Shown: piece after piece, positions 1-64,000 of the stretch
How the letters are laid out: each line of letters starts with the position of its first letter
Position numbering within the stretch: the stretch's first letter is position 1
From: a virus
Taxonomy: Duplodnaviria > Caudoviricetes
DNA: 64,000 nucleotides
Strand: one strand, 5' to 3'
Virus record (IMG/VR): IMGVR_UViG_3300009183_004565
Notes under the pieces: generated by a model
Database searches by the model: none
Seen by the model: only the letters and a program-made list of their open reading frames with translations
What the model was told of the DNA's origin: nothing
Program-made: the position numbers and the translations under genes

Positions 1-7
1 AGCCCAA

Positions 8-3000
8 GTGGGATCTAGTTTTACCTATGCTCTAAATGCGTTTGGTATGTCCACCGATAGTGGAGGTGTATACTTGCCACCAGACACCAATTCGAATACC
101 ATCGTGTCTGGATACACCATAGTCAGTAGCGCCGGAGTAACAGTGACAGTTACAGGAGCGAGTTTTCAGCCATCGCCAAACCGTATTACGATCACTACTA
201 ATCCATATGTAACAATGGTGTATCCTGTCACAGTATACTCAGCTGATTATGTTGCGGCGCTACCAAGCTCAAATTTGATAGTGGACACTGCCACAATCTC
301 AGGCAACGTTACTGTTGGTAATATTAAATCTGCACAATACAATTTTGCCAATGGTGTAAGTATTTTGGCTGGTATAACTGGAACATATAGCAACGCCAAT
401 GTGGCCAGTTACTTGCCAACGTATTCCGGCGCCATCTCAGCCAACATTGCTAAGAATGGATACACCTGGCGGTTTGGCACAAATGGCACAACACAATTCC
501 CAGGCTCACAAATCCTGGCACCAGCTGGTGAGAGTATCACTATGCAGAGTGATCAATATTCACAATTGATGTGGGAAAACGCTAATGTAACCGTGGCCCC
601 AAATATGGCTATTAACTCAAACTTCTATGTAGCACAAAATAGTGCTACCTTGGACATTGGCTATCGCGACGGTAGTAGTACCCAACTAATCAAATCTTGG
701 CTCTGGAGTGTAGATGGCATCATGACATTACCAACTGCTGGTCGAATAAATTTTGATAATCTTTCTATCAGCAGTGATGCCAATGTTTCAGCATTTTATG
801 CTCCGGCTGGAAATGTTCAACTTGCTGCCGGCATTGGTGATGCACAAATAGTTGCAAGTTCCCTAAGTGATTCTAAAATCTGGAACTTTGGCGCAAATGC
901 CAATCTGACACTACCCGAAACAGGATACCTGAAGGTGGGCTCGGGCATTGTACCTGCATTTATATCAAGTCCTGCTCCGATCATTACTGGATTCAGTAAC
1001 ATCAGTGCTCAGAATTTTACTTTCCTGGCCAATGGTGTAAACATCTTGTCCGCTGTTGGTGCATACCAAACTTTTGCTAATGCAAATGCTGCCACACAAG
1101 CAACCAGTATCAATACCGTTAATGCTAATTTGGGTGCATTCCAAACTTATGCCAATACTACGTTTGGAACAAGTAGTTATAGTAATGTTGCTGCCAATGC
1201 ATTATTATCTAGCAACACAGTTAGTACCATTAGTACAACTGGTAACATAACAACCATAGCCAATGTCGTTGCTCCAACTTATTTGTTTGCCAATGGTGTA
1301 AACATTTTATCCACAGTGGGTGCTGGCACATACAGCAATGTAAATGTCGAAGCATACATTGGTGGTAATATTGGTGCATATCAGACGTATGCAAACGCAA
1401 ATGCAGCTACACAAGCAACCAGTATCAATACCGTTAATGCCAACATTGGTGCATATCAAACTTATGCCAATGCCAATGTTGTAGCAATACAAGCCAATTT
1501 AGGTGCATATCAAACTTATGCCAATGCCAATGTTGTAGCAATACAAGCCAATTTAGGTGCATATCAAACTTATGCCAATGCAACATTTACATATGGTAAC
1601 ACACAAGCCAATGCCTTGTTGTCCAGCAACACAGTCAGTACCGTAAGCACAACTGGTAATATCACAACCATAGCCAACCTAGTGTCAATTAGCAACGTAT
1701 ATGGTTCAACTTTTATTGGTACAGCAAATACAGCAAGCCTTAGTTCAACAACTGGGGCAATGGTAGTCACTGGTGGCGCGGGCATTGGTGGTCAACTATG
1801 GATTGGTGGCACAGCTGGTAGGAGTATCACTGCCACGGGTACTATTGCAATCACCGGTACCAATGCAAATTTACAGTTGTCCAATGGTGCCACTATTAAA
1901 GATACCACTGGTGATGCAGTGGCATTTGGTGAACTTGCTGGTAATAGCTCACAAGGTCTACAGGCAGTAGCCATTGGCCTACAATCTGGTTTTAGTACAC
2001 AAGGCAATAATTCAGTCGCAATTGGAGCTGCTGCTGGCGTTACTAACCTAGGCAACTTTGCCATAGCAATTGGCTACGCTTCTGGGTACGCCAATCAGGG
2101 CAACAACTCAATCATACTGAATGCCAGCGGTAGTCAATTATCGCAAACCACAGCCAACACATTCACTGTGGCACCAATTAGAAATCAAGTGACCACTGTG
2201 AACCAGGTCTTAGTCTACAACCCCTCATCATCTGAAGTCACTTATGGTAATACCATTAATTTAGCAGGCAACATTAGTACAACTGCTAACGTTATTTCTA
2301 CAGTTGGAAACTTATACGGCAACGTAGTTGGCACCACCGGTGTATACTCGGGCAATGTCAACATCAATGGCGTTACAACATTAGCAGGTAACCTAGGCGT
2401 CAATGGCAGTCAAGTGACTGTATTTGACAGCATATTGGGTTTACATACTTACGCCAATTTGACTCCCTGGGCTGCAGACGATGGTCAGGACATTGGCATT
2501 CGTATGCACTACTACAATGCCGCAGACAAACATGCATTTTTAGGATTAGAAAACACATCCAAAACTCTGCAATTCATAATTGATGCCACAGAGACCAGCA
2601 GTAATACAACAGGTACTTTTGGTAATGTGCGATTTGGTAGTTTATTTTTAAGTAACACCACTGCCGCAACCAGTACAAGCACAGGTGCATTGCAAGTGTT
2701 GGGCGGTGGAGGCTTTGCTGGTAATGTGTTTGCCAACAACATCGTAGCCAATGTTACCCCAGCTGTAACATCAACTCCGGTAACAGGTGTTGGTTACATA
2801 GGTATGCCACAAAATGCCACAGGATCAGCCACGTTGACAATAGCCGATGCTGGCAAGCACATTTATGTAACATCAACAGGACAAACTATAACTATTCCTG
2901 CTAACGGTAGCGTGGCGTATCCCGTTGGTACAACTATTGCATTCATTGGTGGGCCAAGTGCTACCACAACAACTATTGCTATCACAACAGATACCATGTA

Positions 3001-3112
3001 CTTGGCAGGCACAGGCACAACAGGATCAAGAACATTGGCTGCATATGGCATGGCCACAGCAGTCAAGGTAGCAGCCACAACATGGTTTATTAACGGAACA
3101 GGATTAACCTAA
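8..3112 (+). CDS. Long tail fibre / receptor-binding virion protein (5' truncated; frame is open to the window edge)
   Basis: N/T/A/G-rich protein of >1034 aa with coiled-coil repeats (GAYQTYANAN), YadA-head-like repeats (NSVAIGAAAG, NFAIAIGYASG), GAMVVTGGAGIGG beta repeats and a fibre-type C-terminal domain (LYLAGTGTTGSRTLAAYGMATAVKV). Confidence 0.75.
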   Translation: MGSSFTYALNAFGMSTDSGGVYLPPDTNSNTIVSGYTIVSSAGVTVTVTGASFQPSPNRITITTNPYVTMVYPVTVYSADYVAALPSSNLIVDTATISGNVTVGNIKSAQYNFANGVSILAGITGTYSNANVASYLPTYSGAISANIAKNGYTWRFGTNGTTQFPGSQILAPAGESITMQSDQYSQLMWENANVTVAPNMAINSNFYVAQNSATLDIGYRDGSSTQLIKSWLWSVDGIMTLPTAGRINFDNLSISSDANVSAFYAPAGNVQLAAGIGDAQIVASSLSDSKIWNFGANANLTLPETGYLKVGSGIVPAFISSPAPIITGFSNISAQNFTFLANGVNILSAVGAYQTFANANAATQATSINTVNANLGAFQTYANTTFGTSSYSNVAANALLSSNTVSTISTTGNITTIANVVAPTYLFANGVNILSTVGAGTYSNVNVEAYIGGNIGAYQTYANANAATQATSINTVNANIGAYQTYANANVVAIQANLGAYQTYANANVVAIQANLGAYQTYANATFTYGNTQANALLSSNTVSTVSTTGNITTIANLVSISNVYGSTFIGTANTASLSSTTGAMVVTGGAGIGGQLWIGGTAGRSITATGTIAITGTNANLQLSNGATIKDTTGDAVAFGELAGNSSQGLQAVAIGLQSGFSTQGNNSVAIGAAAGVTNLGNFAIAIGYASGYANQGNNSIILNASGSQLSQTTANTFTVAPIRNQVTTVNQVLVYNPSSSEVTYGNTINLAGNISTTANVISTVGNLYGNVVGTTGVYSGNVNINGVTTLAGNLGVNGSQVTVFDSILGLHTYANLTPWAADDGQDIGIRMHYYNAADKHAFLGLENTSKTLQFIIDATETSSNTTGTFGNVRFGSLFLSNTTAATSTSTGALQVLGGGGFAGNVFANNIVANVTPAVTSTPVTGVGYIGMPQNATGSATLTIADAGKHIYVTSTGQTITIPANGSVAYPVGTTIAFIGGPSATTTTIAITTDTMYLAGTGTTGSRTLAAYGMATAVKVAATTWFINGTGLT
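1448..1581 (+). repeat. Perfect 54-bp tandem repeat (about 2.5 copies) in the tail fibre gene
   Basis: ggtgcatatcaaacttatgccaatgccaatgttgtagcaatacaagccaattta at 1448 and 1502, partial copy at 1556; encodes GAYQTYANANVVAIQANL. Confidence 0.95.
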
Positions 3113-4452
3113 TGACCGGTATTGCAATGCTTAATGCCAGTTTTGCTTCTGCTCCACCAGCTGCGTTAGTTCTCAACCTTGATGCGGCGATAGGAGCATT
3201 ACCAGGATCGGCACTATCAACCAGTGCTAGTTTCAATGGTACAAGTCAGTACCTAACATTACCGGCCAGCACAAATTGGGCTCTTGACACTGGTGATTTT
3301 ACCATTGAGTGGTTTCAATATATGTCTAGTACACCAAATGCTAACGAAAGAGTATTTTCTGTAGGAAGTTATCCAAGTGCATCAATTGCAGTTAGCATTG
3401 AAGGGGGAACATTTTACCTATGGGAAGCAAGCGGATTTAGATTTAGTCAGTCAATAATTGACTATCAAGAGATATGGGTGCATTTTGCTATATCAAGAGT
3501 TAGTGGTCAAACCAGTGTATATCAAAACGGAACGCGGCTAGGATCAGCTTATGCTGATACCAACAATATTAACAATTCTAGTAGTGTGTTGGCCATTGGA
3601 CAGGAAAGTACTGCCACTAGTGGTTCATATTATACAGGATATCTAAGCAATTTCCGTATAATTAAAGGCACAGGATTATATTCGGGAGCATCGTTGACTG
3701 TGCCAACCACAGCATTGCTTCCAGTATCTGGTACAGTAGTGTTACTGCCATTGACAGCCTCACCATTCATGGACATGTCCACTAATAACGCTACTGTTAC
3801 TAATGTTGGTACAGTTACAACATTTACATTAAATCCACCACTAAGTTCTCCTAACACAGACCTATTGAACACCTCTGTGACCAAAAGAAACACCAGCAGC
3901 ACCATGGCCTGGGACACTACCACAGGAGGTATATTCCGTAAGACTACAACCGGTACTGCTGACTTCTTGACCTTTGGACCAGATTATTCAGCAACTTCTA
4001 AAGCCTATACTGTGATGATGGTTTATCGCACTGGTTCAACTGCTGGTAGATTGTTAAACGCCAATACTGCAAGTCCAGATTGGTTAATGGGCATATGGGG
4101 TAGCCCCAGTCATGTACAGAATATTTTCTTCAATGGCAATTTTGTTGGCGCAAGTAACACCGCCGCAACCGGGGCATGGACTTTTCAATGGGTCACTTAC
4201 AACGGTCAACCAGCGGCCGCTGTGTCAAACAGTTATGTGGCCACAAGCAGTCAACCAACAACTACATTTGGCACTGGGTCAACCAGTGGTGGATTTAATC
4301 AGCTGAGATTGTTTGGCAGATTTGTCGATTCCACAACCATTTCAGAGGTAGGTGTTTATGATACAGCATTGGTCAAAGTTTGGGATGGTGTGCTGACACT
4401 GGCACAGATACAGGCTCAGTATGCGGCTTACAAATCAAGATTTGGATACTAA
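3112..4452 (+). CDS. Virion-associated concanavalin A/LamG-like lectin-domain protein
   Basis: GDFTIEWFQY...WVHFAISRVSGQTSVYQNG...YTGYLSNFRIIKG is LamG-like; second ConA-like domain in the C-terminal half; TAATG-coupled to the fibre gene. Confidence 0.7.
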   Translation: MTGIAMLNASFASAPPAALVLNLDAAIGALPGSALSTSASFNGTSQYLTLPASTNWALDTGDFTIEWFQYMSSTPNANERVFSVGSYPSASIAVSIEGGTFYLWEASGFRFSQSIIDYQEIWVHFAISRVSGQTSVYQNGTRLGSAYADTNNINNSSSVLAIGQESTATSGSYYTGYLSNFRIIKGTGLYSGASLTVPTTALLPVSGTVVLLPLTASPFMDMSTNNATVTNVGTVTTFTLNPPLSSPNTDLLNTSVTKRNTSSTMAWDTTTGGIFRKTTTGTADFLTFGPDYSATSKAYTVMMVYRTGSTAGRLLNANTASPDWLMGIWGSPSHVQNIFFNGNFVGASNTAATGAWTFQWVTYNGQPAAAVSNSYVATSSQPTTTFGTGSTSGGFNQLRLFGRFVDSTTISEVGVYDTALVKVWDGVLTLAQIQAQYAAYKSRFGY

Positions 4453-4487
4453 CATTTACAAGTTCAATGTAAAGCAATAAGTATAGT

Positions 4488-5189
4488 ATGACTATACTAT
4501 ACACTTTACTCCTTACGCACATCACTATTGTGTGTGTCACATTATATCTACATCGCAGCCAAGCACATCGTGCAGTGACATTCCATCCTGTGATAGCCCA
4601 TTTTATGCGAGCCTGGCTATGGTTAACCACAGGCATGGTTACTCAACAATGGGTAGCCGTACATCGTAAACATCACAGATTCAGTGATGCGGAAGGTGAT
4701 CCACACAGCCCACATGTGTTTGGACTTAAACAAGTATTGGTTAAAGGAGCAGTATTATATCATGCTGCAAGCAAAGACAAAGACATGATTGAACAGTACG
4801 GTGCAGGTACACCCGACGATTGGATGGAAAAAAATATTTATTCCAAGCATAGTCGGTTAGGTATTATGATAATGTTATTAATAAATATTTTACTGTTTGG
4901 AGTGCCGGGCATTGTCGTTTGGGCAATACAGATGTTATGGATTCCTTTCTGGGCTGCAGGTGTAGTTAATGGTATAGGACACTGGTGGGGATATAGAAAT
5001 GGAACGACACGAGATCAATCTAGAAATATTAGCCCTTGGGGTATTATTATTGGCGGTGAAGAGCTTCACAATAATCACCATCTGGACCCTGCTAGTCCCC
5101 GTCTTTCGTTAAAGGCATACGAATTTGATATTGGTTGGATGTATATTCGACTTTTTCAATCATTGGGTTTGGCAACCGTCAAAAAATAG
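4488..5189 (+). CDS. Membrane fatty-acid (delta-9 acyl-CoA-type) desaturase
   Basis: Three His boxes HRSQAH, HRKHH, HNNHH plus hydrophobic segments; GEELHNNHH is typical of delta-9 desaturases. Confidence 0.9.
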   Translation: MTILYTLLLTHITIVCVTLYLHRSQAHRAVTFHPVIAHFMRAWLWLTTGMVTQQWVAVHRKHHRFSDAEGDPHSPHVFGLKQVLVKGAVLYHAASKDKDMIEQYGAGTPDDWMEKNIYSKHSRLGIMIMLLINILLFGVPGIVVWAIQMLWIPFWAAGVVNGIGHWWGYRNGTTRDQSRNISPWGIIIGGEELHNNHHLDPASPRLSLKAYEFDIGWMYIRLFQSLGLATVKK

Positions 5190-5203
5190 TATATAATACT
5201 AGC

Positions 5204-6226
5204 ATGTTAGATTCTATCCAGCAAACAGTTTTGCAACTACTGCCTGCCCGTAAAAAAACGGGTCAGAATGGATGGACCAGTTTTAACGCACCTTGTTGCG
5301 TACATAATGGAGAAAGTGCCGACACAAGAGGACGAGGCGGAATAAAAACAAATGCAGGACAAATTTCCTTTCATTGCTTTAATTGCGGTTATACTAGTAG
5401 CTTTATTCCGGGGCGGCATCTAACATTTAAATTTCGTAAACTGTTGCAATGGTTAGGTGCAGATGACTTGACTGTACGTCGACTGGTCATTGATGCAGTA
5501 CGTTTAAAAGATCTTGTTGCACCTGAAGAGATCGCCGAACCCGAACAAGAGATAAAGTACGAAGCAAGAACACTACCAGCAGAAGCAAGAAACATTGTTG
5601 ACCTGGCATCTTTTTATGCCACTGGTGATTACAACAACGTACCTGCTGCACTACTAGCCGGCATAGAATATGTGCACCGTAGGCATATAGATATAGAAAA
5701 ATATAAATTCTACTGGACGCCAGAAGAAGCATATAATCTACATCGTAGGATTGTGGTTCCTTTCTATTACCAAAGTGAGATTGTTGGCTATACTGCAAGA
5801 GCCATGGTGGATGGTATAAAGCCCAAGTATTACAGTAGTCATCCCGCAGACTTTGTGTTTAACTTAGACACGCAACAAAAAAATTGGAAGTTTGTTATTG
5901 TGTGCGAAGGGCCCTTTGATGCCATGAGTGTAGATGGTGTTGCATTAAGCGGCAGTGAAGCGTCAGATCAGCAAGCAGAACTAATTGACAGACTACAGCG
6001 TGAAGTCATTGTTGTACCCGACGGTGATAGGGCAGGACGTAAACTTGTTGATCGTGCAATTGAACTGGGTTGGACAGTGAGTTTTCCGGTGTGGTTGGAG
6101 ACCTGTAAAGACATCAACGAAGCAGTCTTAAAGTATGGTAAGTTATTTGTGATTAAAGCAATACTAGATGCAAAAGAGACTAGTAAATTAAAAATTGAGT
6201 TAAAGAAAAAGAGATTATATAGCTAA
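5204..6226 (+). CDS. DNA primase (T4 gp61-like)
   Basis: Zn-binding CCVH...CFNC; TOPRIM motifs CEGPFDA and PDGDRAG; upstream of helicase. Start moved from the ORF-track 5135 to ATG 5204, which follows a promoter. Confidence 0.85.
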   Translation: MLDSIQQTVLQLLPARKKTGQNGWTSFNAPCCVHNGESADTRGRGGIKTNAGQISFHCFNCGYTSSFIPGRHLTFKFRKLLQWLGADDLTVRRLVIDAVRLKDLVAPEEIAEPEQEIKYEARTLPAEARNIVDLASFYATGDYNNVPAALLAGIEYVHRRHIDIEKYKFYWTPEEAYNLHRRIVVPFYYQSEIVGYTARAMVDGIKPKYYSSHPADFVFNLDTQQKNWKFVIVCEGPFDAMSVDGVALSGSEASDQQAELIDRLQREVIVVPDGDRAGRKLVDRAIELGWTVSFPVWLETCKDINEAVLKYGKLFVIKAILDAKETSKLKIELKKKRLYS

Positions 6227-6227
6227 T

Positions 6228-7655
6228 ATGACTAAAGACTACAACGCCGACATACAAAAACTATTTCTAGAAATGATGCTGCAAGATGCAGAAACCTACG
6301 TGCGTGTGCAGAACATTTACAATCCCGAAAACTTTGATCGTAGCTTACGTACTACAGCAGAGTTTATTAAAAAGCACAGCGATGATCACAAAACTTTGCC
6401 CACTAGAGATCAAATCAAGGCCACAACAGGCGTAGAACTACGCCCAGTGCCTGACATGATCGAAGGACACTATAATTGGTTCTTGGAAGAGTTCGAAGGC
6501 TTTAGTCGTCGCAATGAACTAGAACGTGCTATCCTTAAAGCAGCAGACTTGCTAGAAAAAGGTGAGTATGATCCTGTAGAAAAACTGATCAAGGATGCTG
6601 TACAAATTAGTTTAACCAAAGACATGGGCACAGACTATTTTGAAGATCCTCGTGCTCGACTAATGGCAATCAAGAGCAACAACGGGCAAGTAAGTACAGG
6701 TTGGCCTACCATGGATGCTAGACTATTTGGTGGCATGAATAGGGGAGAACTAAACATCTTTGCCGGTGGATCAGGATCTGGTAAAAGTTTGTTTATGCAG
6801 AACATTGCTATTAACTGGATGACTTCTGGACTCAATGGGGTGTTCCTGACACTGGAACTTAGTGAAGGTCTTACTGCCATGCGTATGGATGCCATGGTAG
6901 CAAACTGTAGCACCAAGGAAATCTTTCGAGACCTAGACACATTGGAAATGAAGATTCGCATGGTAGGCAAGAAGTCCGGTAAACTACGTATCAAGTACAT
7001 GCCAGCACAGAGCAATGTTAACCAAATACGTGCATACTTAAAAGAATTAGAAATACAAACAGGTATGAAGGCAGATTTTATCATGGTTGACTATTTGGAC
7101 TTGGTTATGCCGGTTAGTGCTAAAGTTAGTCCCAGTGACTTGTTTGTCAAAGACAAATACGTATCAGAGGAACTACGTAATCTGGCTAAAGAATTTAATA
7201 TATTAATGATTACAGCAAGTCAGTTAAATCGTAGTGCAGTAGAAGAGATTGAGTTTGATCATAGTCATATTAGTGGTGGTATAAGTAAAATTAACACAGC
7301 AGATAATGTGTTTGGTATTTTTACCAGTAGGCAAATGAAAGAGCGTGGTCGCTATCAAATCCAACTTATGAAAACACGTAGTAGCAGTGGTGTGGGTACC
7401 AAAGTAGATCTTGAATTTAATATTGAAAGTTTACGCATTACAGATCCCGGCGAAGATGCACAATCAGAAAACGGCGGCCATGGACACCAGACTGGTCGAG
7501 GTATAATGGATCAAATCAAGAGTACCAGCACCGTCGCTCCACTGATGGCCGCTAAACCTCGAGAAGGTTTCGATATTGAGAGTAAAGTACAAGGTTCGGT
7601 GGATAGTACTAAACTGAAACAAATGCTAGCCGGATTAAAAAGTAAAACAGAATGA
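6228..7655 (+). CDS. Replicative DnaB-like helicase (T4 gp41-like)
   Basis: Walker A GGSGSGKS, MVDYLDL Walker B, TASQLNR motif, KTR arginine finger. Confidence 0.92.
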   Translation: MTKDYNADIQKLFLEMMLQDAETYVRVQNIYNPENFDRSLRTTAEFIKKHSDDHKTLPTRDQIKATTGVELRPVPDMIEGHYNWFLEEFEGFSRRNELERAILKAADLLEKGEYDPVEKLIKDAVQISLTKDMGTDYFEDPRARLMAIKSNNGQVSTGWPTMDARLFGGMNRGELNIFAGGSGSGKSLFMQNIAINWMTSGLNGVFLTLELSEGLTAMRMDAMVANCSTKEIFRDLDTLEMKIRMVGKKSGKLRIKYMPAQSNVNQIRAYLKELEIQTGMKADFIMVDYLDLVMPVSAKVSPSDLFVKDKYVSEELRNLAKEFNILMITASQLNRSAVEEIEFDHSHISGGISKINTADNVFGIFTSRQMKERGRYQIQLMKTRSSSGVGTKVDLEFNIESLRITDPGEDAQSENGGHGHQTGRGIMDQIKSTSTVAPLMAAKPREGFDIESKVQGSVDSTKLKQMLAGLKSKTE

Positions 7656-8137
7656 ATAGCGAAACTATAGAATTTGAATTACATTTATCGTCGGAATCTT
7701 GGAATAAACCACCACAGGCAAAAATTTCCGTTGATGACAAGGAATATTTTAACGATGTTGTTCCAAAAGGATCGCATATTGTGAAATTTACACACACATG
7801 TGATTTTGATAAACCGCATAGACTAACACTGACAAGGTTTGGCAAAAACGACAGTCAATGTAAAATGTTGCCCAATGGAAAGAAGTTAGATCAAATTTTG
7901 ACATTAGAAAAACTTAAAGTTGATGGTATAGATATACGAAATATTGTTTGGTCTCAGAGCATTAACATAGCCGAATATCCAGAGCCCTGGGCCACTGAGC
8001 AACGTACTGCAGGACACATACTAGAACAAGAAGCAATAGGTGTTACAACATTTGGACATAACGGAACTTGGTACTTAGATTTTACAAGTCCATTTTATAT
8101 TTTTATTATGCACTGGATGGGAGGAGGTCCGGAATGA
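7652..8137 (+). CDS. Hypothetical protein
   Basis: 161-aa ORF, ATGA overlap with helicase; no recognised motif. Confidence 0.6.
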   Translation: MNSETIEFELHLSSESWNKPPQAKISVDDKEYFNDVVPKGSHIVKFTHTCDFDKPHRLTLTRFGKNDSQCKMLPNGKKLDQILTLEKLKVDGIDIRNIVWSQSINIAEYPEPWATEQRTAGHILEQEAIGVTTFGHNGTWYLDFTSPFYIFIMHWMGGGPE

Positions 8138-8961
8138 TTGACTATAACGGTATACAATTAAATGAAAAACTAATTCCTGTAGTAGATACGTACATGCAGG
8201 AGTTAAAAGCAAACTGGTATAATAAATCACAAACCACAGTTAGTAACAACGATTTCGTGCCAATAGCCGACGAATGGTTTAAGAGTACACGCATTAATAA
8301 CTTGCAAGGGTGGGATCAATTTCCCTGTCAGGATATCATACTTGGTTGTACTCACTATATTGAATCTATTGTGTTAAAATATGGTTGGGACGGATTTCAA
8401 ATCTTACCCGAAGATTATGCCTACTATGGATTAATGGGAAAATTTGGTGTTGACGTTGGAAATTTAGCACCCAACGTTCCGTTACTAGTATCTTTACCAA
8501 ATTGGAAATATTCCGATCTACGTCCTGAGTGGACAGCGGTATTACAAGAATGCGAAGAAAAGAATATTGATATTCACATTGATATGGCCTGGATAATTAC
8601 AGCCAAAGATATAGAGATAGATTTAGGTCACCCTAACATAAAATCCTTTGCAATGAGTATGAGCAAGTACAATATGGAGTGGAATAGAATTGGCTTACGT
8701 TGGTCAAAACAACGAACAATGGATTCTATTACCATTTTTAATCACTACTATGGTAATGTCAATAATGGAACTGTATCTTGTGGTGCATATATGTTGAAAA
8801 ATATACCTCGAGATTATGTATGGAACACATACGATGCAAAATATGATTCTTTATGTGAAGATCATGATTTAGTTAAAACTAAATTATTACATGTGGCTAG
8901 AATTCCAGGCAATGATTATCCTAACGGTATCAGCCATTTATTAACCGGTGACAGTGAATGA
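8134..8961 (+). CDS. Putative PLP-dependent (fold type I, aminotransferase-like) enzyme
   Basis: HIDMAW resembles the DxAY pyridine-binding Asp; SMSKYNMEWNRIG resembles the SxSK...RxG Schiff-base motif. ATG 8134 follows SD gaggagg. Confidence 0.5.
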   Translation: MIDYNGIQLNEKLIPVVDTYMQELKANWYNKSQTTVSNNDFVPIADEWFKSTRINNLQGWDQFPCQDIILGCTHYIESIVLKYGWDGFQILPEDYAYYGLMGKFGVDVGNLAPNVPLLVSLPNWKYSDLRPEWTAVLQECEEKNIDIHIDMAWIITAKDIEIDLGHPNIKSFAMSMSKYNMEWNRIGLRWSKQRTMDSITIFNHYYGNVNNGTVSCGAYMLKNIPRDYVWNTYDAKYDSLCEDHDLVKTKLLHVARIPGNDYPNGISHLLTGDSE

Positions 8962-10079
8962 CATATTCGGTACACCAACATTGGGATCCTTTGCGTGTCT
9001 GTGCTGTGGGAAAAATGTATCCTGCTGAGTTTTTTAATTTCATCACTGATTCAGAAGTACGTGACATTATGCAGCGTATTGCCAGTGAAACAGAACAAGA
9101 TCTGTTGAATTTAGCAAAAGTATTAAAAAGTTTTGATGTTGAAGTAATTAGAACAGATTTGGAAGAAAACACAGATTGTTATCACATAGGCACTGGTTAT
9201 TTGCCGCCTCCCATGACTCCTCGAGATGATACCGCAATGATAGGCACAAAGTTTTTTATGCCTACGCCGGATCGTAATCGTAAATGGGATAGACTAAGAG
9301 GAACGTCGTGGCCAACCCGTCCCCCAATCAATGACAAAGAATTTTGTTCATTGCCCAAATTTGTACTTGAAGAGTTAACAGAAATTTTTAATATTGACAA
9401 TGTGTTTCAATTATACGATAGAGATTTTTCAACATTAACAACAATTCAGAATCAAGTCAAACAACAAGGAAACACTATCTATTATGATCAGCAAATTGAT
9501 AGTGCAATGGTTTGCAGACTAGGTAAAGATTTATATTTTGGAACATGGGATACATCTCAATATAATAGCGAATACTTAACAAAATTTCAAAATCTATTTC
9601 CGGAATATCGATGCCATATTGTAAACACCGAAGGGCACTTGGATGGAACATTTTGCCCTGTTAGCGAAGGGTTAATTATTTCTAGTAGATCAATTGACCC
9701 AGAAGTATTTGATAAATTATTTCCTGGATGGGAAGTGGTGTACATAGATATTAACACACCTCCAGGTATTAAGAAATGGTGGGTTCCGGGAGAAGAGAAC
9801 AATATAGCATTTACAAATTTTGTAAATACTTCGCTTAAAAACTGGGTTGGATCAATTGAAGAAACATCAATTGATGTAAATTTTCTTATAGTTAATCCTA
9901 CTAATATTTTATGTACACAAGAAAATGATGTATTGTTTCGAGCATTAGAAAGATTTAATATTAAAGCACATGTGGTGCCTTTTAGACATTCAACATTCTG
10001 GGACGGCGGACTGCATTGCTTCACTACAGATTTAAATAGGGACGGTGCTATTAAAGATTACTTTCCAGAAAGAAATTAA
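8958..10079 (+). CDS. Amidinotransferase (glycine/inosamine-phosphate amidinotransferase-like), copy 1
   Basis: HQHWDPLRVCAVG N-terminus, PRDD, HLDGTF and GGLHCFT give the Asp/His/Cys catalytic triad. Confidence 0.85.
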   Translation: MTYSVHQHWDPLRVCAVGKMYPAEFFNFITDSEVRDIMQRIASETEQDLLNLAKVLKSFDVEVIRTDLEENTDCYHIGTGYLPPPMTPRDDTAMIGTKFFMPTPDRNRKWDRLRGTSWPTRPPINDKEFCSLPKFVLEELTEIFNIDNVFQLYDRDFSTLTTIQNQVKQQGNTIYYDQQIDSAMVCRLGKDLYFGTWDTSQYNSEYLTKFQNLFPEYRCHIVNTEGHLDGTFCPVSEGLIISSRSIDPEVFDKLFPGWEVVYIDINTPPGIKKWWVPGEENNIAFTNFVNTSLKNWVGSIEETSIDVNFLIVNPTNILCTQENDVLFRALERFNIKAHVVPFRHSTFWDGGLHCFTTDLNRDGAIKDYFPERN

Positions 10080-10672
10080 TGCCACTGGATTTTACTCTAA
10101 TAGAAAAAGCAACTAACTATTCAATTGATCAATTTGATAAAAAAACTTCAACAGATTGTCCTTATATTTTTATATTACATGAGTTCTTGGATCCTGAACT
10201 ACTAGAAAAATTATATAAGTTTGCCTTATCTAATAATAACTGGAGCATACAAGAAGACTATAAAAAAATAGGATATCGTAACAGTAGATTTAAACTCAAT
10301 TGGGAAAGTGATACTGTCATCGAGGAAACACATATTGTTCTTGAAAATTTAACACAAGTACTCAATCAGTTTTACAATAAGAATAATAAATTTCTAGGTA
10401 TAAATCTATGGAAAGATGTAACAGGATTTAGTCTGTCTAAACATGTAGATAATCCTGATATAGATCTAGCAATGCAAATTTACTTAAACAACGGCACAGA
10501 TGATCTAGGCACTACGTTTACCTATCAAGACACTATTGTCAACACACCGTATATTGAAAATCATGGATACATAATGGACAATTTAGGGAAAGTTGTACAC
10601 TATTTTGATTCAACAATTCCATTGAATTATACAAGATACAGTCTTTATGCTATATGGACCAAAATTCAATAA
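10079..10672 (+). CDS. 2OG-Fe(II) oxygenase
   Basis: HVD (HxD), distal His in VHYF, RYS 2OG-binding motif, QIYLN strand. Confidence 0.75.
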   Translation: MPLDFTLIEKATNYSIDQFDKKTSTDCPYIFILHEFLDPELLEKLYKFALSNNNWSIQEDYKKIGYRNSRFKLNWESDTVIEETHIVLENLTQVLNQFYNKNNKFLGINLWKDVTGFSLSKHVDNPDIDLAMQIYLNNGTDDLGTTFTYQDTIVNTPYIENHGYIMDNLGKVVHYFDSTIPLNYTRYSLYAIWTKIQ

Positions 10673-10695
10673 ATACTTTAAATTCGGGGCAGATT

Positions 10696-10944
10696 TTGCA
10701 AAAAAAGACTCGTAGCATACTTGATGAATTGGCACATTTACCAGTGTCGCGTGATCGCGAAAATCTGGTAGAAAGTAGAGCTACGCACGTAATTAGTGGG
10801 GCTATCAATCTTATTAATTATATTAAAGAAAATTATGATCAAGAGCAAGCGGCAGAATTAGAACGTAGACTTCTTAACAGTATCAGATCGCAAGATCCTG
10901 CAAAATTTAGCCGCGGTGTAAGGAGATTTAAGAATGATAATTAG
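10696..10944 (+). CDS. Hypothetical late protein
   Basis: Probable TTG start at 10696, downstream of AATAAATA (10667-10674); ORF-track start 10654 overlaps the previous gene. Confidence 0.6.
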   Translation: MQKKTRSILDELAHLPVSRDRENLVESRATHVISGAINLINYIKENYDQEQAAELERRLLNSIRSQDPAKFSRGVRRFKNDN

Positions 10945-11674
10945 CGAAGGCGGGAACGTATTTAAAGGTCCCAACAAAGAACCACTAACACAACGTATTA
11001 ATCGTGAGGATGTACCTGCTACCGTCAAGTGGCTTGAAAATGCTACCGGGCTAGCATTTCCTGAACAAACATGGTTGGGCACAACAGGACGCAAGTCAAG
11101 TTCCGGAGACTTAGATTTATCAGTTGACGAATCTAAATTGGACAAAGACACATTAGTACAAACTTTACTAGCCAATGGTGTAGATAAAAACAGTATTAAA
11201 AAGTCCGGTGATAGCGTACACGTTAAAACCCCTATTGCTGGCAATCCCAGTAACGGATTTGTGCAAGCTGATTTAATGTTTGGTGAACCAGACTGGCAAT
11301 CATTTAGTATGAGTGGATCTGCTGAAGGCAGTCAGCTGACTGGCATGAGCCGTCATATTATATTGGCCAGCATAGTCAGTGCATTGAACCCAGGACTCAA
11401 GTGGAGTTACAAAAACGGTCTAGTTGATCGTGTCACAAACACTACTATAGAAAACGGTAAAAGTCCAGCTACACTAAGCAAGATCACTGGTATACCTGCA
11501 GCCAAGTTAAACTCCGCAGATGATATTATTGACGCTGTTAGTAAACGACCTAACTATGCTCAACTAGTTGCGGCAGCAAGAGAAACACTGGCACAGAGTG
11601 ATATACAACTACCTGAAGCAGCGCCCGCACCGGGTACTGCAGCATGGTTTAGAACATATAGCGATAAGTTTTAA
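10934..11674 (+). CDS. Pol-beta-superfamily nucleotidyltransferase-like protein with short xxSE leader
   Basis: LGTTGRKSSSGDLDL resembles the hG[S/T]..D-x-D motif; third acid in VQADLMF; N-terminus MIISE. Confidence 0.55.
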   Translation: MIISEGGNVFKGPNKEPLTQRINREDVPATVKWLENATGLAFPEQTWLGTTGRKSSSGDLDLSVDESKLDKDTLVQTLLANGVDKNSIKKSGDSVHVKTPIAGNPSNGFVQADLMFGEPDWQSFSMSGSAEGSQLTGMSRHIILASIVSALNPGLKWSYKNGLVDRVTNTTIENGKSPATLSKITGIPAAKLNSADDIIDAVSKRPNYAQLVAAARETLAQSDIQLPEAAPAPGTAAWFRTYSDKF

Positions 11675-12786
11675 TGATATTAGATTTTATCAACATGCTT
11701 ACCGAGGCAGCAGATCCTCGTACACCGCACCCCGAAGATGCTATCTTTCAAGGTAGCGCCGCTGCGGCACAACAAGTGGCCGGTCTTAAATCAGTGATTG
11801 CAAATCCTACCAATCTAACAATTAAGTGGGACGGTAAGCCAGCATTAATATTTGGAAGAGACAAAGACGGCCAATTGGCCGTCATGGACAAGTATATGTG
11901 GGACGCCGGTGTGTTAGCCAAGAGTGTGAAAGAATGGCAGACCTATGATGCTAACAAAGCATCAGGTAATCTGCGTGGTAGCTTATACGACCTATTAGAA
12001 GTCGTATGGCCAGGTTTAAATGCAGCAGTACAAGGTCCTGGGTTTTATTGGGGCGATTTATTATATGCCGGACAACTGCAACCAGTACAAGGCAAGTTTG
12101 TTTTTCGCCCTAACCTAGTAGAATATCGTATCCCGATTAGCAGTCCTCTTGGTAAACAAATGGCCGGAACTGTGGGCGGAGTGGTAGTACATCAATACTA
12201 TTCAGAACGCGGAGCAGCACCCGTACAATGGAATGGTAAAGGCTTAGGTACAGTACCCGGCGGTGTTGCAATTATAAGTCCGACTGCAGGAAATAGATTT
12301 GCATTAAAAACTCCGGTACAACAAGAACGAGCTGCAGATGCTGCACTACAAAAATATGGTGCCGCGGTCGATCAATTACTAAGCACCGTTCCGCAGAGTG
12401 CTAGAGATAGAATTAAAACATACTTTAATAAATTTATCACAGGCCAAACTAAAGAAGCATTACACGATTGGCTGGCAGCAAATGTCAGTGGCAAGCAATA
12501 TCAAGCACTAGCCGGCGATGATCATACAGGTAGTTTATTTGCACAAGATGATCAAGGACAAATTGTAGAAAGTCCAGGTTATGTAGGGTTAAAAGCAATT
12601 TGGAACAGCGTCTATGCTTTTAAACAAAATCTAGCAAAGCAATTGGCACCACAAGTGCAAGGATTGGAAGAGTATGTAAATGGACAACCCGCCGGGGAAG
12701 GATTTGTGTTTCCCACACCCAGTGGACTAGTAAAAATAGTAGATAGAGAAGTGTTTTCCGCAGCCAATTTTGCGAAAAATGGCTAA
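11674..12786 (+). CDS. Phage protein with ligase-like KWDG motif
   Basis: TIKWDGKPALIFG resembles motif I (KxDG) of covalent nucleotidyltransferases; later GDLLY and GEGFV; N-terminus MILDFINMLTE. Confidence 0.45.
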   Translation: MILDFINMLTEAADPRTPHPEDAIFQGSAAAAQQVAGLKSVIANPTNLTIKWDGKPALIFGRDKDGQLAVMDKYMWDAGVLAKSVKEWQTYDANKASGNLRGSLYDLLEVVWPGLNAAVQGPGFYWGDLLYAGQLQPVQGKFVFRPNLVEYRIPISSPLGKQMAGTVGGVVVHQYYSERGAAPVQWNGKGLGTVPGGVAIISPTAGNRFALKTPVQQERAADAALQKYGAAVDQLLSTVPQSARDRIKTYFNKFITGQTKEALHDWLAANVSGKQYQALAGDDHTGSLFAQDDQGQIVESPGYVGLKAIWNSVYAFKQNLAKQLAPQVQGLEEYVNGQPAGEGFVFPTPSGLVKIVDREVFSAANFAKNG

Positions 12787-12790
12787 CTGG

Positions 12791-12839
12791 TATAAATATT
12801 AACATGCGGTAACGCAAATAATTAAGGAGAATTAAAATG
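12791..12839 (+). promoter_or_regulatory. T4-type late promoter, GNRA hairpin and SD (copy 1)
   Basis: TATAAATA 12791-12798, TGCG-GTAA-CGCA 12805-12816, AAGGAG, ATG 12837. Confidence 0.8.
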
Positions 12840-13289
12840 GCAATCGGAGTTACAAGAGTAAGTGGTGATTCACAATTAGTGAACAATGTTGGTGACGGTT
12901 ACACCCTAAACGCAAATGCACAAATTATCAACACAGGTATTGCAAGCCCAATCAAGGCTTACAAAATTACTACATTAGGTATTACAGCTAACCTAGCAAA
13001 CGAACTAAAAGGTCCAAGTACAGCAGGAAAAGACCCAGCGGTACACACTTTGTTAAAAACTATTGCAGCCAATGCTACAGTTTTAGCATATCAAGTTGAT
13101 GCTACTGGTTCAACAGCACAACTAAGCGTTATTGTTGAGCGTAGCAGCTGGGGCAGCGATGCAGACCTACAAGCCACTATTCGTACACTAAGTCACGATG
13201 GTACAGCTGGTGCTAACATTGGTGCATACGGTAACGTATTCCCAGCTTTAGCGGCAGTTACATCAACAGGCGGTATCAAAATAGCTTAA
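12837..13289 (+). CDS. Small late protein, paralogue A (probably virion structural)
   Basis: Starts MAIGVTR like the next gene; has its own late promoter, strong SD and terminator. Confidence 0.65.
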   Translation: MAIGVTRVSGDSQLVNNVGDGYTLNANAQIINTGIASPIKAYKITTLGITANLANELKGPSTAGKDPAVHTLLKTIAANATVLAYQVDATGSTAQLSVIVERSSWGSDADLQATIRTLSHDGTAGANIGAYGNVFPALAAVTSTGGIKIA

Positions 13290-13304
13290 TTAAACTAAGC
13301 GTTT

Positions 13305-13330
13305 AAAAAGCAGCTTCGGCTGCTTTTTTT
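13305..13330 (+). terminator. Intrinsic terminator
   Basis: aaaaagcagc-TTCG-gctgcttttttt: cUUCGg hairpin plus U-tract. Confidence 0.9.
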
Positions 13331-13338
13331 ATGACTGT

Positions 13339-13387
13339 AATAAATATATACATGCGGTAACGCAAATAATTTAGGAGAAATAAAATG
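13339..13387 (+). promoter_or_regulatory. T4-type late promoter, GNRA hairpin and SD (copy 2)
   Basis: AATAAATA 13339-13346, TGCG-GTAA-CGCA 13353-13364, AGGAG, ATG 13385. Confidence 0.8.
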
Positions 13388-13747
13388 GCAATAGGAGTTA
13401 CAAGAAGCGCAGGTTATGCATTTACAGGCACAACCGGTGTGTTAAATGGTGTTCAATACACTGAAGTCGGGCAGAGTATTGTGCTTTATGTTGTTGCATC
13501 GTTAAACTTATCGTCTGAAGATGACGCAGCAGATGAAGCATTTGAAGCAATTATTCAACTTTTTCCACCTGTATTAGCATATTATTCTCATGCTACTACT
13601 GGTGCAATTAGCTTGATCTGTGACGGTGTTAACGCACCAGCAGCAAGTGCATTACAAACAGCACTGCAAGCAATTGGCACAAGAAAAGGCGCAGTTAACC
13701 TATCAAGTGCAACTGTCACCGAAGGCACAAGTTTTGTAGTTAGCTAA
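13385..13747 (+). CDS. Small late protein, paralogue B (probably virion structural)
   Basis: MAIGVTR N-terminus; similar A-LQxA-xxG segment to paralogue A. Confidence 0.65.
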   Translation: MAIGVTRSAGYAFTGTTGVLNGVQYTEVGQSIVLYVVASLNLSSEDDAADEAFEAIIQLFPPVLAYYSHATTGAISLICDGVNAPAASALQTALQAIGTRKGAVNLSSATVTEGTSFVVS

Positions 13748-13769
13748 TCTAATTTAATTTAGTACAAAC

Positions 13770-13795
13770 AAAGGCAGACTTGTTCTGCCTTTTTT
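13770..13795 (+). terminator. Intrinsic terminator
   Basis: aaaggcaga-cttgt-tctgcctttttt. Confidence 0.85.
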
Positions 13796-13814
13796 GTTGT
13801 CTATAAATATCTAT

Positions 13815-14240
13815 ATGAAATTCTACACTGGTGTTACATTAGTTGATATTACTGCCACTGGAGTCACAAGACATCGAGCCGAGCAAGAGCTTGAACGTGA
13901 TCAACAACGTAATTGGGAAACAGTATTACAATGCATTGGACTCAGAGCGCAACCACAATTAATTGATGGTCCATTCTGTGATGAATACACAGTCGACGAG
14001 ACCAGCTTCTTTGGGGAAATGTACTACGGTAAGCAAAAGGTCTGGCTTTTTAGTTTTGGGGTAGAGTTTGATGATGTGTTTTTATTGGATGGAGATCCGG
14101 TAGGGCAATTAGATAAGGACTTTGCACAAGTGCCAATTATTTGTGGACTTGAAGAAACAGCTAGATTCATGCTTCCAATTTTTTACCCATATGGGGCAAT
14201 CAAAAACATATACTTTATAGATGGCAGGTACCGTCCATAA
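13815..14240 (+). CDS. Hypothetical late protein
   Basis: ATG 13815 lies 5 nt after TATAAATA (13802-13809); ORF-track TTG 13794 lies inside the terminator. Confidence 0.65.
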   Translation: MKFYTGVTLVDITATGVTRHRAEQELERDQQRNWETVLQCIGLRAQPQLIDGPFCDEYTVDETSFFGEMYYGKQKVWLFSFGVEFDDVFLLDGDPVGQLDKDFAQVPIICGLEETARFMLPIFYPYGAIKNIYFIDGRYRP

Positions 14241-14335
14241 ATATTAACGATTCATTGGCACAATTAGGCAACTCTCATGGCACATTTATTAGGCATTACC
14301 ACAGAACCCTCTTTCTTTAACGAAACGGAAACAAA

Positions 14336-14602
14336 ATGGCAGAGAGCGAAAGAACCAGCCTCGGGGCGCACGTGGATTTATGTGCTGAAAGATACCGAAG
14401 CTTGGAAGATAAATTAGATAAACTAGAGCATCGTATGGGTACGATGGAAGAACACATCATCATCATACGAACGAAACTGTCAGAGTCGGCTGCTGATGTG
14501 TCAAGCAAAAGCAGCACTCAGCTGATTTCTATTGGCACAGTGTTCGGGGCAGCATTGCTAACAGGACTAATTACAGTATTCATTCAATTTATACTAAAAT
14601 AA
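14336..14602 (+). CDS. Coiled-coil protein with C-terminal transmembrane helix
   Basis: Heptad LEDKLDKLEHRMGTMEE; hydrophobic tail LISIGTVFGAALLTGLITVFIQFIL. Confidence 0.6.
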   Translation: MAESERTSLGAHVDLCAERYRSLEDKLDKLEHRMGTMEEHIIIIRTKLSESAADVSSKSSTQLISIGTVFGAALLTGLITVFIQFILK

Positions 14603-14604
14603 TA

Positions 14605-14811
14605 ATGAAAATTATTGAACTATTAAATAAAGTACGTGTACCAATTACCAATGAAGAAGCAGACGTATTAGGACAATTTCATGATCGTTCAACTATCGCT
14701 AAAGAAGAGTTCGATCATAGACAAACGGTAGTTGCAAATCATCTAGTTAATAAAGACGTACTGCTGAGAAGAAATGAAGAAGGCAAAATCTACTATAAAA
14801 AGAAAATCTGA
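14605..14811 (+). CDS. Hypothetical protein
   Basis: 68-aa ORF in a coupled operon. Confidence 0.55.
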   Translation: MKIIELLNKVRVPITNEEADVLGQFHDRSTIAKEEFDHRQTVVANHLVNKDVLLRRNEEGKIYYKKKI

Positions 14812-15298
14812 ACTTGAGCTAGCTCAAAATGCATTCGCTGAATTCGGCACCAAATACATAAAACACTGGACAGAACAACAACTTAAACAATTTAGAACAC
14901 AGCCCGTGGTTATCCCAATTGGATCCCATGGGTTTTTTGTTGGTGGTTTTCGTATTACCGGAGTACATTCTGCCTGCTGGGCAGTAGAAAAAATAGATAG
15001 TCGTCACGTACACGATTTTACTTCAAAAGTTAATGCTATATTTTACTGTATCAACGAGGTACGTCAAAAATATGAAGCAGCACAAACACTATTAGATCTA
15101 GATACCAGTCTAGGACGACTAGATTTAGACATTGCACAATATGAATATACACTAGCAAAAACTCAGGATTTAGTTAAATCTGCAGTGGTGTTAAATAGGT
15201 GTATAGATGCTAAAATACAACGTCGACATATTTTAAATATTTTGAAAAAAACTTTAAATTCGACTAAATACTTGAACTTTGGGAAACAACCACTATGA
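14774..15298 (+). CDS. Hypothetical protein
   Basis: 174-aa ORF, ATGA-coupled to the next gene. Confidence 0.55.
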   Translation: MKKAKSTIKRKSELELAQNAFAEFGTKYIKHWTEQQLKQFRTQPVVIPIGSHGFFVGGFRITGVHSACWAVEKIDSRHVHDFTSKVNAIFYCINEVRQKYEAAQTLLDLDTSLGRLDLDIAQYEYTLAKTQDLVKSAVVLNRCIDAKIQRRHILNILKKTLNSTKYLNFGKQPL

Positions 15299-15993
15299 GA
15301 TTAACAGAAATGGGCGTAAAGCCTTCCGCTAAAAAAATTAATAAAGTAATGGAAAGTCGCTTTGGTATCAGCATTGATTACGCCAATTTAGACTTTGCGA
15401 AAGCTTATAAATTAGCTCGTGGGCTAACAGAAAGCCTTAATAAAATTAAGAGCAGCCACGGTATCCACGTAGCTGAAAAGAATCCAAAATACATGGAACT
15501 CTTAATGGTGCGTGAAGGTCTACATCGCTGGATGGTAGAGAATAAGCAACAGCTTATTATGGAAAGCGAAATGGGTAAGAGTCAAGCTATTCTTGCTGCC
15601 AAGGACATGGTTGACAGTATACAGGACATGCTGGAAGATGTAAGCAAAATGCAAAACGAGCAAATGCCTGCACTACTAGATACTATCCGTGATCAAATTG
15701 GCATGGAACAAGCCGATGCATTTAAAGCCAGTGTTGGTTCGTTACTGGCTAACATGGTTGACCAGCTAGGTTCAGCTCGTGAAAGTGCAGACCAAGCAGC
15801 TCGTGCATTAGCCGGCGAACAAGTAGCACAGCCAATGGCCATGGGAGGCGCAGGCGGTATGCCAGCTCCAGGTGGTATGGGTGGCAACATGGGTATGACA
15901 CCAGATATGGGTAGCGACCTTGACACTGATGAATTTGCTGCAACAGATGCAGCAGCAGGTGGTGATTTAGCACTAGGTAGAGAGAAGCGTTAA
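15295..15993 (+). CDS. Probable head-assembly/scaffold-like protein
   Basis: Helical protein with M/G-rich and acidic C-terminus; several L/I-x-E sites (MRLTE, GLTE, LIME) resembling prohead-protease sites. Confidence 0.4.
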   Translation: MRLTEMGVKPSAKKINKVMESRFGISIDYANLDFAKAYKLARGLTESLNKIKSSHGIHVAEKNPKYMELLMVREGLHRWMVENKQQLIMESEMGKSQAILAAKDMVDSIQDMLEDVSKMQNEQMPALLDTIRDQIGMEQADAFKASVGSLLANMVDQLGSARESADQAARALAGEQVAQPMAMGGAGGMPAPGGMGGNMGMTPDMGSDLDTDEFAATDAAAGGDLALGREKR

Positions 15994-16406
15994 TGCGTAT
16001 ACGCGATGTCATCGTCGAAGACCAGATCGACGATATGTTAGAAGATGAAGCCGAAGGACGTGGTGATGCTAATCTAATCACCACGTTAGAGTTTTTACGC
16101 AATCGCGCTCATGATACCCACGTACAACCTCGTGTACGTGCTGATAGTTTAATTAATCTTGTACAAACAACCGGTGACCAACAATTCACTTTAGAAAATC
16201 TTCTTGACGCTTACAGTGACAACGAAAATATCAAAGCATTAATCAAAGACATCAAAGATGATTCCACCGGAGTCAAGTATGTGTATCTCCAACCATTTGC
16301 TGATGATTCAGAAATGGCTGCAATAGGCGACGAAAATGCTCCACGTACCGCACCAGAAAAGACTGTAGATGCAATGGCTAAGTCAGCTCTTGCAAAACGC
16401 GGTTAA
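15993..16406 (+). CDS. Hypothetical acidic protein with MRIRDVIVE leader
   Basis: TAATG-coupled; leader resembles the capsid-targeting motif seen at 55-63 kb. Confidence 0.55.
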   Translation: MRIRDVIVEDQIDDMLEDEAEGRGDANLITTLEFLRNRAHDTHVQPRVRADSLINLVQTTGDQQFTLENLLDAYSDNENIKALIKDIKDDSTGVKYVYLQPFADDSEMAAIGDENAPRTAPEKTVDAMAKSALAKRG

Positions 16407-16418
16407 ATAATTTATAAT
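16390..16418 (+). promoter_or_regulatory. Sigma70-like promoter upstream of iscU
   Basis: TTGCAA-17 bp-TATAAT; TAAATA also at 16404-16409. Confidence 0.6.
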
Positions 16419-16438
16419 AATCCTTTAGGAGTACTGTT

Positions 16439-16819
16439 ATGGCTTACTCAAGTGAAGTCTTAGATCATTACGAGAATCCTCGCAATGTTGGTAAAATGGA
16501 CAAAACAGATCCTACTGTAGGTACAGGTCTGGTTGGTGCACCTGCTTGCGGAGACGTACTACAACTCCAAATTCGAGTACAAGACAATGTCATTACTGAT
16601 GCGAAATTTAAAACATATGGCTGCGGCTCGGCGATTGCTTCATCGTCGCTCGTTTCGGAATGGATTAAGGGTAAGACTCTTGAAGAGGCAGGATCAATTA
16701 AGAATACCCAGATTGCGGAAGAGCTTGCGCTCCCTCCTGTTAAGATACACTGCTCAATTTTAGCTGAAGATGCTATCAAAGCTGCCTTAGAGGACTACAA
16801 AAAGAAACACAATGATTAA
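16439..16819 (+). CDS. iscU: Fe-S cluster scaffold IscU
   Basis: YSxxVLDHYENPRNVG, GAPACGD, FKTYGCGSAIAS, LPPVKIHCS: all three Cys present. Confidence 0.96.
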   Translation: MAYSSEVLDHYENPRNVGKMDKTDPTVGTGLVGAPACGDVLQLQIRVQDNVITDAKFKTYGCGSAIASSSLVSEWIKGKTLEEAGSIKNTQIAEELALPPVKIHCSILAEDAIKAALEDYKKKHND

Positions 16820-18497
16820 GGTTTTGTTTTACCATGCAACTGATTCTTCGCCATCAACTGCTCAAAACAAAAAACTTTTTTTGTCAATAGCTGCCATTTA
16901 TCTAAAGACTCATTTAGAAATAAATCACCCAGACATAGCCAAGCAGATTGAGTGGTTAATACCGTTACAGCATAGATTGTCCGATGATGAATTATTGAAA
17001 ATATGCCATGAGCAACAACCAGATTTACTATGCACTAGTCATTATATCTGGAATCAATCATTTTTAACAGAACAACTTGAAAGAATTAAAAAAAAATTAA
17101 ATTCCTCTTGTAAGATATTAGCAGGTGGTCCTAGCATTGATGTTAATATTAATTCTAATTTTTTTAAAGATTATCCATTTATTGATTATGCTGTTTACGG
17201 TGCCGGCGAAGCGGCTTTTGCTGATTTAGTTTCCCATTTGATTAACAACAAAAAACTAGTTGCATTTAATGTTTCTAATTTGGCCTGGCAGGATAACAGC
17301 AAAACATTTATTTCTGATTACAAGTATGTGTCACAATCTAAAATTAGTCCTTTTTTATATAACGAAGATTTTTTTACAAAAATAGTTGAAAATGAATATA
17401 AAAATGATTATAAAATAATACTTCCATATGAGCTTACAAGAGGGTGTCCTTACTCTTGTACTTTTTGTGATTGGAACAGCGGATTAAGCACTAAAGTAAC
17501 AAGAAGAAAAGAAACATATAAACAAGAAATAGATTTATTTCAAAAGTTAAAAATACAAGACCTGTATCTTGCTGATGCAAATTTTGGACAATACGACGAA
17601 GACGTTGCCCTTGCTGAATATTTGGTACATAAAAATCTCAATGAGAATGCCGGATTTACAACAGAGTCAAATCCCAGTAAACTAAAAAAAGACAATAATC
17701 TTAAAATTTATCATTTATTTGCTAAAGGAAATTTAGTAAGCAAGCATTGGGGATTTACGTTTAGTGTGCAAGATATTAATCCTACAGTTCTAAAAAATAT
17801 CAATCGACCCGATGTGGGGTGGGATGTACATTTAGACATGATCAATGAATTAAGTTTACACTATCCTGATATACAACCTAAGGTACAATTTATATTAGGG
17901 TTGCCGGGCCAGAATAAAAAAACAATTAGAGAATCGCTGGGAGAAATTACAAAACATAATCTTCGTTTATGTTTATTTTTAAACGAATTACTACCGGCTA
18001 GTCCTGCTTCTCTTGACAAAACATACCAAGAGAAGTTTAAGTTTAAATATAGTAACAGTGAACGTTACAATGAATTTGGATATTTTAAAGGAAGTTTTCC
18101 TGAATCTTGTATATCATTTGATAGAGAAGAATTGGTAGAAATGATTATAATTGGTAGCTTTTATTCTGGCTTATCAATTTTACGTTTTAAAAGTGAATAC
18201 TTAAATATAGATATTGAACGTACAGTTGATCATTTCATTGAATCCAAATATTATAAGTTACTCAAAGAGGATTTACTAACAAATTGGATTAGCAATGATA
18301 AATTTTATTTCACTAAGAATTTTGATGGCAGTAAAAAAATTATTTCAGCCTGCTTACTACAACTTGCATCAGAAGAGTGGACAAACACAAAACAGTTTAA
18401 TTTAATGATAGCTGAAGTACATAACAATGACAGAGACTTTATAAAAAAACTCATCAAACAAAAAGCAATGCCAACTTGGTTTCCTGAAGCCCACTAA
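16812..18497 (+). CDS. B12-binding-domain radical SAM protein
   Basis: TRGCPYSCTFC (CxxxCxxC); N-terminal cobalamin-binding-like region (ILAGGP, YAVYGAGE); FILGLPGQ. Confidence 0.8.
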   Translation: MIKVLFYHATDSSPSTAQNKKLFLSIAAIYLKTHLEINHPDIAKQIEWLIPLQHRLSDDELLKICHEQQPDLLCTSHYIWNQSFLTEQLERIKKKLNSSCKILAGGPSIDVNINSNFFKDYPFIDYAVYGAGEAAFADLVSHLINNKKLVAFNVSNLAWQDNSKTFISDYKYVSQSKISPFLYNEDFFTKIVENEYKNDYKIILPYELTRGCPYSCTFCDWNSGLSTKVTRRKETYKQEIDLFQKLKIQDLYLADANFGQYDEDVALAEYLVHKNLNENAGFTTESNPSKLKKDNNLKIYHLFAKGNLVSKHWGFTFSVQDINPTVLKNINRPDVGWDVHLDMINELSLHYPDIQPKVQFILGLPGQNKKTIRESLGEITKHNLRLCLFLNELLPASPASLDKTYQEKFKFKYSNSERYNEFGYFKGSFPESCISFDREELVEMIIIGSFYSGLSILRFKSEYLNIDIERTVDHFIESKYYKLLKEDLLTNWISNDKFYFTKNFDGSKKIISACLLQLASEEWTNTKQFNLMIAEVHNNDRDFIKKLIKQKAMPTWFPEAH

Positions 18498-18505
18498 GGA
18501 GATAT

Positions 18506-18832
18506 ATGATCACACTGACAGAGATAGCTGCAAAGAAAGTATTAAAGCACATTGAGAAACGTGGTAAAGGTGTGGGTATTACTGTTGGTGTAAGAACCAC
18601 CGGGTGCTCGGGTCTCGCATATAAATTAGAATACGTTGACAATCCTCCGGTGACCCGTGATTGGTTTAAGTACGAAAGCCACGGAGTATCAGTATGGGTA
18701 AACGGTAAAGACACTCCTTATATCAATGGACTTACCATGGATTATAAACGACAAGGACTCAATGAAGGCTTTGAGTTCATCAACCCAAATGAAACAGCCC
18801 GATGCGGTTGTGGAGAAAGTTTCAAAGTATAA
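18506..18832 (+). CDS. iscA: A-type Fe-S carrier IscA/HesB
   Basis: ITLTExAA N-terminus, TGCSG, NPNETARCGCGESF. Confidence 0.95.
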   Translation: MITLTEIAAKKVLKHIEKRGKGVGITVGVRTTGCSGLAYKLEYVDNPPVTRDWFKYESHGVSVWVNGKDTPYINGLTMDYKRQGLNEGFEFINPNETARCGCGESFKV

Positions 18833-19531
18833 ATGATTACTAATAAATTTGATTATACCCCTCTGGCTAGGGAAAGCGTAGAGGGCAAGCGCCATTACGC
18901 CTTGCCGGATGGCAGTCGTGTGCCCAGTGTTACCACAATACTAGAACGAACAAAACCACAAGAAGCCAAGCAAGCATTACAAGAATGGCGCAATCGTGTG
19001 GGTCATGAACGTGCTCAGCAGATTACTACAGAAGCAGCCAATCGTGGAACACGTATGCACACCTATCTTGAGCGGTATGTCAAGAACGGTGACATAGGAG
19101 AATTCCCTAGTAACCCATTTGCTCAACCAAGTTGGTTTATGGCTGCACAAGTCGTACTAGAAGGTCTAGGTCATGTTGATGAATACTGGGGCTGCGAAGT
19201 TCCTCTGTATTACAGTGGTTTGTATGCTGGCACTACAGATTGTGTAGGTGTATGGAAAGGTCAACCGGCTATTATGGACTTTAAACAAACCAACAAACCT
19301 AAAAAGCGTGAGTGGATTGATGATTATTTTTTGCAACTTGCAGCATACGCAGCAGCTCACAATGAGACCCATGGTACCAACATAAATACTGGCGTTATTT
19401 TAATGTGTGCAAAACCTGCAGACGAAAACGACACCCCCAAGTATCAAGAATTCGTTCTAGAACCCAAAGACTTTGCATACTGGTCAGACCAGTGGATGCG
19501 TAGAGTTGAATTGTATTACTTAACGGCATAA
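18833..19531 (+). CDS. PD-(D/E)XK exonuclease
   Basis: PSVTTIL, RGTRMH, E..LY...YAGTTD, MDFKQ, YFLQLAAYA. Confidence 0.85.
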   Translation: MITNKFDYTPLARESVEGKRHYALPDGSRVPSVTTILERTKPQEAKQALQEWRNRVGHERAQQITTEAANRGTRMHTYLERYVKNGDIGEFPSNPFAQPSWFMAAQVVLEGLGHVDEYWGCEVPLYYSGLYAGTTDCVGVWKGQPAIMDFKQTNKPKKREWIDDYFLQLAAYAAAHNETHGTNINTGVILMCAKPADENDTPKYQEFVLEPKDFAYWSDQWMRRVELYYLTA

Positions 19532-19532
19532 A

Positions 19533-20714
19533 ATGACAACATTTAAAGATTATCTCAATAATAGCAGTTTTTGTGTATTACCGTTTATACATCAGGAAAA
19601 AAAGTTCAATGGAACACATCATGTGTGTTGCTACGGAGATCAATTACAGTCTGATCATAACGACCAAACCTCTAAGGAAAGTTTCAATTCCGTCAAGATT
19701 AATAATATCAGAGACAAGATGATAGCGGGAATTAGACCCAGTGAATGCGATTCTTGTTATAAACTTGAAGATCAAAATATATCTAGTCCCAGGCTTAGAG
19801 AAAATCATACATGGGGAAATTGGAGTAGTACTCATGACGCAATAGAAAAGGTATTTGCTGATCATCTTGCACGACGTGAAATGAAACCAATAAGCTATGA
19901 TTTACGATATAGTAATACTTGTACTTTAAAATGTCGTATGTGTAACAGTTCTAGTAGTAGTGCGCTTAATGCCGAATATAAAAAAATCAATCATCATTGG
20001 CCGGAAAAGTTTTGGTTCACTGACAATCCCAGAATCAATCATGACTTAGAATTACACGCTGACATACAAAAAATATATCTAGCCGGCGGAGAACCCTTAG
20101 TAGAACCTTTAAATTTAGAATTATTAGATAAGTTAGCAGATTATAATCCCAATTTAGTTATTCTTATTAATACTAGCTTAAACCATCTCAGTGATAAATT
20201 TGTTAATGTATTAAACAAGTTTAATTATCTAACATTGGTAGTATCAATTGACGGAACCAATGATGTCAATGACTATATAAGACATGGTTCAAATTTTGAT
20301 ACAGTGGCAGACAACATACGTAAAATAGTTCATCATGACATAATGTTTTCCACATGTGTGAGTATGTACAATATCTTTAATATTAACAAATTGATACATT
20401 TTCTAAATAAAGAATTCCCCAAGCACAGCTTTAATCACGGAATTAATATAGTCAATGGCATTGAGGAAATTTTTGTTGAGAATTTACCTTACGAATTACG
20501 ACCCGAGGTTATTGCTAGTCTATTAGAAGTTCTTCCGCTGGCTGCAGACTTTCCAAAAATAGGAATACAAAATTTAATAAATTTACTAGAACAACAAAAC
20601 TTCAATCCGGACAGATTTGATGGATTTGTTAAATATACAAAAATACTAGATCTAGAACGAAACGAATCTATTGCAAATATTGTTCCTCAATTGTCTAAGT
20701 ACTTTGATGAATAA
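19533..20714 (+). CDS. Radical SAM protein with N-terminal Twitch/SPASM-like Cys cluster
   Basis: NTCTLKCRMC; FCVLPF..VCCY..ECDSCY; YLAGGEPL; SIDG. Confidence 0.85.
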   Translation: MTTFKDYLNNSSFCVLPFIHQEKKFNGTHHVCCYGDQLQSDHNDQTSKESFNSVKINNIRDKMIAGIRPSECDSCYKLEDQNISSPRLRENHTWGNWSSTHDAIEKVFADHLARREMKPISYDLRYSNTCTLKCRMCNSSSSSALNAEYKKINHHWPEKFWFTDNPRINHDLELHADIQKIYLAGGEPLVEPLNLELLDKLADYNPNLVILINTSLNHLSDKFVNVLNKFNYLTLVVSIDGTNDVNDYIRHGSNFDTVADNIRKIVHHDIMFSTCVSMYNIFNINKLIHFLNKEFPKHSFNHGINIVNGIEEIFVENLPYELRPEVIASLLEVLPLAADFPKIGIQNLINLLEQQNFNPDRFDGFVKYTKILDLERNESIANIVPQLSKYFDE

Positions 20715-21687
20715 GATAAAATTTAAATTTTTGGATATTCCTATTATTCGATCCTGTAACTTAGGATGCGGCGGGTGCTTGACTTTCTCTGACAGCAAAA
20801 AAATCAAAGGATTGGTTAATCTTAACGAAAGTAAAGAATGGTTGAGATATTGGGCTAATAAACTAGATCCTGAAGAAGTAACTATATTTGGCGGTGAACC
20901 GTTATTGCATCCACAATTCATTGAGTGGTGCCGTGAAGTCAGGAGTTTATGGCCTAATGTTGGTCTTAGAATTAACACCAATGGATATTATTTAAATAAC
21001 TTATTTGATAAAATATCGGAGTTGTTTACAGAAGAAATCCGCCCACAATTTATTGTTAGTATACAAACAGGACACGATCCTTATTATTCTTCAGTCAAAC
21101 AAGACATCGATCAAATTAAAAACTTAGTTCTACAATCATTGAAGGAAAAATACCCCAATAAAAAAATAGAATGGGTATTATGGTTGGATGAACCGGAGAT
21201 TTATAAACGCTGGTGGCGAATTGACATAGATAATTGCGATACTGGTATTAGAATAACCACATGTGAACAGCATAAAATTCCATGGCAAGCACATTATCAA
21301 GGCACAGAAGGATCACTGAAACCTTTTTATGACTACAATGATTCTTGGCACACAGATAACCACAAATTTTGCCAAGCTAAAAACTTTGTAAATTTATATA
21401 AAGGTAAGTTATATAAATGTCCAACTGTGGCAGTTTTAGAGCACACACTCAAAACGTTTAATTTACCCAATGACTTGGACTGGGAACCGTATCTAGAAAA
21501 TTACAGTAGTTTAGATATAACAGCAGATAATGAAGAAATTACCAATTGGTTTAGTAATCAAAAACACCCCGAAAAAGTATGTAACATGTGTGGATTTTCA
21601 GGTCCAAAATGGACCCATGGACATCTAAATAGACATGAACTTAAAGAGGGCTGGAAGTATCAAACGATTCCAATTGATTCGGCCTAA
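20707..21687 (+). CDS. Radical SAM protein with C-terminal Cys cluster
   Basis: SCNLGCGGC, FGGEPLLHP, INTNG, C-terminal CQ..YKCP..CNMC; start taken at ATG 20707. Confidence 0.82.
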   Translation: MNKIKFKFLDIPIIRSCNLGCGGCLTFSDSKKIKGLVNLNESKEWLRYWANKLDPEEVTIFGGEPLLHPQFIEWCREVRSLWPNVGLRINTNGYYLNNLFDKISELFTEEIRPQFIVSIQTGHDPYYSSVKQDIDQIKNLVLQSLKEKYPNKKIEWVLWLDEPEIYKRWWRIDIDNCDTGIRITTCEQHKIPWQAHYQGTEGSLKPFYDYNDSWHTDNHKFCQAKNFVNLYKGKLYKCPTVAVLEHTLKTFNLPNDLDWEPYLENYSSLDITADNEEITNWFSNQKHPEKVCNMCGFSGPKWTHGHLNRHELKEGWKYQTIPIDSA

Positions 21688-21726
21688 CTGTTTAGGATAA
21701 ATATTGAATATAATTAAGGGTTAACG

Positions 21727-23115
21727 ATGTCAGTCACACAGATTTCTAAAATTCAGCACCGAAGAGGGCTCCAACAAGATCTTCCGCAACTAGCATCAGC
21801 TGAACTAGGCTGGAGTATAGATACAAGAAAATTATATATTGGTAACGGCACCCTCGAAGAAGGTGCTCCTAGTACCGGTATAACAGAAATTCTAACAGAA
21901 AAATCTCTTGCCAACCTAACCAGTTTCTTAGGAACTTATAGCTTTATTGGTAATGCAGCAGGATTTGCTGCACAAACAGGTACCAGTTTCCTTAATCCCA
22001 CGATTAGAAGTTTTCAATCTAAGTTAGATGACATTGTTAATATTAGAGACTTTGGTGCTGTAGGTGACGGATTAGTTGATGATACTGCAGCTATTAATCG
22101 AGCGTTAACACAAATATATAAAACAGGAATCAACGAAACACAACCGTTGACCCGACGTACAATTCATTTCCCCGGGGGAAATTATCTTGTATCCGACACT
22201 CTCAATATACCACCATATGCTACATTAGTTGGCTCCGGTATAGAAAGTACTTTTATTACTGGAAACTTTACTGGTAAAACTATAGCCAACATTGTGGACA
22301 GTAAGTTTCAATCCGGAGCATTGATTGGTACCTCTTCAGCGGTTTCACCTAGAAATATTGATATTAGAAATATGCAGTTCAGAAACTTGAATACCGGAGC
22401 AACTACTGCGTTGTTTAATGTTGACAGTGCAAATGATGTTAGATTTGTTGAAACAGGATTTTACAGTAGTACACCTAACACTGCTAATCTTGTACATATT
22501 CTGTCTACTACCTCATCAACTACTGGTGTTACTTTTGATAATTGTTACTTTAGCGGTGGCGGTAACGGAATTGCAGTTATTGGTAATAGTGTAAGTACTC
22601 TTCAAGTTTATAATTCAGAATTTAATAGTATTGCCAATGTTGGTATAGATCTTGGGCAAATAACAAATGCTGTAATGATAGGAAATTATTATAACAATTT
22701 ACAACTGGCTTCTAAGACCTACGGAGCTAATAGTTTTTCAGCTTTCGGGGAAAACTACTTGGGTGCAGCATCACCAACAGGTGGACTGTTTCTTGGGAAT
22801 CTACAGAATAGCCAAACTGCTGCTATAGTATTGACCTCTACACCGCAGATAATTGCAAACTTGCAAGCTTTGAATTTTCTATTAGGTACATTAACTGCAA
22901 CAGATGTAATTTACGAAATTTCAAATTCTTCTTCTAAGAGATTCGGTACACTAACCGTTACTAGCAATACATCAGTTACAAGATTTATAGATAATTATTC
23001 AGAAATAGGTTCAAGTTTTAATGCCAACATATATGCAAATGCTACGCATTTATTAGGCTCCGTTGCGTCTGGCACCGGCACGTTCAATTATAATTTTAAA
23101 AAATTCACTTATTAA
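21727..23115 (+). CDS. Virion structural protein with pectate-lyase-like beta-helix
   Basis: N-terminal IQHRRG..LPQLASAELGW..LYIG module; VNIRDFGAVGDG..DDTAAINRAL and FPGGNY beta-helix cap; TAAATA upstream. Confidence 0.7.
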   Translation: MSVTQISKIQHRRGLQQDLPQLASAELGWSIDTRKLYIGNGTLEEGAPSTGITEILTEKSLANLTSFLGTYSFIGNAAGFAAQTGTSFLNPTIRSFQSKLDDIVNIRDFGAVGDGLVDDTAAINRALTQIYKTGINETQPLTRRTIHFPGGNYLVSDTLNIPPYATLVGSGIESTFITGNFTGKTIANIVDSKFQSGALIGTSSAVSPRNIDIRNMQFRNLNTGATTALFNVDSANDVRFVETGFYSSTPNTANLVHILSTTSSTTGVTFDNCYFSGGGNGIAVIGNSVSTLQVYNSEFNSIANVGIDLGQITNAVMIGNYYNNLQLASKTYGANSFSAFGENYLGAASPTGGLFLGNLQNSQTAAIVLTSTPQIIANLQALNFLLGTLTATDVIYEISNSSSKRFGTLTVTSNTSVTRFIDNYSEIGSSFNANIYANATHLLGSVASGTGTFNYNFKKFTY

Positions 23116-23564
23116 TGTTTAAATCTTCTACCAGCGAGAGGCTATCTCGCTGGAAGTCCTTTCGGCAGGAAATAGATACACTTGGTCTTGATGTAGCAAT
23201 AGACAAAGTGGTAGAATTCTGGGAATCGTGTCCGTTTATTCCGTTTTATCTTCAGGTTGAAAACGTCAACCAATGGCCAGATCCGTGGACATTGATACAA
23301 GAAAATTACTACTGTGATCTTGCAAAAGTATTAGGAATAGTCTATACTTTACATTTAACACACCACGGCAATAATTTAAACCCGGAAATAAGAGTATATT
23401 ATGACTCAAAAACAAAGCACACTTATCATATAGCATACTTGTGTCAAGGGAAATATGTTATTAATTTGATTGAGGGTGAAGTAGTAAATAACACACACAT
23501 CGATCAAAGATTTAAATTAAAACACTGTTACACAGCAGTGGACTTAAAATTAGAACAATATTAG
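23115..23564 (+). CDS. Hypothetical protein
   Basis: 149-aa ORF, TAATG-coupled. Confidence 0.6.
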   Translation: MFKSSTSERLSRWKSFRQEIDTLGLDVAIDKVVEFWESCPFIPFYLQVENVNQWPDPWTLIQENYYCDLAKVLGIVYTLHLTHHGNNLNPEIRVYYDSKTKHTYHIAYLCQGKYVINLIEGEVVNNTHIDQRFKLKHCYTAVDLKLEQY

Positions 23565-23572
23565 AGGCACTG

Positions 23573-25876
23573 ATGACACAGATTCAAGTTACAAAAAGAG
23601 ATGGAAAAAAAGAATACCTAGATATAGAAAAAATGCACCGCGTAGTTATGTGGGCTACCGAAGGAATAACCGGAGTTAGTGCAAGCGAAGTAGAAATCAA
23701 AAGCCACATACAATTTTACAACGGAATTAAAACAGCAGATATTCAAGAGACACTGATTAAGTCAGCTGCTGATCTTATTAGCGAAGAAACTCCAAACTAT
23801 CAATATGTTGCAGGTAGATTGATTAACTACCATTTACGCAAACAGGTTTACGGTGACTATACTCCATGGTCGTTGATTGATCTTGTACAAAAAAACATGG
23901 AGGCTGGATTTTACGATGCAGGCCTTCTCGCCGCCTATACCGAAGAAGAGTGGAACAAGTTAGATGCTTTTATTCATCATGAGCGCGATGAACAATTTAC
24001 CTATGTGGCCATGGAGCAATGGCGCGGCAAGTATCTTGTACAAAATCGTGTAACCAATGAGATATTCGAAACCCCGCAAATAGCATATCTATTGATTGCA
24101 GCAACACTATTTCAAACATACCCAAAGGAAAGTCGACTACAATGGGTAAAGGATTACTACGATGCTATTAGCCTTCATGACATTTCTCTTCCTACTCCTG
24201 TTATGGCTGGTGTACGAACTCCACAAAAGCAATTCTCAAGCTGCGTACTTATTGAAGCCGACGATAGCCTGGATAGCATTAATGCTACTACTAGCAGCAT
24301 TGTTAAATACGTCTCCCAAAAAGCCGGCATCGGTATCGGGGCGGGTAGAATACGGGCCCTTGGAAGCCCCATACGCAATGGTGATGCTTACCATACCGGA
24401 GTTATACCATTTTACAAGTTGTTCCAAAGTGCCACAAGAAGTTGTAGTCAAGGTGGAGTCCGAAACGGTGCTGCTACGCTGTATTATCCTATCTGGCACC
24501 TCGAGATTGAGGACTTGATTGTATTAAAGAACAACAAAGGAACAGAAGATAATCGTGTACGCCAAATGGATTATGGTGTACAGTTTAACAAGTTGATGTA
24601 TGAAAGACTAATTACAGGTGGTGACATTACTTGTTTTAGTCCGCACGATGTACCTGAAATGTTCGAGGCCTTTTTCAATGATCAAGAGCGTTTTAAAGAG
24701 TTGTATGAACGAGCAGAACGTAACACCAAGTTAAGAAAGAAAACTTTTAAAGCATCAGATTTGTTTAGTAGATTCATGCAGGAACGCAAGGATACCGGAA
24801 GAATATATTTGCAGAATGTAGATCATGCCAACACCCACAGTCCATTTGATGAGATGGTGGCCCCGGTTAAGATGAGTAATCTTTGCGCTGAAATAGATTT
24901 GCCAACCGTACCATTGAAAGATGTCAATGACGAGGATGGTAGGATCGCCCTGTGTACTTTATCAGCGATCAATTGGGGCAATGTAAAAAGCTCACATGAC
25001 TTCGAAAAGATGTGTCGTTTGGCAGTACGAGGACTGGATGCGTTGCTAAGTTATCAGAACTATCCAATCCTGGCTGCTCGGCTGGCTACCGAGGAGTTTA
25101 GACCACTGGGCATAGGTATTATTAATTTTGCCTATTTCCTAGCTAAAAATGATGTTAGTTATAGTGATCCACGTGCATTACCTTTGGTAGATGAGTATGC
25201 AGAGGCCTGGTCATATTACTTGATCAAAGCCTCTGCGGACCTCGCGGAAGAACAAGGCGCATGTACCAGATGGAACGACCTAAAGAGTGCAAAAGGTGTG
25301 CTGCCTATAGATACACGTAAAGCAGATGTGGATGAACTGGTCCCGTATGTGGAACGTATGCCATGGCAGAGTTTGCGTGAACAGGTACAACGGACTGGTC
25401 AGCGTAACGCAACATTAATGGCCTTGATGCCTGCAGAAACTTCTGCACAAATTAGTAATGCCACTAATGGTATTGAGCCACCGCGAAGCTATGTTAGTAT
25501 CAAAGGATCAAAACATGGCCAATTGAAGCAGGTTGTGCCTGAATATCGTCGTTTAAAGAACCGATATGAACTACTTTGGGACCAGAAAAATCCCGAAGGG
25601 TATTTAAAGCTATGTGCGGTGTTGCAAAAGTATATTGACCAAGGTATTAGTGTAAATACTTCCTACAATCCACAGCACTATGCAGATGAAAAGATTCCAA
25701 TGAGCGAGATGTTACAACATCTCATAATGTGTTACAAGTACGGGTTGAAACAACTATATTATTTCAACACCTTTGATGGTCAAGGTGAAATTAATGTAGA
25801 TAAAATGACTGCTGATATCAAATTAGAAGATGATGCAGCACAAAGCCAAGAAGACTGTGACAGTTGTGTACTTTAA
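23573..25876 (+). CDS. nrdA: Class Ia ribonucleotide reductase alpha subunit
   Basis: ATP cone (VTKRDG), QFSSC, GGVRNG, SNLCAE thiyl Cys, PAETS, C-terminal CDSC; no intein or intron. Confidence 0.98.
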   Translation: MTQIQVTKRDGKKEYLDIEKMHRVVMWATEGITGVSASEVEIKSHIQFYNGIKTADIQETLIKSAADLISEETPNYQYVAGRLINYHLRKQVYGDYTPWSLIDLVQKNMEAGFYDAGLLAAYTEEEWNKLDAFIHHERDEQFTYVAMEQWRGKYLVQNRVTNEIFETPQIAYLLIAATLFQTYPKESRLQWVKDYYDAISLHDISLPTPVMAGVRTPQKQFSSCVLIEADDSLDSINATTSSIVKYVSQKAGIGIGAGRIRALGSPIRNGDAYHTGVIPFYKLFQSATRSCSQGGVRNGAATLYYPIWHLEIEDLIVLKNNKGTEDNRVRQMDYGVQFNKLMYERLITGGDITCFSPHDVPEMFEAFFNDQERFKELYERAERNTKLRKKTFKASDLFSRFMQERKDTGRIYLQNVDHANTHSPFDEMVAPVKMSNLCAEIDLPTVPLKDVNDEDGRIALCTLSAINWGNVKSSHDFEKMCRLAVRGLDALLSYQNYPILAARLATEEFRPLGIGIINFAYFLAKNDVSYSDPRALPLVDEYAEAWSYYLIKASADLAEEQGACTRWNDLKSAKGVLPIDTRKADVDELVPYVERMPWQSLREQVQRTGQRNATLMALMPAETSAQISNATNGIEPPRSYVSIKGSKHGQLKQVVPEYRRLKNRYELLWDQKNPEGYLKLCAVLQKYIDQGISVNTSYNPQHYADEKIPMSEMLQHLIMCYKYGLKQLYYFNTFDGQGEINVDKMTADIKLEDDAAQSQEDCDSCVL

Positions 25877-25885
25877 GAGAGAAAA

Positions 25886-27013
25886 ATGAGCGTATTCAAT
25901 ATTGATAATAAAACAGATCATACCAAGGCCTTGGCATTCTTGGATGAATCTGGTGCAGCACCCATACAGCGTTATGATGTATTAAAATATAGACAGTTTG
26001 ATAAACTGACAGATAAACAGTTAGGATTCTTTTGGAGGCCGGAGGAAGTAGATGTATTACGTGATGCAAAAGATTTCAAGGAACTGACTGATCATGAACA
26101 GCACATTTTTACAAGTAATCTTAAACGACAAATTCTTCTTGACAGCGTTCAAGGTCGCAGCCCCAATTTGGCTTTTCTCCCTCTTGCTACTATCCCTGAG
26201 CTTGAGACCTGGATCCAGACCTGGTCGTTTAACGAGACGATTCATAGTCGTAGTTACACTCACATTATACGCAATGTGTATAGTGATCCAAGTGCCGTAT
26301 TTGATCAGTTGACAGAGATTCCTGAGATACTTGATTGTGCTACAGATATTAGCAAATACTATGATGACTTGATAGAATATGCCGGTTATTATAAACTGTT
26401 GGGTTATGGTATTCACGAAGTCAATCATCAGACTGTTACAATTGATAGATACGAACTCAAAAAGAAGTTGTGGTTATGCTTGAATAGTGTAAACGCACTA
26501 GAAGGCATTAGATTCTATGTCAGCTTTGCTTGCAGTTGGGCATTTGCAGAGTTGAAAAAGATGGAAGGTAATGCTAAAATTATTAAACTTATTGCACGAG
26601 ACGAAAATGTACATTTAGGGTCCACGCAAACCCTTCTAAAATTGCTACCTCAGGATGATCCTGATTACGAGTTGATAAAACACGAAACTCGTGCAGAGTG
26701 TGAAGCAATGTTTTTACAAGCAGCAGCACAGGAAAAAGCCTGGGCACACTACTTGTTCAAAGACGGAAGCATGATTGGCTTAAATGAAGTATTATTAAGT
26801 CAGTATGTAGATTGGTTGACCTGTAAGCGTATGACAGCAGTGGGATTACAGTGTGGTATTAAAACAGGTTCGAATCCCTTACCTTGGACAGCCAAATGGA
26901 TTGCTGGTGCTGAAGTACAAGTGGCACCTCAAGAAACAGAAATTAGTAGTTATGTAATTGGTGGTACAAAACAAGATGTTGATCAAAACACATTCAAAGG
27001 ATTTAGCCTATAA
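25886..27013 (+). CDS. nrdB: Class Ia ribonucleotide reductase beta subunit
   Basis: [38 protein letters not shown]. Confidence 0.98.
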
Positions 27014-27258
27014 TGTTAACAGTGTATTCAAAGAACAATTGTCCGTATTGCGACAGGGCAAAACAACTATTAGAAAGTAAAGGCGTCGAGTACATAGAAG
27101 TTAACATAGAGAAAGACTCTGAATCGAGGCAGATGCTAGTAGATCAAGGCCTAAGAAGTGTGCCACAAATTTTTTATGGATATGAATTAATTCCTGGAGG
27201 ATTTGATGGACTTAATAAACAACCGCAAGAATTTTTCAATAAAATCAAAGGATCATAA
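27013..27258 (+). CDS. Glutaredoxin
   Basis: CPYC active site, RSVPQIF, GGF. Confidence 0.92.
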   Translation: MLTVYSKNNCPYCDRAKQLLESKGVEYIEVNIEKDSESRQMLVDQGLRSVPQIFYGYELIPGGFDGLNKQPQEFFNKIKGS

Positions 27259-27569
27259 TGTTAGTATCACGAGGATATGACGAAGGCGATATCGTTAGTT
27301 TCAAATTAGTAACCGGTGACGAAATTGTAGCAAGAATCGTTTCTGTAAATGGCGAATATTTTGAAGTAGCCAAACCATGTACTGTAATGCCTAGTCCCCA
27401 AGGAATGGGACTTATTCAAAGTTTGTTCACTGCCGATGCAGATGCCGGCGTACACTTGCATAAAGAACATGTCATCATGCATGCCCCTAGTATTGATGCC
27501 ATGCAAAAACATTATATCAAAACTACCACTGGCATTGAGCCTGTTACTCGAGGTAGTATCATTACCTAA
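27258..27569 (+). CDS. Small beta-barrel (Sm-like) phage protein
   Basis: IVSFKLVTGDEIVAR pattern. Confidence 0.45.
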   Translation: MLVSRGYDEGDIVSFKLVTGDEIVARIVSVNGEYFEVAKPCTVMPSPQGMGLIQSLFTADADAGVHLHKEHVIMHAPSIDAMQKHYIKTTTGIEPVTRGSIIT

Positions 27570-28039
27570 TGGCCTATAGTCTTAGTCCAGCAACATTGAC
27601 GGCCACGACTGAAAACACTCAGTTGAATCAATCTGTAAGTGTCACTAAGACCGCTTTTGACCCAGATGTTACCAGCGTTGTAGTTACCAAAGGTGCAAAT
27701 ACATTAGGTAATATTAATGTTGCTGTATCCACTAGTTCTTTTACCATCACTGGACAATATTACGACAATTGGGATAAAAGTATTGTGTACGAGGAATTTG
27801 TGCAAACCGGAAACACTTGGGCTAATACTTTTGTAACTGTAACCAGATGGTCGAACGTTAGTGCCAATTTAAATTTCGTTGGTAATTATGTAGCCGCTAC
27901 ATCACCAAGTAGTAAAACGGCAACATACTCTGTTTTAGTAAACGGGATCACTAGTTTGTCACTGACCCAGGCTATAAATAATAATTATACTCCAGGAGCT
28001 TTGACTCTAGTAGAATATGTCGCAAAAGGAAAAGTCTAA
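27569..28039 (+). CDS. Hypothetical T/S/N-rich protein, possibly tail-tip associated
   Basis: Beta-rich composition; TAATG-coupled to PAAR gene. Confidence 0.5.
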   Translation: MAYSLSPATLTATTENTQLNQSVSVTKTAFDPDVTSVVVTKGANTLGNINVAVSTSSFTITGQYYDNWDKSIVYEEFVQTGNTWANTFVTVTRWSNVSANLNFVGNYVAATSPSSKTATYSVLVNGITSLSLTQAINNNYTPGALTLVEYVAKGKV

Positions 28040-28335
28040 TGCCACCAGTAACTAGAACCAATCTTGATGCCAGCACCGGACATGGAGGTTATGTTCCAAG
28101 ACCTAACACACCAAACGGAAGTACAGATACTTTTGTTAACGGACAAGGTACTGTCAGAGTCTCTGACGCATGGCCCAATCATACCGACCCTGGACCACCA
28201 GACACACACGGCGCAAGTCAAAGTGCTGGATCGTCGACCGTGTTTGTCAACGGTTTGGCCTTGGCAAGAATTGGTGATGCAATTACTTGTGGAGATTTTT
28301 GTGCCGCCGGAAGTCCAGACGTAATTTGCGGGTGA
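28039..28335 (+). CDS. PAAR-domain protein (T4 gp5.4-like spike tip)
   Basis: GHGG..P, GSxxxFVNG twice, ARIGDAITCG..AAGSPDV. Confidence 0.85.
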   Translation: MPPVTRTNLDASTGHGGYVPRPNTPNGSTDTFVNGQGTVRVSDAWPNHTDPGPPDTHGASQSAGSSTVFVNGLALARIGDAITCGDFCAAGSPDVICG

Positions 28336-28359
28336 TCCGCAATTAACTATCCATATAAC

Positions 28360-28388
28360 TTGTAAAAAACCAGAAAAAATGCTATAAT
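28360..28388 (+). promoter_or_regulatory. Sigma70-like promoter with extended -10
   Basis: TTGTAA-17 bp-TATAAT with TG at -15/-14. Confidence 0.6.
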
Positions 28389-28474
28389 GTACCTATATTA
28401 TGGGGTTATAGCAGTTGTTTTCTCAAAAATAACACAGTTATATAAAACTACAACCTGAATAAGGAGGAAGTAAT

Positions 28475-29029
28475 ATGAAACAACATTTACCAGGAATGGT
28501 TAAATTTGTGACGATTGTTTTTGGAATGTGGTTGGCAACACTTGCCTTGACCACAGTCACTAAAAATAAATTTCAAGCTCTCGAAGCAGAGAAAGCCGAG
28601 ATGCAGAAAGTACGACCAGTATCATCAAACGACCGCGAGCGTCAGTTGCGTTGCCTTACACAAAACATTTATTGGGAAGCTGCTAGCGAACCATTTGAAG
28701 GCAAAGTTGCTGTAGCCCAGGTTACACTTAACCGTGTGGCCAGTGGACAATTCCCCGGAGACGTATGCGGGGTAGTTTATCAAAAAAATATTGTCTACTC
28801 AAAAGTAATATGTCAATTCTCGTGGGCCTGCAACGGTACCCACAAAGTTAAACCGGTATACCAACCACTTTATAACGAAAGTGCCGAAGTGGCTAAAAAA
28901 GTATTACTAGAAGGATTCCGGTTACCCAGCCTCAAAAATGCAATGTATTATCATGCTGACTATGTTCAACCGGGGTGGGGCAAGAAGCCTATCGCCAAAA
29001 TCGGACACCATATTTTTTATGGCAGTTAG
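28475..29029 (+). CDS. SleB-like cell wall hydrolase (Hydrolase_2)
   Basis: CLTQNIYWEA, GKVAVAQVTLNR, CQFSW, YYHADYVQPGW, IGHHIFY; N-terminal hydrophobic anchor; SD aaggagg. Confidence 0.9.
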   Translation: MKQHLPGMVKFVTIVFGMWLATLALTTVTKNKFQALEAEKAEMQKVRPVSSNDRERQLRCLTQNIYWEAASEPFEGKVAVAQVTLNRVASGQFPGDVCGVVYQKNIVYSKVICQFSWACNGTHKVKPVYQPLYNESAEVAKKVLLEGFRLPSLKNAMYYHADYVQPGWGKKPIAKIGHHIFYGS

Positions 29030-29045
29030 TAGGATAATATCGTAG

Positions 29046-29423
29046 ATGACACTTTTAACTTCAACCCGTAAACATAAACCTTACACCATGACAAAAATTG
29101 AAGAGTCAAAAAAACTTAATTTTGAAAAAATTAAACACAGTGTGATAGAATTTTTCTACACACATTTTGGTAAAATCTCAGCTGAAACACTAGGATGGTT
29201 AGCCGCTATTGCATTACATGCGGCTACTATTCCTACGCTCTTGGCGTTACTGACTGGATTGACAGATTCAACCCCTAGTATTGATGTTGTATTGTTTATG
29301 TGGTTAGGCTTGGTTTTACTTTTTGGTCGTGCAGTTATACTTCGTGATCTACTTAACATTATAACTATAGGACTTGGGTTTGTAATACAGTCAGTTCTTA
29401 TGGCACTTATACTGTTCAAATAA
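29046..29423 (+). CDS. Small membrane protein
   Basis: Three hydrophobic helices. Confidence 0.6.
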   Translation: MTLLTSTRKHKPYTMTKIEESKKLNFEKIKHSVIEFFYTHFGKISAETLGWLAAIALHAATIPTLLALLTGLTDSTPSIDVVLFMWLGLVLLFGRAVILRDLLNIITIGLGFVIQSVLMALILFK

Positions 29424-29447
29424 ATATATCTAGAACAGGAGGCAACG

Positions 29448-29669
29448 ATGACCAAACGTGCCGAAATAGAAATACAAGAGCTAGATCCTGAATATCAAGA
29501 CATCGGCGATGAAGATTATGGTTTTATCTTTGATGCCGATGGAAACTTGAAGTATGCATTTATTCCTGAAGTTCGCCCCGATAAACCTCCGAAAAGTATT
29601 GCAAAGATAATGAAGATATTGGGCGTGATTGACCTAGATCAATTTGACGACGACATAACTATCCATTGA
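29448..29669 (+). CDS. Hypothetical acidic protein
   Basis: TAAATA and SD ggagg upstream. Confidence 0.6.
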   Translation: MTKRAEIEIQELDPEYQDIGDEDYGFIFDADGNLKYAFIPEVRPDKPPKSIAKIMKILGVIDLDQFDDDITIH

Positions 29670-29694
29670 CCAAAAAGATCCTTTTTGCTATACT
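29666..29694 (+). promoter_or_regulatory. Early promoter with palindromic spacer
   Basis: TTGACC-aaaaagatcctttttgc-TATACT; ATG follows 6 nt later. Confidence 0.75.
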
Positions 29695-29700
29695 TAGAGC

Positions 29701-29931
29701 ATGAAAAAGGACATCGTATTTTATCTTAAATGGCTTGCTACTTTAGTAACTATTGCAGGAGCCATTTGCACCAGCATTAACATGTACCCTGAGGGCCCGG
29801 CCCTGCTTAACGTGGGTGCATTCTTGTGGCTCATTGTTTCCATAATATGGCGGGAATGGAGCCTTATTGTTATTAATGCAACATTGTTGCTGATCTACAC
29901 AGTAGGACTTGTTGTTAAATTACTAACTTAA
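29701..29931 (+). CDS. Small membrane protein
   Basis: Three hydrophobic segments; no SD, apparently leaderless. Confidence 0.65.
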   Translation: MKKDIVFYLKWLATLVTIAGAICTSINMYPEGPALLNVGAFLWLIVSIIWREWSLIVINATLLLIYTVGLVVKLLT

Positions 29932-29940
29932 AGGTGCAAC

Positions 29941-30129
29941 ATGGAGTTTAATAAAGTGTTACAAAAATTGTATTCTGAAACAATTGATTTTAGATATAGC
30001 CGAAAAACTAAAAGTTATTCTGTAGTTCGCCTGAATGCAGATCCGTCTATGGTGCTATACAAAGACGGTGTTGCTAGAAAAACAACAGAAGAAGAAATTC
30101 AACGACAACTTGCTAAATTACTAAAATAA
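29941..30129 (+). CDS. Hypothetical protein
   Basis: 62-aa ORF with aaggt SD. Confidence 0.5.
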   Translation: MEFNKVLQKLYSETIDFRYSRKTKSYSVVRLNADPSMVLYKDGVARKTTEEEIQRQLAKLLK

Positions 30130-30135
30130 TTTTGG

Positions 30136-30164
30136 TAGACCAAAAAAGCCCATTTTGCTATAAT
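30136..30164 (+). promoter_or_regulatory. Early promoter, repeated cassette
   Basis: TAGACC-aaaaaagcccattttgc-TATAAT. Confidence 0.75.
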
Positions 30165-30195
30165 GTTTGTACATTAACTAATAAGGAGCAAAATT

Positions 30196-30468
30196 ATGTT
30201 AGCAAACACTAAACAAATTCGCGCTGTTATTAATCAAGCAATCGCACAAAATCAGGGTTGTGTAACTAGCACATATACAGATGCTCCTATATTATCACAA
30301 CCAAAACTTACAACCAAACGCTATGTATCCTATTACATGCGTCGTAACACTCGTGCAACCAGCCTTGCAATTTTAGCAACAGCACAAAACATTGCTAAAA
30401 ATCTGGGTTACACAAACACAATTACTTGTGTAAATCGCAACATTCGTGCAGTAGCAGTTCTTGCATAA
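30196..30468 (+). CDS. Hypothetical early protein
   Basis: AAGGAG SD, own promoter. Confidence 0.65.
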   Translation: MLANTKQIRAVINQAIAQNQGCVTSTYTDAPILSQPKLTTKRYVSYYMRRNTRATSLAILATAQNIAKNLGYTNTITCVNRNIRAVAVLA

Positions 30469-30475
30469 AAAACGG

Positions 30476-30504
30476 TAGACCAAAAATATCCATTTTGCTA
30501 TAAT
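30476..30504 (+). promoter_or_regulatory. Early promoter, repeated cassette
   Basis: TAGACC-aaaaatatccattttgc-TATAAT. Confidence 0.75.
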
Positions 30505-30534
30505 ATGTGTATAGTAACTAACAAGGAGTCGAAG

Positions 30535-30762
30535 ATGAGAGAAGATCATAAGCGTATGTTTGGTATGAGTGAAGACGCAATCCGCGAGCAATACATGCAA
30601 TCAATTACTGCTCGTTTGAGTGGCTTGGAGATGGTAGTTATGGGCGTATTGAGCGATGCACAAGAGTTGTTGACTATGGGTCACGCAGAAGCTGCTCGTA
30701 AGCAGATGAACATTGCCAAGTTTATTCTTTGCGAAATGATGGACGCTCGGGAGGCAGCGTAA
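30535..30762 (+). CDS. Hypothetical early protein
   Basis: AAGGAG SD before ATG 30535; ORF-track start 30505 abuts the -10 box. Confidence 0.65.
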   Translation: MREDHKRMFGMSEDAIREQYMQSITARLSGLEMVVMGVLSDAQELLTMGHAEAARKQMNIAKFILCEMMDAREAA

Positions 30763-30848
30763 TGACCGGTCTGAGTGCCGTTGCTTTTATCGCAGCCTTG
30801 CTCACAATGCGGGCTTATTTCAAAGGTTGGAAATGGGAGGAAGTATAA
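30762..30848 (+). CDS. 28-aa membrane micropeptide (not in ORF track)
   Basis: MTGLSAVAFIAALLTMRAYFKGWKWEEV; TAATG coupling at both ends, ggagg SD. Confidence 0.55.
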   Translation: MTGLSAVAFIAALLTMRAYFKGWKWEEV

Positions 30849-31051
30849 TGAGTATTCAACTTATTACAGACGGCCACAATGGTCGTGGTGATCGTGTTAT
30901 TTTGTGGCGCACCAATGATTACACTTACGAGCTGGACATTGGTACAGGTATCTACAAGAAGAACTTGAAGTTTCACGAGACTGAATACTACGAGGCCCTG
31001 GAATATTTCAATGTTGCTGTGATGAATTACCAAGACGTGGAGGAAGCGTAA
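30848..31051 (+). CDS. Hypothetical protein
   Basis: TAATG-coupled start at 30848 with ggagg SD. Confidence 0.6.
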   Translation: MSIQLITDGHNGRGDRVILWRTNDYTYELDIGTGIYKKNLKFHETEYYEALEYFNVAVMNYQDVEEA

Positions 31052-31230
31052 TGAATAATCCAATTCCCAAGAACGGCATGTTCTATACGCCGGAAAATTT
31101 TAAAGAACTATTTGAGCGGTTAGACAGCTTCTCCAATGGGCAAGAGAAAGCATTGGCCTATCAGATTGCTATGCTGACGTTGAATGCTTGCAGTCTTGCA
31201 GTAGATAAGATGATCGAGGAGACAGTATAA
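31051..31230 (+). CDS. 59-aa hypothetical protein (not in ORF track)
   Basis: MNNPIPKNGMFYTPENF...EETV; TAATG coupling at both ends, ggagg SD. Confidence 0.6.
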   Translation: MNNPIPKNGMFYTPENFKELFERLDSFSNGQEKALAYQIAMLTLNACSLAVDKMIEETV

Positions 31231-31622
31231 TGAATTTTGATCGCCAGGTTAGTTTTGTTACCCGCACAGACGGCAAAGGTTATTGGAGCACAGTAGCAAG
31301 AAAGTCTATTCGTATTAATCGTGTTGCAATTGCCTCGGTTAGTGATTATGGTGAATATGGCGAACTACGTGCCTACTTTGATGAAAGTGAATGGAATGTT
31401 GAAACCGACGGCTTGATCTATTCCAACCAGGCCTGGATGAAGTCGTTCCGTAGTTGTATGGCAACTTTGGGATTTAGTGTTCAAGCACTTGCTGCCATCA
31501 GTTATACCGAGCAAGGTATGCAAGGCACTGACTATGTTAGTCTGGATGTGGGTCAAGATTTTTTAACCCAATGCACACCCTTGTACCGTTTTATTTTTAC
31601 TAAAGAAGCAGTAAATAGTTAA
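31230..31622 (+). CDS. Hypothetical protein
   Basis: 130-aa ORF, TAATG-coupled, gagga SD. Confidence 0.65.
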   Translation: MNFDRQVSFVTRTDGKGYWSTVARKSIRINRVAIASVSDYGEYGELRAYFDESEWNVETDGLIYSNQAWMKSFRSCMATLGFSVQALAAISYTEQGMQGTDYVSLDVGQDFLTQCTPLYRFIFTKEAVNS

Positions 31623-31623
31623 T

Positions 31624-31773
31624 ATGATTAAGACTAAAACACTTCCTGTACAGCGTACCCGAGCACATCGTGTTTTGTTTGAGACTGGCAGTCCGTTTAA
31701 GTCGCGTACAGTGGAAAATAAAACCCGTTATCAACGTAACACCAAACATAGGGAAAGATCGTATGACGCCTGA
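31624..31773 (+). CDS. 49-aa basic protein, ArfA-like (not in ORF track)
   Basis: MIKTKTLPVQRTRAHRVLFETGSPFKSRTVENKTRYQRNTKHRERSYDA; loosely parallels ArfA LHDPLFRQRVEKN..Y.RKGKH; TAAATA 6 nt upstream. Confidence 0.4.
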   Translation: MIKTKTLPVQRTRAHRVLFETGSPFKSRTVENKTRYQRNTKHRERSYDA

Positions 31774-31942
31774 TTATAGCCCACGTTTTTATAAAAGCGT
31801 AAGTCTAAACCGTAAGCGTCATGTTGTTGATGCTATGTTAGAAGACCTACACGAACAGTATTTTACCATGATTGAACGAGCACTGGAACATAGCAATATG
31901 CAGCAGGCCCGTGATGTAATCGAGTACGTGCAAGCCCTGTAG
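31763..31942 (+). CDS. Hypothetical protein
   Basis: Start moved to ATG 31763 (in frame with the track ORF); followed by a terminator. Confidence 0.55.
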   Translation: MTPDYSPRFYKSVSLNRKRHVVDAMLEDLHEQYFTMIERALEHSNMQQARDVIEYVQAL

Positions 31943-31968
31943 TTTCTCCTCGGAAAAGTGAAGTTTTC

Positions 31969-31994
31969 AAACCCGCTTAGGCGGGTTTTCTTTT
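31969..31994 (+). terminator. Intrinsic terminator
   Basis: aaacccgc-ttag-gcgggttttctttt. Confidence 0.85.
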
Positions 31995-32048
31995 ATCCGA
32001 AATTCCATAATTCCCAAGCTAAATAACAAATATACATTTGAGATTGGC

Positions 32049-32714
32049 ATGGCCGCAAACGGAATATCAACATTAGCAACAAAAGAACTAAAGCAAAAGG
32101 CTAAACTTGACTTAGCGGCTTCAGACCGAGCCGCTCGCAGCAAGGCTAGATCAACCTATGATCTAAGTCAGCTACCAACTCAATATAACGATAACAGTAT
32201 CGTTAACAATCCAAACAGCGGGGGATTAGTTCGAGGACGCCCATGGATTACCACAGTCTCTGCCTTTACATTCTACGAAGCATTTGGAACAACTACAGCA
32301 ATATCAACCACACAGTATGTAAGTGGTAACAAGATATACGCTGAATCATCAACATATGATGTTCCTAGTTTTCAACCTGCCAGAGTACTTGTTAATGATA
32401 TCGAAGTACTACTTCAGGGAGATAGCCCACTTCCATATGGCCGTGGTCACAACTTGGTAGTGCTAGACTCCAATGGTAATGTTGTTACCGCAGCCACACA
32501 GTATGATACTTACATTAGTCCTGCTAATCTAACCACATTAATTTCAGCATTAAATGCAGTAGCAAGCGGAAACATTGTGGTGTTAGTAACGTATGATGCT
32601 TCGGCAGTAAGTGCTGGGCTACGTTCAGCAATTAACACAGGTTACGGATCCACTAATGCTAACACATGGGCGGCAGGTAGAAATAGCCACATTTTTATTG
32701 GCGTAAAAATTTAA
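32049..32714 (+). CDS. Virion protein with C-terminal ILEI/PANDER-like (GG-lectin-like) domain
   Basis: GRGHNLVVLD...QYDTY...NIVVLVTYDAS...GRNSHIFIG. Confidence 0.55.
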   Translation: MAANGISTLATKELKQKAKLDLAASDRAARSKARSTYDLSQLPTQYNDNSIVNNPNSGGLVRGRPWITTVSAFTFYEAFGTTTAISTTQYVSGNKIYAESSTYDVPSFQPARVLVNDIEVLLQGDSPLPYGRGHNLVVLDSNGNVVTAATQYDTYISPANLTTLISALNAVASGNIVVLVTYDASAVSAGLRSAINTGYGSTNANTWAAGRNSHIFIGVKI

Positions 32715-32817
32715 TGTAGTTGGGGCAAATGTTTTTAATCCCAAATTAACCCAAAACAGTTGACAGCATCACAGTAGTCTGCTATATTAGCAAGACTATT
32801 CTAAATAAATACTGACT

Positions 32818-34458
32818 ATGATATTCGGTTACTTAATGATGGCAATTGCCATCTCCATTAGTGCTATTGCCGCTTGGTATTCGGTAGAAGGTCTTACTGC
32901 CATATTTGCTGCAGCCGTGGTTCCTGTGATTATCATGGGCGGCGCATTAGAAGCTGGCAAGATCACTGCCACAGTTTGGTTACATAATAACTGGGCTAGA
33001 ATTTCGTGGGCATATAAAACTTATCTTATTCCGGCCATTGTGTTCCTGATGCTGTTAACCAGTATGGGTATCTTTGGCTTCTTAAGCAAAGCACATTCGG
33101 ATCAAAGTCTAGTCAGTGGTGATGCAATGAGTAAAGTTGCCATCTACGATGAACAGATTAAAACCGAAAAAGACAACATAGACGCAAATAAACGAGCATT
33201 GCAACAAATGGATGCACAGGTAGACAGTTTACTTGGTCGTACGGATACCGAACGTGGCGCCGAAAGAGCTGTGCTAGTACGTAAACAGCAGGCCCGAGAA
33301 CGTGCCAGCCTACAAACAGAAATTGTAACTGCACAAAAGAAAATTGCCCGACTACAAGAAGAACGAGCACCTCTAGCAGCCGAGTTTAGAAAGATTGAAG
33401 CCGATGTTGGTCCAGTAAAATACATTGCAGCCTTTGTCTACGGTGACAATCCGGATGCTAATGTATTAGAACGTGCTGTAAGTTGGATCATTATTCTTAT
33501 TGTCGTAGTTTTTGATCCACTGGCCTTGTGTTTAATTCTGGCGTCCAATAAACAATTAGAATGGGCGAGAGAAGATAAAGCTCGCAAGCATGATGAGGAT
33601 CAGGAACCAGGACCAATGGAACGGACAGTTTTTGAGCCAAAGGAATCACGACCTCATGATCCTTATCCTCCATTAACTGAAGAACAGTTAGAACAAATAC
33701 GAGCCATTGCGGCCAATGCTGCTGTGGATCAATTAGAGAAACCTGACCCTGTGGTTGAAGTTATAGAACCCGAAGTGGAACAGTTCTTTGCCAATGCACA
33801 AGCTGTAGCACAGAAAATTGATAGTGGTGAGTATCGTACGGAAGATCTCAACATTCCGGTATTGGAAAATGAAGAGACATGGGCACAACGTGTTATTGAT
33901 GAACACAAAGAACAAGCCGAAGAGCAAGCTGCTGAACAAGCTTCACACGAAGCACTGGTAAAATTATTTCAAGATAATGCACCCAAAGAAGTTGAACAAA
34001 CAGTTGAAGAAACACCACCGGAGCCTGAAAAGCCCGTAGACGAATTTAATACTCCAATACGCCGTGGTGCTGACTATGCTGTTCGCTATCGTGGTAAAGT
34101 GTATAATCTAGATGCATTCAATGCATTGCACCCAAGCCTTGCAATTCAAGCTGATAATGAAACGCTAGAAAATGCCAGCCAATGCGGGTTTGGTGACACC
34201 TTCCCAAATACTCCACTGAAAGGTGATATGTTTATTCGTACAGACTATCTACCTGAGCGTTTGTTTAAGTGGAACGGCGCAAAGTGGATCGAAGTAGATA
34301 AAAACACAACTGATAGTTATACATATAATCAAGCATACATACAGCATCTGATATCTAAATTAGAAGCTGGCGAATACGAAATTGAAGATCTAAGCGATGC
34401 TGAGCAAGCTCAAGTCGAACAACAAATCGAAGATATTTTAAAAAATAAAAATGCATAG
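32818..34458 (+). CDS. Membrane-anchored coiled-coil protein
   Basis: Three N-terminal TM helices, long coiled coil, fourth TM (IIILIVVVFDPLA), acidic C-terminal half; sigma70-like TTGACA-17-TATATT and TAAATA upstream. Confidence 0.7.
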   Translation: MIFGYLMMAIAISISAIAAWYSVEGLTAIFAAAVVPVIIMGGALEAGKITATVWLHNNWARISWAYKTYLIPAIVFLMLLTSMGIFGFLSKAHSDQSLVSGDAMSKVAIYDEQIKTEKDNIDANKRALQQMDAQVDSLLGRTDTERGAERAVLVRKQQARERASLQTEIVTAQKKIARLQEERAPLAAEFRKIEADVGPVKYIAAFVYGDNPDANVLERAVSWIIILIVVVFDPLALCLILASNKQLEWAREDKARKHDEDQEPGPMERTVFEPKESRPHDPYPPLTEEQLEQIRAIAANAAVDQLEKPDPVVEVIEPEVEQFFANAQAVAQKIDSGEYRTEDLNIPVLENEETWAQRVIDEHKEQAEEQAAEQASHEALVKLFQDNAPKEVEQTVEETPPEPEKPVDEFNTPIRRGADYAVRYRGKVYNLDAFNALHPSLAIQADNETLENASQCGFGDTFPNTPLKGDMFIRTDYLPERLFKWNGAKWIEVDKNTTDSYTYNQAYIQHLISKLEAGEYEIEDLSDAEQAQVEQQIEDILKNKNA

Positions 34459-34795
34459 TAATTTAATTACACCACCTGATTTTGTTAAAGATTCTTTACA
34501 CACAGTGACCTTGATAAATCTTACAGAAAACGAAATCGAGCTTGTAGCCAGAATGTGTGCTGCCAGCGACGAAATGTTTAACATTTATGTGTATCGAACA
34601 GAAATGCAAGATCTAACATGGTTAGATCGTGCTGTGGAAATCAGTGATGCTGTAATACTCAATTGTGCTGTGGATTTTGAGTACAATTTTAAAGTGAGTA
34701 ATATGGAAAAAACTCATACATTAGATTTTCCCACGCACACTCAAAATTTAAATCACGTACTAGATTATTTTGAGAATAGAATCACAAAGAAATAA
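34451..34795 (+). CDS. Hypothetical protein
   Basis: 114-aa ORF overlapping the previous stop. Confidence 0.6.
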   Translation: MHSNLITPPDFVKDSLHTVTLINLTENEIELVARMCAASDEMFNIYVYRTEMQDLTWLDRAVEISDAVILNCAVDFEYNFKVSNMEKTHTLDFPTHTQNLNHVLDYFENRITKK

Positions 34796-34805
34796 ATATT
34801 TGACT

Positions 34806-35045
34806 ATGGCCTACGAAAAACCAAACAAAGTTATTGGAAATTTAGTTATTGTAACCCAAGACAATGTGGAAAAAGCCCTACGCAAATTCAAAAAGAAAGT
34901 GGCCGAATCCGGACTACTACAAGATCTTCGTGAGCGCGAAACTTACGAAAAACCTACTACCCGCAGAAAAAAAGCCAAAGCCGCTGCACGGCGTCGTTGG
35001 AAGAAAAAGCTGTCCGATGAACAATTGCCAAAAAAATTGTTCTAA
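34806..35045 (+). CDS. rpsU: Ribosomal protein bS21
   Basis: NVEKALRKFKKKV..GLLQDLRERETYEKPTTRRKK; ATG 34806 lies 7 nt after AATAAATA. Confidence 0.9.
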   Translation: MAYEKPNKVIGNLVIVTQDNVEKALRKFKKKVAESGLLQDLRERETYEKPTTRRKKAKAAARRRWKKKLSDEQLPKKLF

Positions 35046-35056
35046 ATCAAAAAATT

Positions 35057-35135
35057 TGCTATAATACAGGTATAAATAATTGTGTAGGATGCTTCGGGTC
35101 CTATAAAACTTGCTTATTTTTAAGGAGAAACTATG
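35057..35135 (+). promoter_or_regulatory. dnaK leader: extended -10, late promoter, UUCG hairpin and ROSE-like SD-occluding hairpin
   Basis: TGCTATAAT 35057-35065, TATAAATA 35071-35078, gtaggat-g-c-TTCG-g-gtcctat 35084-35104, CTTGCTT 35109-35115 complementary (bulged G) to AAGGAG 35122-35127. Confidence 0.7.
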
Positions 35136-37019
35136 AGTACAATCATTGGTATCGATCTTGGTACCACCAATAGCTGCGTAGCAGTAATCGAAAACGGAAC
35201 CCCAAAAGTAATTGAAAATTCAGAAGGCGCACGTACTACACCTAGTATCGTTGCCTATACTGCTGAAGAGATTATTGTGGGAGCCGGTGCAAAACGTCAA
35301 GCAGTTACCAATCCAAAAAACACAATCTATGCGTCCAAGCGTTTAATAGGGCGTAAATTTACGGAACAGGCAGTTCAAAAAGATATTGATCTCATGCCTT
35401 ACAAGATCATCGAAAGCGCGAACGGCGATGCATGGGTGTCAGTCAACGACACGGAACTAGCACCTCCACAAATCAGTGCCGAAGTGCTTCGCAAAATGAA
35501 GAAGACCGCAGAAGACTATCTGGGTCATGAAGTAACACAGGCTGTAATTACTGTGCCTGCTTACTTCAATGACAGTCAACGACAGGCAACCAAAGATGCC
35601 GGAGCAATTGCTGGACTAGAAGTATTGCGTATTATCAATGAGCCAACTGCAGCAGCATTGGCATACGGAGTCGATAAAAATGAAAAAGCTGATCGCAAGA
35701 TCGCTGTGTACGATCTGGGTGGTGGTACCTTTGATGTTAGCATTATTGACATTGCTAATGTGGACGGTGATAAGCAATTTGAAGTCCTTTCCACCAATGG
35801 TGATACATTCCTAGGCGGTGAAGACTTTGACCAACGCATCATGGATTACTTGATCACTGAGTTTAAGAAAGAGTCAGGCGTTGATCTTGGTCGAGACGTT
35901 ATGGCACTGCAACGTCTAAAAGAAGCTGCAGAACGTACCAAGATTGAATTGAGTAACAGCACACAAACAGATGTGAACTTGCCTTACATCACAGCAGATG
36001 CTACAGGTCCCAAGCACATGAACATCAAGATGACTCGTGCTAAACTGGAAAGCCTAGTTGATGAATTGATTCAGCGCAGTATTGAACCTTGCCGTGTTGC
36101 AATGAAGGACGCAGGTGTCGTAGCCACGGACATCGATGAAGTTATCCTTGTTGGTGGTATGACACGTATGCCACGGGTTCAGGAAGAAGTTGAAAAGTTA
36201 TTTGGACGAGCACCACGTCGTGATGTCAATCCAGATGAAGCAGTAGCGGTTGGTGCAGCAGTACAAGGTGCTGTACTAGGTGGTAGCCGTAAAGACGTTC
36301 TATTACTTGATGTGACCCCACTAAGCCTAGGTATTGAAACCATGGGCGGCGTGATGACGAAACTAATCCAAAAGAATACCACTATTCCTACCAAGCATAG
36401 CCAGGTATTCTCTACAGCCGAAGACAACCAGCCGGCAGTAACTATCAAAGTCTATCAAGGCGAACGCGAACTTGTACAATATAATAAAACATTAGGTGAG
36501 TTTAATCTAGAAGGAATTCAACCTGCTCGACGTGGTGTACCGCAAGTAGAAGTCACGCTGGATGTTGACGCCAATGGTATTCTTAAAGTAAGTGCCAAAG
36601 ATAAAAGTACTGGCAAAGAAAACCGGATTACTATCAAGTCGGACAGTGGTCTAAGCCGAGAGCAGATTGAAGAAATGATTCGCGATGCCGAAGCTAATGC
36701 AGATGCAGACACAAAGCAACGTGAATTGATCGAAGTACGTAACCAAGCAGATGCAGTTGTCCACAAGATTCAAACTGATATGAAAGAAGCGGAAGGCAAG
36801 CTTTCGGAAGATCAGACGAAACAAATAGATGAGGCAATTGCCAACCTCAACAAGGCAATAGCAGAAACAGACAAAGAACTAATTACCACCAAGGTATCTG
36901 AGTTACTTGTTGCTGCGAATATTATTAATGAACTACAACAGCCGCAGACTACAGAAGAACAGCCCGAGCCTAAGGCCGATGACAATGTGGTTGACGCTGA
37001 ATTTAAAGAAACGAAGTAA
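35133..37019 (+). CDS. dnaK: Hsp70 chaperone DnaK
   Basis: [50 protein letters not shown]-terminal VVDAEFKE. Confidence 0.99.
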
Positions 37020-37028
37020 AGAATATGC

Positions 37029-37096
37029 AGCCTGGATGCCTTCGGGGTCCAGGCTCATATATGTCATACTTGCTTATATGAAAGGAGAAAATTATG
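37029..37096 (+). promoter_or_regulatory. hsp20 leader: UUCG hairpin and ROSE-like SD-occluding hairpin
   Basis: agcctggat-g-cc-TTCG-gg-gtccaggct 37029-37055; CTTGCTT 37069-37075 pairs with AAGGAG 37082-37087. Confidence 0.75.
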
Positions 37097-37531
37097 ACAA
37101 CCTATATTACAACTTTTGACCTACCAACTCTAGCTCGCCACGCTGTTGGCTTTGATAGATTGTTTACTACTCTAAATCGAAACTTTGCTAACAGTAAAGT
37201 TAACGATAACTATCCTCCGCACAATATTGTGCAAATTGACGAAACGCATTATGCTATTCAACTAGCAGTTGCTGGCTTTGCCGAGGACGAACTAGAAATT
37301 GAATACAAAGACAATGTTCTAACAGTTAACGGCAATCAGAAACAAAAGGACGAACTCACATATCACTATCGTGGTATTAGTGCTCGCTCATTCACTCGTA
37401 GTTTCCCACTTGCTGATCACATGGAAGTACGTGGTGCTACTGTAGTAAATGGTATTCTTGCAATTAGTATTGAGCATATGATTCCCGAAGAGGAAAAAGC
37501 CAAGAAGATTGCAATTACCTTCACTAAGTAA
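37094..37531 (+). CDS. Small heat shock protein (Hsp20/IbpA family)
   Basis: GFDRLF, YPPHNIV, LAVAGF, YRGISARSFTRSF, NGILAI. Confidence 0.95.
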   Translation: MTTYITTFDLPTLARHAVGFDRLFTTLNRNFANSKVNDNYPPHNIVQIDETHYAIQLAVAGFAEDELEIEYKDNVLTVNGNQKQKDELTYHYRGISARSFTRSFPLADHMEVRGATVVNGILAISIEHMIPEEEKAKKIAITFTK

Positions 37532-37583
37532 TATAATGTAGTAGTAGGGGAGATTCCTTTCCCCTACTTAACTTGATGATGAT

Positions 37584-37895
37584 ATGAGCAAAACAGATAT
37601 TATTGTAAAACCAAAAATTCAAACTAAAACAAATATTCAACCTCCTGGGTTGTTTAATGTGATCTATTTAAACGACGATACTACTACAATGGAGTTTGTA
37701 GTTGAATCATTGAAGATAATTTTTCATCACAGTGAAGAAACAGCCGTTGAACTTACTCATAAAATTCATGAAGATGGGTCAACTGTAGTCAGTACATTAC
37801 CTTATGAAATTGCCGAACAAAAAGGTGTAGAAGCCACACTACTTGCTCGTACCAATGGTTTCCCTCTCAACGTTAAACTAGAACCCGCAACCTAA
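37584..37895 (+). CDS. clpS: ATP-dependent Clp protease adaptor ClpS
   Basis: VIYLNDDTTTMEFVVESL, IHEDG, YEIAEQK, GFPL. Confidence 0.93.
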   Translation: MSKTDIIVKPKIQTKTNIQPPGLFNVIYLNDDTTTMEFVVESLKIIFHHSEETAVELTHKIHEDGSTVVSTLPYEIAEQKGVEATLLARTNGFPLNVKLEPAT

Positions 37896-38369
37896 ATGAT
37901 ATTCAATAAAGTCAAAGAGCTTAAGGCACAAGGCCTTAAGATTGGTATTACCTTCAGTACCTTTGATATGTTACACGCCGGGCATATTGCTATGTTGTCG
38001 GAAGCAAAGAATCACTGCGATTACTTGATTGCCGGCCTGCAAACAGATCCCACTATAGATCGCCCGGATAGTAAGAATCCTCCGGTACAGAGTATTGTGG
38101 AAAGACAGATCCAACTCAGTGCCACTAGATTTGTGGACGAAATAGTTGTTTATCAAACCGAACAAGACCTTATTGACCTCTTGCTTATATTACCTGTTGA
38201 TGTTAGAATACTAGGTGTAGAATATCAAAACAAAGATTTCACTGGCAAAAAAGAATGTTGGGATCGCGAAATTGAATTGATATTTAACGGACGGGATCAT
38301 AGTTTTAGTAGCAGCAGTCTACGTAAACGTGTAGCAGCAGCCGAATCATTGAAAGCACTAAAGGGATAA
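37896..38369 (+). CDS. Cytidylyltransferase (TagD/RfaE-like)
   Basis: FDMLHAGH (HxGH), RxxQL, R.HSFSSS. Confidence 0.88.
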   Translation: MIFNKVKELKAQGLKIGITFSTFDMLHAGHIAMLSEAKNHCDYLIAGLQTDPTIDRPDSKNPPVQSIVERQIQLSATRFVDEIVVYQTEQDLIDLLLILPVDVRILGVEYQNKDFTGKKECWDREIELIFNGRDHSFSSSSLRKRVAAAESLKALKG

Positions 38370-38371
38370 CA

Positions 38372-38917
38372 ATGGCAGATATTATGCTCGATATCGAAAC
38401 ACTTAGTACACGACCAGAATCGGTTGTGCTCACATTAGGTGCAGTCAAGTTCGATCCATGGGCCGATGAGGTAGACACAGAGTCTGGATTATATCTCAGA
38501 ATAGATGTTGACGAGCAACTGGCATTGGGTCGCCATGTGCAACAAGAAACAGTTGATTGGTGGGGAACGCAACCTGAAGATGTGCGTGAAGAAGCATTAG
38601 GTGAACACGAACGCACAAGTCTAAACAATAGCGTAGATCAACTCAACAGATTCCTTGTTGGCTCAAACAGTATTTGGTGCCAAGGTCCTGCATTTGATAT
38701 TGTTATTCTAGAAAACTTATATAGACAATTGGGTAGACCCACGCCTTGGCAGTTTTGGCAAATACGTGACAGTCGCACACTGTTTGGAGTACACGGAGAT
38801 CCAAGAGAAAAAGGTCGTACAGGTGCACACAATGCTCTCATTGATTGTTATTATCAGGCCCGAGCTGTACAGCATATATACAAAACAGTAGGAGTGAAGA
38901 AAAAAGAATGGACATAA
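38372..38917 (+). CDS. DEDD 3'-5' exonuclease (Rv2179c/DexA-like)
   Basis: MLDIETLS, GPAFD, IRDSRT, HNALID. Confidence 0.85.
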   Translation: MADIMLDIETLSTRPESVVLTLGAVKFDPWADEVDTESGLYLRIDVDEQLALGRHVQQETVDWWGTQPEDVREEALGEHERTSLNNSVDQLNRFLVGSNSIWCQGPAFDIVILENLYRQLGRPTPWQFWQIRDSRTLFGVHGDPREKGRTGAHNALIDCYYQARAVQHIYKTVGVKKKEWT

Positions 38918-39210
38918 TTTTTAGTAGAGAAGCTGCAAATCAGCTGGTGGACAGGTATGTGGTATTAGAATTAGAGCCACATAGTGTAGGTGAGGAAATA
39001 CTAGAAACTTTTTGTGTGGTTCCTGCAGATAAAATTCCTTTAGCAGAAACAGTAATGCTAGATCATTGGAAGAAATTGCACAGCGAGTTTGTTCAAGCAA
39101 ACAAAGAAAAGAATGGTAAATTATGCCAGGACCTGTCCGAACACCTGATGGGAAAATGGGGCAAGGAACTTGACGAATTCTACACAATAGTATGCAGTCG
39201 ATATAACTAG
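38908..39210 (+). CDS. Hypothetical protein
   Basis: Start taken at ATG 38908 (MDIIF), overlapping the exonuclease stop. Confidence 0.6.
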   Translation: MDIIFSREAANQLVDRYVVLELEPHSVGEEILETFCVVPADKIPLAETVMLDHWKKLHSEFVQANKEKNGKLCQDLSEHLMGKWGKELDEFYTIVCSRYN

Positions 39211-39244
39211 TTATTAAAAAAAGTTTATTCGAATACATATTATT

Positions 39245-39583
39245 ATGAATAAACTTTTGGCAGCTACCCTACTAGCATCCATAGCCGTGGCAGCTACAGC
39301 CACTCCTAGAACAAGACAGATACAGGTAATGTGTGGTAGTTTCGAAGATGTTGAAAAAACCATGGAAAAATATGGCGAAAAAATGGTAATTGCTACACAA
39401 GCTCCCGACGAACAAACTGTTAACATGGTATATGCTAATTTTGAAACAAAAACTACCAGTTGGTTTGTACACGATTTACGCACAGATGAGTATTGTATGA
39501 TGGGGGTAGGTAAAGAAATTTATATACCCGAGGATAGTCCATTAAAAGACGCCCCAATTGGAACAAGAACAAAATACAAATAA
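39245..39583 (+). CDS. Secreted hypothetical protein
   Basis: Signal peptide MNKLLAATLLASIAVAATA; two Cys. Confidence 0.65.
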   Translation: MNKLLAATLLASIAVAATATPRTRQIQVMCGSFEDVEKTMEKYGEKMVIATQAPDEQTVNMVYANFETKTTSWFVHDLRTDEYCMMGVGKEIYIPEDSPLKDAPIGTRTKYK

Positions 39584-39606
39584 GCCTGGTTATTCCAGGT
39601 TTTTTT
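39583..39606 (+). terminator. Intrinsic terminator
   Basis: gcctgg-ttatt-ccaggttttttt. Confidence 0.75.
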
Positions 39607-39628
39607 GTGGCTATAAAAGGAGCATATT

Positions 39629-39706
39629 ATGAGTTGGTTTGCACATAGACCCCCTAAGAATCCCCCAATACCCCCCGCACCGACCCGTCCCCCAACCAGA
39701 ATGTAA
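39629..39706 (+). CDS. 25-aa proline-rich micropeptide (not in ORF track)
   Basis: MSWFAHRPPKNPPIPPAPTRPPTRM; AAGGAG SD at 39617-39622, 6 nt before ATG. Confidence 0.55.
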   Translation: MSWFAHRPPKNPPIPPAPTRPPTRM

Positions 39707-39770
39707 TAAATACACGGTATTCGATAACTATTGGTTCCATCAATTATAACAACAGAGGAATCGAGAAGAC

Positions 39771-40550
39771 GTGGATCCGTTAACCCTGTTTGCCCTGGCA
39801 AACGGTGCTGTAAAACTTGTCAAAGAAGGTTGTAAGCTTTACAAGGATATCAAAGGAGCGGCCGGGGATATCAAAGATGTCCTCAAGGATCTTGACGACC
39901 AATTCCATACTACATTCAAAGACCGAGCACCTACTACAGCCGAACACAATCAGTACATTCAAGAAAAAAACCGCATCATCAACCTAAACAAACAGGATGG
40001 TGAAACAGCTAGTATGTACACACAGATTGGCGAACAGCTAGGTGTATACTTTGACAATCTTTATAAATGTCACGCAATATTTGAGGAAGAGGAACGCCGT
40101 AGCAAAACTGAAGTTTATCACGGTGAGGATAGCGTAGGTAAACGTGCTTTACAACGTGTACTACTCAAAAAGCAATTGGAAGCCATGGGGGCAGAGTTGC
40201 GTGAGATCATGGTGTATCAAAGTCCACCAGAGCTAGGTGCATTATGGACTGAAGTTCAGGCAATGATGGAAGTAGTTGGCAAAGAACAGGCAGTGGCAAT
40301 TGGTATAGAAATGAGAAGAAATGCCGAAGCTGCTCGTCGCAAACGCAAACACATGAAAAAGATCAAGTACAAAGTATTGTGTTGGAGCATGAGTTCCTTG
40401 GCTGTACTTTATCTGTGTTGGTTAATCTGGGCTGTTGTAGAAATTCGTGTTGCAGAAAAACCCGAACTTGGAAGATGTTTAATACCCAAAGGAACTCCTG
40501 GATATAATTGGTATAATAATTTAAAGTGGGTTGATTGCGATATCAAATAA
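39771..40550 (+). CDS. Hypothetical membrane protein
   Basis: MDPLTLFALANGA N-terminus, helical body, C-terminal TM helix; AATAAATA upstream. Confidence 0.65.
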   Translation: MDPLTLFALANGAVKLVKEGCKLYKDIKGAAGDIKDVLKDLDDQFHTTFKDRAPTTAEHNQYIQEKNRIINLNKQDGETASMYTQIGEQLGVYFDNLYKCHAIFEEEERRSKTEVYHGEDSVGKRALQRVLLKKQLEAMGAELREIMVYQSPPELGALWTEVQAMMEVVGKEQAVAIGIEMRRNAEAARRKRKHMKKIKYKVLCWSMSSLAVLYLCWLIWAVVEIRVAEKPELGRCLIPKGTPGYNWYNNLKWVDCDIK

Positions 40551-40591
40551 GATAGTGTAAACTAGCAGTTTAGTTTCAGTGTAAATATATA

Positions 40592-41344
40592 ATGTTTAAA
40601 ACTATCTCAGCAATACTTATTCTCGCCACCAGTTGTACCTCCTCAGCAATTGAAATTCAAGCTAAGTCTTGGTTAATAGCCGATGGTGATGGGCATATAC
40701 TCGAACAACAGAGTATTGATGTTGTTCAACCTATTGCTTCTATAACTAAATTAATGACTGCAATGGTATATTTAGATAGCAATGAGAATTTAAAAGAAAA
40801 TGCCAAAACTAAGTTCAGAGGATTAACTGTTAGCAAACACAAACTATTAGAATTGGCAATTGTTCATTCTGACAATCAAGCAGCTGATATGTTGTGTAAA
40901 ATTTATCGTCGAGGATACAAAGCCTGTATTGATGATATGAATCATAAAGCACAGGTGTTAGGCATGTACAATACTGCTTTTTATGACAGCACCGGTCTGG
41001 ATAATCGCAATGTCAGTAATGCCATTGATTTGATTAAACTATTACAAGCAGCTGAACGATATCCCGAAATAGTTAATGCAAGTAACAAAACTATAGTTGA
41101 ACTTTTAAAAAGCAAAAAGAAAAAAACAATAAATCTAAAGTATACCAATACCAATCCTTTAGTGGCCAAATATAATGTAGTAGTTAGTAAAACCGGGTAT
41201 GTACAAGCCAGTGGCGGCTGCTTAGTGATGAGTGTATATATTGACGGTAAAAAAAGATTATTTGTAGTTTTGAATAGTAAAACTACAAGAACAAGAATTC
41301 GAGATATGGAAGTACTTATATTGTCAGAGCTATATAAAACATAA
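40592..41344 (+). CDS. D-Ala-D-Ala carboxypeptidase/endopeptidase (peptidase S11, PbpG-like)
   Basis: ASITK (SxxK), SDN (SxN), SKTG (KTG); signal peptide. Confidence 0.9.
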   Translation: MFKTISAILILATSCTSSAIEIQAKSWLIADGDGHILEQQSIDVVQPIASITKLMTAMVYLDSNENLKENAKTKFRGLTVSKHKLLELAIVHSDNQAADMLCKIYRRGYKACIDDMNHKAQVLGMYNTAFYDSTGLDNRNVSNAIDLIKLLQAAERYPEIVNASNKTIVELLKSKKKKTINLKYTNTNPLVAKYNVVVSKTGYVQASGGCLVMSVYIDGKKRLFVVLNSKTTRTRIRDMEVLILSELYKT

Positions 41345-41351
41345 ACATTAA

Positions 41352-42611
41352 TTAATCTAATAGAGTTTTTTTAATTTTTTCAAAATCTAGATTTTCAACT
41401 GGTAATCGATAACGCTCGGATTTATGTAAATTATAAATTTTAGTACAAGTTTCAAAATTTTCTACTAGTTCGTTAACAATTATAGTTTTAAAATCTCCAA
41501 AGAAGTGTTGATGATTATAATCCAACACTTCTTGCATGTCTTGATGCATGGTCATTAACTCGTTCCATGGTAAATGGCACAATTTAGCTATTTCGTCCGC
41601 AATCATTGACATGCGACGATCAGGATCGTGTTCTGAATCATAACTTTCATCAATCCAACGATCAAAAGTTTTAAATCCGTAACTTCTTAGATAAGCTAAA
41701 TTTTCTAGAGCTCCTACTAGTATGAAAGGTCTTTTAGTAACTATAGGTTTAAATATTTTCTCAGTGAGATGTAATTTTTCGTCGTAATAAATTGTTTCAG
41801 TTACTACGTTCCAAAGAGCAGTATACGAATAATACGGAATATCTGCACTGGCATCATTATAATTTGTGGCATCTATTATTAACGGATTGGCGTTTTTACT
41901 AAGATTTGTATAAACATGTTTTTTTGCCGCTGTACTTAATGGCGAAGTCTGTTGTAATAACTCTTTTTTTAGTAGATCAATTGAAAGATTTGGGCAGGAT
42001 ACTAATCCATATTGTACAAGGTCTTTTTCATACAAGTGGGCTAACAAATGTAATCTATAGTTTCGCTTATCTGATACTAGATGATTAAGACACATAAATA
42101 CCTTTGTAATTTCAAGATTCCCGGGATTGTATATCTTTTTAAAATCTCTATACCAATCAAGGCATACAAATCCATGAAAGAAAAAATACCAGTCGTAATA
42201 TGAGTGATAAAGAGTACCACCATTACCGTTTGCAAACGACTTTAACCAATCTTTTTTAAGTTTACTAATTTCTGAATTTGCAAACACATGAAAATTGACA
42301 TCATAAAAAACTTCACTGATAACACCAATATCTCGCCAGAGTCTGCAATCACTGCGTTGCTCAGGATACTTGGTTAGATTGTTTAGATTTTTTAAGTCTG
42401 CTAAATCGTGTGAATTTAATGGTTCTTCGTGACTCCAAATTACATGCCCGTTGAAATCTTCGTTATGCATAGATCGTCTAGCACTAGACAAATATTCATC
42501 AAAATGTTCAATTTTAGTAGAACATGATGGAGCGTATCCTTGGGAAGTTAAAAATAACGGATCAAGCAGCAATTTTTCGAGTAGTTCAATAAAACGTATA
42601 TAGGATATCAT
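41352..42611 (-). CDS. Putative glycosyltransferase-like protein (GT10/GT-B C-terminal-like motif), paralogue 1
   Basis: NVVTET..HLTEKIFKPI..PFILVG..LRSYGFKTFD..IDESYD, shared with 50802-51941; TEK motif recalls GT10 fucosyltransferases. Confidence 0.5.
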   Translation of the reverse strand: MISYIRFIELLEKLLLDPLFLTSQGYAPSCSTKIEHFDEYLSSARRSMHNEDFNGHVIWSHEEPLNSHDLADLKNLNNLTKYPEQRSDCRLWRDIGVISEVFYDVNFHVFANSEISKLKKDWLKSFANGNGGTLYHSYYDWYFFFHGFVCLDWYRDFKKIYNPGNLEITKVFMCLNHLVSDKRNYRLHLLAHLYEKDLVQYGLVSCPNLSIDLLKKELLQQTSPLSTAAKKHVYTNLSKNANPLIIDATNYNDASADIPYYSYTALWNVVTETIYYDEKLHLTEKIFKPIVTKRPFILVGALENLAYLRSYGFKTFDRWIDESYDSEHDPDRRMSMIADEIAKLCHLPWNELMTMHQDMQEVLDYNHQHFFGDFKTIIVNELVENFETCTKIYNLHKSERYRLPVENLDFEKIKKTLLD

Positions 42612-42616
42612 TTAAA

Positions 42617-43843
42617 ATGAATGTAGGATTTATAGGATTAGGAAAATTAGGATTATCGTGTGCTGAAACAATGGCTACTCATTATTCAGTCACTGGATAT
42701 GATATTTACCCAAAACAAAGCGACTGTATTAAAATATCTGACAGCTTACGTGGAGCAGTTACTGGAAAAGATATTGTATTTGTTGCAGTACAAACACCGC
42801 ACGATCCTGCGTATGATGGCAGTCAACCAATTACTCATTTGCCCAACAAAGACTTTGATTATTCTATAGTCAAGGATGTACTAAAACAAATTGATGTATG
42901 GGCTGGTCCGGATCAGCTAATCGTTCTTATTAGCACTGTGTTACCAGGTACTGTACGTAGAGAGCTTAGAGACTGTATTACCGTTCCGCGTTTCATTTAC
43001 AATCCTTATCTTATTGCTATGGGAAGTGTAGAATGGGACATGGTTAATCCCGAAATGGTTATCATTGGTACAGAAGATGGCAGTGAAACAGGCGATGCAA
43101 AATTACTAGTAGATTTCTATCAACCGTTGATGCAAAACAATCCACGCTATGTCATAGGTACATGGGACGAAGCAGAAAGCATAAAAATATTTTATAACAC
43201 ATTTATCAGTACAAAGATTGCACTAGTGAATATGATACAAGACGTTGCTATGAAAAACGGCAACATCAATGTTGATGTGGTTACTGATGCACTGTCAGCA
43301 AGTACCACACGTATCATGAGCAGTAAGTACATGACTGCAGGCATGGGCGATGCAGGACCGTGTCATCCTAGAGATAACATTGCACTTCGTTGGCTAGCGG
43401 AAAACTTAAATCTAGGCTACGACATATTTGATACCATAATGAGTGCAAGGGAAGCACAAGCACTTAATCTAGCACGTTATTTAAAACGCATACAGCTAGA
43501 AAAAAACTTACCTATCTATGTATTAGGAAAAGCCTACAAACCTGATGTAGATATTCTTGATGGTAGTTATAGTTTATTACTAGGGCATTATTTAGAATCA
43601 ATTCAAGCAAAGTTTTATTATGTAGATCCGTTGACAGGAGATGCTCCACCGTTCGCCGGCATGCCTGTGATTGCCTTTATAGCACACAACAGAAAAATAA
43701 CTTATGGCTACACTGGAGAACAAACGGAACCGGAGTTATATGTAGACTTGGAGCCAGGCAGCGTGGTTGTTGATCCCTGGCGTCAGTATACAACAGAAAA
43801 AGATTACGAGGTTATACATTATGGCAACACACGACTCGTTTAA
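42617..43843 (+). CDS. UDP-glucose/GDP-mannose dehydrogenase family protein
   Basis: GFIGLGKLG Rossmann motif, VAVQTP, STVLPG, AESIKIFYNTF, GPCHPRD catalytic Cys, LGKAYKP. Confidence 0.9.
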   Translation: MNVGFIGLGKLGLSCAETMATHYSVTGYDIYPKQSDCIKISDSLRGAVTGKDIVFVAVQTPHDPAYDGSQPITHLPNKDFDYSIVKDVLKQIDVWAGPDQLIVLISTVLPGTVRRELRDCITVPRFIYNPYLIAMGSVEWDMVNPEMVIIGTEDGSETGDAKLLVDFYQPLMQNNPRYVIGTWDEAESIKIFYNTFISTKIALVNMIQDVAMKNGNINVDVVTDALSASTTRIMSSKYMTAGMGDAGPCHPRDNIALRWLAENLNLGYDIFDTIMSAREAQALNLARYLKRIQLEKNLPIYVLGKAYKPDVDILDGSYSLLLGHYLESIQAKFYYVDPLTGDAPPFAGMPVIAFIAHNRKITYGYTGEQTEPELYVDLEPGSVVVDPWRQYTTEKDYEVIHYGNTRLV

Positions 43844-44336
43844 CATTGCTCCATTCTGGGACGATGAATATAAACATTTAACATACAAAAAAGAACAGTT
43901 CAATGATCCTGAGACCATGATTGCTTGGGAGGATGCGGGATTTCGTGGACCGTTTGGTGGCTACATGTGCGACATGCGTAGTCCACAACCCACTTGGAAT
44001 CAAAAGTTTGTAGATTTTTTTGCAACTTATGAGAAATGGCAAGATATAGGTACAAGTTATTATCGCATGGATGCAGGAAGTATGTTACCCGAACATGTGG
44101 ATACATATCGTAGATATATTGAGTTGTTTGATCTTCGAGGCCGAGAAAGTACTATCAGACGTGCAGTGGTATTCTTGGATGAGTGGCATTCGGGTCACTA
44201 CGCAGAATGCAACGGGCAAGGATATACAAATTGGATTCGAGGATTTTGTTTGACATGGGATTGGGACAGTCCTCATATTGCTGCTAACCTAGGCACAGTT
44301 CCAAGATACACATTACAGATTACCGGACACATATGA
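43821..44336 (+). CDS. 2OG-Fe(II) oxygenase
   Basis: PEHVD (HxD), PHIAAN distal His, RYT; start at ATG 43821. Confidence 0.75.
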   Translation: MATHDSFNIAPFWDDEYKHLTYKKEQFNDPETMIAWEDAGFRGPFGGYMCDMRSPQPTWNQKFVDFFATYEKWQDIGTSYYRMDAGSMLPEHVDTYRRYIELFDLRGRESTIRRAVVFLDEWHSGHYAECNGQGYTNWIRGFCLTWDWDSPHIAANLGTVPRYTLQITGHI

Positions 44337-45250
44337 TTCACAGTTACAACGAGTGGGATCCAATTCGAGAGATCGTTGTAGGTCGTGCTGATTATGCCAA
44401 TTGGCCCTCAGACGATCCAGTATTTGCCAGAGAAAGCGAAAAGACTACATGGAAAGAAAGTCCCGTACCCACGGGTCCGGTTCCAGACTGGATCATTGAT
44501 GAAGCCAACGAAGATCTAGATATGTTATCTTTGGTATTGGAAAAATGCGGTGCTGTAGTACATAGACCTAAAGAACTAAATTACCAAGAGCGTGGTGGTA
44601 TGTATGGATATTGCCCACGTGACAGACTGATAGTATATGGTAATACTGTGGTTGATCCAGCCATGATGTATCCCTGCAGAGATATGGAAAGCGAAGCATT
44701 AGAACAGGTTATCTATCGTGCCGATACAGTATTAAGAATGCCTAGGGATGAAGGCATGATATTAGATGCTGCCAATGTGTTACGCCTAAATGACACTATG
44801 TTGTATTTAGAAAGTGCTAGCGGTAATTTGCGAGCATATTCCTGGTTGCGTAAACAGTTTCCCGATGTTACAATAGAAATATGTAATTTTTACAGTGGTG
44901 TGCATATTGACAGTACTATAGTTCCTATACGCGAAGGACTAGTTGTAGTTAATGCCAGCAGAGTTAACGAAAATAATTTGCCTAAGGTGTTTAATGGGTG
45001 GCAAGTTATATGGGTAGATGAAGTGGTAGAACAAGGGTTTTATCAATATCCTTATGCTAGCAAATGGATAGCATTGAATATGTTGGTAGTTGATCCCACA
45101 ACAGTTGTAGTAGATAAACATCAAACTCGATTAATAAAAATGCTAGAAGATTATAATGTGCTAGTTCTCCCGCTTGAATTACGTCATAGTCGCACCTTGG
45201 GCGGCGGGTTTCATTGTGTTACACTAGACTTAGTACGCCAAACTCAATAA
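44333..45250 (+). CDS. Amidinotransferase (inosamine-phosphate amidinotransferase-like), copy 2
   Basis: HSYNEWDPIREIVVG, CPRD, HIDST, GGGFHCVTLD triad. Confidence 0.88.
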   Translation: MIHSYNEWDPIREIVVGRADYANWPSDDPVFARESEKTTWKESPVPTGPVPDWIIDEANEDLDMLSLVLEKCGAVVHRPKELNYQERGGMYGYCPRDRLIVYGNTVVDPAMMYPCRDMESEALEQVIYRADTVLRMPRDEGMILDAANVLRLNDTMLYLESASGNLRAYSWLRKQFPDVTIEICNFYSGVHIDSTIVPIREGLVVVNASRVNENNLPKVFNGWQVIWVDEVVEQGFYQYPYASKWIALNMLVVDPTTVVVDKHQTRLIKMLEDYNVLVLPLELRHSRTLGGGFHCVTLDLVRQTQ

Positions 45251-45279
45251 ATAACTTACTAATAATAAAAAAGGTTATC

Positions 45280-46020
45280 ATGAGTTTTGAAAGTTATACT
45301 GATTGTGTTCTGCAAGCTTTTTGTTCTCATCCAAAACCAGCTGAAATAGTTAAACGTAAACACGGAATTATTTTAGGAGTTTCGGAGTATCATAATTATA
45401 CACCAGAATCAATATTGTACATAGGATTTAATCCTGCAATTATGATTGATCAAACTCCGGAAATTTCAGTTACCTATATAAGCAAAGCTGCACAGGATCA
45501 TCTTAATAGTAATGGTATTAAATTTAACGTAATAGATCCCAATAAGTTATCTTTGTACAATAAACAGTTTGATGTAGTGGTTGCCATGGATGAGTATTTC
45601 ACTTTTTCAAGTTCTGATCAGGAACAAAAAGATCAAGTTACGAAAATATGTAACCTGGCAAAGGAATTCATCATAACTACTTGTAAGGACTATAAGAATC
45701 AAGACTTTAAAGATAGAGAATTTTCAATTCCTGCACTGATTCGAAATCAGACACAGAACAAGATATATCTTGAATTTCATGATCATGACCTCACTGACAG
45801 AAACAGTTGGAAAACTACTGTACATGAGATCGCTGATAATAAATTAAATACCAATGGTCCATACGCACGTAGGGCTATGTTTTTTAAGCAACTGGCAAAG
45901 TTTAGCGCAGATGCAGACGCAGTAGATTTTAGTGTACATAAAAATTTAATGTACAAGAGTTTAATCAAGAAAAATTACGAACATGTAATTAGTATTCGAT
46001 TTGATAATAATGGATCTTAA
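45280..46020 (+). CDS. Hypothetical protein, possibly degenerate class I SAM-methyltransferase fold
   Basis: ILYIGFN and QFDVVVAMDE resemble motifs I and IV, but the canonical Gly-rich loop is missing; AATAAATA upstream. Confidence 0.35.
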   Translation: MSFESYTDCVLQAFCSHPKPAEIVKRKHGIILGVSEYHNYTPESILYIGFNPAIMIDQTPEISVTYISKAAQDHLNSNGIKFNVIDPNKLSLYNKQFDVVVAMDEYFTFSSSDQEQKDQVTKICNLAKEFIITTCKDYKNQDFKDREFSIPALIRNQTQNKIYLEFHDHDLTDRNSWKTTVHEIADNKLNTNGPYARRAMFFKQLAKFSADADAVDFSVHKNLMYKSLIKKNYEHVISIRFDNNGS

Positions 46021-47269
46021 TCAACACTTAGGCGCTATAGTTGAAAATTTAATCGGAGACATAACTGCAAACGTTTTATCACAAGTAGAAACTGTGATAA
46101 CAAACGCAGTTAATGCCCGCTTATCTACCTATAACTTTGAGCCGCATATCAAAGAAGCAGCATCAGAGGCTTTTGAAAAGAAAGTCAATTTATATCAAAT
46201 TGACAATCGTAAACTTGAAGGTCGCATCGCTGAAAGAATTACGCAGACGATTGATAGTATACAAGCCAATACCACTGAAAAAATAAATCAAGCAGTCAGC
46301 AACAGTATCAAAAATACCAACTTTGATCTTGCAATGCAAGGAGCAGTTGGTCATATTATCGCAGATAGAATGCGTGATCATGTATTCCCCAATAACAGTA
46401 TACACGCCAGTGCAATTAATTTTGAAAATTACACAATCAGTGGTGATTTAATACAAGGCGGGATAGTTACACAATTTAGTAGCAGCGGAATTGACGATAG
46501 AGCAAGTCAAGTTGCATTAACTATCTTAGATGAAGCCACTGTAGTTGAAAACAATCTATTAACACGAGATCTTACTGTTGAAGGAACTGTTACAGTCAAC
46601 GGCAATTTAATCATAAATGGTTCTGTTCCAGAAGATTCAAAATTCTACACAGACCTAGTAAACAATTCTACAACTACAACTTTATCAAGACTTGACAATA
46701 CACTATTTAATAATTACAGTACCACAATATTCAACAAGATTCGTGAAGACGGTCTTGATTTAAGTAAAATTACAATCAATGGTCAAGAAGTTATAAATGA
46801 TAATTCGTTATCAAATTCGATAACTGAAAGCAACTTACAAAAGCTCGGACAGTTAAGAGAATTACAAGTTAGTGGCGAAAGTTTATTAGCCCAAACTCTT
46901 TATGTATCCGGAAAACGTGTGGGTGTTAATACCATTGAGCCAAGTGGAGCTTTGTCTGTTTGGGATGATGAAGTCGAAATAGTGCTAGTTAAACGAAAAA
47001 AAGACACAGGCAGTTTTGGAACTCCAAGAAATCAATCTCTTATATTAACTAGTAATAACAAAGACAACATTGTATTAGATCCAGATGGATCCGCACGTAT
47101 TGATGATTTGCGTATGGGAGACATGCGTTTTTCTACTTCTAACGAACCACCAAGGCATGTCAGTGAGCGTGGTCATGTTGTGTTCAATAACAACCCAAAT
47201 CCTGGAGGTCCTATGGGATGGATCTGCTTGGGATCTGCAAATTGGGCAAACTTTGGCATAATTGATTAA
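46010..47269 (+). CDS. Hypothetical, probably virion protein
   Basis: Helical N-terminus; beta-rich C-terminus with LTVEGTVTVNGNLIING, RVGVNTIEP and PMGWIC fibre-like motifs. Confidence 0.5.
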   Translation: MDLNQHLGAIVENLIGDITANVLSQVETVITNAVNARLSTYNFEPHIKEAASEAFEKKVNLYQIDNRKLEGRIAERITQTIDSIQANTTEKINQAVSNSIKNTNFDLAMQGAVGHIIADRMRDHVFPNNSIHASAINFENYTISGDLIQGGIVTQFSSSGIDDRASQVALTILDEATVVENNLLTRDLTVEGTVTVNGNLIINGSVPEDSKFYTDLVNNSTTTTLSRLDNTLFNNYSTTIFNKIREDGLDLSKITINGQEVINDNSLSNSITESNLQKLGQLRELQVSGESLLAQTLYVSGKRVGVNTIEPSGALSVWDDEVEIVLVKRKKDTGSFGTPRNQSLILTSNNKDNIVLDPDGSARIDDLRMGDMRFSTSNEPPRHVSERGHVVFNNNPNPGGPMGWICLGSANWANFGIID

Positions 47270-47282
47270 CAATTTTGCAACG

Positions 47283-47311
47283 TTGACATAAATCAAATAT
47301 ACTGCTATAAT
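47283..47311 (+). promoter_or_regulatory. Consensus sigma70 promoter with extended -10
   Basis: TTGACA-17 bp-TATAAT with TG; ATG 5 nt downstream. Confidence 0.85.
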
Positions 47312-47316
47312 GCAGT

Positions 47317-47544
47317 ATGACTCTTACTTTAACTGAAAAAAAATGGAACGAACTCTATAACCAGATCCGCGAGGAACACGGTGATAGTACCGTTCTACTC
47401 TCTTGGAAATTAAAGGAAACATTAGGATTTACTGTTCGTAGACATCGTGACTATAATCCCGTCAATGGACACATGGTCAATGATATACGTTTGGATTTTT
47501 ACGACGAAGCAGCATTAACCTTTTTTCAGTTAAAGTATCTATGA
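47317..47544 (+). CDS. Small paralogue 1 (FxxE..FxL[KR]W family)
   Basis: Ends FYDEAALTFFQLKYL. Confidence 0.65.
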   Translation: MTLTLTEKKWNELYNQIREEHGDSTVLLSWKLKETLGFTVRRHRDYNPVNGHMVNDIRLDFYDEAALTFFQLKYL

Positions 47545-47891
47545 CCACTAATGCTTATCTCGTGTATTGGTGTAATGAAGGACTAGAAGGTGTAGTACCT
47601 ATTACTGAATACGAACAAATAGATGCGGAAAATACATTTAGGATTCTCAAAGACCAAGGTACTATACGTAATCCCGTGTATGATATCATTCAAAAAATGA
47701 TATTACGCGGCCGGGCAAATTCGCAACGGCATTATGAACTATATGCTATTGACTGTGACGAGAACATTAGTGAAGAAGATTTCAAACAATGGTTTGAAAC
47801 CACACCACAGGCAGCAGCAGATTTAATTAGAAGTCGAGGCTTGAAAATCTACAGCGATCGTGCTGGAGAAAACAGAGTCAAAATAGTGTGA
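47541..47891 (+). CDS. Hypothetical protein
   Basis: ATGA-coupled 116-aa ORF. Confidence 0.6.
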   Translation: MTTNAYLVYWCNEGLEGVVPITEYEQIDAENTFRILKDQGTIRNPVYDIIQKMILRGRANSQRHYELYAIDCDENISEEDFKQWFETTPQAAADLIRSRGLKIYSDRAGENRVKIV

Positions 47892-48133
47892 GCAGACGAT
47901 ATAAAGTACTAGTGTTGGATCGTAAGATAGGACGTTGGGTACAAATAGACAACAATCCATATGACCCTACAGAACTGGCTCATCATTATCACATGAATAT
48001 GACTGAAGATGCAATGGTTGAAATAGATCGTTGGGTATTACAACACGACCTAGGACGTAGGCAATCGTTTGATATGTGGCAGTTACATGATGATCGTGCA
48101 TTAACAATGTTTTTATTAAAATGGGGAGAGTAA
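47888..48133 (+). CDS. Small paralogue 2
   Basis: Ends LHDDRALTMFLLKWGE; GTGA coupling. Confidence 0.65.
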   Translation: MSRRYKVLVLDRKIGRWVQIDNNPYDPTELAHHYHMNMTEDAMVEIDRWVLQHDLGRRQSFDMWQLHDDRALTMFLLKWGE

Positions 48134-48134
48134 C

Positions 48135-48314
48135 ATGAATTTTGCTTTGGTAATTTATACAGTAGTAGCAATGTCAGGTAAAAACGCAGACTTGGTACAG
48201 GCACGTGATTGGCGTCCTGTTGCTAGTTTTAGTACGGTAGAACTTTGCAATGATGCTGCACACTTGATGGGTATATCATCGGAACGGTATCGTTGTGTAC
48301 GATTAACAAAGTAA
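48135..48314 (+). CDS. 59-aa secreted/membrane peptide (not in ORF track)
   Basis: MNFALVIYTVVAMSG...CNDAA...YRCVRLTK; ggggag SD. Confidence 0.55.
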   Translation: MNFALVIYTVVAMSGKNADLVQARDWRPVASFSTVELCNDAAHLMGISSERYRCVRLTK

Positions 48315-48317
48315 GCA

Positions 48318-48551
48318 ATGAGTCTTGTATTTCCTGAAGATGGACGTTTTATTGCCACCGGTCCTTTTGACCAGGAAATGCCACATCACTATATAATCAT
48401 ACGTGACTATCGTTGGTTCAATCTGCACGAAGCAGAAATATATGAGTGGATGGATCAATGCTTGCCACAGGGCAGGAAACATCAACGAGGCATGGTTATT
48501 GTGATCGAAGATGAAAGTGATGTTAGTAATTTCCTATTGAGGTGGCAATGA
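48318..48551 (+). CDS. Small paralogue 3
   Basis: Ends IEDESDVSNFLLRWQ. Confidence 0.65.
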   Translation: MSLVFPEDGRFIATGPFDQEMPHHYIIIRDYRWFNLHEAEIYEWMDQCLPQGRKHQRGMVIVIEDESDVSNFLLRWQ

Positions 48552-48709
48552 CCCGGTATCGTAGTCCCAAAATGTCCGAAGCATGGGCTCGTATGCAATG
48601 GTGTGAGCAAATGTTTGGTGATCACGACATTCGTTGGTGGCGCGATCGAGGACATCTATTCTTTCGTTATGAGTCGGACTATATGCTATATTTGTTGAGG
48701 TGGGCTTAA
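48548..48709 (+). CDS. Small paralogue 4 (53 aa, not in ORF track)
   Basis: Ends FRYESDYMLYLLRWA; ATGA and TAATG coupling. Confidence 0.65.
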   Translation: MTRYRSPKMSEAWARMQWCEQMFGDHDIRWWRDRGHLFFRYESDYMLYLLRWA

Positions 48710-48969
48710 TGAGTTCTAGAATACACATTCCATTTGCAACAATGCAATCTAAAAAAGCCAAAATTGATTCTTGGCTTGAAGCCAATGCTGGCACCGGAAG
48801 TGCTAGATATGGTGGTAAAGAAGGCATAATTAATCATTGGCTCAACGGAGAAGATTACTGTTACTTTGACCAATTCACCACCAAAGACGGTTTATTCGAA
48901 ACCTTTGATACTGTATTTGTATTCCGCGACGAACGTGTAGCAACAGAGTTTGCCTTGAGGTTCGCATGA
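48709..48969 (+). CDS. Small paralogue 5
   Basis: Ends FRDERVATEFALRFA; TAATG start. Confidence 0.65.
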   Translation: MSSRIHIPFATMQSKKAKIDSWLEANAGTGSARYGGKEGIINHWLNGEDYCYFDQFTTKDGLFETFDTVFVFRDERVATEFALRFA

Positions 48970-49172
48970 TAGTAGAATTATATGACGTTGATGATGACAT
49001 CGAAACAGGTCTATGGGCACACAAAAACTGCCCAAGTTTTACTGGTTGGGTCATCATTGACGGTCATCCACATGATGACTATAGATCAATGTGTAAATTC
49101 TATTTCGCCGAAGAAAAAGATACTATGTTATTCCTGATGCGTTGGCAAGGTCAGTCTGATGTACACCTATAA
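48966..49172 (+). CDS. Small paralogue 6
   Basis: FAEEKDTMLFLMRWQ near the C-terminus. Confidence 0.65.
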   Translation: MIVELYDVDDDIETGLWAHKNCPSFTGWVIIDGHPHDDYRSMCKFYFAEEKDTMLFLMRWQGQSDVHL

Positions 49173-49365
49173 CAAAAAGCATTGGCCATATCAATTTCGT
49201 ATGCTGCCCAAATTGGATGCTTGGGAACAGATGTGTCAACTTGAGGCATATTGTTATGAACATTTCAAAAGTGGTAATTGGCGCAACAACGGACTTTACT
49301 TTGCATTTAAACGAGAATCAGATGCTGCACTATTTGTGTTGAGGTGGAACTGTGAAGGATCATAG
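49159..49365 (+). CDS. Small paralogue 7
   Basis: FKRESDAALFVLRWN near the C-terminus. Confidence 0.65.
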   Translation: MYTYNKKHWPYQFRMLPKLDAWEQMCQLEAYCYEHFKSGNWRNNGLYFAFKRESDAALFVLRWNCEGS

Positions 49366-49591
49366 CAACCCATTAAGCCGTCCTTATGAGGTTCGATTGG
49401 CCGAACAAGGATTTGTGTATAGAGTCAATTTACGGAACAGTATAGAACCGGATACCTTGGATGATTTAAACGATTGGCTAAAGGAACGTGGATTACGCCC
49501 AAAACAGGATTACATAATGAGTAATTGGGGATATTATTTTAAAGAAGACCAAAAAGAAACTGCCACATTGTTTGCTCTAAAATGGGCATAA
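49352..49591 (+). CDS. Small paralogue 8
   Basis: Ends FKEDQKETATLFALKWA. Confidence 0.65.
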   Translation: MKDHSNPLSRPYEVRLAEQGFVYRVNLRNSIEPDTLDDLNDWLKERGLRPKQDYIMSNWGYYFKEDQKETATLFALKWA

Positions 49592-49595
49592 ACTC

Positions 49596-49826
49596 ATGAC
49601 TAGTCCATATCACTTTCCTATTACTACAGTTCAAGATTCCTGGTCAACTACAAGTTATCCGGCCACAGCAGGAACAGGATTAAAACATACAACTATTACC
49701 GAAACCCACTATCCTGAGGGAAGTAGCACTAGACACGTAGAGACATATAGTGTTATAGTGTATGATGCTGCAGGAAGATTAAATGCTTACAACAATAGAT
49801 CCAACTATATTGACATATACGTATGA
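49596..49826 (+). CDS. Hypothetical protein
   Basis: 76-aa ORF, ATGA-coupled to uvsE. Confidence 0.5.
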   Translation: MTSPYHFPITTVQDSWSTTSYPATAGTGLKHTTITETHYPEGSSTRHVETYSVIVYDAAGRLNAYNNRSNYIDIYV

Positions 49827-50848
49827 TTAAACGAATTGGTTTTGCTTGCAAATGGTTAAATGATCCCTCCGAATGTGGGGGCATGAAAGTAAATGCTGTA
49901 GATCGTGACCTCAATGGCCGTAGCACTACTATGCGCTGGCTACGCGAACATCCTGCCGAAGCCGAACAGCGTCAGTGGGACATAATGAATCACAATGCCT
50001 CGGCTGCTGTAAAAATGATCGAGCGTGTGGCCACATTACCAGCTGAACGCAGAATGGTGCGGCTAGGCTCGGAAATGCTGCAAGGCTACACTGAAAAAGA
50101 CTGGCAGACATGGTGGCAGCAAGCAGATGTGCAACGCCATCTAGAACGGATATTTGCACCCATTGGTGAAACTGCACGACGTCTAGATGTACGCCTCAGC
50201 TTCCATCCCGGACAGTTTTGTGTGTTGGCCAGTGAAAATGACAACATAGTAAATAGATCTATAGAGGAGTTTGAATATCATGCAGATATGGCAAGATGGA
50301 TGGGCTACGGCACTTCGTTCCAGGACTTTAAAATCAATGTCCACATCTCGGGTAAACGCGGTCCGGCCGGTATCCGCAGTGCGCTCAGCCGACTCAGCCC
50401 TGAAGCAAGAAATTGCATCACAATCGAAAACGACGAAATGTCCTGGGGCATTGACGCCAGCCTTGAATTGGTCACGGACGTTGCTCTGGTGCTAGACCTA
50501 CACCACCACTGGATCAGAACCGGAGAATATATTGACCATAGAGATGATCGTATCAAGAGGATCCAGGATAGTTGGCGCGGTGTTCGTCCTGTTGTTCATT
50601 ACAGTACTAGTCGTGAGGATGTTGTGGTGGATCATGCATGCGATATCAAACCTGATCTAGATCGATTGTTAGCTGAAGGATACAAGAAACAAAAGCTCAG
50701 AGCACACAGTGACTTTGCATGGAATCGCGAAACAAATGCATGGGCACTAACACATTGGACATGGGCTGACATCATGGTTGAGGCCAAAGGCAAAAATCTT
50801 GCTAGTCAGCAATTGTACGAGCAACAACTGAATTTAACTGCTGACTAA
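49823..50848 (+). CDS. uvsE: UV-damage endonuclease (UvsE/UVDE)
   Basis: RIGFAC, RLGS, RLSFHPGQF, NVHISG, ITIENDE, LDLHHH, HYS, AHSD, IMVEAK. Confidence 0.93.
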   Translation: MIKRIGFACKWLNDPSECGGMKVNAVDRDLNGRSTTMRWLREHPAEAEQRQWDIMNHNASAAVKMIERVATLPAERRMVRLGSEMLQGYTEKDWQTWWQQADVQRHLERIFAPIGETARRLDVRLSFHPGQFCVLASENDNIVNRSIEEFEYHADMARWMGYGTSFQDFKINVHISGKRGPAGIRSALSRLSPEARNCITIENDEMSWGIDASLELVTDVALVLDLHHHWIRTGEYIDHRDDRIKRIQDSWRGVRPVVHYSTSREDVVVDHACDIKPDLDRLLAEGYKKQKLRAHSDFAWNRETNAWALTHWTWADIMVEAKGKNLASQQLYEQQLNLTAD

Positions 50849-51941
50849 AATCATTATACCAATCTTTTTCAACAATAAGACGCTGATTATGTTCCACAGC
50901 GTCTTTTATTTTGGCATAAATTTCAACTGGATCTTGAGTGCATAGATATTTCAATTGATCTAGAGCCTTGGTCCAGCGAATATTTTGATCAGGCTCGTTG
51001 TCATAACTTTCGTCAATTACATTATCAAATGTTTGAAATCCAAAACTTTTTAAATTTTTAAGATAATATTGCCCAGCAATTGCAACAATCAATCGACCGG
51101 CGATTAGTGGCTTAACTGTTTTTTCTGTGTAAAAATTAAAATGATTGACAGCATTTGTTTCTGCAATCAGTGTGTAGTAGGTTTGATTATACACTGTCAA
51201 CGGAATTACTTGACTCAAATTCATTTTATAACCATAATACTTCACATGATGTACGGTATGTTGTGGAGTTTCAATGAATTCAACACCATCGTATTCGGAA
51301 ATAAATTCATCTGATTGTCGAAGATCAATATTCCATCTTCTATGATAAGTCATTATATTTTTATCATTGAGATTGTTTTCAATGATATAGTTATAAACAA
51401 AATCTCGATGTGTACGTTGACAGCCTAGTAGGATATCAAAAAATTTTGATTTATTGCTATGTGGTATTAATTTTTCTTTAAGGAAGTTTGGCTGTATTAC
51501 TTTATAAAAATAATTGGAAGTATGAAACCAATCCATCCAATGATACACAACAGCATTATTAAATTTAACATTCAGAAACCCGGCCAAGAACATTGTTACT
51601 CTGGGCAAGTCCAATGACATCAATTGGTTCACTGTGGATTCGTGTAATTCTGAGCAGAATATTACACAATGACTGGAATGAGAGTAAACTTTATGAAAAC
51701 GTTCGACCCAAGTTTCTTCTGGTGGAAATGCTACATGAAAACCGGCAAATTTATTTTTATAATTACTAGCAACAAATTGATCGATAGTTGATTTATAATA
51801 GTAGTGATTGGAGTCAAATCTTAAATGGCTATTATGATCGTTACGATCGGCCAATTGAGCAAAATGAAATTCGGTGATGCCATTTGAATTGGATTCGGAG
51901 TCATGGTAGACTCCGGAATCCGGTATAAACCACTCTAACAT
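50802..51941 (-). CDS. Putative glycosyltransferase-like protein, paralogue 2
   Basis: LIAETN..FYTEKTVKPL..LKSFGFQTFDNVIDESYD, as in 41352-42611. Confidence 0.5.
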   Translation of the reverse strand: MLEWFIPDSGVYHDSESNSNGITEFHFAQLADRNDHNSHLRFDSNHYYYKSTIDQFVASNYKNKFAGFHVAFPPEETWVERFHKVYSHSSHCVIFCSELHESTVNQLMSLDLPRVTMFLAGFLNVKFNNAVVYHWMDWFHTSNYFYKVIQPNFLKEKLIPHSNKSKFFDILLGCQRTHRDFVYNYIIENNLNDKNIMTYHRRWNIDLRQSDEFISEYDGVEFIETPQHTVHHVKYYGYKMNLSQVIPLTVYNQTYYTLIAETNAVNHFNFYTEKTVKPLIAGRLIVAIAGQYYLKNLKSFGFQTFDNVIDESYDNEPDQNIRWTKALDQLKYLCTQDPVEIYAKIKDAVEHNQRLIVEKDWYNDFSQQLNSVVARTIAD

Positions 51942-51944
51942 TAA

Positions 51945-52256
51945 TTATGCTTTAGGTTTACTGGGGGCTTTTGCTTTTTTGACAGCGGTTTTAACTTTGG
52001 CTTCTACTTCAACTGCTGCTTTCTTTGCCTTGGTTGCTGTTTTCTTTGCTACAGTTTTGACTTCTTCTGTTACTACTGTTGCCACGGCTACTGCATCTTT
52101 GATATCAACTTTACCGTCATTGTTAACATCAAGTACATTGGGTTTAGTTACGCTGTCCAGCGGATGACGTTCGTCGCTTTTTGGTTGTTGACGACCGATC
52201 CAAAGAAAGAACCCAATACCAACTAAAAATGCTATAAGTACAAAAATTAAATCCAT
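51945..52256 (-). CDS. Membrane-anchored protein with EF-hand-like loop and K/A-rich tail
   Basis: N-terminal TM, DVNNDGKVDIKD, AKKTATKAKK tail; minus-strand SD AGGAGA (52263-52268) and ATAAATA (52281-52287). Confidence 0.65.
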   Translation of the reverse strand: MDLIFVLIAFLVGIGFFLWIGRQQPKSDERHPLDSVTKPNVLDVNNDGKVDIKDAVAVATVVTEEVKTVAKKTATKAKKAAVEVEAKVKTAVKKAKAPSKPKA

Positions 52257-52331
52257 TGAAAATCTCCTATATAGTTCGATTATTTATTATAGAGAAATGG
52301 AAAAATAAAATCATTATATATGCATATTCTC

Positions 52332-52362
52332 TGTTGCAACGCAGCATAAATTATAGTATAAT
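52332..52362 (+). promoter_or_regulatory. Sigma70-like promoter overlapped by a PhaR-box-like inverted repeat
   Basis: TGTTGC-AAC-GCAGCA 52332-52346 over TTGCAA (-35); 17 bp; TATAAT 52357-52362. Confidence 0.55.
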
Positions 52363-52391
52363 GTAGAAACATTACTTTTAAGGAGATTCAA

Positions 52392-52610
52392 ATGTTTACA
52401 GTAGATACCCTAGTTGACAATGCAGCCAAACAAACCAAACAAACCTTTACCCATATTCCCAACGACGATTTTCGTACTGGTCTGGAAAGCATCGTGGATG
52501 CACAGGCAGCATATACCAAAACCGTTTGGTCTACCACTGCAGATTTGTTAAAAACAGCCCAGGAAAACGTTGTTGCTTATTACACAACAAAATCTGTTGC
52601 TAAAAACTAA
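52392..52610 (+). CDS. Phasin-like amphipathic helical protein
   Basis: 72-aa A/T/Q-rich helical protein (IVDAQAAYTKTVWSTTADL); AAGGAG SD; PhaR-like box upstream. Confidence 0.45.
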   Translation: MFTVDTLVDNAAKQTKQTFTHIPNDDFRTGLESIVDAQAAYTKTVWSTTADLLKTAQENVVAYYTTKSVAKN

Positions 52611-52634
52611 ACAGTTGTAGCGATACAACAACCT

Positions 52635-52674
52635 AAAAGCCCTGCTTGACAGGGCTTTTTCTTTATGCTATACT
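52635..52674 (+). terminator. Terminator hairpin fused to the next early promoter
   Basis: aaaagccctg-cttga-cagggcttttt; TTGACA 52646-52651 lies in loop/stem, 17 bp, TATACT 52669-52674. Confidence 0.8.
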
Positions 52675-52708
52675 CGCTGTGTTATTAACTAATCCGACAG
52701 GAATAACC

Positions 52709-52987
52709 GTGAATAAACTCTTATTAAACTGCCGTCCTGGTACAGTTTTTGATGCTACTAACAAAGAGCATCGTAAATCCTACCACGTCTTTATTACCAA
52801 CTCAAGTTGGGGTCGTAGTCCTTATCAATTTATCCTTGAACCTGGGTTTGAGGATGTGCCCACCATGTGTCGTCATCGTCTTTGTGAATACTATGTAAAC
52901 AGGGAATTCTCTAACAGTATTAAATCTAAACGTGTTAACAAAGATGCAAGACTTACTGTAGTTAAACTAAAGCCAAAAAAAGATTGA
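52709..52987 (+). CDS. Hypothetical early protein
   Basis: GTG 52709 after agga SD; ORF-track TTG 52646 is the -35 box. Confidence 0.6.
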   Translation: MNKLLLNCRPGTVFDATNKEHRKSYHVFITNSSWGRSPYQFILEPGFEDVPTMCRHRLCEYYVNREFSNSIKSKRVNKDARLTVVKLKPKKD

Positions 52988-53012
52988 CCAAAAATACCCA
53001 TTTTGCTATAAT
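52984..53012 (+). promoter_or_regulatory. Early promoter, repeated cassette
   Basis: TTGACC-aaaaatacccattttgc-TATAAT. Confidence 0.8.
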
Positions 53013-53043
53013 TTAAAAACTGAATAACAAAACGGAGGTTGTA

Positions 53044-53436
53044 GTGGGTTTAGATCAATATGCTTATGCTGCTGCCAAAGCCAATATGGACTGGAACAAT
53101 AATAATCAGCGTGAACTCGCCTACTGGCGCAAGCATCCCAATTTGCAAGGTTGGATGGAGCAACTGTGGAGAGCAAAGGGCTGTCCGGGTGTTAGTAATA
53201 ATCTTGATATTGATAACAACGATGTCATCTTTAATGGTGTCGAAGTTGAACTCTCGTGGGAAGATTTAGATGCACTGGAGGAAGATGTTAGAAATAGTCG
53301 ACTTCCTAGTACAAGTGGATTCTTCTTTGGTAATCCGTCGGACGATTATTACTTGCAAGAAGATTTAGAATTTATTCGTAAAGCCCGTGCAGAAATTTTT
53401 ACAGGCCTCAAAGTTTTTTACAACTCATCTTGGTAA
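53044..53436 (+). CDS. Phage hypothetical protein (GLD..YWRKH type)
   Basis: MGLDQY, YWRKHPNLQGWM, GFFFG, YNSSW; ggagg SD. Confidence 0.7.
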   Translation: MGLDQYAYAAAKANMDWNNNNQRELAYWRKHPNLQGWMEQLWRAKGCPGVSNNLDIDNNDVIFNGVEVELSWEDLDALEEDVRNSRLPSTSGFFFGNPSDDYYLQEDLEFIRKARAEIFTGLKVFYNSSW

Positions 53437-53446
53437 AGGAAATACA

Positions 53447-53599
53447 ATGACTAAAGCACAACGATTTGCAGACGAAGCAGTTTATATTTTGCAACTAAAC
53501 AGCCGTGACGCTGTGAAATATATTCAGCGAAATGCTGGCTGTGACGAAACAACTGCTACCGCAGTATTTAAAACTACAGTGGCTCCTTATAAGAAATAA
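53447..53599 (+). CDS. Hypothetical protein
   Basis: ATG 53447 after aagga SD; TAATG-coupled to the next gene. Confidence 0.55.
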   Translation: MTKAQRFADEAVYILQLNSRDAVKYIQRNAGCDETTATAVFKTTVAPYKK

Positions 53600-53841
53600 T
53601 GAAAATCTTAATAATTATTGCTGCAATACTGGCTACAGGATGTGCAACTGAGCACAGAGCCTCAACCCAGGACCTTCGTAATGTGTACATTGACTGTACT
53701 AATAGACAGGCATTTGAAAACTATTATAACAAACAATTGCGACTTACGGATACTGGCAAGGCAACCATAGATCCGGTAGAGCAGCAATATTATGCAGCGA
53801 TTAAAGAAAAACTTTGGACGCTGAGGACTGTATGCAAATAA
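53599..53841 (+). CDS. Lipoprotein
   Basis: MKILIIIAAILATG-C lipobox. Confidence 0.75.
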   Translation: MKILIIIAAILATGCATEHRASTQDLRNVYIDCTNRQAFENYYNKQLRLTDTGKATIDPVEQQYYAAIKEKLWTLRTVCK

Positions 53842-54158
53842 AATCATTCATCGTTACCGTTACAATTCTAGCAGTAACTGGATGCAGCACTACCACTACT
53901 GCCAGAATGGATTTTCAATCAATCAATCAGTTTCGGGTTAATTGTGCGAAAAAACAAGAGCAACTGGACTTTTTATACAGCCAATGGCCTAGCAAAAAGG
54001 ATCAGTTTTTAAATGCAATGATGATCCGTAGCGACACTGGATTTGTCATGTCAGTGGCAGATGATACGTATCAAGAACGTAGATACTTGGATGAAGGACG
54101 TTATACTGCAGTTCTGAGATTACTAATAGATCAGGTGAAACAATGTCCAAACTATTAA
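53832..54158 (+). CDS. Lipoprotein (similar Cys pattern to the previous gene)
   Basis: MQIKSFIVTVTILAVTG-C lipobox; gagga SD before ATG 53832. Confidence 0.72.
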   Translation: MQIKSFIVTVTILAVTGCSTTTTARMDFQSINQFRVNCAKKQEQLDFLYSQWPSKKDQFLNAMMIRSDTGFVMSVADDTYQERRYLDEGRYTAVLRLLIDQVKQCPNY

Positions 54159-54712
54159 TTTTGTTAGTAACAGCGGGTGTCTGCAGCTCTGCCATGGCAG
54201 AATGCTACATGCGCTCTGCTACAGTTAAAGAATCCAAATCCACGGTTACAAGAATTGCAGACATCAAGCGTTATGTAACTCCTGTGGATGCAGAGCATTT
54301 TAAATGTACCGTGGGATTTAGAGCTGAAGTTAACCATGTGTGGCAAACCGGCGAAGGGCAAAGTATCGGAACTAACGGTGACAGCATTGATACTGTATGT
54401 ACCCAAGCACTAGATTCCGCACGTAGTTATTTGTTGGCCCGAGTCAGTAATGGTAAAATGTTAAATGAACAAGAAATGATTTGTACAGATCGCCCGGATC
54501 CAGAAGTCAAGTCCGTTAAAATTGGCGATATAGTACAGATATCAGAATTGGCACCACATCCACAAAAACCTGATTTCTTTGCGTATCGTGGAGCTCAATG
54601 TCGTTGGTTTGTAGAAACGGATGTCAATTTAGCAGCCAGAGACCTTTTTCAATGGCAAGGTATTGCCTGTAATGTGCGAAAAGGTGAATGGCAAGTGATT
54701 GACAAATTTTAA
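54143..54712 (+). CDS. Secreted Cys-rich protein
   Basis: Signal peptide ending AMA-E; six further Cys. Confidence 0.65.
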   Translation: MSKLLILLVTAGVCSSAMAECYMRSATVKESKSTVTRIADIKRYVTPVDAEHFKCTVGFRAEVNHVWQTGEGQSIGTNGDSIDTVCTQALDSARSYLLARVSNGKMLNEQEMICTDRPDPEVKSVKIGDIVQISELAPHPQKPDFFAYRGAQCRWFVETDVNLAARDLFQWQGIACNVRKGEWQVIDKF

Positions 54713-54727
54713 TCAACCTGTTATAAT
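54699..54727 (+). promoter_or_regulatory. Consensus sigma70 promoter with extended -10
   Basis: TTGACA-17 bp-TATAAT with TG; ATG 6 nt downstream. Confidence 0.85.
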
Positions 54728-54733
54728 ACAGCT

Positions 54734-54868
54734 ATGAATAAATTATTCCTAATTATAGTATTTGCAGCAACAGCGTTCGCTACCGGCTGTTCTACGGTAG
54801 CAGGAGCCGGTAAAGATATTACTAGCGGCGCCGAATATGTTCGTGATAAAATTGGAGGTAGTAAATGA
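54734..54868 (+). CDS. Entericidin EcnA/B-like lipopeptide (44 aa, not in ORF track)
   Basis: MNKLFLIIVFAATAFATG-CSTVAGAGKDITSGAEYVRDKIGGSK matches the EcnA/B C-x-T-x-x-G-x-G-K-D-I pattern. Confidence 0.75.
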   Translation: MNKLFLIIVFAATAFATGCSTVAGAGKDITSGAEYVRDKIGGSK

Positions 54869-55431
54869 AGAAGTTTCTAGTCCTGGTTCCTGTAGTTGCA
54901 GTCCTCGCTGCCTGTGGCACGACAGAAAAGTTTGAAAAGCGCACTGAGCAGATTACCGAGCGTCAAGAGAAGCTGGCGGAACGTGCAATTGACAAGGCTC
55001 CCAAGTGGATGACGCAACTGCCAGAATCTAGTGCCGCTGTGTATGCCAATGGTAGCGCAGTTAGTCGTGACTTTAGCATGGCCGATGAAAAGGCCAAACT
55101 GGTTGCACTTGGTAAGATTTGTACTGCAGCCGGTGGTGAAGTAGACAAGCAGAGCAAGATGTTCTTGAGTGACACAGAAGATACCAGTGTTGAGCGCAGT
55201 GAGAGTGCTATACGTTCCATGTGCCGCGGTGTAGATGTATCGGGTACCGAGATCATTGAAGTTAAACGTATTGCAGAAGGTGCACGTTTTAGGTCGTACA
55301 TTCTAGTTAGTTTACCCATGGGAGAAGCTAATCAACTGGCAATACGTAACGATCGTCGTCGAGCGGCAGCAGGTACCAAAGTACGTTCCGATCGAGCATT
55401 TGACGAAATGGATGCCAACAACAAACGATAG
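54865..55431 (+). CDS. Lipoprotein (LPP20-like)
   Basis: MKKFLVLVPVVAVLAA-C lipobox; APKWM..YANGSA..A..KA..AL pattern. Confidence 0.7.
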   Translation: MKKFLVLVPVVAVLAACGTTEKFEKRTEQITERQEKLAERAIDKAPKWMTQLPESSAAVYANGSAVSRDFSMADEKAKLVALGKICTAAGGEVDKQSKMFLSDTEDTSVERSESAIRSMCRGVDVSGTEIIEVKRIAEGARFRSYILVSLPMGEANQLAIRNDRRRAAAGTKVRSDRAFDEMDANNKR

Positions 55432-55444
55432 TAGCATTTTAAAC

Positions 55445-55470
55445 AAAAATGCCCTTCGGGGCATTTTTTT
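55445..55470 (+). terminator. Intrinsic terminator
   Basis: aaaaatgccc-TTCG-gggcatttttttt. Confidence 0.92.
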
Positions 55471-55510
55471 TGACAAAAACTTCTTAAATTCAAATACCAC
55501 TAAATACTAG

Positions 55511-56512
55511 ATGCGCTTACACGAAATTTCACAAAAGACCAAATATCGCCCAGAAGTATTCCTGGACATGGACGGTGTTCTAGCCGATTTCTTCTCAGAA
55601 TATGCTGTACTAGCCGGATTACCCCCAGGCAGTAGCTATAGGGAAATCCCCCCAGCTAAAAGTGATCCTACCTTGAACAAAATGATAGGCACTGACTTCT
55701 TTTACAGATTGCCTAAGTTTAGTACAGCGGACGCACTAGTGGCAATGGTAGTAAAGTTCTTTGGTGGATACAACATCTGCTCAAGTCCGTTACGTGGAGA
55801 CCATGAAAATTCAGGCGTACAAAAAACACGTTGGATTCAACAACATCTAAATCCACAACCCCAACACATTTACATAGAATCACGTAAAGAACGATATGCA
55901 TTACAGCCCGACGGTACACCCAATATCCTAATTGATGATCGTAAAGACAACATCATTAGATGGGAAGCGGCTGGCGGTGTGGGTATCAAGTATCAAGCAG
56001 ATGAAGATGGGCTAGATGTAATTGCTCGAGGTTTACGTCGTGCATTGGAAATATATAAAGGGCGGCGTGAGCAGGATCAGTTGCCGTTAACACCAAGTTT
56101 GGATCGTGGGGCTCCGGTAGCAACGGCCCAAGATCAACAGGTTAAAGAAAGTACTGCAAGCGATCATGAAGAACGAATTCGTCATTTTATGCAGTGGTGC
56201 AAGCATAAGTTAAAACTAGAACAAGAATTACCCGACATAGAATTCAGTGACGAAAAAGACAGTGAAGGCATGCACCATACCGGTTACTATAATGATCAAG
56301 AAGATAAACTATGGGTCTATACCGGTAATCGTAATCTAATAGATATACTACGCACAGTGGCACATGAATTTACCCATCGTAAACAAGATGAACAAGGTAG
56401 AATTGATCCCGATCAATCTTATCCCGGCAGTCCAATTGAACAAGAAGCAGATGCAGTGGCCGGATACCTAATGAAACTTTACGGTAAAGAATATCCGGAG
56501 ATTATAGAATGA
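55511..56512 (+). CDS. Fusion: HAD 5'(3')-nucleotidase plus zincin-like metallopeptidase
   Basis: FLDMDGVLADF and LIDDR (HAD); after the VKE linker, AHEFTH...EQEADA (HExxH); TAAATA 4 nt before ATG. Confidence 0.8.
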   Translation: MRLHEISQKTKYRPEVFLDMDGVLADFFSEYAVLAGLPPGSSYREIPPAKSDPTLNKMIGTDFFYRLPKFSTADALVAMVVKFFGGYNICSSPLRGDHENSGVQKTRWIQQHLNPQPQHIYIESRKERYALQPDGTPNILIDDRKDNIIRWEAAGGVGIKYQADEDGLDVIARGLRRALEIYKGRREQDQLPLTPSLDRGAPVATAQDQQVKESTASDHEERIRHFMQWCKHKLKLEQELPDIEFSDEKDSEGMHHTGYYNDQEDKLWVYTGNRNLIDILRTVAHEFTHRKQDEQGRIDPDQSYPGSPIEQEADAVAGYLMKLYGKEYPEIIE

Positions 56513-57207
56513 GGTCGGATGATTTTGTAGCAGGTAATGTAGATTATCACGAAGAACTAAGCCCAGCTGCCTGGGACGGCGACGAGCTACGTACCGACGT
56601 TCGTGTTCACTTGCTACGTGCCGCAAAGTTTTTTACTGCTTATCTTGAGATTCCAGGATTTCGAGTGTATGATGTTGTACTAACAGGCAGCATGGCCAAT
56701 TACAACTACACAAAATTTAGTGACTTTGATCTACATGTGGTCACACGTTACGCAGACCTAGAGTGTGATGATCTTGCTGAAGCATTTTATCGTGCTAAAA
56801 AATCTATATGGAATGATGCACATGACATTACTATTCGTGGTCATGAAGTAGAACTGTATGTTGAGGATGTTGACAATCCTCCAGTCAGTTCGGGCATGTA
56901 CAGTTTGTTGTCTGGCACATGGATCAAGGAGCCCGAATACTCCGCGCCTACAGTGGACAATACTGCCATCAATGCCAAGGTACGTGATCTAATTAAACAA
57001 ATTGATGTTGCTATAGCACAGGCCGATGACCCCGAAGACATCAAACGTATCACAGACAAACTGAGAAAGATGCGTCGATCAGGCCTAGATACTGCTGGCG
57101 AGTTTGGCGTAGAGAATTTAACATTCAAGATACTACGTAACCTAGGTTATCTAGATGCATTAAATACAGCATTCCATAATGAACAAGATCAGGATTTAAG
57201 TTTATGA
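56509..57207 (+). CDS. Pol-beta-superfamily nucleotidyltransferase
   Basis: LTGSMANY..SDFDLH and ELYVED triad. Confidence 0.75.
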   Translation: MRSDDFVAGNVDYHEELSPAAWDGDELRTDVRVHLLRAAKFFTAYLEIPGFRVYDVVLTGSMANYNYTKFSDFDLHVVTRYADLECDDLAEAFYRAKKSIWNDAHDITIRGHEVELYVEDVDNPPVSSGMYSLLSGTWIKEPEYSAPTVDNTAINAKVRDLIKQIDVAIAQADDPEDIKRITDKLRKMRRSGLDTAGEFGVENLTFKILRNLGYLDALNTAFHNEQDQDLSL

Positions 57208-60086
57208 GATATAAAGAATTCAATTTAACTGAAGATGAGTTGTTTGAGCTCAAAATGAGTCCAAGCAATCTTAAGAAGATGGCCGCAGAAACCGGTGCAG
57301 TGGCCGGCATAGAATTTGAAATGTATGTGCCCGGTGCTGCCGAAGCCGACGAAGACGATTACGAAGTTGAACCAGACTATGAAATGGACGAAAGTTTTCC
57401 AACTGGTCGTGGTTGGCGTCAGGAGGTGATAGATTTCTTTAGAGGTGGCGATTATGGCAGTACTCGCAGCACAATCCAACGTGCCCTTGATAACCTAGAT
57501 GAAGATTACTGGTCATGGAAGGATGAAAACTTTGAGGAATGGTTCAATGACAATGACTCATTGCTAGACAACTATCTCAGAGAAGAACTTCCACAGGACC
57601 CAGATGAAAGTGACGACGAATACACAGAACGATTGGGCAGCGACGATGAAGAAGTCCAACAGGCACGAGAGCGGGCCATGGAGCGAATGCGTGAGGAACA
57701 CCAAAGCGAAGATCAATGGGAAGATTTCTTACGAGATCAAGATATTGGATCCATGTTGGACTTCGGTAACCGAGAGAGTCTTGATTGGCCCTATGTCAAC
57801 TATCCCGAAAGCAGTGGTGGCAGCGTAGATATCAGTGATGTTGCTAGCGATTTTCAATCAGCAATTGGTCGCAGAGTCAAATCAGGTAGTTACCACAGTG
57901 GTGCTGGCAGTCAAACCGATAACTATCGGGTAGAACCAGATGGCAGTCTCACTGATCCCAACGATTCATATGATGGTGGCCTTGAATTTATCAGTCCTCC
58001 ACTGCCATTGGCTGAAATGTTATCAGACTTGGAAAAGGTAGTCAAATGGGCCGCTCGCAACGACTGTTATACCAATGACAGTACCGGACTGCACATGAAT
58101 GTCAGTGTACCTGGCTTTGAACTCAACAAACTTGATTATGTCAAACTGGCTATATTCTTGGGCGACGAATATGTATTAGATCAATTTGGTCGTGCCGGTA
58201 ACACCTACTGTGCCAGCGCCATGGAAAAGATTAAAAGTATTGCCAGGACTCAGCCAGATAAAGTCAAGACTATGCTGCAACAGATGCAGGGTAATCTAAG
58301 TGCTATGGCATCCAAGATTGTACACACTGGCACTACAAGCAAATATACCAGTATTAACACCAAAGATGGCTACATTGAGTTTCGTAGTCCAGGAGGTGAC
58401 TGGCTGGGAGAATATGCTGCTGATCCTGGTAAGATTACCAATACTCTACTACGTTTCACAGTGGCGCTTGATGTTGCCATGAAGCCAGAAGCATTTAGAC
58501 AAGAGTACATGAAGAAGTTGTACAAGACTTTATCACTGGGCGAAAGTGATGACACTATTCAATTCTTTGCACGTTATGCTGCCGGCGCCTTACCACAGTC
58601 GGCCCTGAAGAGTTTTGTCAAGCAAGCACAAATACAGCGTAAAGCTAAAAAACTACTGCCTGGCGCAATCAAAGGACAACAATTAATTCAGTGGCAGGCC
58701 ACTTCAGGTGCAGCTACCGCTACTGTTGTGGCACGTACCGAAGAGGAAGCAAGAAAGAAAGCTGCCTTCAATATTGGTATTCCGTTCACTGACAGTGCTA
58801 TAGACCGAATGGACATACAGCCCTTGGATCTTTATACCGGGCCAGTTAACAAATACAGAATCATTAGAGACTCTAACGGAGCCGAACTAGACACCATCGA
58901 AGGTGTTGACGAACGCGATGCTATCACAAACTTCCGAGTAACTAAACCCCATTGGACCACTGATATAACTGCTCGATTGGTAACACCAAATCAATCTCCT
59001 CCAGATTATCCGGCAGCGACCAGTAACACACCGGGTTCGTGGACCATCATGAATCAATCGACTCGTAGAATGTTACAAGGCGTTGGTGGCACATTCATTT
59101 ATGCCTCCCAAGCAGCAGCAGAGATAGCCATGGGTAACAACATACGTCGTGCAGATATCCGTATCATAAACACCGACAATGGTCAGGTCTATGACATTGA
59201 CGGACGTCCTACTAGATACAATACCGGCACAGAATCAAACACTTCAAGTCGTGATCAAGAGTTTACTGGCACTTGGGAAGTTGTAAGTAGACCCACTGAT
59301 GAAGTTGTATATACCATAAGTGGTATAGGTAATGCGGTTTCTGATGCAGAAAGATATGCAAATAGATGGGTTGATCAAACAGGATTTAGTGATCCTGTTT
59401 ATGTGCGTCCACAAATGCAGCCAAGATCCACGGGTGGCGGCGGATTTGACCGAGCACCACATACCAGCATATATCAATTGGTTGATAATAGAGATGGTAG
59501 AATATTACTAGGTGGCGAAACACGAACTTTTGCCTACACTGTTGAAATGGCTGGTCTTGCGATTCGTAGTTATGGTGTTCCTTCCGGCGATATTAGAATT
59601 ATTGATATGGCTACCAATCGTTCTTATAACATAGATGGTTCACCTGCTAATACATCTGCACCAGCAGCACAAACAGAACAACTTTACAATGTTAGATGGA
59701 CAGATGAAAATGGCGAACACGATGTAAATCGTAGAGCTCCTAATGCCAATGCTGCCATGGAGGATGTGCGTAACAGTTTAGAAAGCGGCAGATTTAGAGT
59801 AATTTCTATAGAAGCCAACCCTATAGGATCAAACACCGGTGATTCTACTCCTATTCCTGGTTCTACCATGGACCGAGTTCAACAACGAGCACAAGGATCG
59901 GAAAGTTTACCACCAGGTAATGCACGTTGGTTGATACTGGATCGCAATAACCAAGAAGTATATTCGTTTATTAATACCACAACACAAAGCGATGCCAATC
60001 AGTATGCAAGGAATTGGCTGCTTAATACTGCATCGGCTGAAGTTAGAGACCGCGGCCCATTTGATATATTACCGGTGTCAAGATGA
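57204..60086 (+). CDS. Putative amidoligase (COOH-NH2 ligase type 2) with acidic N-terminus and repeated C-terminal modules
   Basis: GIEFE, EPDGS, GLEFISPPL, STGLHMNVS, KYTSIN, YIEFRSPG; about 7 degenerate beta-beta-alpha repeats after residue ~490. Confidence 0.7.
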   Translation: MRYKEFNLTEDELFELKMSPSNLKKMAAETGAVAGIEFEMYVPGAAEADEDDYEVEPDYEMDESFPTGRGWRQEVIDFFRGGDYGSTRSTIQRALDNLDEDYWSWKDENFEEWFNDNDSLLDNYLREELPQDPDESDDEYTERLGSDDEEVQQARERAMERMREEHQSEDQWEDFLRDQDIGSMLDFGNRESLDWPYVNYPESSGGSVDISDVASDFQSAIGRRVKSGSYHSGAGSQTDNYRVEPDGSLTDPNDSYDGGLEFISPPLPLAEMLSDLEKVVKWAARNDCYTNDSTGLHMNVSVPGFELNKLDYVKLAIFLGDEYVLDQFGRAGNTYCASAMEKIKSIARTQPDKVKTMLQQMQGNLSAMASKIVHTGTTSKYTSINTKDGYIEFRSPGGDWLGEYAADPGKITNTLLRFTVALDVAMKPEAFRQEYMKKLYKTLSLGESDDTIQFFARYAAGALPQSALKSFVKQAQIQRKAKKLLPGAIKGQQLIQWQATSGAATATVVARTEEEARKKAAFNIGIPFTDSAIDRMDIQPLDLYTGPVNKYRIIRDSNGAELDTIEGVDERDAITNFRVTKPHWTTDITARLVTPNQSPPDYPAATSNTPGSWTIMNQSTRRMLQGVGGTFIYASQAAAEIAMGNNIRRADIRIINTDNGQVYDIDGRPTRYNTGTESNTSSRDQEFTGTWEVVSRPTDEVVYTISGIGNAVSDAERYANRWVDQTGFSDPVYVRPQMQPRSTGGGGFDRAPHTSIYQLVDNRDGRILLGGETRTFAYTVEMAGLAIRSYGVPSGDIRIIDMATNRSYNIDGSPANTSAPAAQTEQLYNVRWTDENGEHDVNRRAPNANAAMEDVRNSLESGRFRVISIEANPIGSNTGDSTPIPGSTMDRVQQRAQGSESLPPGNARWLILDRNNQEVYSFINTTTQSDANQYARNWLLNTASAEVRDRGPFDILPVSR

Positions 60087-60994
60087 GAGCTAGCGAATTC
60101 GTAACAGAAGCACCACGTGACGTATTCCACTTCGTTGGGCATAGTCCTGCTGTTCCTCGCCCCACTGGAAATTATTACAAATGGCGTGTGAGTCTCAGCA
60201 ATGGTCAATACTATCATGTTAGAGCCGGTGCACACACTGACTTATCAAAATTCCAACAATACTTCACACGTAAATGGGGCGCAGAAATGCCCGATGTTGA
60301 AGCAGTGAAAGCCGAACGTTTAGAAAGACTCAGCGAACAAGATGTAGATGAAATGGCTGGCGAAATACACGGCGGGGTCAGGAAAGCCTTGATGGACAAA
60401 GGCTACAAATATCTAGGCAGCGGTATTGACAAGCAAGCATACCTAGAGCCAGGTACCGGACAGGTGTTGATCATATTTGGCTATCGCAAAGGTCAAAAAG
60501 ATTTCAGTCCTGATCAACGTATGTTTATAAACTGGATAAACTACTGTAATAAGAATCAGTCTAACCCACATTTACCCAAGTTCTCAGGATTTGAAAGTTT
60601 CAAATTCCAAGGCAAAAACTATATTCAAGCAAGAATGGAACCACTGCAAGAGTTACCTGATGAAATAGGATATCTAGTTGGACATGCTGATGAAGTTATA
60701 AAGAAACGCAAAACAGATTACAAAAAAGAACTCAAAACAATGTCACAGTATGCTATGCATACGTTTAATGACGAAGGCGGCGGTACATGGTATGAGTTAA
60801 AAGACGTCGTAAAGCATTTGGGTGGTAAAAAGGCAGCAGCGAATTTACTAAACACAGTGTATGATGTCAAACGTTTTGGACGTAAGCAAGGATACTCAAT
60901 TGATTTACACAAAGGAAATTATATGCAACGTGCCAACGGTACTATTGTGGTAAATGATCCTTTTGTATTATGGTTGAGGGGGATGCTAGATTGA
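60083..60994 (+). CDS. Protein-kinase-like domain protein with N-terminal extra module
   Basis: YLGSG Gly loop, HLPKF, RMEPL, DLHKGN catalytic loop, VNDP. Confidence 0.7.
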   Translation: MRASEFVTEAPRDVFHFVGHSPAVPRPTGNYYKWRVSLSNGQYYHVRAGAHTDLSKFQQYFTRKWGAEMPDVEAVKAERLERLSEQDVDEMAGEIHGGVRKALMDKGYKYLGSGIDKQAYLEPGTGQVLIIFGYRKGQKDFSPDQRMFINWINYCNKNQSNPHLPKFSGFESFKFQGKNYIQARMEPLQELPDEIGYLVGHADEVIKKRKTDYKKELKTMSQYAMHTFNDEGGGTWYELKDVVKHLGGKKAAANLLNTVYDVKRFGRKQGYSIDLHKGNYMQRANGTIVVNDPFVLWLRGMLD

Positions 60995-61641
60995 GAGCTA
61001 CTGAATTCATAGCAGAAGGTAAAAATACTCCAGTCATAGTAGTAGATGTTCAACCTGCCTATGTACCGTATGGGCCACAAGTATGTGAACGCATAGTGCA
61101 ATTTGTAAATAATCAAACAGGTCCCGTATTAATGTTTGTCAATGCTGAACGAGATGGAATGACCAATGATACCATTGATGATGTATTGTCTTATTGGGAA
61201 GAAACAGCAGCAGAGAATGATCCTGATTGGTATGACGATAATCCATTTGCACCAAGAAGTCCTGTAAATTGGAATCGTTTTCATATAGTAGACAAAGGGT
61301 ATGGTTGGTTTAGAACTTGGATGGATCAAGGAGTGCAACCAAAATTCATAATACAGTTGATTCGTTACATGTATCAGCGTAGAATAACCGACATTCGTGA
61401 TGACATTGATGGTGTTTATGAATATATGACACACAATCCCACAGGAGGCCAAATTGTTGATTGGCAGGATTGGATGGAAGATGAATCCTTTACAATCAAT
61501 TGGACCAGTGTAGCACAACTAAAAAGATTTAATGGATCTTATATAGTAGGCGGTGGTAGAGATGAATGCTTGCGTGAAGTCGAATTACTCATGAATGCAT
61601 TCAATATAAAATATAGAAGAGTGGATAGTTTGATTTACTGA
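60991..61641 (+). CDS. Isochorismatase/cysteine-hydrolase-like protein
   Basis: VIVVDVQP and IVGGGRDECLRE; TTG start (TTGA overlap, gagggg SD) gives MRATEFIAE. Confidence 0.55.
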   Translation: MRATEFIAEGKNTPVIVVDVQPAYVPYGPQVCERIVQFVNNQTGPVLMFVNAERDGMTNDTIDDVLSYWEETAAENDPDWYDDNPFAPRSPVNWNRFHIVDKGYGWFRTWMDQGVQPKFIIQLIRYMYQRRITDIRDDIDGVYEYMTHNPTGGQIVDWQDWMEDESFTINWTSVAQLKRFNGSYIVGGGRDECLREVELLMNAFNIKYRRVDSLIY

Positions 61642-62258
61642 TGAGAGCTAAAGAATTTATCACTGAAATAGATCGTAGAGGATTCCTAGGAGCACTAGGA
61701 GCTGGTGCTATGGCTGCTGCTGGAGTTCCTGCCGAAGCAAAATCCAAGAAACCAGAGCCAATGGCATTTTTAAGTGCCCACATGGAAGCAGAAGAAATGT
61801 TACACAAGACTGCTCTAAATTCCGGAATGCGTGGTACAGAACTGGCACAATTTTTAGCACAATGTTACCACGAATCTGCCGGCTTTGCTCGTATGCACGA
61901 ATATGCTAGCGGTGCAGAATACGAAGGACGTCGTGATCTTGGTAATGTAAACCGGGGCGACGGGGTGAGATACAAAGGACGTGGCTTTATACAGATCACC
62001 GGTAGAGATAACTATCGTCGTGCTGGACAAGCCCTGGGCTTGCCACTAGAAGAACGACCTGGATTAGCCAGTAGACCTGATGTTGCTGCACGGATTGCTG
62101 TATGGTATTGGGCAAGTCGTGTTAGACCCAATGTTGCTAACTTTAATGATACTCGTGCAGTTACACAACGTATCAATCCCAAACTAAATGGGCTAGCTGA
62201 TAGACACGAAAACTTTAAAGATTATAAAAATATGTTTGTTGCAACAAGGACAAGATAA
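61641..62258 (+). CDS. GH19 lysozyme/chitinase with twin-arginine signal
   Basis: FLAQCYHES, YEGRRDLGN..GDG.RYKGRGFIQITGRDNY, INPKLNGL; N-terminal DRRGFLG + hydrophobic + AEA. Confidence 0.88.
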   Translation: MRAKEFITEIDRRGFLGALGAGAMAAAGVPAEAKSKKPEPMAFLSAHMEAEEMLHKTALNSGMRGTELAQFLAQCYHESAGFARMHEYASGAEYEGRRDLGNVNRGDGVRYKGRGFIQITGRDNYRRAGQALGLPLEERPGLASRPDVAARIAVWYWASRVRPNVANFNDTRAVTQRINPKLNGLADRHENFKDYKNMFVATRTR

Positions 62259-63499
62259 TGAGAGCAAAAGATTTTGCACTAGAAGCAAAGCCGCTAGCAC
62301 CACTAGAAATACCAACACCAGCACAGTCCACAGTTGAAAAATCTGTCAAAATGGCCAATCATATTGACAAAGTGCTTGACCAATACGAAATTAAAAAATC
62401 AATTATTCAACAAGAAATAGACCGATTAAAAGATCAAATTGAATCACTAAAGTACGGCCCACCCGAAGGATCAACTGTAACACAGAAAGGTCGGGGATGG
62501 GTCGGTAGAGATAGAGAAGGACACCCAATTGGCGGCGGTCCCGTGGACGAAGCATTTGACCAACCTTATGACATGAGCTGGGAAAAAGGTGAAGCTGGCG
62601 AAGATTACGATGCACTGGTTCGACTACCCGATGGGTCTAATCTTTCCATAATGTTTAACGAAGAAGGTCCTGGTCAGTACATGGTTGAGTTCTGGAGAGG
62701 CGCTGAACAATCAGTTACTGGCGAAGGCGACGCACAAAGAATATTTGCCACTGTGTTAGCAGCAATAGCCAAATTTATACAACAACATCAACCACAATCA
62801 ATCGTCTTTTCTGCACACAAAGAAGATGATCCGGAACAAAAATCAGACAGCCGCAGTAAATTGTACAATAGATTAGTGCAGCGGTATGCCGGTACTATAG
62901 GTTATAGTTATCGAAGTTGGGATACTGGAGACAGTGTACAATATGAACTGACTAGATTAAAGCCGGGTGTAGCGGAAAGCAGAGAAAACTTCAATGGTAT
63001 AGATATCTCTCTTGAAATACAGAAAGATGATGAATATGTCGATGATGAAGATTATGATAACCAGGTAATATATGTTACTGCTAGTAGCAACGGTAGAGAA
63101 TTGGGTCATGTGTTATTTGCGTTTGATGGTGAATATTTAATGCCGCAGGATTTAGAAGTTGAAGAACGCTTTCGTGGTCAAGGTATTGCTCAAACAATGT
63201 ACGATTATGTAAAGAGTAAAGGATATAAAATTCGCCGTAGTGGACAACAAACTGATGCCGGCGCTGGATTTTGGGACAAACACAAAGGTCAAGGACAACA
63301 TGTCTGGGAGCAAGGTGTAGTGGAAAATTTCGCTGATGGCAAGGTCAAAGGTAAAAGCCGTCCAGGTCGGGTCAAACGTGCAGGTGCCAGTTGCAACGGA
63401 TCAGTCACTGACCTACGTCAACGTGCAAAAAATGCATCAGGTGAACGAGCCAAAATGTATCACTGGTGCGCTAACATGAAAAGCGGTCGTAAGAAATAA
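62258..63499 (+). CDS. Multi-module protein including a GNAT acetyltransferase domain
   Basis: LEVEERFRGQGIA acetyl-CoA motif and AGAGFW; modules separated by PVDE, GVAE, GVVE. Confidence 0.65.
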   Translation: MRAKDFALEAKPLAPLEIPTPAQSTVEKSVKMANHIDKVLDQYEIKKSIIQQEIDRLKDQIESLKYGPPEGSTVTQKGRGWVGRDREGHPIGGGPVDEAFDQPYDMSWEKGEAGEDYDALVRLPDGSNLSIMFNEEGPGQYMVEFWRGAEQSVTGEGDAQRIFATVLAAIAKFIQQHQPQSIVFSAHKEDDPEQKSDSRSKLYNRLVQRYAGTIGYSYRSWDTGDSVQYELTRLKPGVAESRENFNGIDISLEIQKDDEYVDDEDYDNQVIYVTASSNGRELGHVLFAFDGEYLMPQDLEVEERFRGQGIAQTMYDYVKSKGYKIRRSGQQTDAGAGFWDKHKGQGQHVWEQGVVENFADGKVKGKSRPGRVKRAGASCNGSVTDLRQRAKNASGERAKMYHWCANMKSGRKK

Positions 63500-64000
63500 A
63501 TGAACCAATGCATTGATCATAATATGCATGATATAATTTCCCAATTGGACTTTGATCCTAAGAATCCTTTTGATCTAGATACTGATATTGTTCCCGAACG
63601 TTTTGTTCAAGGATTTTATAGTACATATTTGCTGAGTTGTTATACTGGTGATTACAATGCTACAATAGTTTACCCAGCAATCCTAAATAATTTAAAAACT
63701 AAACAATATGAACAATATATAGGATCATTTAATCAACAAGAAAGAGAACAGCTTTATCAATACTTTGATAAAATGATACAGGATGAAACAGAACACACTG
63801 ATCAGTTTTTAATTATGCTTAATAAAATAAATCCTCAAGACATTGACCTAAACTGTTTAAAACAAAACGCTCAATGGATGATAGAAAATACCAATCTAAT
63901 AAAGTTATTAGCAAGAATTTATGTTGCAGAATGTTACGTTTGGGTATCTTTTTTTCAAATATATAAAACTAGTACTAGTGATGATAAAAAACGTATTTTT
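63500..64000 (+). CDS. Ferritin-like (diiron) protein, 3' truncated (not in ORF track)
   Basis: Frame open from ATG 63500 to the window end; IQDETEH (D/E-E-x-x-H) and YVAE helices. Confidence 0.45.
   Translation, partial: MNQCIDHNMHDIISQLDFDPKNPFDLDTDIVPERFVQGFYSTYLLSCYTGDYNATIVYPAILNNLKTKQYEQYIGSFNQQEREQLYQYFDKMIQDETEHTDQFLIMLNKINPQDIDLNCLKQNAQWMIENTNLIKLLARIYVAECYVWVSFFQIYKTSTSDDKKRIF

Follow-up and report, generated by a model that had tools for sequence, protein, structure and literature searches.

The DNA analysed here, a window of 64,000 nt taken from IMG/VR record IMGVR_UViG_3300009183_004565 (Duplodnaviria; Caudoviricetes), comes from a large, uncultured, T4-like phage. Positions 55511-63499 hold seven co-directional genes on the + strand, all of whose junctions overlap by 1-4 nt, and in three of the encoded proteins (55511, 60083 and 62258) unrelated modules are chained one after another. 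The genes and their modules are:

55511..56512, + strand: gene 55511, 333 aa, two modules, N-terminus MRLHE
Residues 1-213 of gene 55511: HAD-type 5'(3')-deoxyribonucleotidase module (PHROG 2643, E 3e-19, residues 13-167)
Residues 214-333 of gene 55511: small zincin module with a HEFTH motif (PHROG 87 / DUF3920 over 225-324)
56509..57207, + strand: gene 56509, 232 aa, nucleotidyltransferase fold, N-terminus MRSDDF (PHROG 36119, E 1e-50; weak NTP_transf_2)
57204..60086, + strand: gene 57204, 960 aa, leader MRYKEFNLTE, acidic region, Amidoligase_2 domain (PF12224, E 6e-9)
60083..60994, + strand: gene 60083, 303 aa, leader MRASEFVTE, N-module (residues 10-90), protein-kinase-like module (residues 91-303)
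60991..61641, + strand: gene 60991, 216 aa, function unassigned, leader M-R-A-T-E-F-I-A-E
61641..62258, + strand: gene 61641, 205 aa, GH19 muramidase/chitinase-like (PF00182, E 6e-11; PHROG 181, E 6e-42)
62258..63499, + strand: gene 62258, 413 aa, four modules, leader MRAKDFALE
Residues 10-98 of gene 62258: M1, predicted long helix
Residues 99-240 of gene 62258: M2, DUF6934-like 'AFDQPY' module (PHROG match over 97-220)
Residues 241-356 of gene 62258: M3, GNAT (match over 256-324)
63326..63496, + strand: M4, residues 357-413 of gene 62258, basic module of 57 aa (16 K/R vs 3 D/E)

The zincin matches are weak (E 8e-4 for DUF3920 and 5e-3 for PHROG 87, one of the two profile searches spanning residues 225-317), and the HEFTH module is found in gene 55511 only, which has 2117 homologues. 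The kinase-like module matches PHROG 15752 (E 4.8e-6, residues 101-294 of gene 60083), and the top 50 matches listed by Foldseek in the PDB have protein-kinase or aminoglycoside/antibiotic-kinase folds, with E about 1e-4; D-L-H-x-G-N is invariant in this module and N-D-P is also present. Gene 60991 likely starts, to judge from the sequence around it, at the TTG at 60991, which overlaps the TGA of the preceding gene and has GAGG 11 nt upstream, and compared with this start the ATG at 60970 is the less likely one; its homologue in the close relative L093 has an ATG start and the leader MRAQDFLTE. Gene 62258 has more than 4300 homologues of 267-717 aa. M4, which matched no Pfam family, is the most conserved piece of this family, being about 90-95% identical between many IMG/VR loci that have no other relationship; of its 106 occurrences 96 are C-terminal, and it also stands alone as viral proteins of 48-61 aa. 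Pfam and PHROG scans of the seven proteins found no MuF or other head-structural domain.

Most of the seven genes start with a leader of 9-10 residues of the form M-R-x-x-E-F-[IV]-x-E, and the form M-R-x-x-[ED]-F-x(1-3)-E occurs in five genes and nowhere else in the window. Genes 57204, 60083, 60991 and 61641 carry an N-terminal propeptide ending in [L/I/V]-x-E, followed in gene 61641 (leader MRAKEFITE) by a Tat-like hydrophobic segment. The remaining leaders deviate: F-A-L-E in gene 62258, with Ala at P3, M-R-L-H-E in 55511 and none in 56509, where neither a canonical cut site near the N-terminus nor an internal joint is predicted. Some relatives have F-T-T-E at the leader end, and in distant ones the leader is conserved with varied residues (MRAKEFITE, MKINEIITE, MRYTEIVTE). 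In its sequence the leader is similar to the capsid targeting sequence of T4, with a gp21-type hydrophobic-x-Glu at its end. The internal proteins of T4 have N-terminal targeting propeptides of 10-19 residues with processing determinants at residues 8 and 10 (PMC9026906), and T4 Alt, whose N-terminus is M-E-L-I-T-E, is processed at ITE-6 and, within the protein, at LTE-619 (PMC5694885). The T4-type TATAAATA was not found upstream of the operon.

The motif that ends the leader is also found inside the three multi-module proteins. The initial annotation, which read them as polyproteins of the prohead protease, had placed five V-x-E motifs there, at E213 (55511), E90 (60083) and E98, E240 and E356 (62258); all five are where it put them, and in the three genes they fall between the Pfam and PHROG domain matches (a slash marks the predicted cut):

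56141..56149, + strand: predicted cleavage site 1, Q-Q-V211-K-E213/S214, gene 55511 (Glu codon nt 56147-56149)
60335..60352, + strand: predicted cleavage site 2 (double), L85-S-E87/Q-D-V88-D-E90/M91, gene 60083 (E90 codon nt 60350-60352)
62543..62551, + strand: predicted cleavage site 3, P-V96-D-E98/A99, gene 62258 (Glu codon nt 62549-62551)
62969..62977, + strand: predicted cleavage site 4, P-G-V238-A-E240/S241, gene 62258 (Glu codon nt 62975-62977)
63302..63325, + strand: predicted cleavage site 5 (double), V349-W-E351/Q-G-V354-V-E356/N357, gene 62258 (E356 codon nt 63323-63325)

The linker at site 1 is rich in Pro, Ala and Thr, and V211-K-E213 is the sole internal [VILM]-x-E of the gene 55511 protein. 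At the double sites the additional motif lies three residues upstream of E90 (L-S-E87) and five residues upstream of E356 (V-W-E351), and E240 is almost invariant among the gene 62258 homologues. AlphaFold models cover genes 62258 and 60083, and the pLDDT minima that had been proposed as a check are present at all four sites of these two genes. In gene 60083, pLDDT falls below 50 at 86-95, between two confident domains (site 2); in gene 62258 it does so at 86-99 (site 3), 235-242 (site 4) and 327-357 (site 5), the last stretch being wider than the linker and taking in conserved GNAT residues. The gene 62258 model also runs weak secondary structure through sites 4 and 5, and it places the non-joint M-V-E144 and V-E-E303 in predicted strands. 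Each internal joint of the two modelled proteins is predicted to be a disordered linker.

The number of motifs carries no signal. In all seven proteins of the window the counts of [VILM]-x-E equal or fall below the composition expectation, V-x-E exceeds it only in gene 62258 (5 vs 2.1), and the long, variable C-terminal half of gene 57204, whose residues 1-490 are conserved across 17 loci, has no joint motifs. With no over-representation in the window, significance is therefore not demonstrable from its sequence alone. The signal, as comparison of homologues shows, is the position of the motif and its conservation. Against a background of 1.85% per position for hydrophobic-x-Glu, [VILM]-x-E immediately precedes the start of M2 in 64 of 65 distinct contexts (a bare N-terminal leader in 15 of them), M4 (N-F-A-D-G) in 48 of 49 and M3 in 43-47 of 67. 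The homologues are mutually related, so that counts of contexts are not counts of independent events. P2 is free at these joints and P3 is V, I, L or M, with Val the commonest. In 66 IMG/VR contexts before M4, P1 is Glu in all 66 and P3 is V, I, L or M in 58, written with 12 codons; taken together with the free P2, this indicates that the peptide, and not a DNA word, is selected. The nucleotidase-zincin linker keeps the motif in 95 of 96 distinct homologue linkers, vs 48 after shuffling each linker. Within the modules, by contrast, the motif is depleted, to 0.15 (zincin), 0.17 (M4) and 0.67 (M2) of the shuffle expectation.

The modules are also exchanged on a large scale. As the initial annotation had proposed to check, they occur in relatives as stand-alone or reshuffled genes, and the joint motif is retained: they are found by themselves after a 9-residue leader, in a different order or joined to other enzymes, and what precedes the same module may be a bare leader in one protein and an internal joint in another. 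The kinase module (about 100 homologues) is preceded by at least eight unrelated upstream modules or by a bare leader, joined via [LIV]-[DE]-E/M-A-G, and the KVP40 and ValKK3 homologues of the AFDQPY module read L-C-E/AFDRP and L-T-E/AFDRP. In relatives, genes that are separate here make up single fused ORFs of 1588 and 1873 aa; the gene 56509 module stands first in fused ORFs of 1400-1900 aa, and the GH19 module is the last of the 1588-aa ORF, where it follows L-E-E/G. At the nucleotidase-zincin joint, two homologues (P0355 and P0359) have extra cassettes between two V-A-E sites and a third (P0331) has another module after V-K-E. In L093, a syntenic 368-kb contig whose DNA is 77-86% identical over the operon, the homology is interrupted within a few codons of the sites: it breaks at 62286, 2 nt past the leader Glu codon of gene 62258, breaks at nt 62980, 3 nt past the E240 codon, and resumes at nt 63308, 18 nt before M4.

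No gene for a gp21-type protease was found within the 64-kb window. Among 10 large IMG/VR contigs carrying the polyproteins, 7 have an S77 gp21-type protease (Pfam S77 match), and a gp23-type capsid protein is encoded in all four protease-positive contigs among five searched; in a relative rated 99% complete (G001), polyproteins are present and no gp21- or gp23-type gene was detected. In relatives the order protease, scaffold, capsid protein is that of T4. In G003 and G004, the two relatives looked at closely, the gene between protease and capsid genes, a scaffold by position, has 28 and 22 motifs vs 12.9 and 11.0 expected, and the capsid protein of each carries 4 motifs within residues 1-45 and 1-2 in the 350 residues that follow. 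The equivalence of leader end and joint, together with this T4-type protease, scaffold and capsid module, fits cleavage by a gp21-like prohead protease. Homologues number in the thousands, with more than 595 IMG/VR stretches and more than 508 metagenome relatives of the protease.

Motif conservation, module shuffling, the breaks in L093, the pLDDT minima and the protease of the relatives make the polyprotein reading well supported in silico. We consider it rather likely, if well short of certain, that the genes at 55511-63499 encode head cargo polyproteins of a large T4-type phage, cut at their joints by a gp21-like protease. Since a T4-type head protease site is present at every joint, several enzymes are probably loaded into the head on a single chain and separated there by cutting. 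Packaging, cleavage, ejection and the roles of the enzymes in the host are what we infer, in four steps: (i) the N-terminal leader would bring the entire chain into the prohead's scaffolding core; (ii) the gp21-like prohead protease would cut behind the Glu that ends the leader and behind that of every joint; (iii) this would yield a separate nucleotidase, small zincin, kinase-like enzyme, DUF6934-like module, GNAT acetyltransferase and 57-aa basic peptide; and (iv) these products would remain in the head and pass into the host together with the DNA. Because each module ends in the same short joint, modules could be exchanged, fused or split without losing processing, which would explain the extreme shuffling seen in relatives.

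The combination is close to two known kinds, the capsid-targeted cargo of T4 and the polyvalent proteins. Like IPI, IPII, IPIII and Alt of T4, these proteins have a short N-terminal leader ending in hydrophobic-x-Glu, and like the T4 internal proteins they place a conserved leader before diverse, fast-evolving cargo; the predicted internal sites have a counterpart in the internal L-T-E cut near the C-terminus of Alt (PMC5694885, PMC9026906). They differ from T4 in three respects: (i) each T4 cargo is a single functional protein from which a propeptide is removed, whereas here there are several enzyme modules with a site at each joint; (ii) the modules here are shuffled on a large scale; and (iii) Val is the commonest P3 residue, in place of the Leu or Ile of T4. 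A different case is that of phiKZ, 201phi2-1 and SPN3US, in which many of the inner-body and ejection proteins are cleaved behind a Glu, frequently at multiple sites each, the products remaining in the phiKZ-type head until they are ejected (PMC5694885, PMC9026906). However, these cuts chiefly clear propeptides and do not separate enzyme modules, and they are made by an S80 protease at S/A/G-x-E, while the joints described here have V, I, L or M at P3 and the protease of the relatives is S77. The polyproteins that eukaryotic RNA viruses make are likewise one product, divided into its functional units by cuts at short consensus sites. In adenovirus, core precursors are cut in the particle by the virion protease, giving small basic DNA-associated peptides. 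Both are analogies only, as lineages, proteases and domains are unrelated.

The favoured reading could be taken further. It is conceivable, but on balance doubtful, that the head-protease site is the universal joint of a cassette system, in which any module ending in hydrophobic-x-Glu can be recombined into any chain that has a leader, loading and release being preserved, and that M4, the second conserved element and the one that closes the chains, serves after cleavage as a C-terminal anchor for DNA binding or coupling to ejection. If so, the head would carry a combinatorial and rapidly exchangeable set of injected enzymes, on chains with a loading signal at the N-terminus and a DNA anchor at the C-terminus.

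The polyvalent proteins supply the main alternative, namely that the chains act whole as uncleaved multidomain effectors, the joint motif being a linker or capping feature or what is left of the leader of a once separate gene. Phages commonly encode polyvalent proteins of 2-15 disparate domains, which are predicted to reach the host along with the DNA, and some, among them the N4 virion RNA polymerase, are packaged unprocessed (PMC5512222). Genes 55511, 60083 and 62258 each encode at least two disparate effector domains in one polypeptide, and the system as a whole shares with that class the kinds of domain combined (GNAT, kinase, nucleotidyltransferase, ParB, NUDIX, zincin), the extreme domain mosaicism and a candidate zincin-like peptidase module (PMC5512222). 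A leader-like stretch also persists inside fused amidoligase ORFs, the relatives of gene 57204, where it comes after an L-V-E site, so fusions of leader-bearing genes do occur. Nevertheless, a neutral scar would decay, whereas here P1 is invariably Glu before M4 and P3 stays hydrophobic through many codons while P2 and the flanks vary; the same motif precedes four unrelated downstream modules and is avoided within modules; it belongs to the class of sites in which the relatives' scaffold and capsid propeptide are rich; and an exposed site in a prohead with an active gp21-type protease is expected to be cut. We therefore regard uncleaved chains as unlikely. Polyvalent proteins are anchored by MuF-like or other virion domains and their processing is predicted to be by embedded peptidases (PMC5512222), whereas the proposal here combines T4-like leader targeting with a head protease that frees the modules at one uniform joint motif.

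Such an embedded peptidase could be the zincin of gene 55511, a module found inside large fused ORFs of relatives and in line with the domain release predicted by Iyer et al. (PMC5512222), or else a host protease might cut the chains, in either case with no part for the head protease. We judge this quite improbable: the joint motif is of the same class as the leader end and the T4 gp21 motif, many joint-bearing polyproteins have no zincin of their own, and the zincin, bounded by the motif and internally depleted of it, looks like cargo rather than a processing enzyme. It is just as hard to believe that the proteins are not head cargo and act in the cell late in infection, the shared N-terminus serving translation initiation, coupling or other sorting: the overlapping junctions do put the starts under translational-coupling constraints, a late promoter was looked for and none identified, and the Tat-like segment of the GH19 protein also fits an ordinary exported lysin, but the leader is conserved as a peptide even where its residues vary, resembles a T4 targeting peptide ending in a protease motif, and the joint motifs far from any start codon would be left unexplained.

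If the joints are cut as head-protease sites, the maturation protease of this very large group of uncultured T4-like jumbo phages does more than trim structural proteins: it also unpacks multi-enzyme chains in the head. One leader and one three-residue joint would then be a simple rule for assembling and reshuffling the injected enzyme set, and would account for mosaic 'hypothetical' ORFs of 300-1900 aa, a puzzle in the annotation of such genomes. The sequence would reveal the mature virion proteins and their true N-termini, and nature would offer a way of putting several proteins into T4-type heads with a single construct.

While the reshuffled modules with their joint motif and the pLDDT minima speak for the initial annotation, its suggestion that the AFDQPY module recalls the N-terminus of T4 Alt found no support at the sequence level. 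An hhalign comparison of a 17-sequence module alignment with T4 Alt 1-200 gave a probability of 0.14% (E 0.42), and a BLASTP comparison between the KVP40 homologue and T4 Alt found nothing N-terminal, the best match (E 0.048) lying elsewhere in both proteins. A tblastn search with the module matched only KVP40-like vibriophages. A Foldseek search of BFVD with the module gave a weak structural hint, listing an Acinetobacter phage 'split RNA polymerase ADP-ribosylase' (E 1.8e-4; aligned region not given). The KVP40 homologue lies directly after gene 30, and T4 alt follows gene 30 with the small alt.1 in between.

The best reading of the cargo operon, and one that we hold with fair confidence, is that genes 55511, 60083 and 62258 (named by start coordinate) encode leader-borne cargo chains that would be cut at their joints by the prohead protease. 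Seven co-directional genes, with neighbouring ends overlapping by 1-4 nt, occupy 55511-63499; a slash marks each predicted cut:

Gene 55511: HAD-type deoxyribonucleotidase plus small HEFTH zincin; joint V211-K-E213/S
Gene 56509: nucleotidyltransferase fold
Gene 57204: Amidoligase_2 plus a long variable tail
Gene 60083: N-module without a known family plus protein-kinase-like module; joint V88-D-E90/M, a double site with L-S-E87 just before it
Gene 60991: no assigned domain content
Gene 61641: GH19 hydrolase
Gene 62258: helical module (M1), DUF6934-like 'AFDQPY' module (M2), GNAT (M3) and 57-aa basic module (M4); joints V96-D-E98/A, V238-A-E240/S and V354-V-E356/N, the last a double site with V-W-E351 just before it

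All five V-x-E motifs on which the initial annotation had based its proposal of polyproteins are thus present where it had placed them. The wider motif [VILM]-x-E is not over-represented in the operon, no protein having more copies than its composition would predict, and its significance could not be demonstrated from the window sequence alone. The case is made by the homologues, and the strongest arguments for a protease are three: (i) the end of the leader and the internal joints form one class of site, interchangeable in evolution; (ii) the motif lies upstream of four unrelated modules; and (iii) it is avoided within modules.

With respect to the leader, the pattern M-R-x-x-[ED]-F-x(1-3)-E begins five of the seven operon proteins and, in a pattern scan, is absent from the rest of the window. 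The start of gene 60991 is most likely the TTG at 60991 rather than the ATG at 60970 chosen by the ORF finder: this codon shares bases with the TGA before it (TTGA), a GAGG stands 11 nt ahead of it and the resulting N-terminus is M-R-A-T-E-F-I-A-E, and the homologue in L093, a syntenic 368-kb contig, has an ATG start and the corresponding leader MRAQDFLTE. T4 processing is blocked by Asp at P1, the residue before the cut. The internal proteins of T4 carry N-terminal targeting propeptides of 10-19 residues, with residues 8 and 10 as the processing determinants (PMC9026906), and its Alt is cleaved both at ITE-6 and at LTE-619 (PMC5694885); by analogy, both fit the head-protease reading. The predicted chains would work in a similar way to the capsid-targeted cargo of T4, with the difference that several enzymes are chained and a site is found at every joint.

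The motif stands exactly before the module start in 64 of 65 distinct upstream contexts for M2, in 48 of 49 for M4 and in 43-47 of 67 for M3, against a background rate of 1.85% per position. At these joints P2, the residue preceding the glutamate, varies freely (T, A, N, S, E, V or W), and P3 is V more often than I, and I more often than L or M. At least eight unrelated upstream modules connect to the kinase-like module of gene 60083 via [LIV]-[DE]-E/M-A-G; in other proteins that module stands behind a bare leader. Homologues of gene 55511 conserve its nucleotidase-zincin architecture with a variable linker, and 95 of 96 distinct linkers contain the motif (48 expected after shuffling within each linker); two homologous proteins, P0355 and P0359, carry an extra GNAT-like or ParB-like cassette between two V-A-E sites exactly at this joint. 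Within modules the motif falls to 0.15 (zincin), 0.17 (M4) and 0.67 (M2) of the shuffle expectation. We also considered, and rejected, a DNA-level recombination signal at the joints, since the residue class is preserved under freely varying codons: in 66 IMG/VR contexts before M4, P1 is Glu in all 66, 12 codons supply the hydrophobic P3 and P2 shows no constraint, a pattern indicating that selection at this joint acts on the peptide rather than on a DNA word.

Homologues of the 413-aa protein of gene 62258 number more than 4300; they are 267-717 aa long and come from contigs as large as 380 kb. Their alignments begin and end at the motif-defined boundaries, and the reshuffling that had been suggested as a check is indeed seen: the modules occur in other orders (M3-M2-M4) or directly behind a 9-residue leader. 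Other cassettes also come between them, and some are fused to dCMP deaminase, ParB, NUDIX or GH19 domains. In L093, where the operon DNA is 77-86% identical, homology to gene 62258 stops 2 nt past the leader Glu codon, is back over M2 at 65%, stops 3 nt past the E240 codon and is back again 18 nt before M4; M1 is missing and three other cassettes replace the GNAT, and cassettes are therefore exchanged at joints even among close relatives. What are genes in this operon can be modules elsewhere: in two related loci (L004:5220-9983 and L017:4257-9875), nucleotidyltransferase, zincin, amidoligase, small-domain tail and GH19 units share one ORF, of 1588 and 1873 aa respectively, behind one short N-terminal leader (M-N-I-L-E), with the motif at the joints. 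The GH19 unit of L004 retains a hydrophobic Tat-like segment immediately after an L-E-E/G joint. A recurrent low-complexity cassette is found between enzyme modules in the relatives P0013, P0060, L017, L040 and L055, running from a Lys/Arg run through a Gly/Tyr/Phe-rich stretch to an acidic Gly run, with the joint motif at its end.

The best-conserved piece of the family is M4 (window 63326-63496; 57 aa, with 16 K/R, 3 D/E and the N-terminus N-F-A-D-G-K), which keeps about 90-95% identity in loci without other matches (IMG/VR L030-L082). It closes the protein in 96 of 106 occurrences, also exists as stand-alone, unnamed viral proteins of 48-61 aa in a protein-atlas look-up, and matched no Pfam family.

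Structure predictions cover genes 62258 and 60083, and the confidence minima that had been anticipated at the sites were found in both. In gene 60083 the sole internal low-confidence segment (86-95) is the double site, flanked by confident domains. In gene 62258 pLDDT drops below 50 in segments that include 86-99, 235-242 and 327-357, each with one predicted site; the last is wider than a linker and takes in conserved GNAT residues, and the model draws weak secondary structure across the sites at E240 and E356. The non-joint sites M-V-E144 and V-E-E303 lie within predicted strands.

Among the alternatives, the one that survives best is that these are uncleaved polyvalent proteins whose joints are conserved for other reasons, which we regard as unlikely. 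The predicted chains do resemble the polyvalent proteins of Iyer et al. (PMC5512222), but they have no MuF-type anchor, and a head-protease motif would take the place of an embedded peptidase. A full-text literature search found no account of leader-borne polyproteins with head-protease sites at each joint.

Cutting by the embedded zincin or by a host enzyme is less probable still, and that the proteins are not head cargo at all seems equally improbable, set against leaders of the T4 kind.

As to the prohead protease of the best reading, no gp21-type protease gene lies within the 64-kb window, and in G001 (IMG/VR, 342,865 bp, locus L005, rated 99% complete), which has the polyproteins, a search with Pfam models and a protease query from a relative detected neither this protease nor a gp23-type capsid protein. 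The L093 contig was not among the 80 loci retained from a metagenome scan with a protease alignment. The Pfam S77 (T4 gp21) protease occurs in 7 of 10 large IMG/VR contigs carrying such polyproteins, and a gp23-type capsid protein adjoins it in all four protease-positive contigs of the five searched; one gp21-like protease ORF of a relative is at L083:1444-2079. In the two relatives studied more closely, G003 and G004, the gene between protease and capsid genes, by position the putative scaffold, has 28 and 22 motifs (12.9 and 11.0 expected), and in the capsid protein four fall within the first 45 residues, with one or two across the remaining 350. This distribution is that of T4, with its shredded scaffold and multiply cut capsid propeptide.

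The faint likeness proposed for the AFDQPY module and the N-terminal part of T4 Alt is not supported, neither profile nor pairwise comparisons being significant, including those of KVP40.0058, its KVP40 homologue (L001, KVP40 31688-32569), with Alt. AFDQPY homologues of KVP40-like vibriophages are preceded by L-C-E or L-T-E; KVP40.0058, with a 12-residue leader ending in L-C-E, directly follows the DNA ligase gene 30, and in T4 (L087, 123454-125502) nothing but the small gene alt.1 separates alt from gene 30 ahead of it. Foldseek gave a weak match, not necessarily within the module, between an AFDQPY-bearing protein and an Acinetobacter phage 'split' Alt-like protein.

The window, which also codes for DnaK, ribonucleotide reductase and a DnaB-type helicase, is evidently part of a large phage. 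Its full-length DnaK/Hsp70 (35133-37019) shares about 65% identity with its best hits in the phage collection, among them several unannotated or bacterial-looking records, with weaker matches in 630-735-kb metagenomic phages. The operon region has no close cultured relative (no megablast match among 50,697 phage records), and protein searches of cultured phages found single modules only, in KVP40-like vibriophages and T4-like cyanophages. In gene 57204, residues ~500-960 appear to form small domains without joint motifs between them, and its relatives have differing C-terminal tails in which short segments of the W-W-x-V ... V-E-V-V-A-T type recur; internal repeats suspected by eye in its C-terminal half were discarded after self-BLAST gave no significant repeats. 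The late-promoter candidates TATAAATA and CTAAATAC were not enriched, neither being a convincing mark of the operon, and a sigma-70 and terminator scan, overall not above shuffles, found no plus-strand terminator within it. A perfect sigma-70 consensus (54699-54727: TTGACA, 17 nt, TATAAT, with TG) precedes a small ORF and the lipoprotein-like gene 54865-55431, which a GC stem and T-run (55448-55472, read by eye) parts from the cargo operon.

Follow-up and report, generated by a model that had tools for sequence, protein, structure and literature searches.

A head-type leader joined directly to a predicted twin-arginine signal on a phage GH19 hydrolase with a putative two-step address

The gene at 61641..62258 (+) in the window (the whole 64,000-nucleotide stretch of DNA that was analysed) encodes a protein of 205 residues that consists of a leader, a twin-arginine (Tat) signal, a linker and a GH19 domain, as read from the ORF and from matches in Pfam, NCBIfam and the PDB. 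The original prediction was of a capsid-targeting leader directly followed by a Tat signal on a GH19 hydrolase, and this architecture was confirmed, residues 1-40 reading as had been described. We propose that the enzyme is head cargo with a two-step address, i.e., that it would be packaged, cut, injected, and then exported through Tat; the complete scheme is put forward tentatively, at a little below an even chance, and packaging of the protein in some form is regarded as likely.

Injected phage proteins are viewed as cytoplasmic tools, including anti-restriction factors and host-takeover enzymes. If the proposed scheme is true, the phage can use the Tat system of the host to place preformed enzymes in the periplasm almost as soon as infection begins, and injected periplasmic effectors would constitute a class, of which the GH19 muramidase is one member. 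The use of Tat, and not of a co-translational route, would then follow from the arrival of the injected protein in an already made form. A more tentative generalisation is that T4-like jumbo phages may operate an address relay, in which the prohead protease removes a head leader and uncovers a Tat signal, or a Sec-like one in some lineages, by which injected proteins would be sent to the periplasm. Among the top-listed papers of a literature search none described a phage endolysin with a natural Tat signal, Tat being mentioned in them by analogy or in engineered fusions only, and the search retrieved neither a paper on export signals of phage head cargo nor a published description of a lysin that combines a leader with a Tat signal.

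The GH19 domain and the twin-arginine signal

The ORF (61641-62258, +) opens at the first start codon after the preceding stop, and its ATG and the TGA stop of the gene before it (60991..61641) overlap. The Pfam profile PF00182 (Glyco_hydro_19) matched the 205-residue protein with an E-value of 6e-11 (43 bits against a cut-off of 25.5), and the solved GH19 endolysins 7r6s, 9ms7 and 4ok7 were matched in the PDB with E-values of 1e-18 to 1e-23, with phage enzymes among the best. The lysozyme-type catalytic domain occupies 61779..62255 (+), as delimited by PF00182, the PDB endolysins, invariant columns and model confidence (pLDDT), and it holds two glutamates, E78 (61872-61874, +) and E87 (61899-61901, +), which are invariant in 60 homologs and which we take to be the GH19 catalytic pair. 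The product is a GH19 lysozyme-type peptidoglycan hydrolase, with an activity that is predicted from these matches. Homologs of the protein numbered 1720 at E <= 1e-5, and the architecture was found in many metagenomic contigs, indicating that it is no one-off. The DNA of 55000-64000 gave no match in a nucleotide search of 50,697 phage records, and tblastn with the first 50 residues, in which the low-complexity filter may mask the hydrophobic region (h-region), gave no match in 50,697 phage records.

Residues 1-40 (61641-61760) comprise, in this order, the leader (residues 1-9), I10-D11, the core R12-R13-G-F-L, an h-region from G14 to V29, P30, and A31-E32-A33 directly ahead of K34. In an AlphaFold2 model that used 60 homologs as input, pLDDT was 85-97 for residues 41-205 and 43-52 for residues 1-40, a difference which suggests that the N-terminal 40 residues are an appendage outside the modelled fold. 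The signal peptide itself was assigned to residues 10-33 (61668..61739, +) on the basis of the NCBIfam profile TIGR01409, invariant residues and composition, with RRGFL at 61674-61688, the h-region at 61680-61727 and AEA at 61731-61739 (all +). It is followed by a variable linker rich in Lys and Pro (residues 34-46, 61740..61778, +), recognised from its column identity and from pLDDT, of which K34 is the predicted start of the mature periplasmic enzyme.

The predicted combination of RRxFL, an h-region and an AxA site was borne out, as RRGFL is followed by a 16-residue Gly/Ala-rich h-region and AEA stands before K34. The signal passes TIGR01409 (17.7 bits against a cut-off of 16.7), a profile that also matches 49 of 60 homologs (E <= 0.01), and it stays below the cut-off of the Pfam profile PF10518 (TAT_signal; 16.6 against 22.7 bits). 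The h-region is uncharged and 69% Gly plus Ala, with five Gly and two Leu among its 16 residues and a mean Kyte-Doolittle value of 1.58, and the core, D-R-R-G-F-L-G, fits an S-R-R-x-F-L-K-like motif. Published hallmarks of Tat signals are a Gly-rich, Leu-poor h-region, a helix breaker at its end and an S-R-R-x-F-L-K-like core (PMC7317946), and the h-region composition, Pro30 at the end of this region, and the core motif all agree with these features.

Conservation was assessed in 60 homologs with 55-89% identity, in which R12, R13, F15, L16 and A33, the -1 Ala of the AxA site, are invariant. In these homologs the mean column identity of the signal (0.77) is on a par with that of the GH19 domain (0.75) and far exceeds that of the linker (0.47). 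That the signal is conserved like the catalytic domain, together with the invariant -1 Ala, argues for real export and cleavage by signal peptidase. The protein thus appears to carry a genuine Tat signal, for which conservation is a stronger argument than the profile score.

Other assignments of the N-terminal segment were rejected. A lipoprotein signal was ruled out, as the signal contains no Cys. The Gly/Ala segment would fit a SAR endolysin, in which an uncleaved anchor later frees the enzyme, but the invariant AxA site and RR core and the variable linker rule this out. An internal start that would give a leaderless Tat precursor is not available, the codon for residue 10 being ATA. Within the GH19 family, the members P0029, P0095, P0111 and L013 consist of a leader and a GH19 domain without a hydrophobic signal, and some other members have a non-RR signal, from which it follows that Tat export is not universal in this family.

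Leader, putative cargo cluster and head genes of relatives

The leader MRAKEFITE (residues 1-9, 61641..61667, +) ends in I-T-E, in agreement with the L/I-x-E rule of the T4 prohead protease gp21, and from its conservation and its comparison with T4 IPII and IPIII, both of which start with MKTYQEFIAE, it is considered to be T4-CTS-like. In the 60 homologs M1, R2, E5, F6, I7 and E9 are conserved (M1, E5 and E9 each in >= 90%) and positions 4 and 8 vary, a distribution that points to constraint at the peptide level. The first 10 residues are enough for packaging in T4, where gp21 cleaves after L/I-x-E and CTS fusions reach the infected cell (PMC9026906).

Leaders of this kind are concentrated around the GH19 gene. 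Five ORFs of the window begin with the pattern M-[RK]-x-x-[DE]-hydrophobic-x-x-E, compared to 0-1 in 20 shuffles, and four of the five lie within a cluster at 55511..63499 (+), in which a further gene (57204) opens with a near-match. This cluster consists of seven overlap-coupled genes for unrelated enzymes, five of which have a full or near-full leader, and its products are a zincin-like HExxH protein, a nucleotidyltransferase, an amidoligase, two proteins of unassigned function, the GH19 protein and a GNAT protein. The neighbouring cargo gene at 60991..61641 (+) has a TTG start and the leader MRATEFIAE, the EFIAE end of which equals the end of the T4 IPII and IPIII leader. The cluster is syntenic throughout with L100, a 356 kb JGI contig, and is also common to G001, one of the relatives described below. 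A reading of the cluster as a late operon was not relied on, since the T4 late-promoter octamer TATAAATA is unenriched (4 found versus 6.9 expected). Ahead of the first gene of the cluster there is only CTAAATAC, at 3-10 nt from that ATG, and a consensus scan of the + strand of the cluster detected no convincing sigma-70 promoter or terminator inside it.

The source of the window is probably an uncultured giant T4-like phage. Head genes are not present within the window, and the T4-type head module is known here from the relatives G001, G002 and G007. The IMG/VR contigs G001 (192 kb, about 55% complete) and G002 carry GH19 orthologs of 67-82% identity, and these two as well as the more distant G007 encode a Peptidase_S77 protein (the T4 gp21 family; 87-96 bits) and Gp23 (330-332 bits). 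The gene order in G001, whose gp21-type protease gene lies at 16248-16886, is portal, small core protein, acidic core protein, protease, scaffold and capsid. Among cultured phages, Vibrio phage 2.275.O and Pseudomonas phage PA5oct (Arenbergviridae) come nearest in their capsid protein (about 66%), the former without a match to the GH19 protein and the latter without a match to the GH19 profile PF00182. Two leader-bearing PA5oct proteins, which start with MKINDIITE and MKIKDILVE, have been annotated as virion proteins by mass spectrometry.

By analogy with T4, the leader would dock the precursor on the prohead core, as the CTS of the T4 internal proteins does, after which a gp21-type prohead protease would cut behind I-T-E9. 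The packaged form would then begin with I10-D11-R-R, i.e., it would be a Tat signal with an n-region of two residues. The leaders of IPI, IPII, IPIII and Alt of T4 (CTS, gp21) resemble the GH19 leader in being short, with an E-F-I-x-E core and an L/I-x-E end, and the T4 internal proteins are likewise encoded by tandem, fast-evolving genes with unrelated cargo; T4-type genes for portal, core, protease, scaffold and capsid are present in relatives. In contrast to the T4 proteins, the leader described here is one residue shorter and starts with MR, its cargo is an enzyme predicted to act in the periplasm, a full Tat signal stands behind the putative cut site, and the relatives string cargo into polyproteins.

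Separate lysis genes and protease-type junctions

An alternative reading, raised with the original prediction as a plain Tat-secreted, holin-independent endolysin, is that the uncut precursor is exported through Tat late in the producing cell, with MRAKEFITEID serving as a long n-region, and functions as an endolysin, either an auxiliary one or one that needs no holin; on this view, cassette recombination or translational coupling would have produced the shared leader as a by-product. Only nine extra residues are involved, so that a Tat signal this near the N-terminus could act uncut, and the ATGA overlaps, which partly fix the first codons, also suit this reading, as does the precedent of secreted and SAR endolysins, which occur in other phages. 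P1 Lyz, R21 of phage 21 and Lys44 of Oenococcus phage fOg44 have an N-terminal Gly/Ala-rich hydrophobic export segment, use Sec and are encoded by lysis-cassette genes. The GH19 protein is similar to these enzymes in being muralytic with a Gly/Ala-rich N-terminal export segment, but it differs from them in its RR core and invariant AxA site, in its place in a cargo cluster, and in that its relatives possess a separate endolysin.

This separate endolysin was found in G001, G007 and G011 (complete, 354 kb) as a further GH19, about 204-211 residues long and without a signal, which has a spanin-like membrane protein and a small lipoprotein as its neighbours. In G002 a second GH19-like ORF, of 228 residues, corresponds to it. 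The signal-less family is highly conserved, with 78-99% identity in the best 120 of >8000 matches. The neighbours of the GH19 gene at 61641-62258 are leader-bearing enzymes, with no adjoining holin or spanin genes. The gene does not fit a canonical lysis-cassette endolysin, given these neighbours and the relatives' signal-less GH19 that adjoins spanin-like genes. The presence of a separate signal-less GH19 endolysin with spanin-like genes in the relatives also indicates that the GH19 enzyme of the window is probably not the main endolysin. The context thus weakens export from the producing cell, as the enzymes that share the leader act in the cytoplasm and a separate lysis cassette is located elsewhere in relatives. 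Conservation of E5, F6, I7 and E9 as a peptide, with variation at positions 4 and 8, likewise speaks against a leader that is a mere by-product, and a soluble, cleavable muramidase that is exported once made would risk early lysis.

The residues directly ahead of the signal bear on the same question. It had been predicted that cleavage after ITE would expose the Tat signal, and the sequence part of this prediction held up, given a leader that resembles the T4 CTS, a gp21-type protease in relatives, and a hydrophobic-x-Glu motif directly ahead of the signal in all RR-bearing homologs. The survey covered 121 proteins (the 120 best homologs and the query), 98 of which are RR-bearing. In 98 of these 98 proteins [LIVMFA]-x-E ends 2-6 residues ahead of RR (2-3 residues in 94), a count that overstates independence because the sequences are related, compared to about 10% of control windows taken from the mature parts.

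In 28 RR-bearing homologs the signal is buried within the protein (residues 26-167), and the modules ahead of it are of at least six unrelated kinds, which include a cytidine deaminase and module A of the window gene 60083. Polyproteins of 400-1587 residues with deaminase, amidoligase, GNAT or GGACT domains at IMG/VR loci have the GH19 domain as their last module, and each time the hydrophobic segment, either an RR signal or one of the GW[KR] type, directly follows hydrophobic-x-Glu. Indels between close relatives fall exactly at protease-type junctions; in L100, for example, an additional module of 111 residues separates the leader from LVNE|IDRRGFL. Within the window, such an internal junction (DVDE|M, 60341..60352, +) lies where modules A and B meet in the protein encoded by 60083-60994, which has the order module A, DVDE|M, module B, and it is recognised from fused and stand-alone forms, the leader being joined directly to module B in G001 and module A directly to the Tat-GH19 part in P0007. 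A single chain that carries a wall hydrolase as well as enzymes acting in the cytoplasm, and has an export signal between them, would be sensible if it is cut at the junctions. Internal Tat signals can act uncleaved in dual Sec-Tat membrane proteins (PMC3471235, PMC5449189), which means that burial alone is no proof of proteolytic exposure.

For late export of an uncut precursor these arrangements pose a further difficulty, as stable lineages place modules of 55-320 residues, or polyproteins of up to about 1400 residues, before the signal. Each such junction has a protease-type site, and in several lineages it offers no Met from which an internal start could be made. Taken with the separate lysis genes, these arrangements make this alternative quite unlikely. 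A related reading is that the precursor pool is split, one part being packaged and cut and another part exported through Tat in the producing cell, so that the enzyme would be both virion cargo and lysis helper. Both the leader and the Tat signal look functional in the short-leader form that is present in the window, as a split fate would require, but this explanation is inapplicable to the many homologs with long upstream modules and is considered highly doubtful.

Proposed periplasmic delivery and the baseplate hub

In the proposed relay, the cut enzyme would be ejected together with the DNA into the cytoplasm of the next host, where a ready-made protein would suit the post-translational Tat pathway. 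TatBC would bind RRGFL and the enzyme would be exported, upon which cleavage by signal peptidase I after A-E-A33 would leave a soluble muramidase in the periplasm at an early stage of infection. Candidate roles in the periplasm are loosening of the wall, either at the entry site or ahead of a very large burst, and interference with rival phages; we know of no established benefit of an early periplasmic muramidase. The closest parallel in logic is the bipartite transit peptide of thylakoid-lumen proteins, in which the first address is cut off and a Tat signal is uncovered for a second membrane step (chloroplast Tat). The leader and Tat signal of the GH19 protein follow the same logic, and the parallel, which concerns a eukaryotic organelle and unrelated sequence, is an analogy only.

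Virion-borne wall hydrolases are represented by T4 gp5, T7 gp16 and phiKZ gp181, which act from outside and are without an export signal; T7 gp16 is an ejected internal head protein. The GH19 enzyme would share with these the carriage of a hydrolase in the particle, which is putative here, and differs from them in its export signal. The T7 internal core protein gp16 and the T4 tail-tip lysozyme gp5 cut the wall at entry. Alternatively, the GH19 protein could be packaged and cut, and leave the tail straight into the periplasm ahead of the DNA to cut the wall for penetration; the hydrophobic segment would then be a membrane anchor or a relic, and not a Tat signal.

Several features of the relatives are in line with such a function at entry. 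The gp5-like baseplate hub of G001 and G002 has about 504 residues; the G001 hub sequence contains no recognisable muralytic domain, and the G001 and G002 records yielded neither a third GH19 match nor a Phage_lysozyme match. Phage_lysozyme (PF00959) is absent from the contigs of five relatives, and many other relatives have a GH19 fused to the hub. The family members that combine a leader with a GH19 domain and have no signal fit this function as well.

A comparable proposal exists for polyvalent proteins of phages and conjugative elements, which are multi-domain injected effectors with lysozyme domains and a zincin-like peptidase (Iyer et al. 2017, PMC5512222). That study proposed that the lysozyme domains breach the wall at invasion, which favours a role at entry for the GH19 enzyme too; it placed these domains at entry and mentioned signal peptides 0 times (PMC5512222). 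The 400-1587-residue polyproteins of the relatives fit the same picture of unrelated enzymes combined. They differ from the published polyvalent proteins in that sites of the prohead-protease type bound the modules, and in that the GH19 module opens with an export signal.

For direct release into the periplasm, however, an invariant RR-x-F-L would be superfluous, as would an invariant signal-peptidase Ala, and the twin arginines are bound by TatC at the cytoplasmic face (PMC7317946). A role as an entry lysin is rated as unlikely. Moreover, G011 holds three GH19s together, i.e., a hub fusion, an endolysin and a protein with the order leader, GGACT domain, signal and GH19 domain, and their coexistence indicates that the cargo enzyme is no simple replacement of the hub enzyme.

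Modules and candidate junctions in the probable cargo cluster

The gene at 60083-60994 (+) encodes a protein of two modules, A and B, which meet at DVDE/M (60341-60352; the slash marks the candidate prohead-protease-type cut). Module A is joined to Tat-GH19 in the homolog P0007, and module B stands alone, directly behind a leader, in the related contig G001 (154530, minus strand). The GNAT protein (413 aa; 62258-63499, +) contains the candidate junctions PVDE/A (62540-62551), GVAE/S (62966-62977) and GVVE/N (63314-63325), all on the plus strand, and its C-terminus is a basic NFADGK...HWCANMK module that is also terminal in polyproteins of the relatives L011, L013, L022 and L033. The ortholog at L100, on a syntenic 356 kb contig, measures 814 aa as against 413 aa in the window, and two VAE sites exactly bracket an insertion of ~265 residues in it.

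The cluster opens with a gene (55511-56512, +) that has a zincin-like HExxH motif (HEFTH, 56363-56377) and did not match any Pfam family; its product is reminiscent of the metallopeptidase proposed as the processor of polyvalent proteins. Immediately 5' of the cluster, four small genes in a row (53599-55431, +) carry lipoprotein-type signals (LATGC, VTGC, AGVC and LAAC), the fourth having a perfect sigma-70-like promoter (54699-54727) and a hairpin terminator on its 3' side, near 55446-55470.

GH19 and leader proteins in related viruses

A polyprotein of 1183 aa (L017, 4983-8534) carries a GW[KR]-type signal ahead of its GH19 domain and a second, buried Tat-like signal (VDE/DISRRNFV..., residues ~615-650) ahead of a domain of unknown function. 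In the GH19 ortholog of contig G007 (L037, 9533-10453), an apparent LysM-type wall-binding segment, recognised by eye, separates the Tat signal from the catalytic domain, and the leader ends in Asp, not Glu; in T4, Asp at the final leader position blocks cutting while targeting is kept (PMC9026906). A leader-bearing gene of 126 aa (MKINEIITE; L097, 1895-2275, minus strand) in the complete 354 kb contig G011 is flanked by both spanin-like genes of the lysis cassette.

A gp5-like baseplate hub of ~504 aa is encoded in G001 (38570-40084, L121) and in the related contig G002 (L122), and no muralytic domain was recognisable in the hub of this clade. Hub-GH19 fusions of 700-1090 aa occur in many other relatives (L049-L080).

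Window genes outside the cluster

A fifth ORF with a strict leader, MRIRDVIVE (15993-16406, +), lies distant from the cluster, just 5' of the iscU-like gene; the Fe-S assembly genes, encoding IscU (NifU_N) and an IscA-type protein, span 16439-18832 (+). The large subunit of a class I ribonucleotide reductase (23573-25876, +) is followed on its 3' side by a 376-aa ORF (25886-27013, +) that occupies the place expected for nrdB. Full-length Hsp70/DnaK (851 bits) is encoded at 35133-37019 (+).
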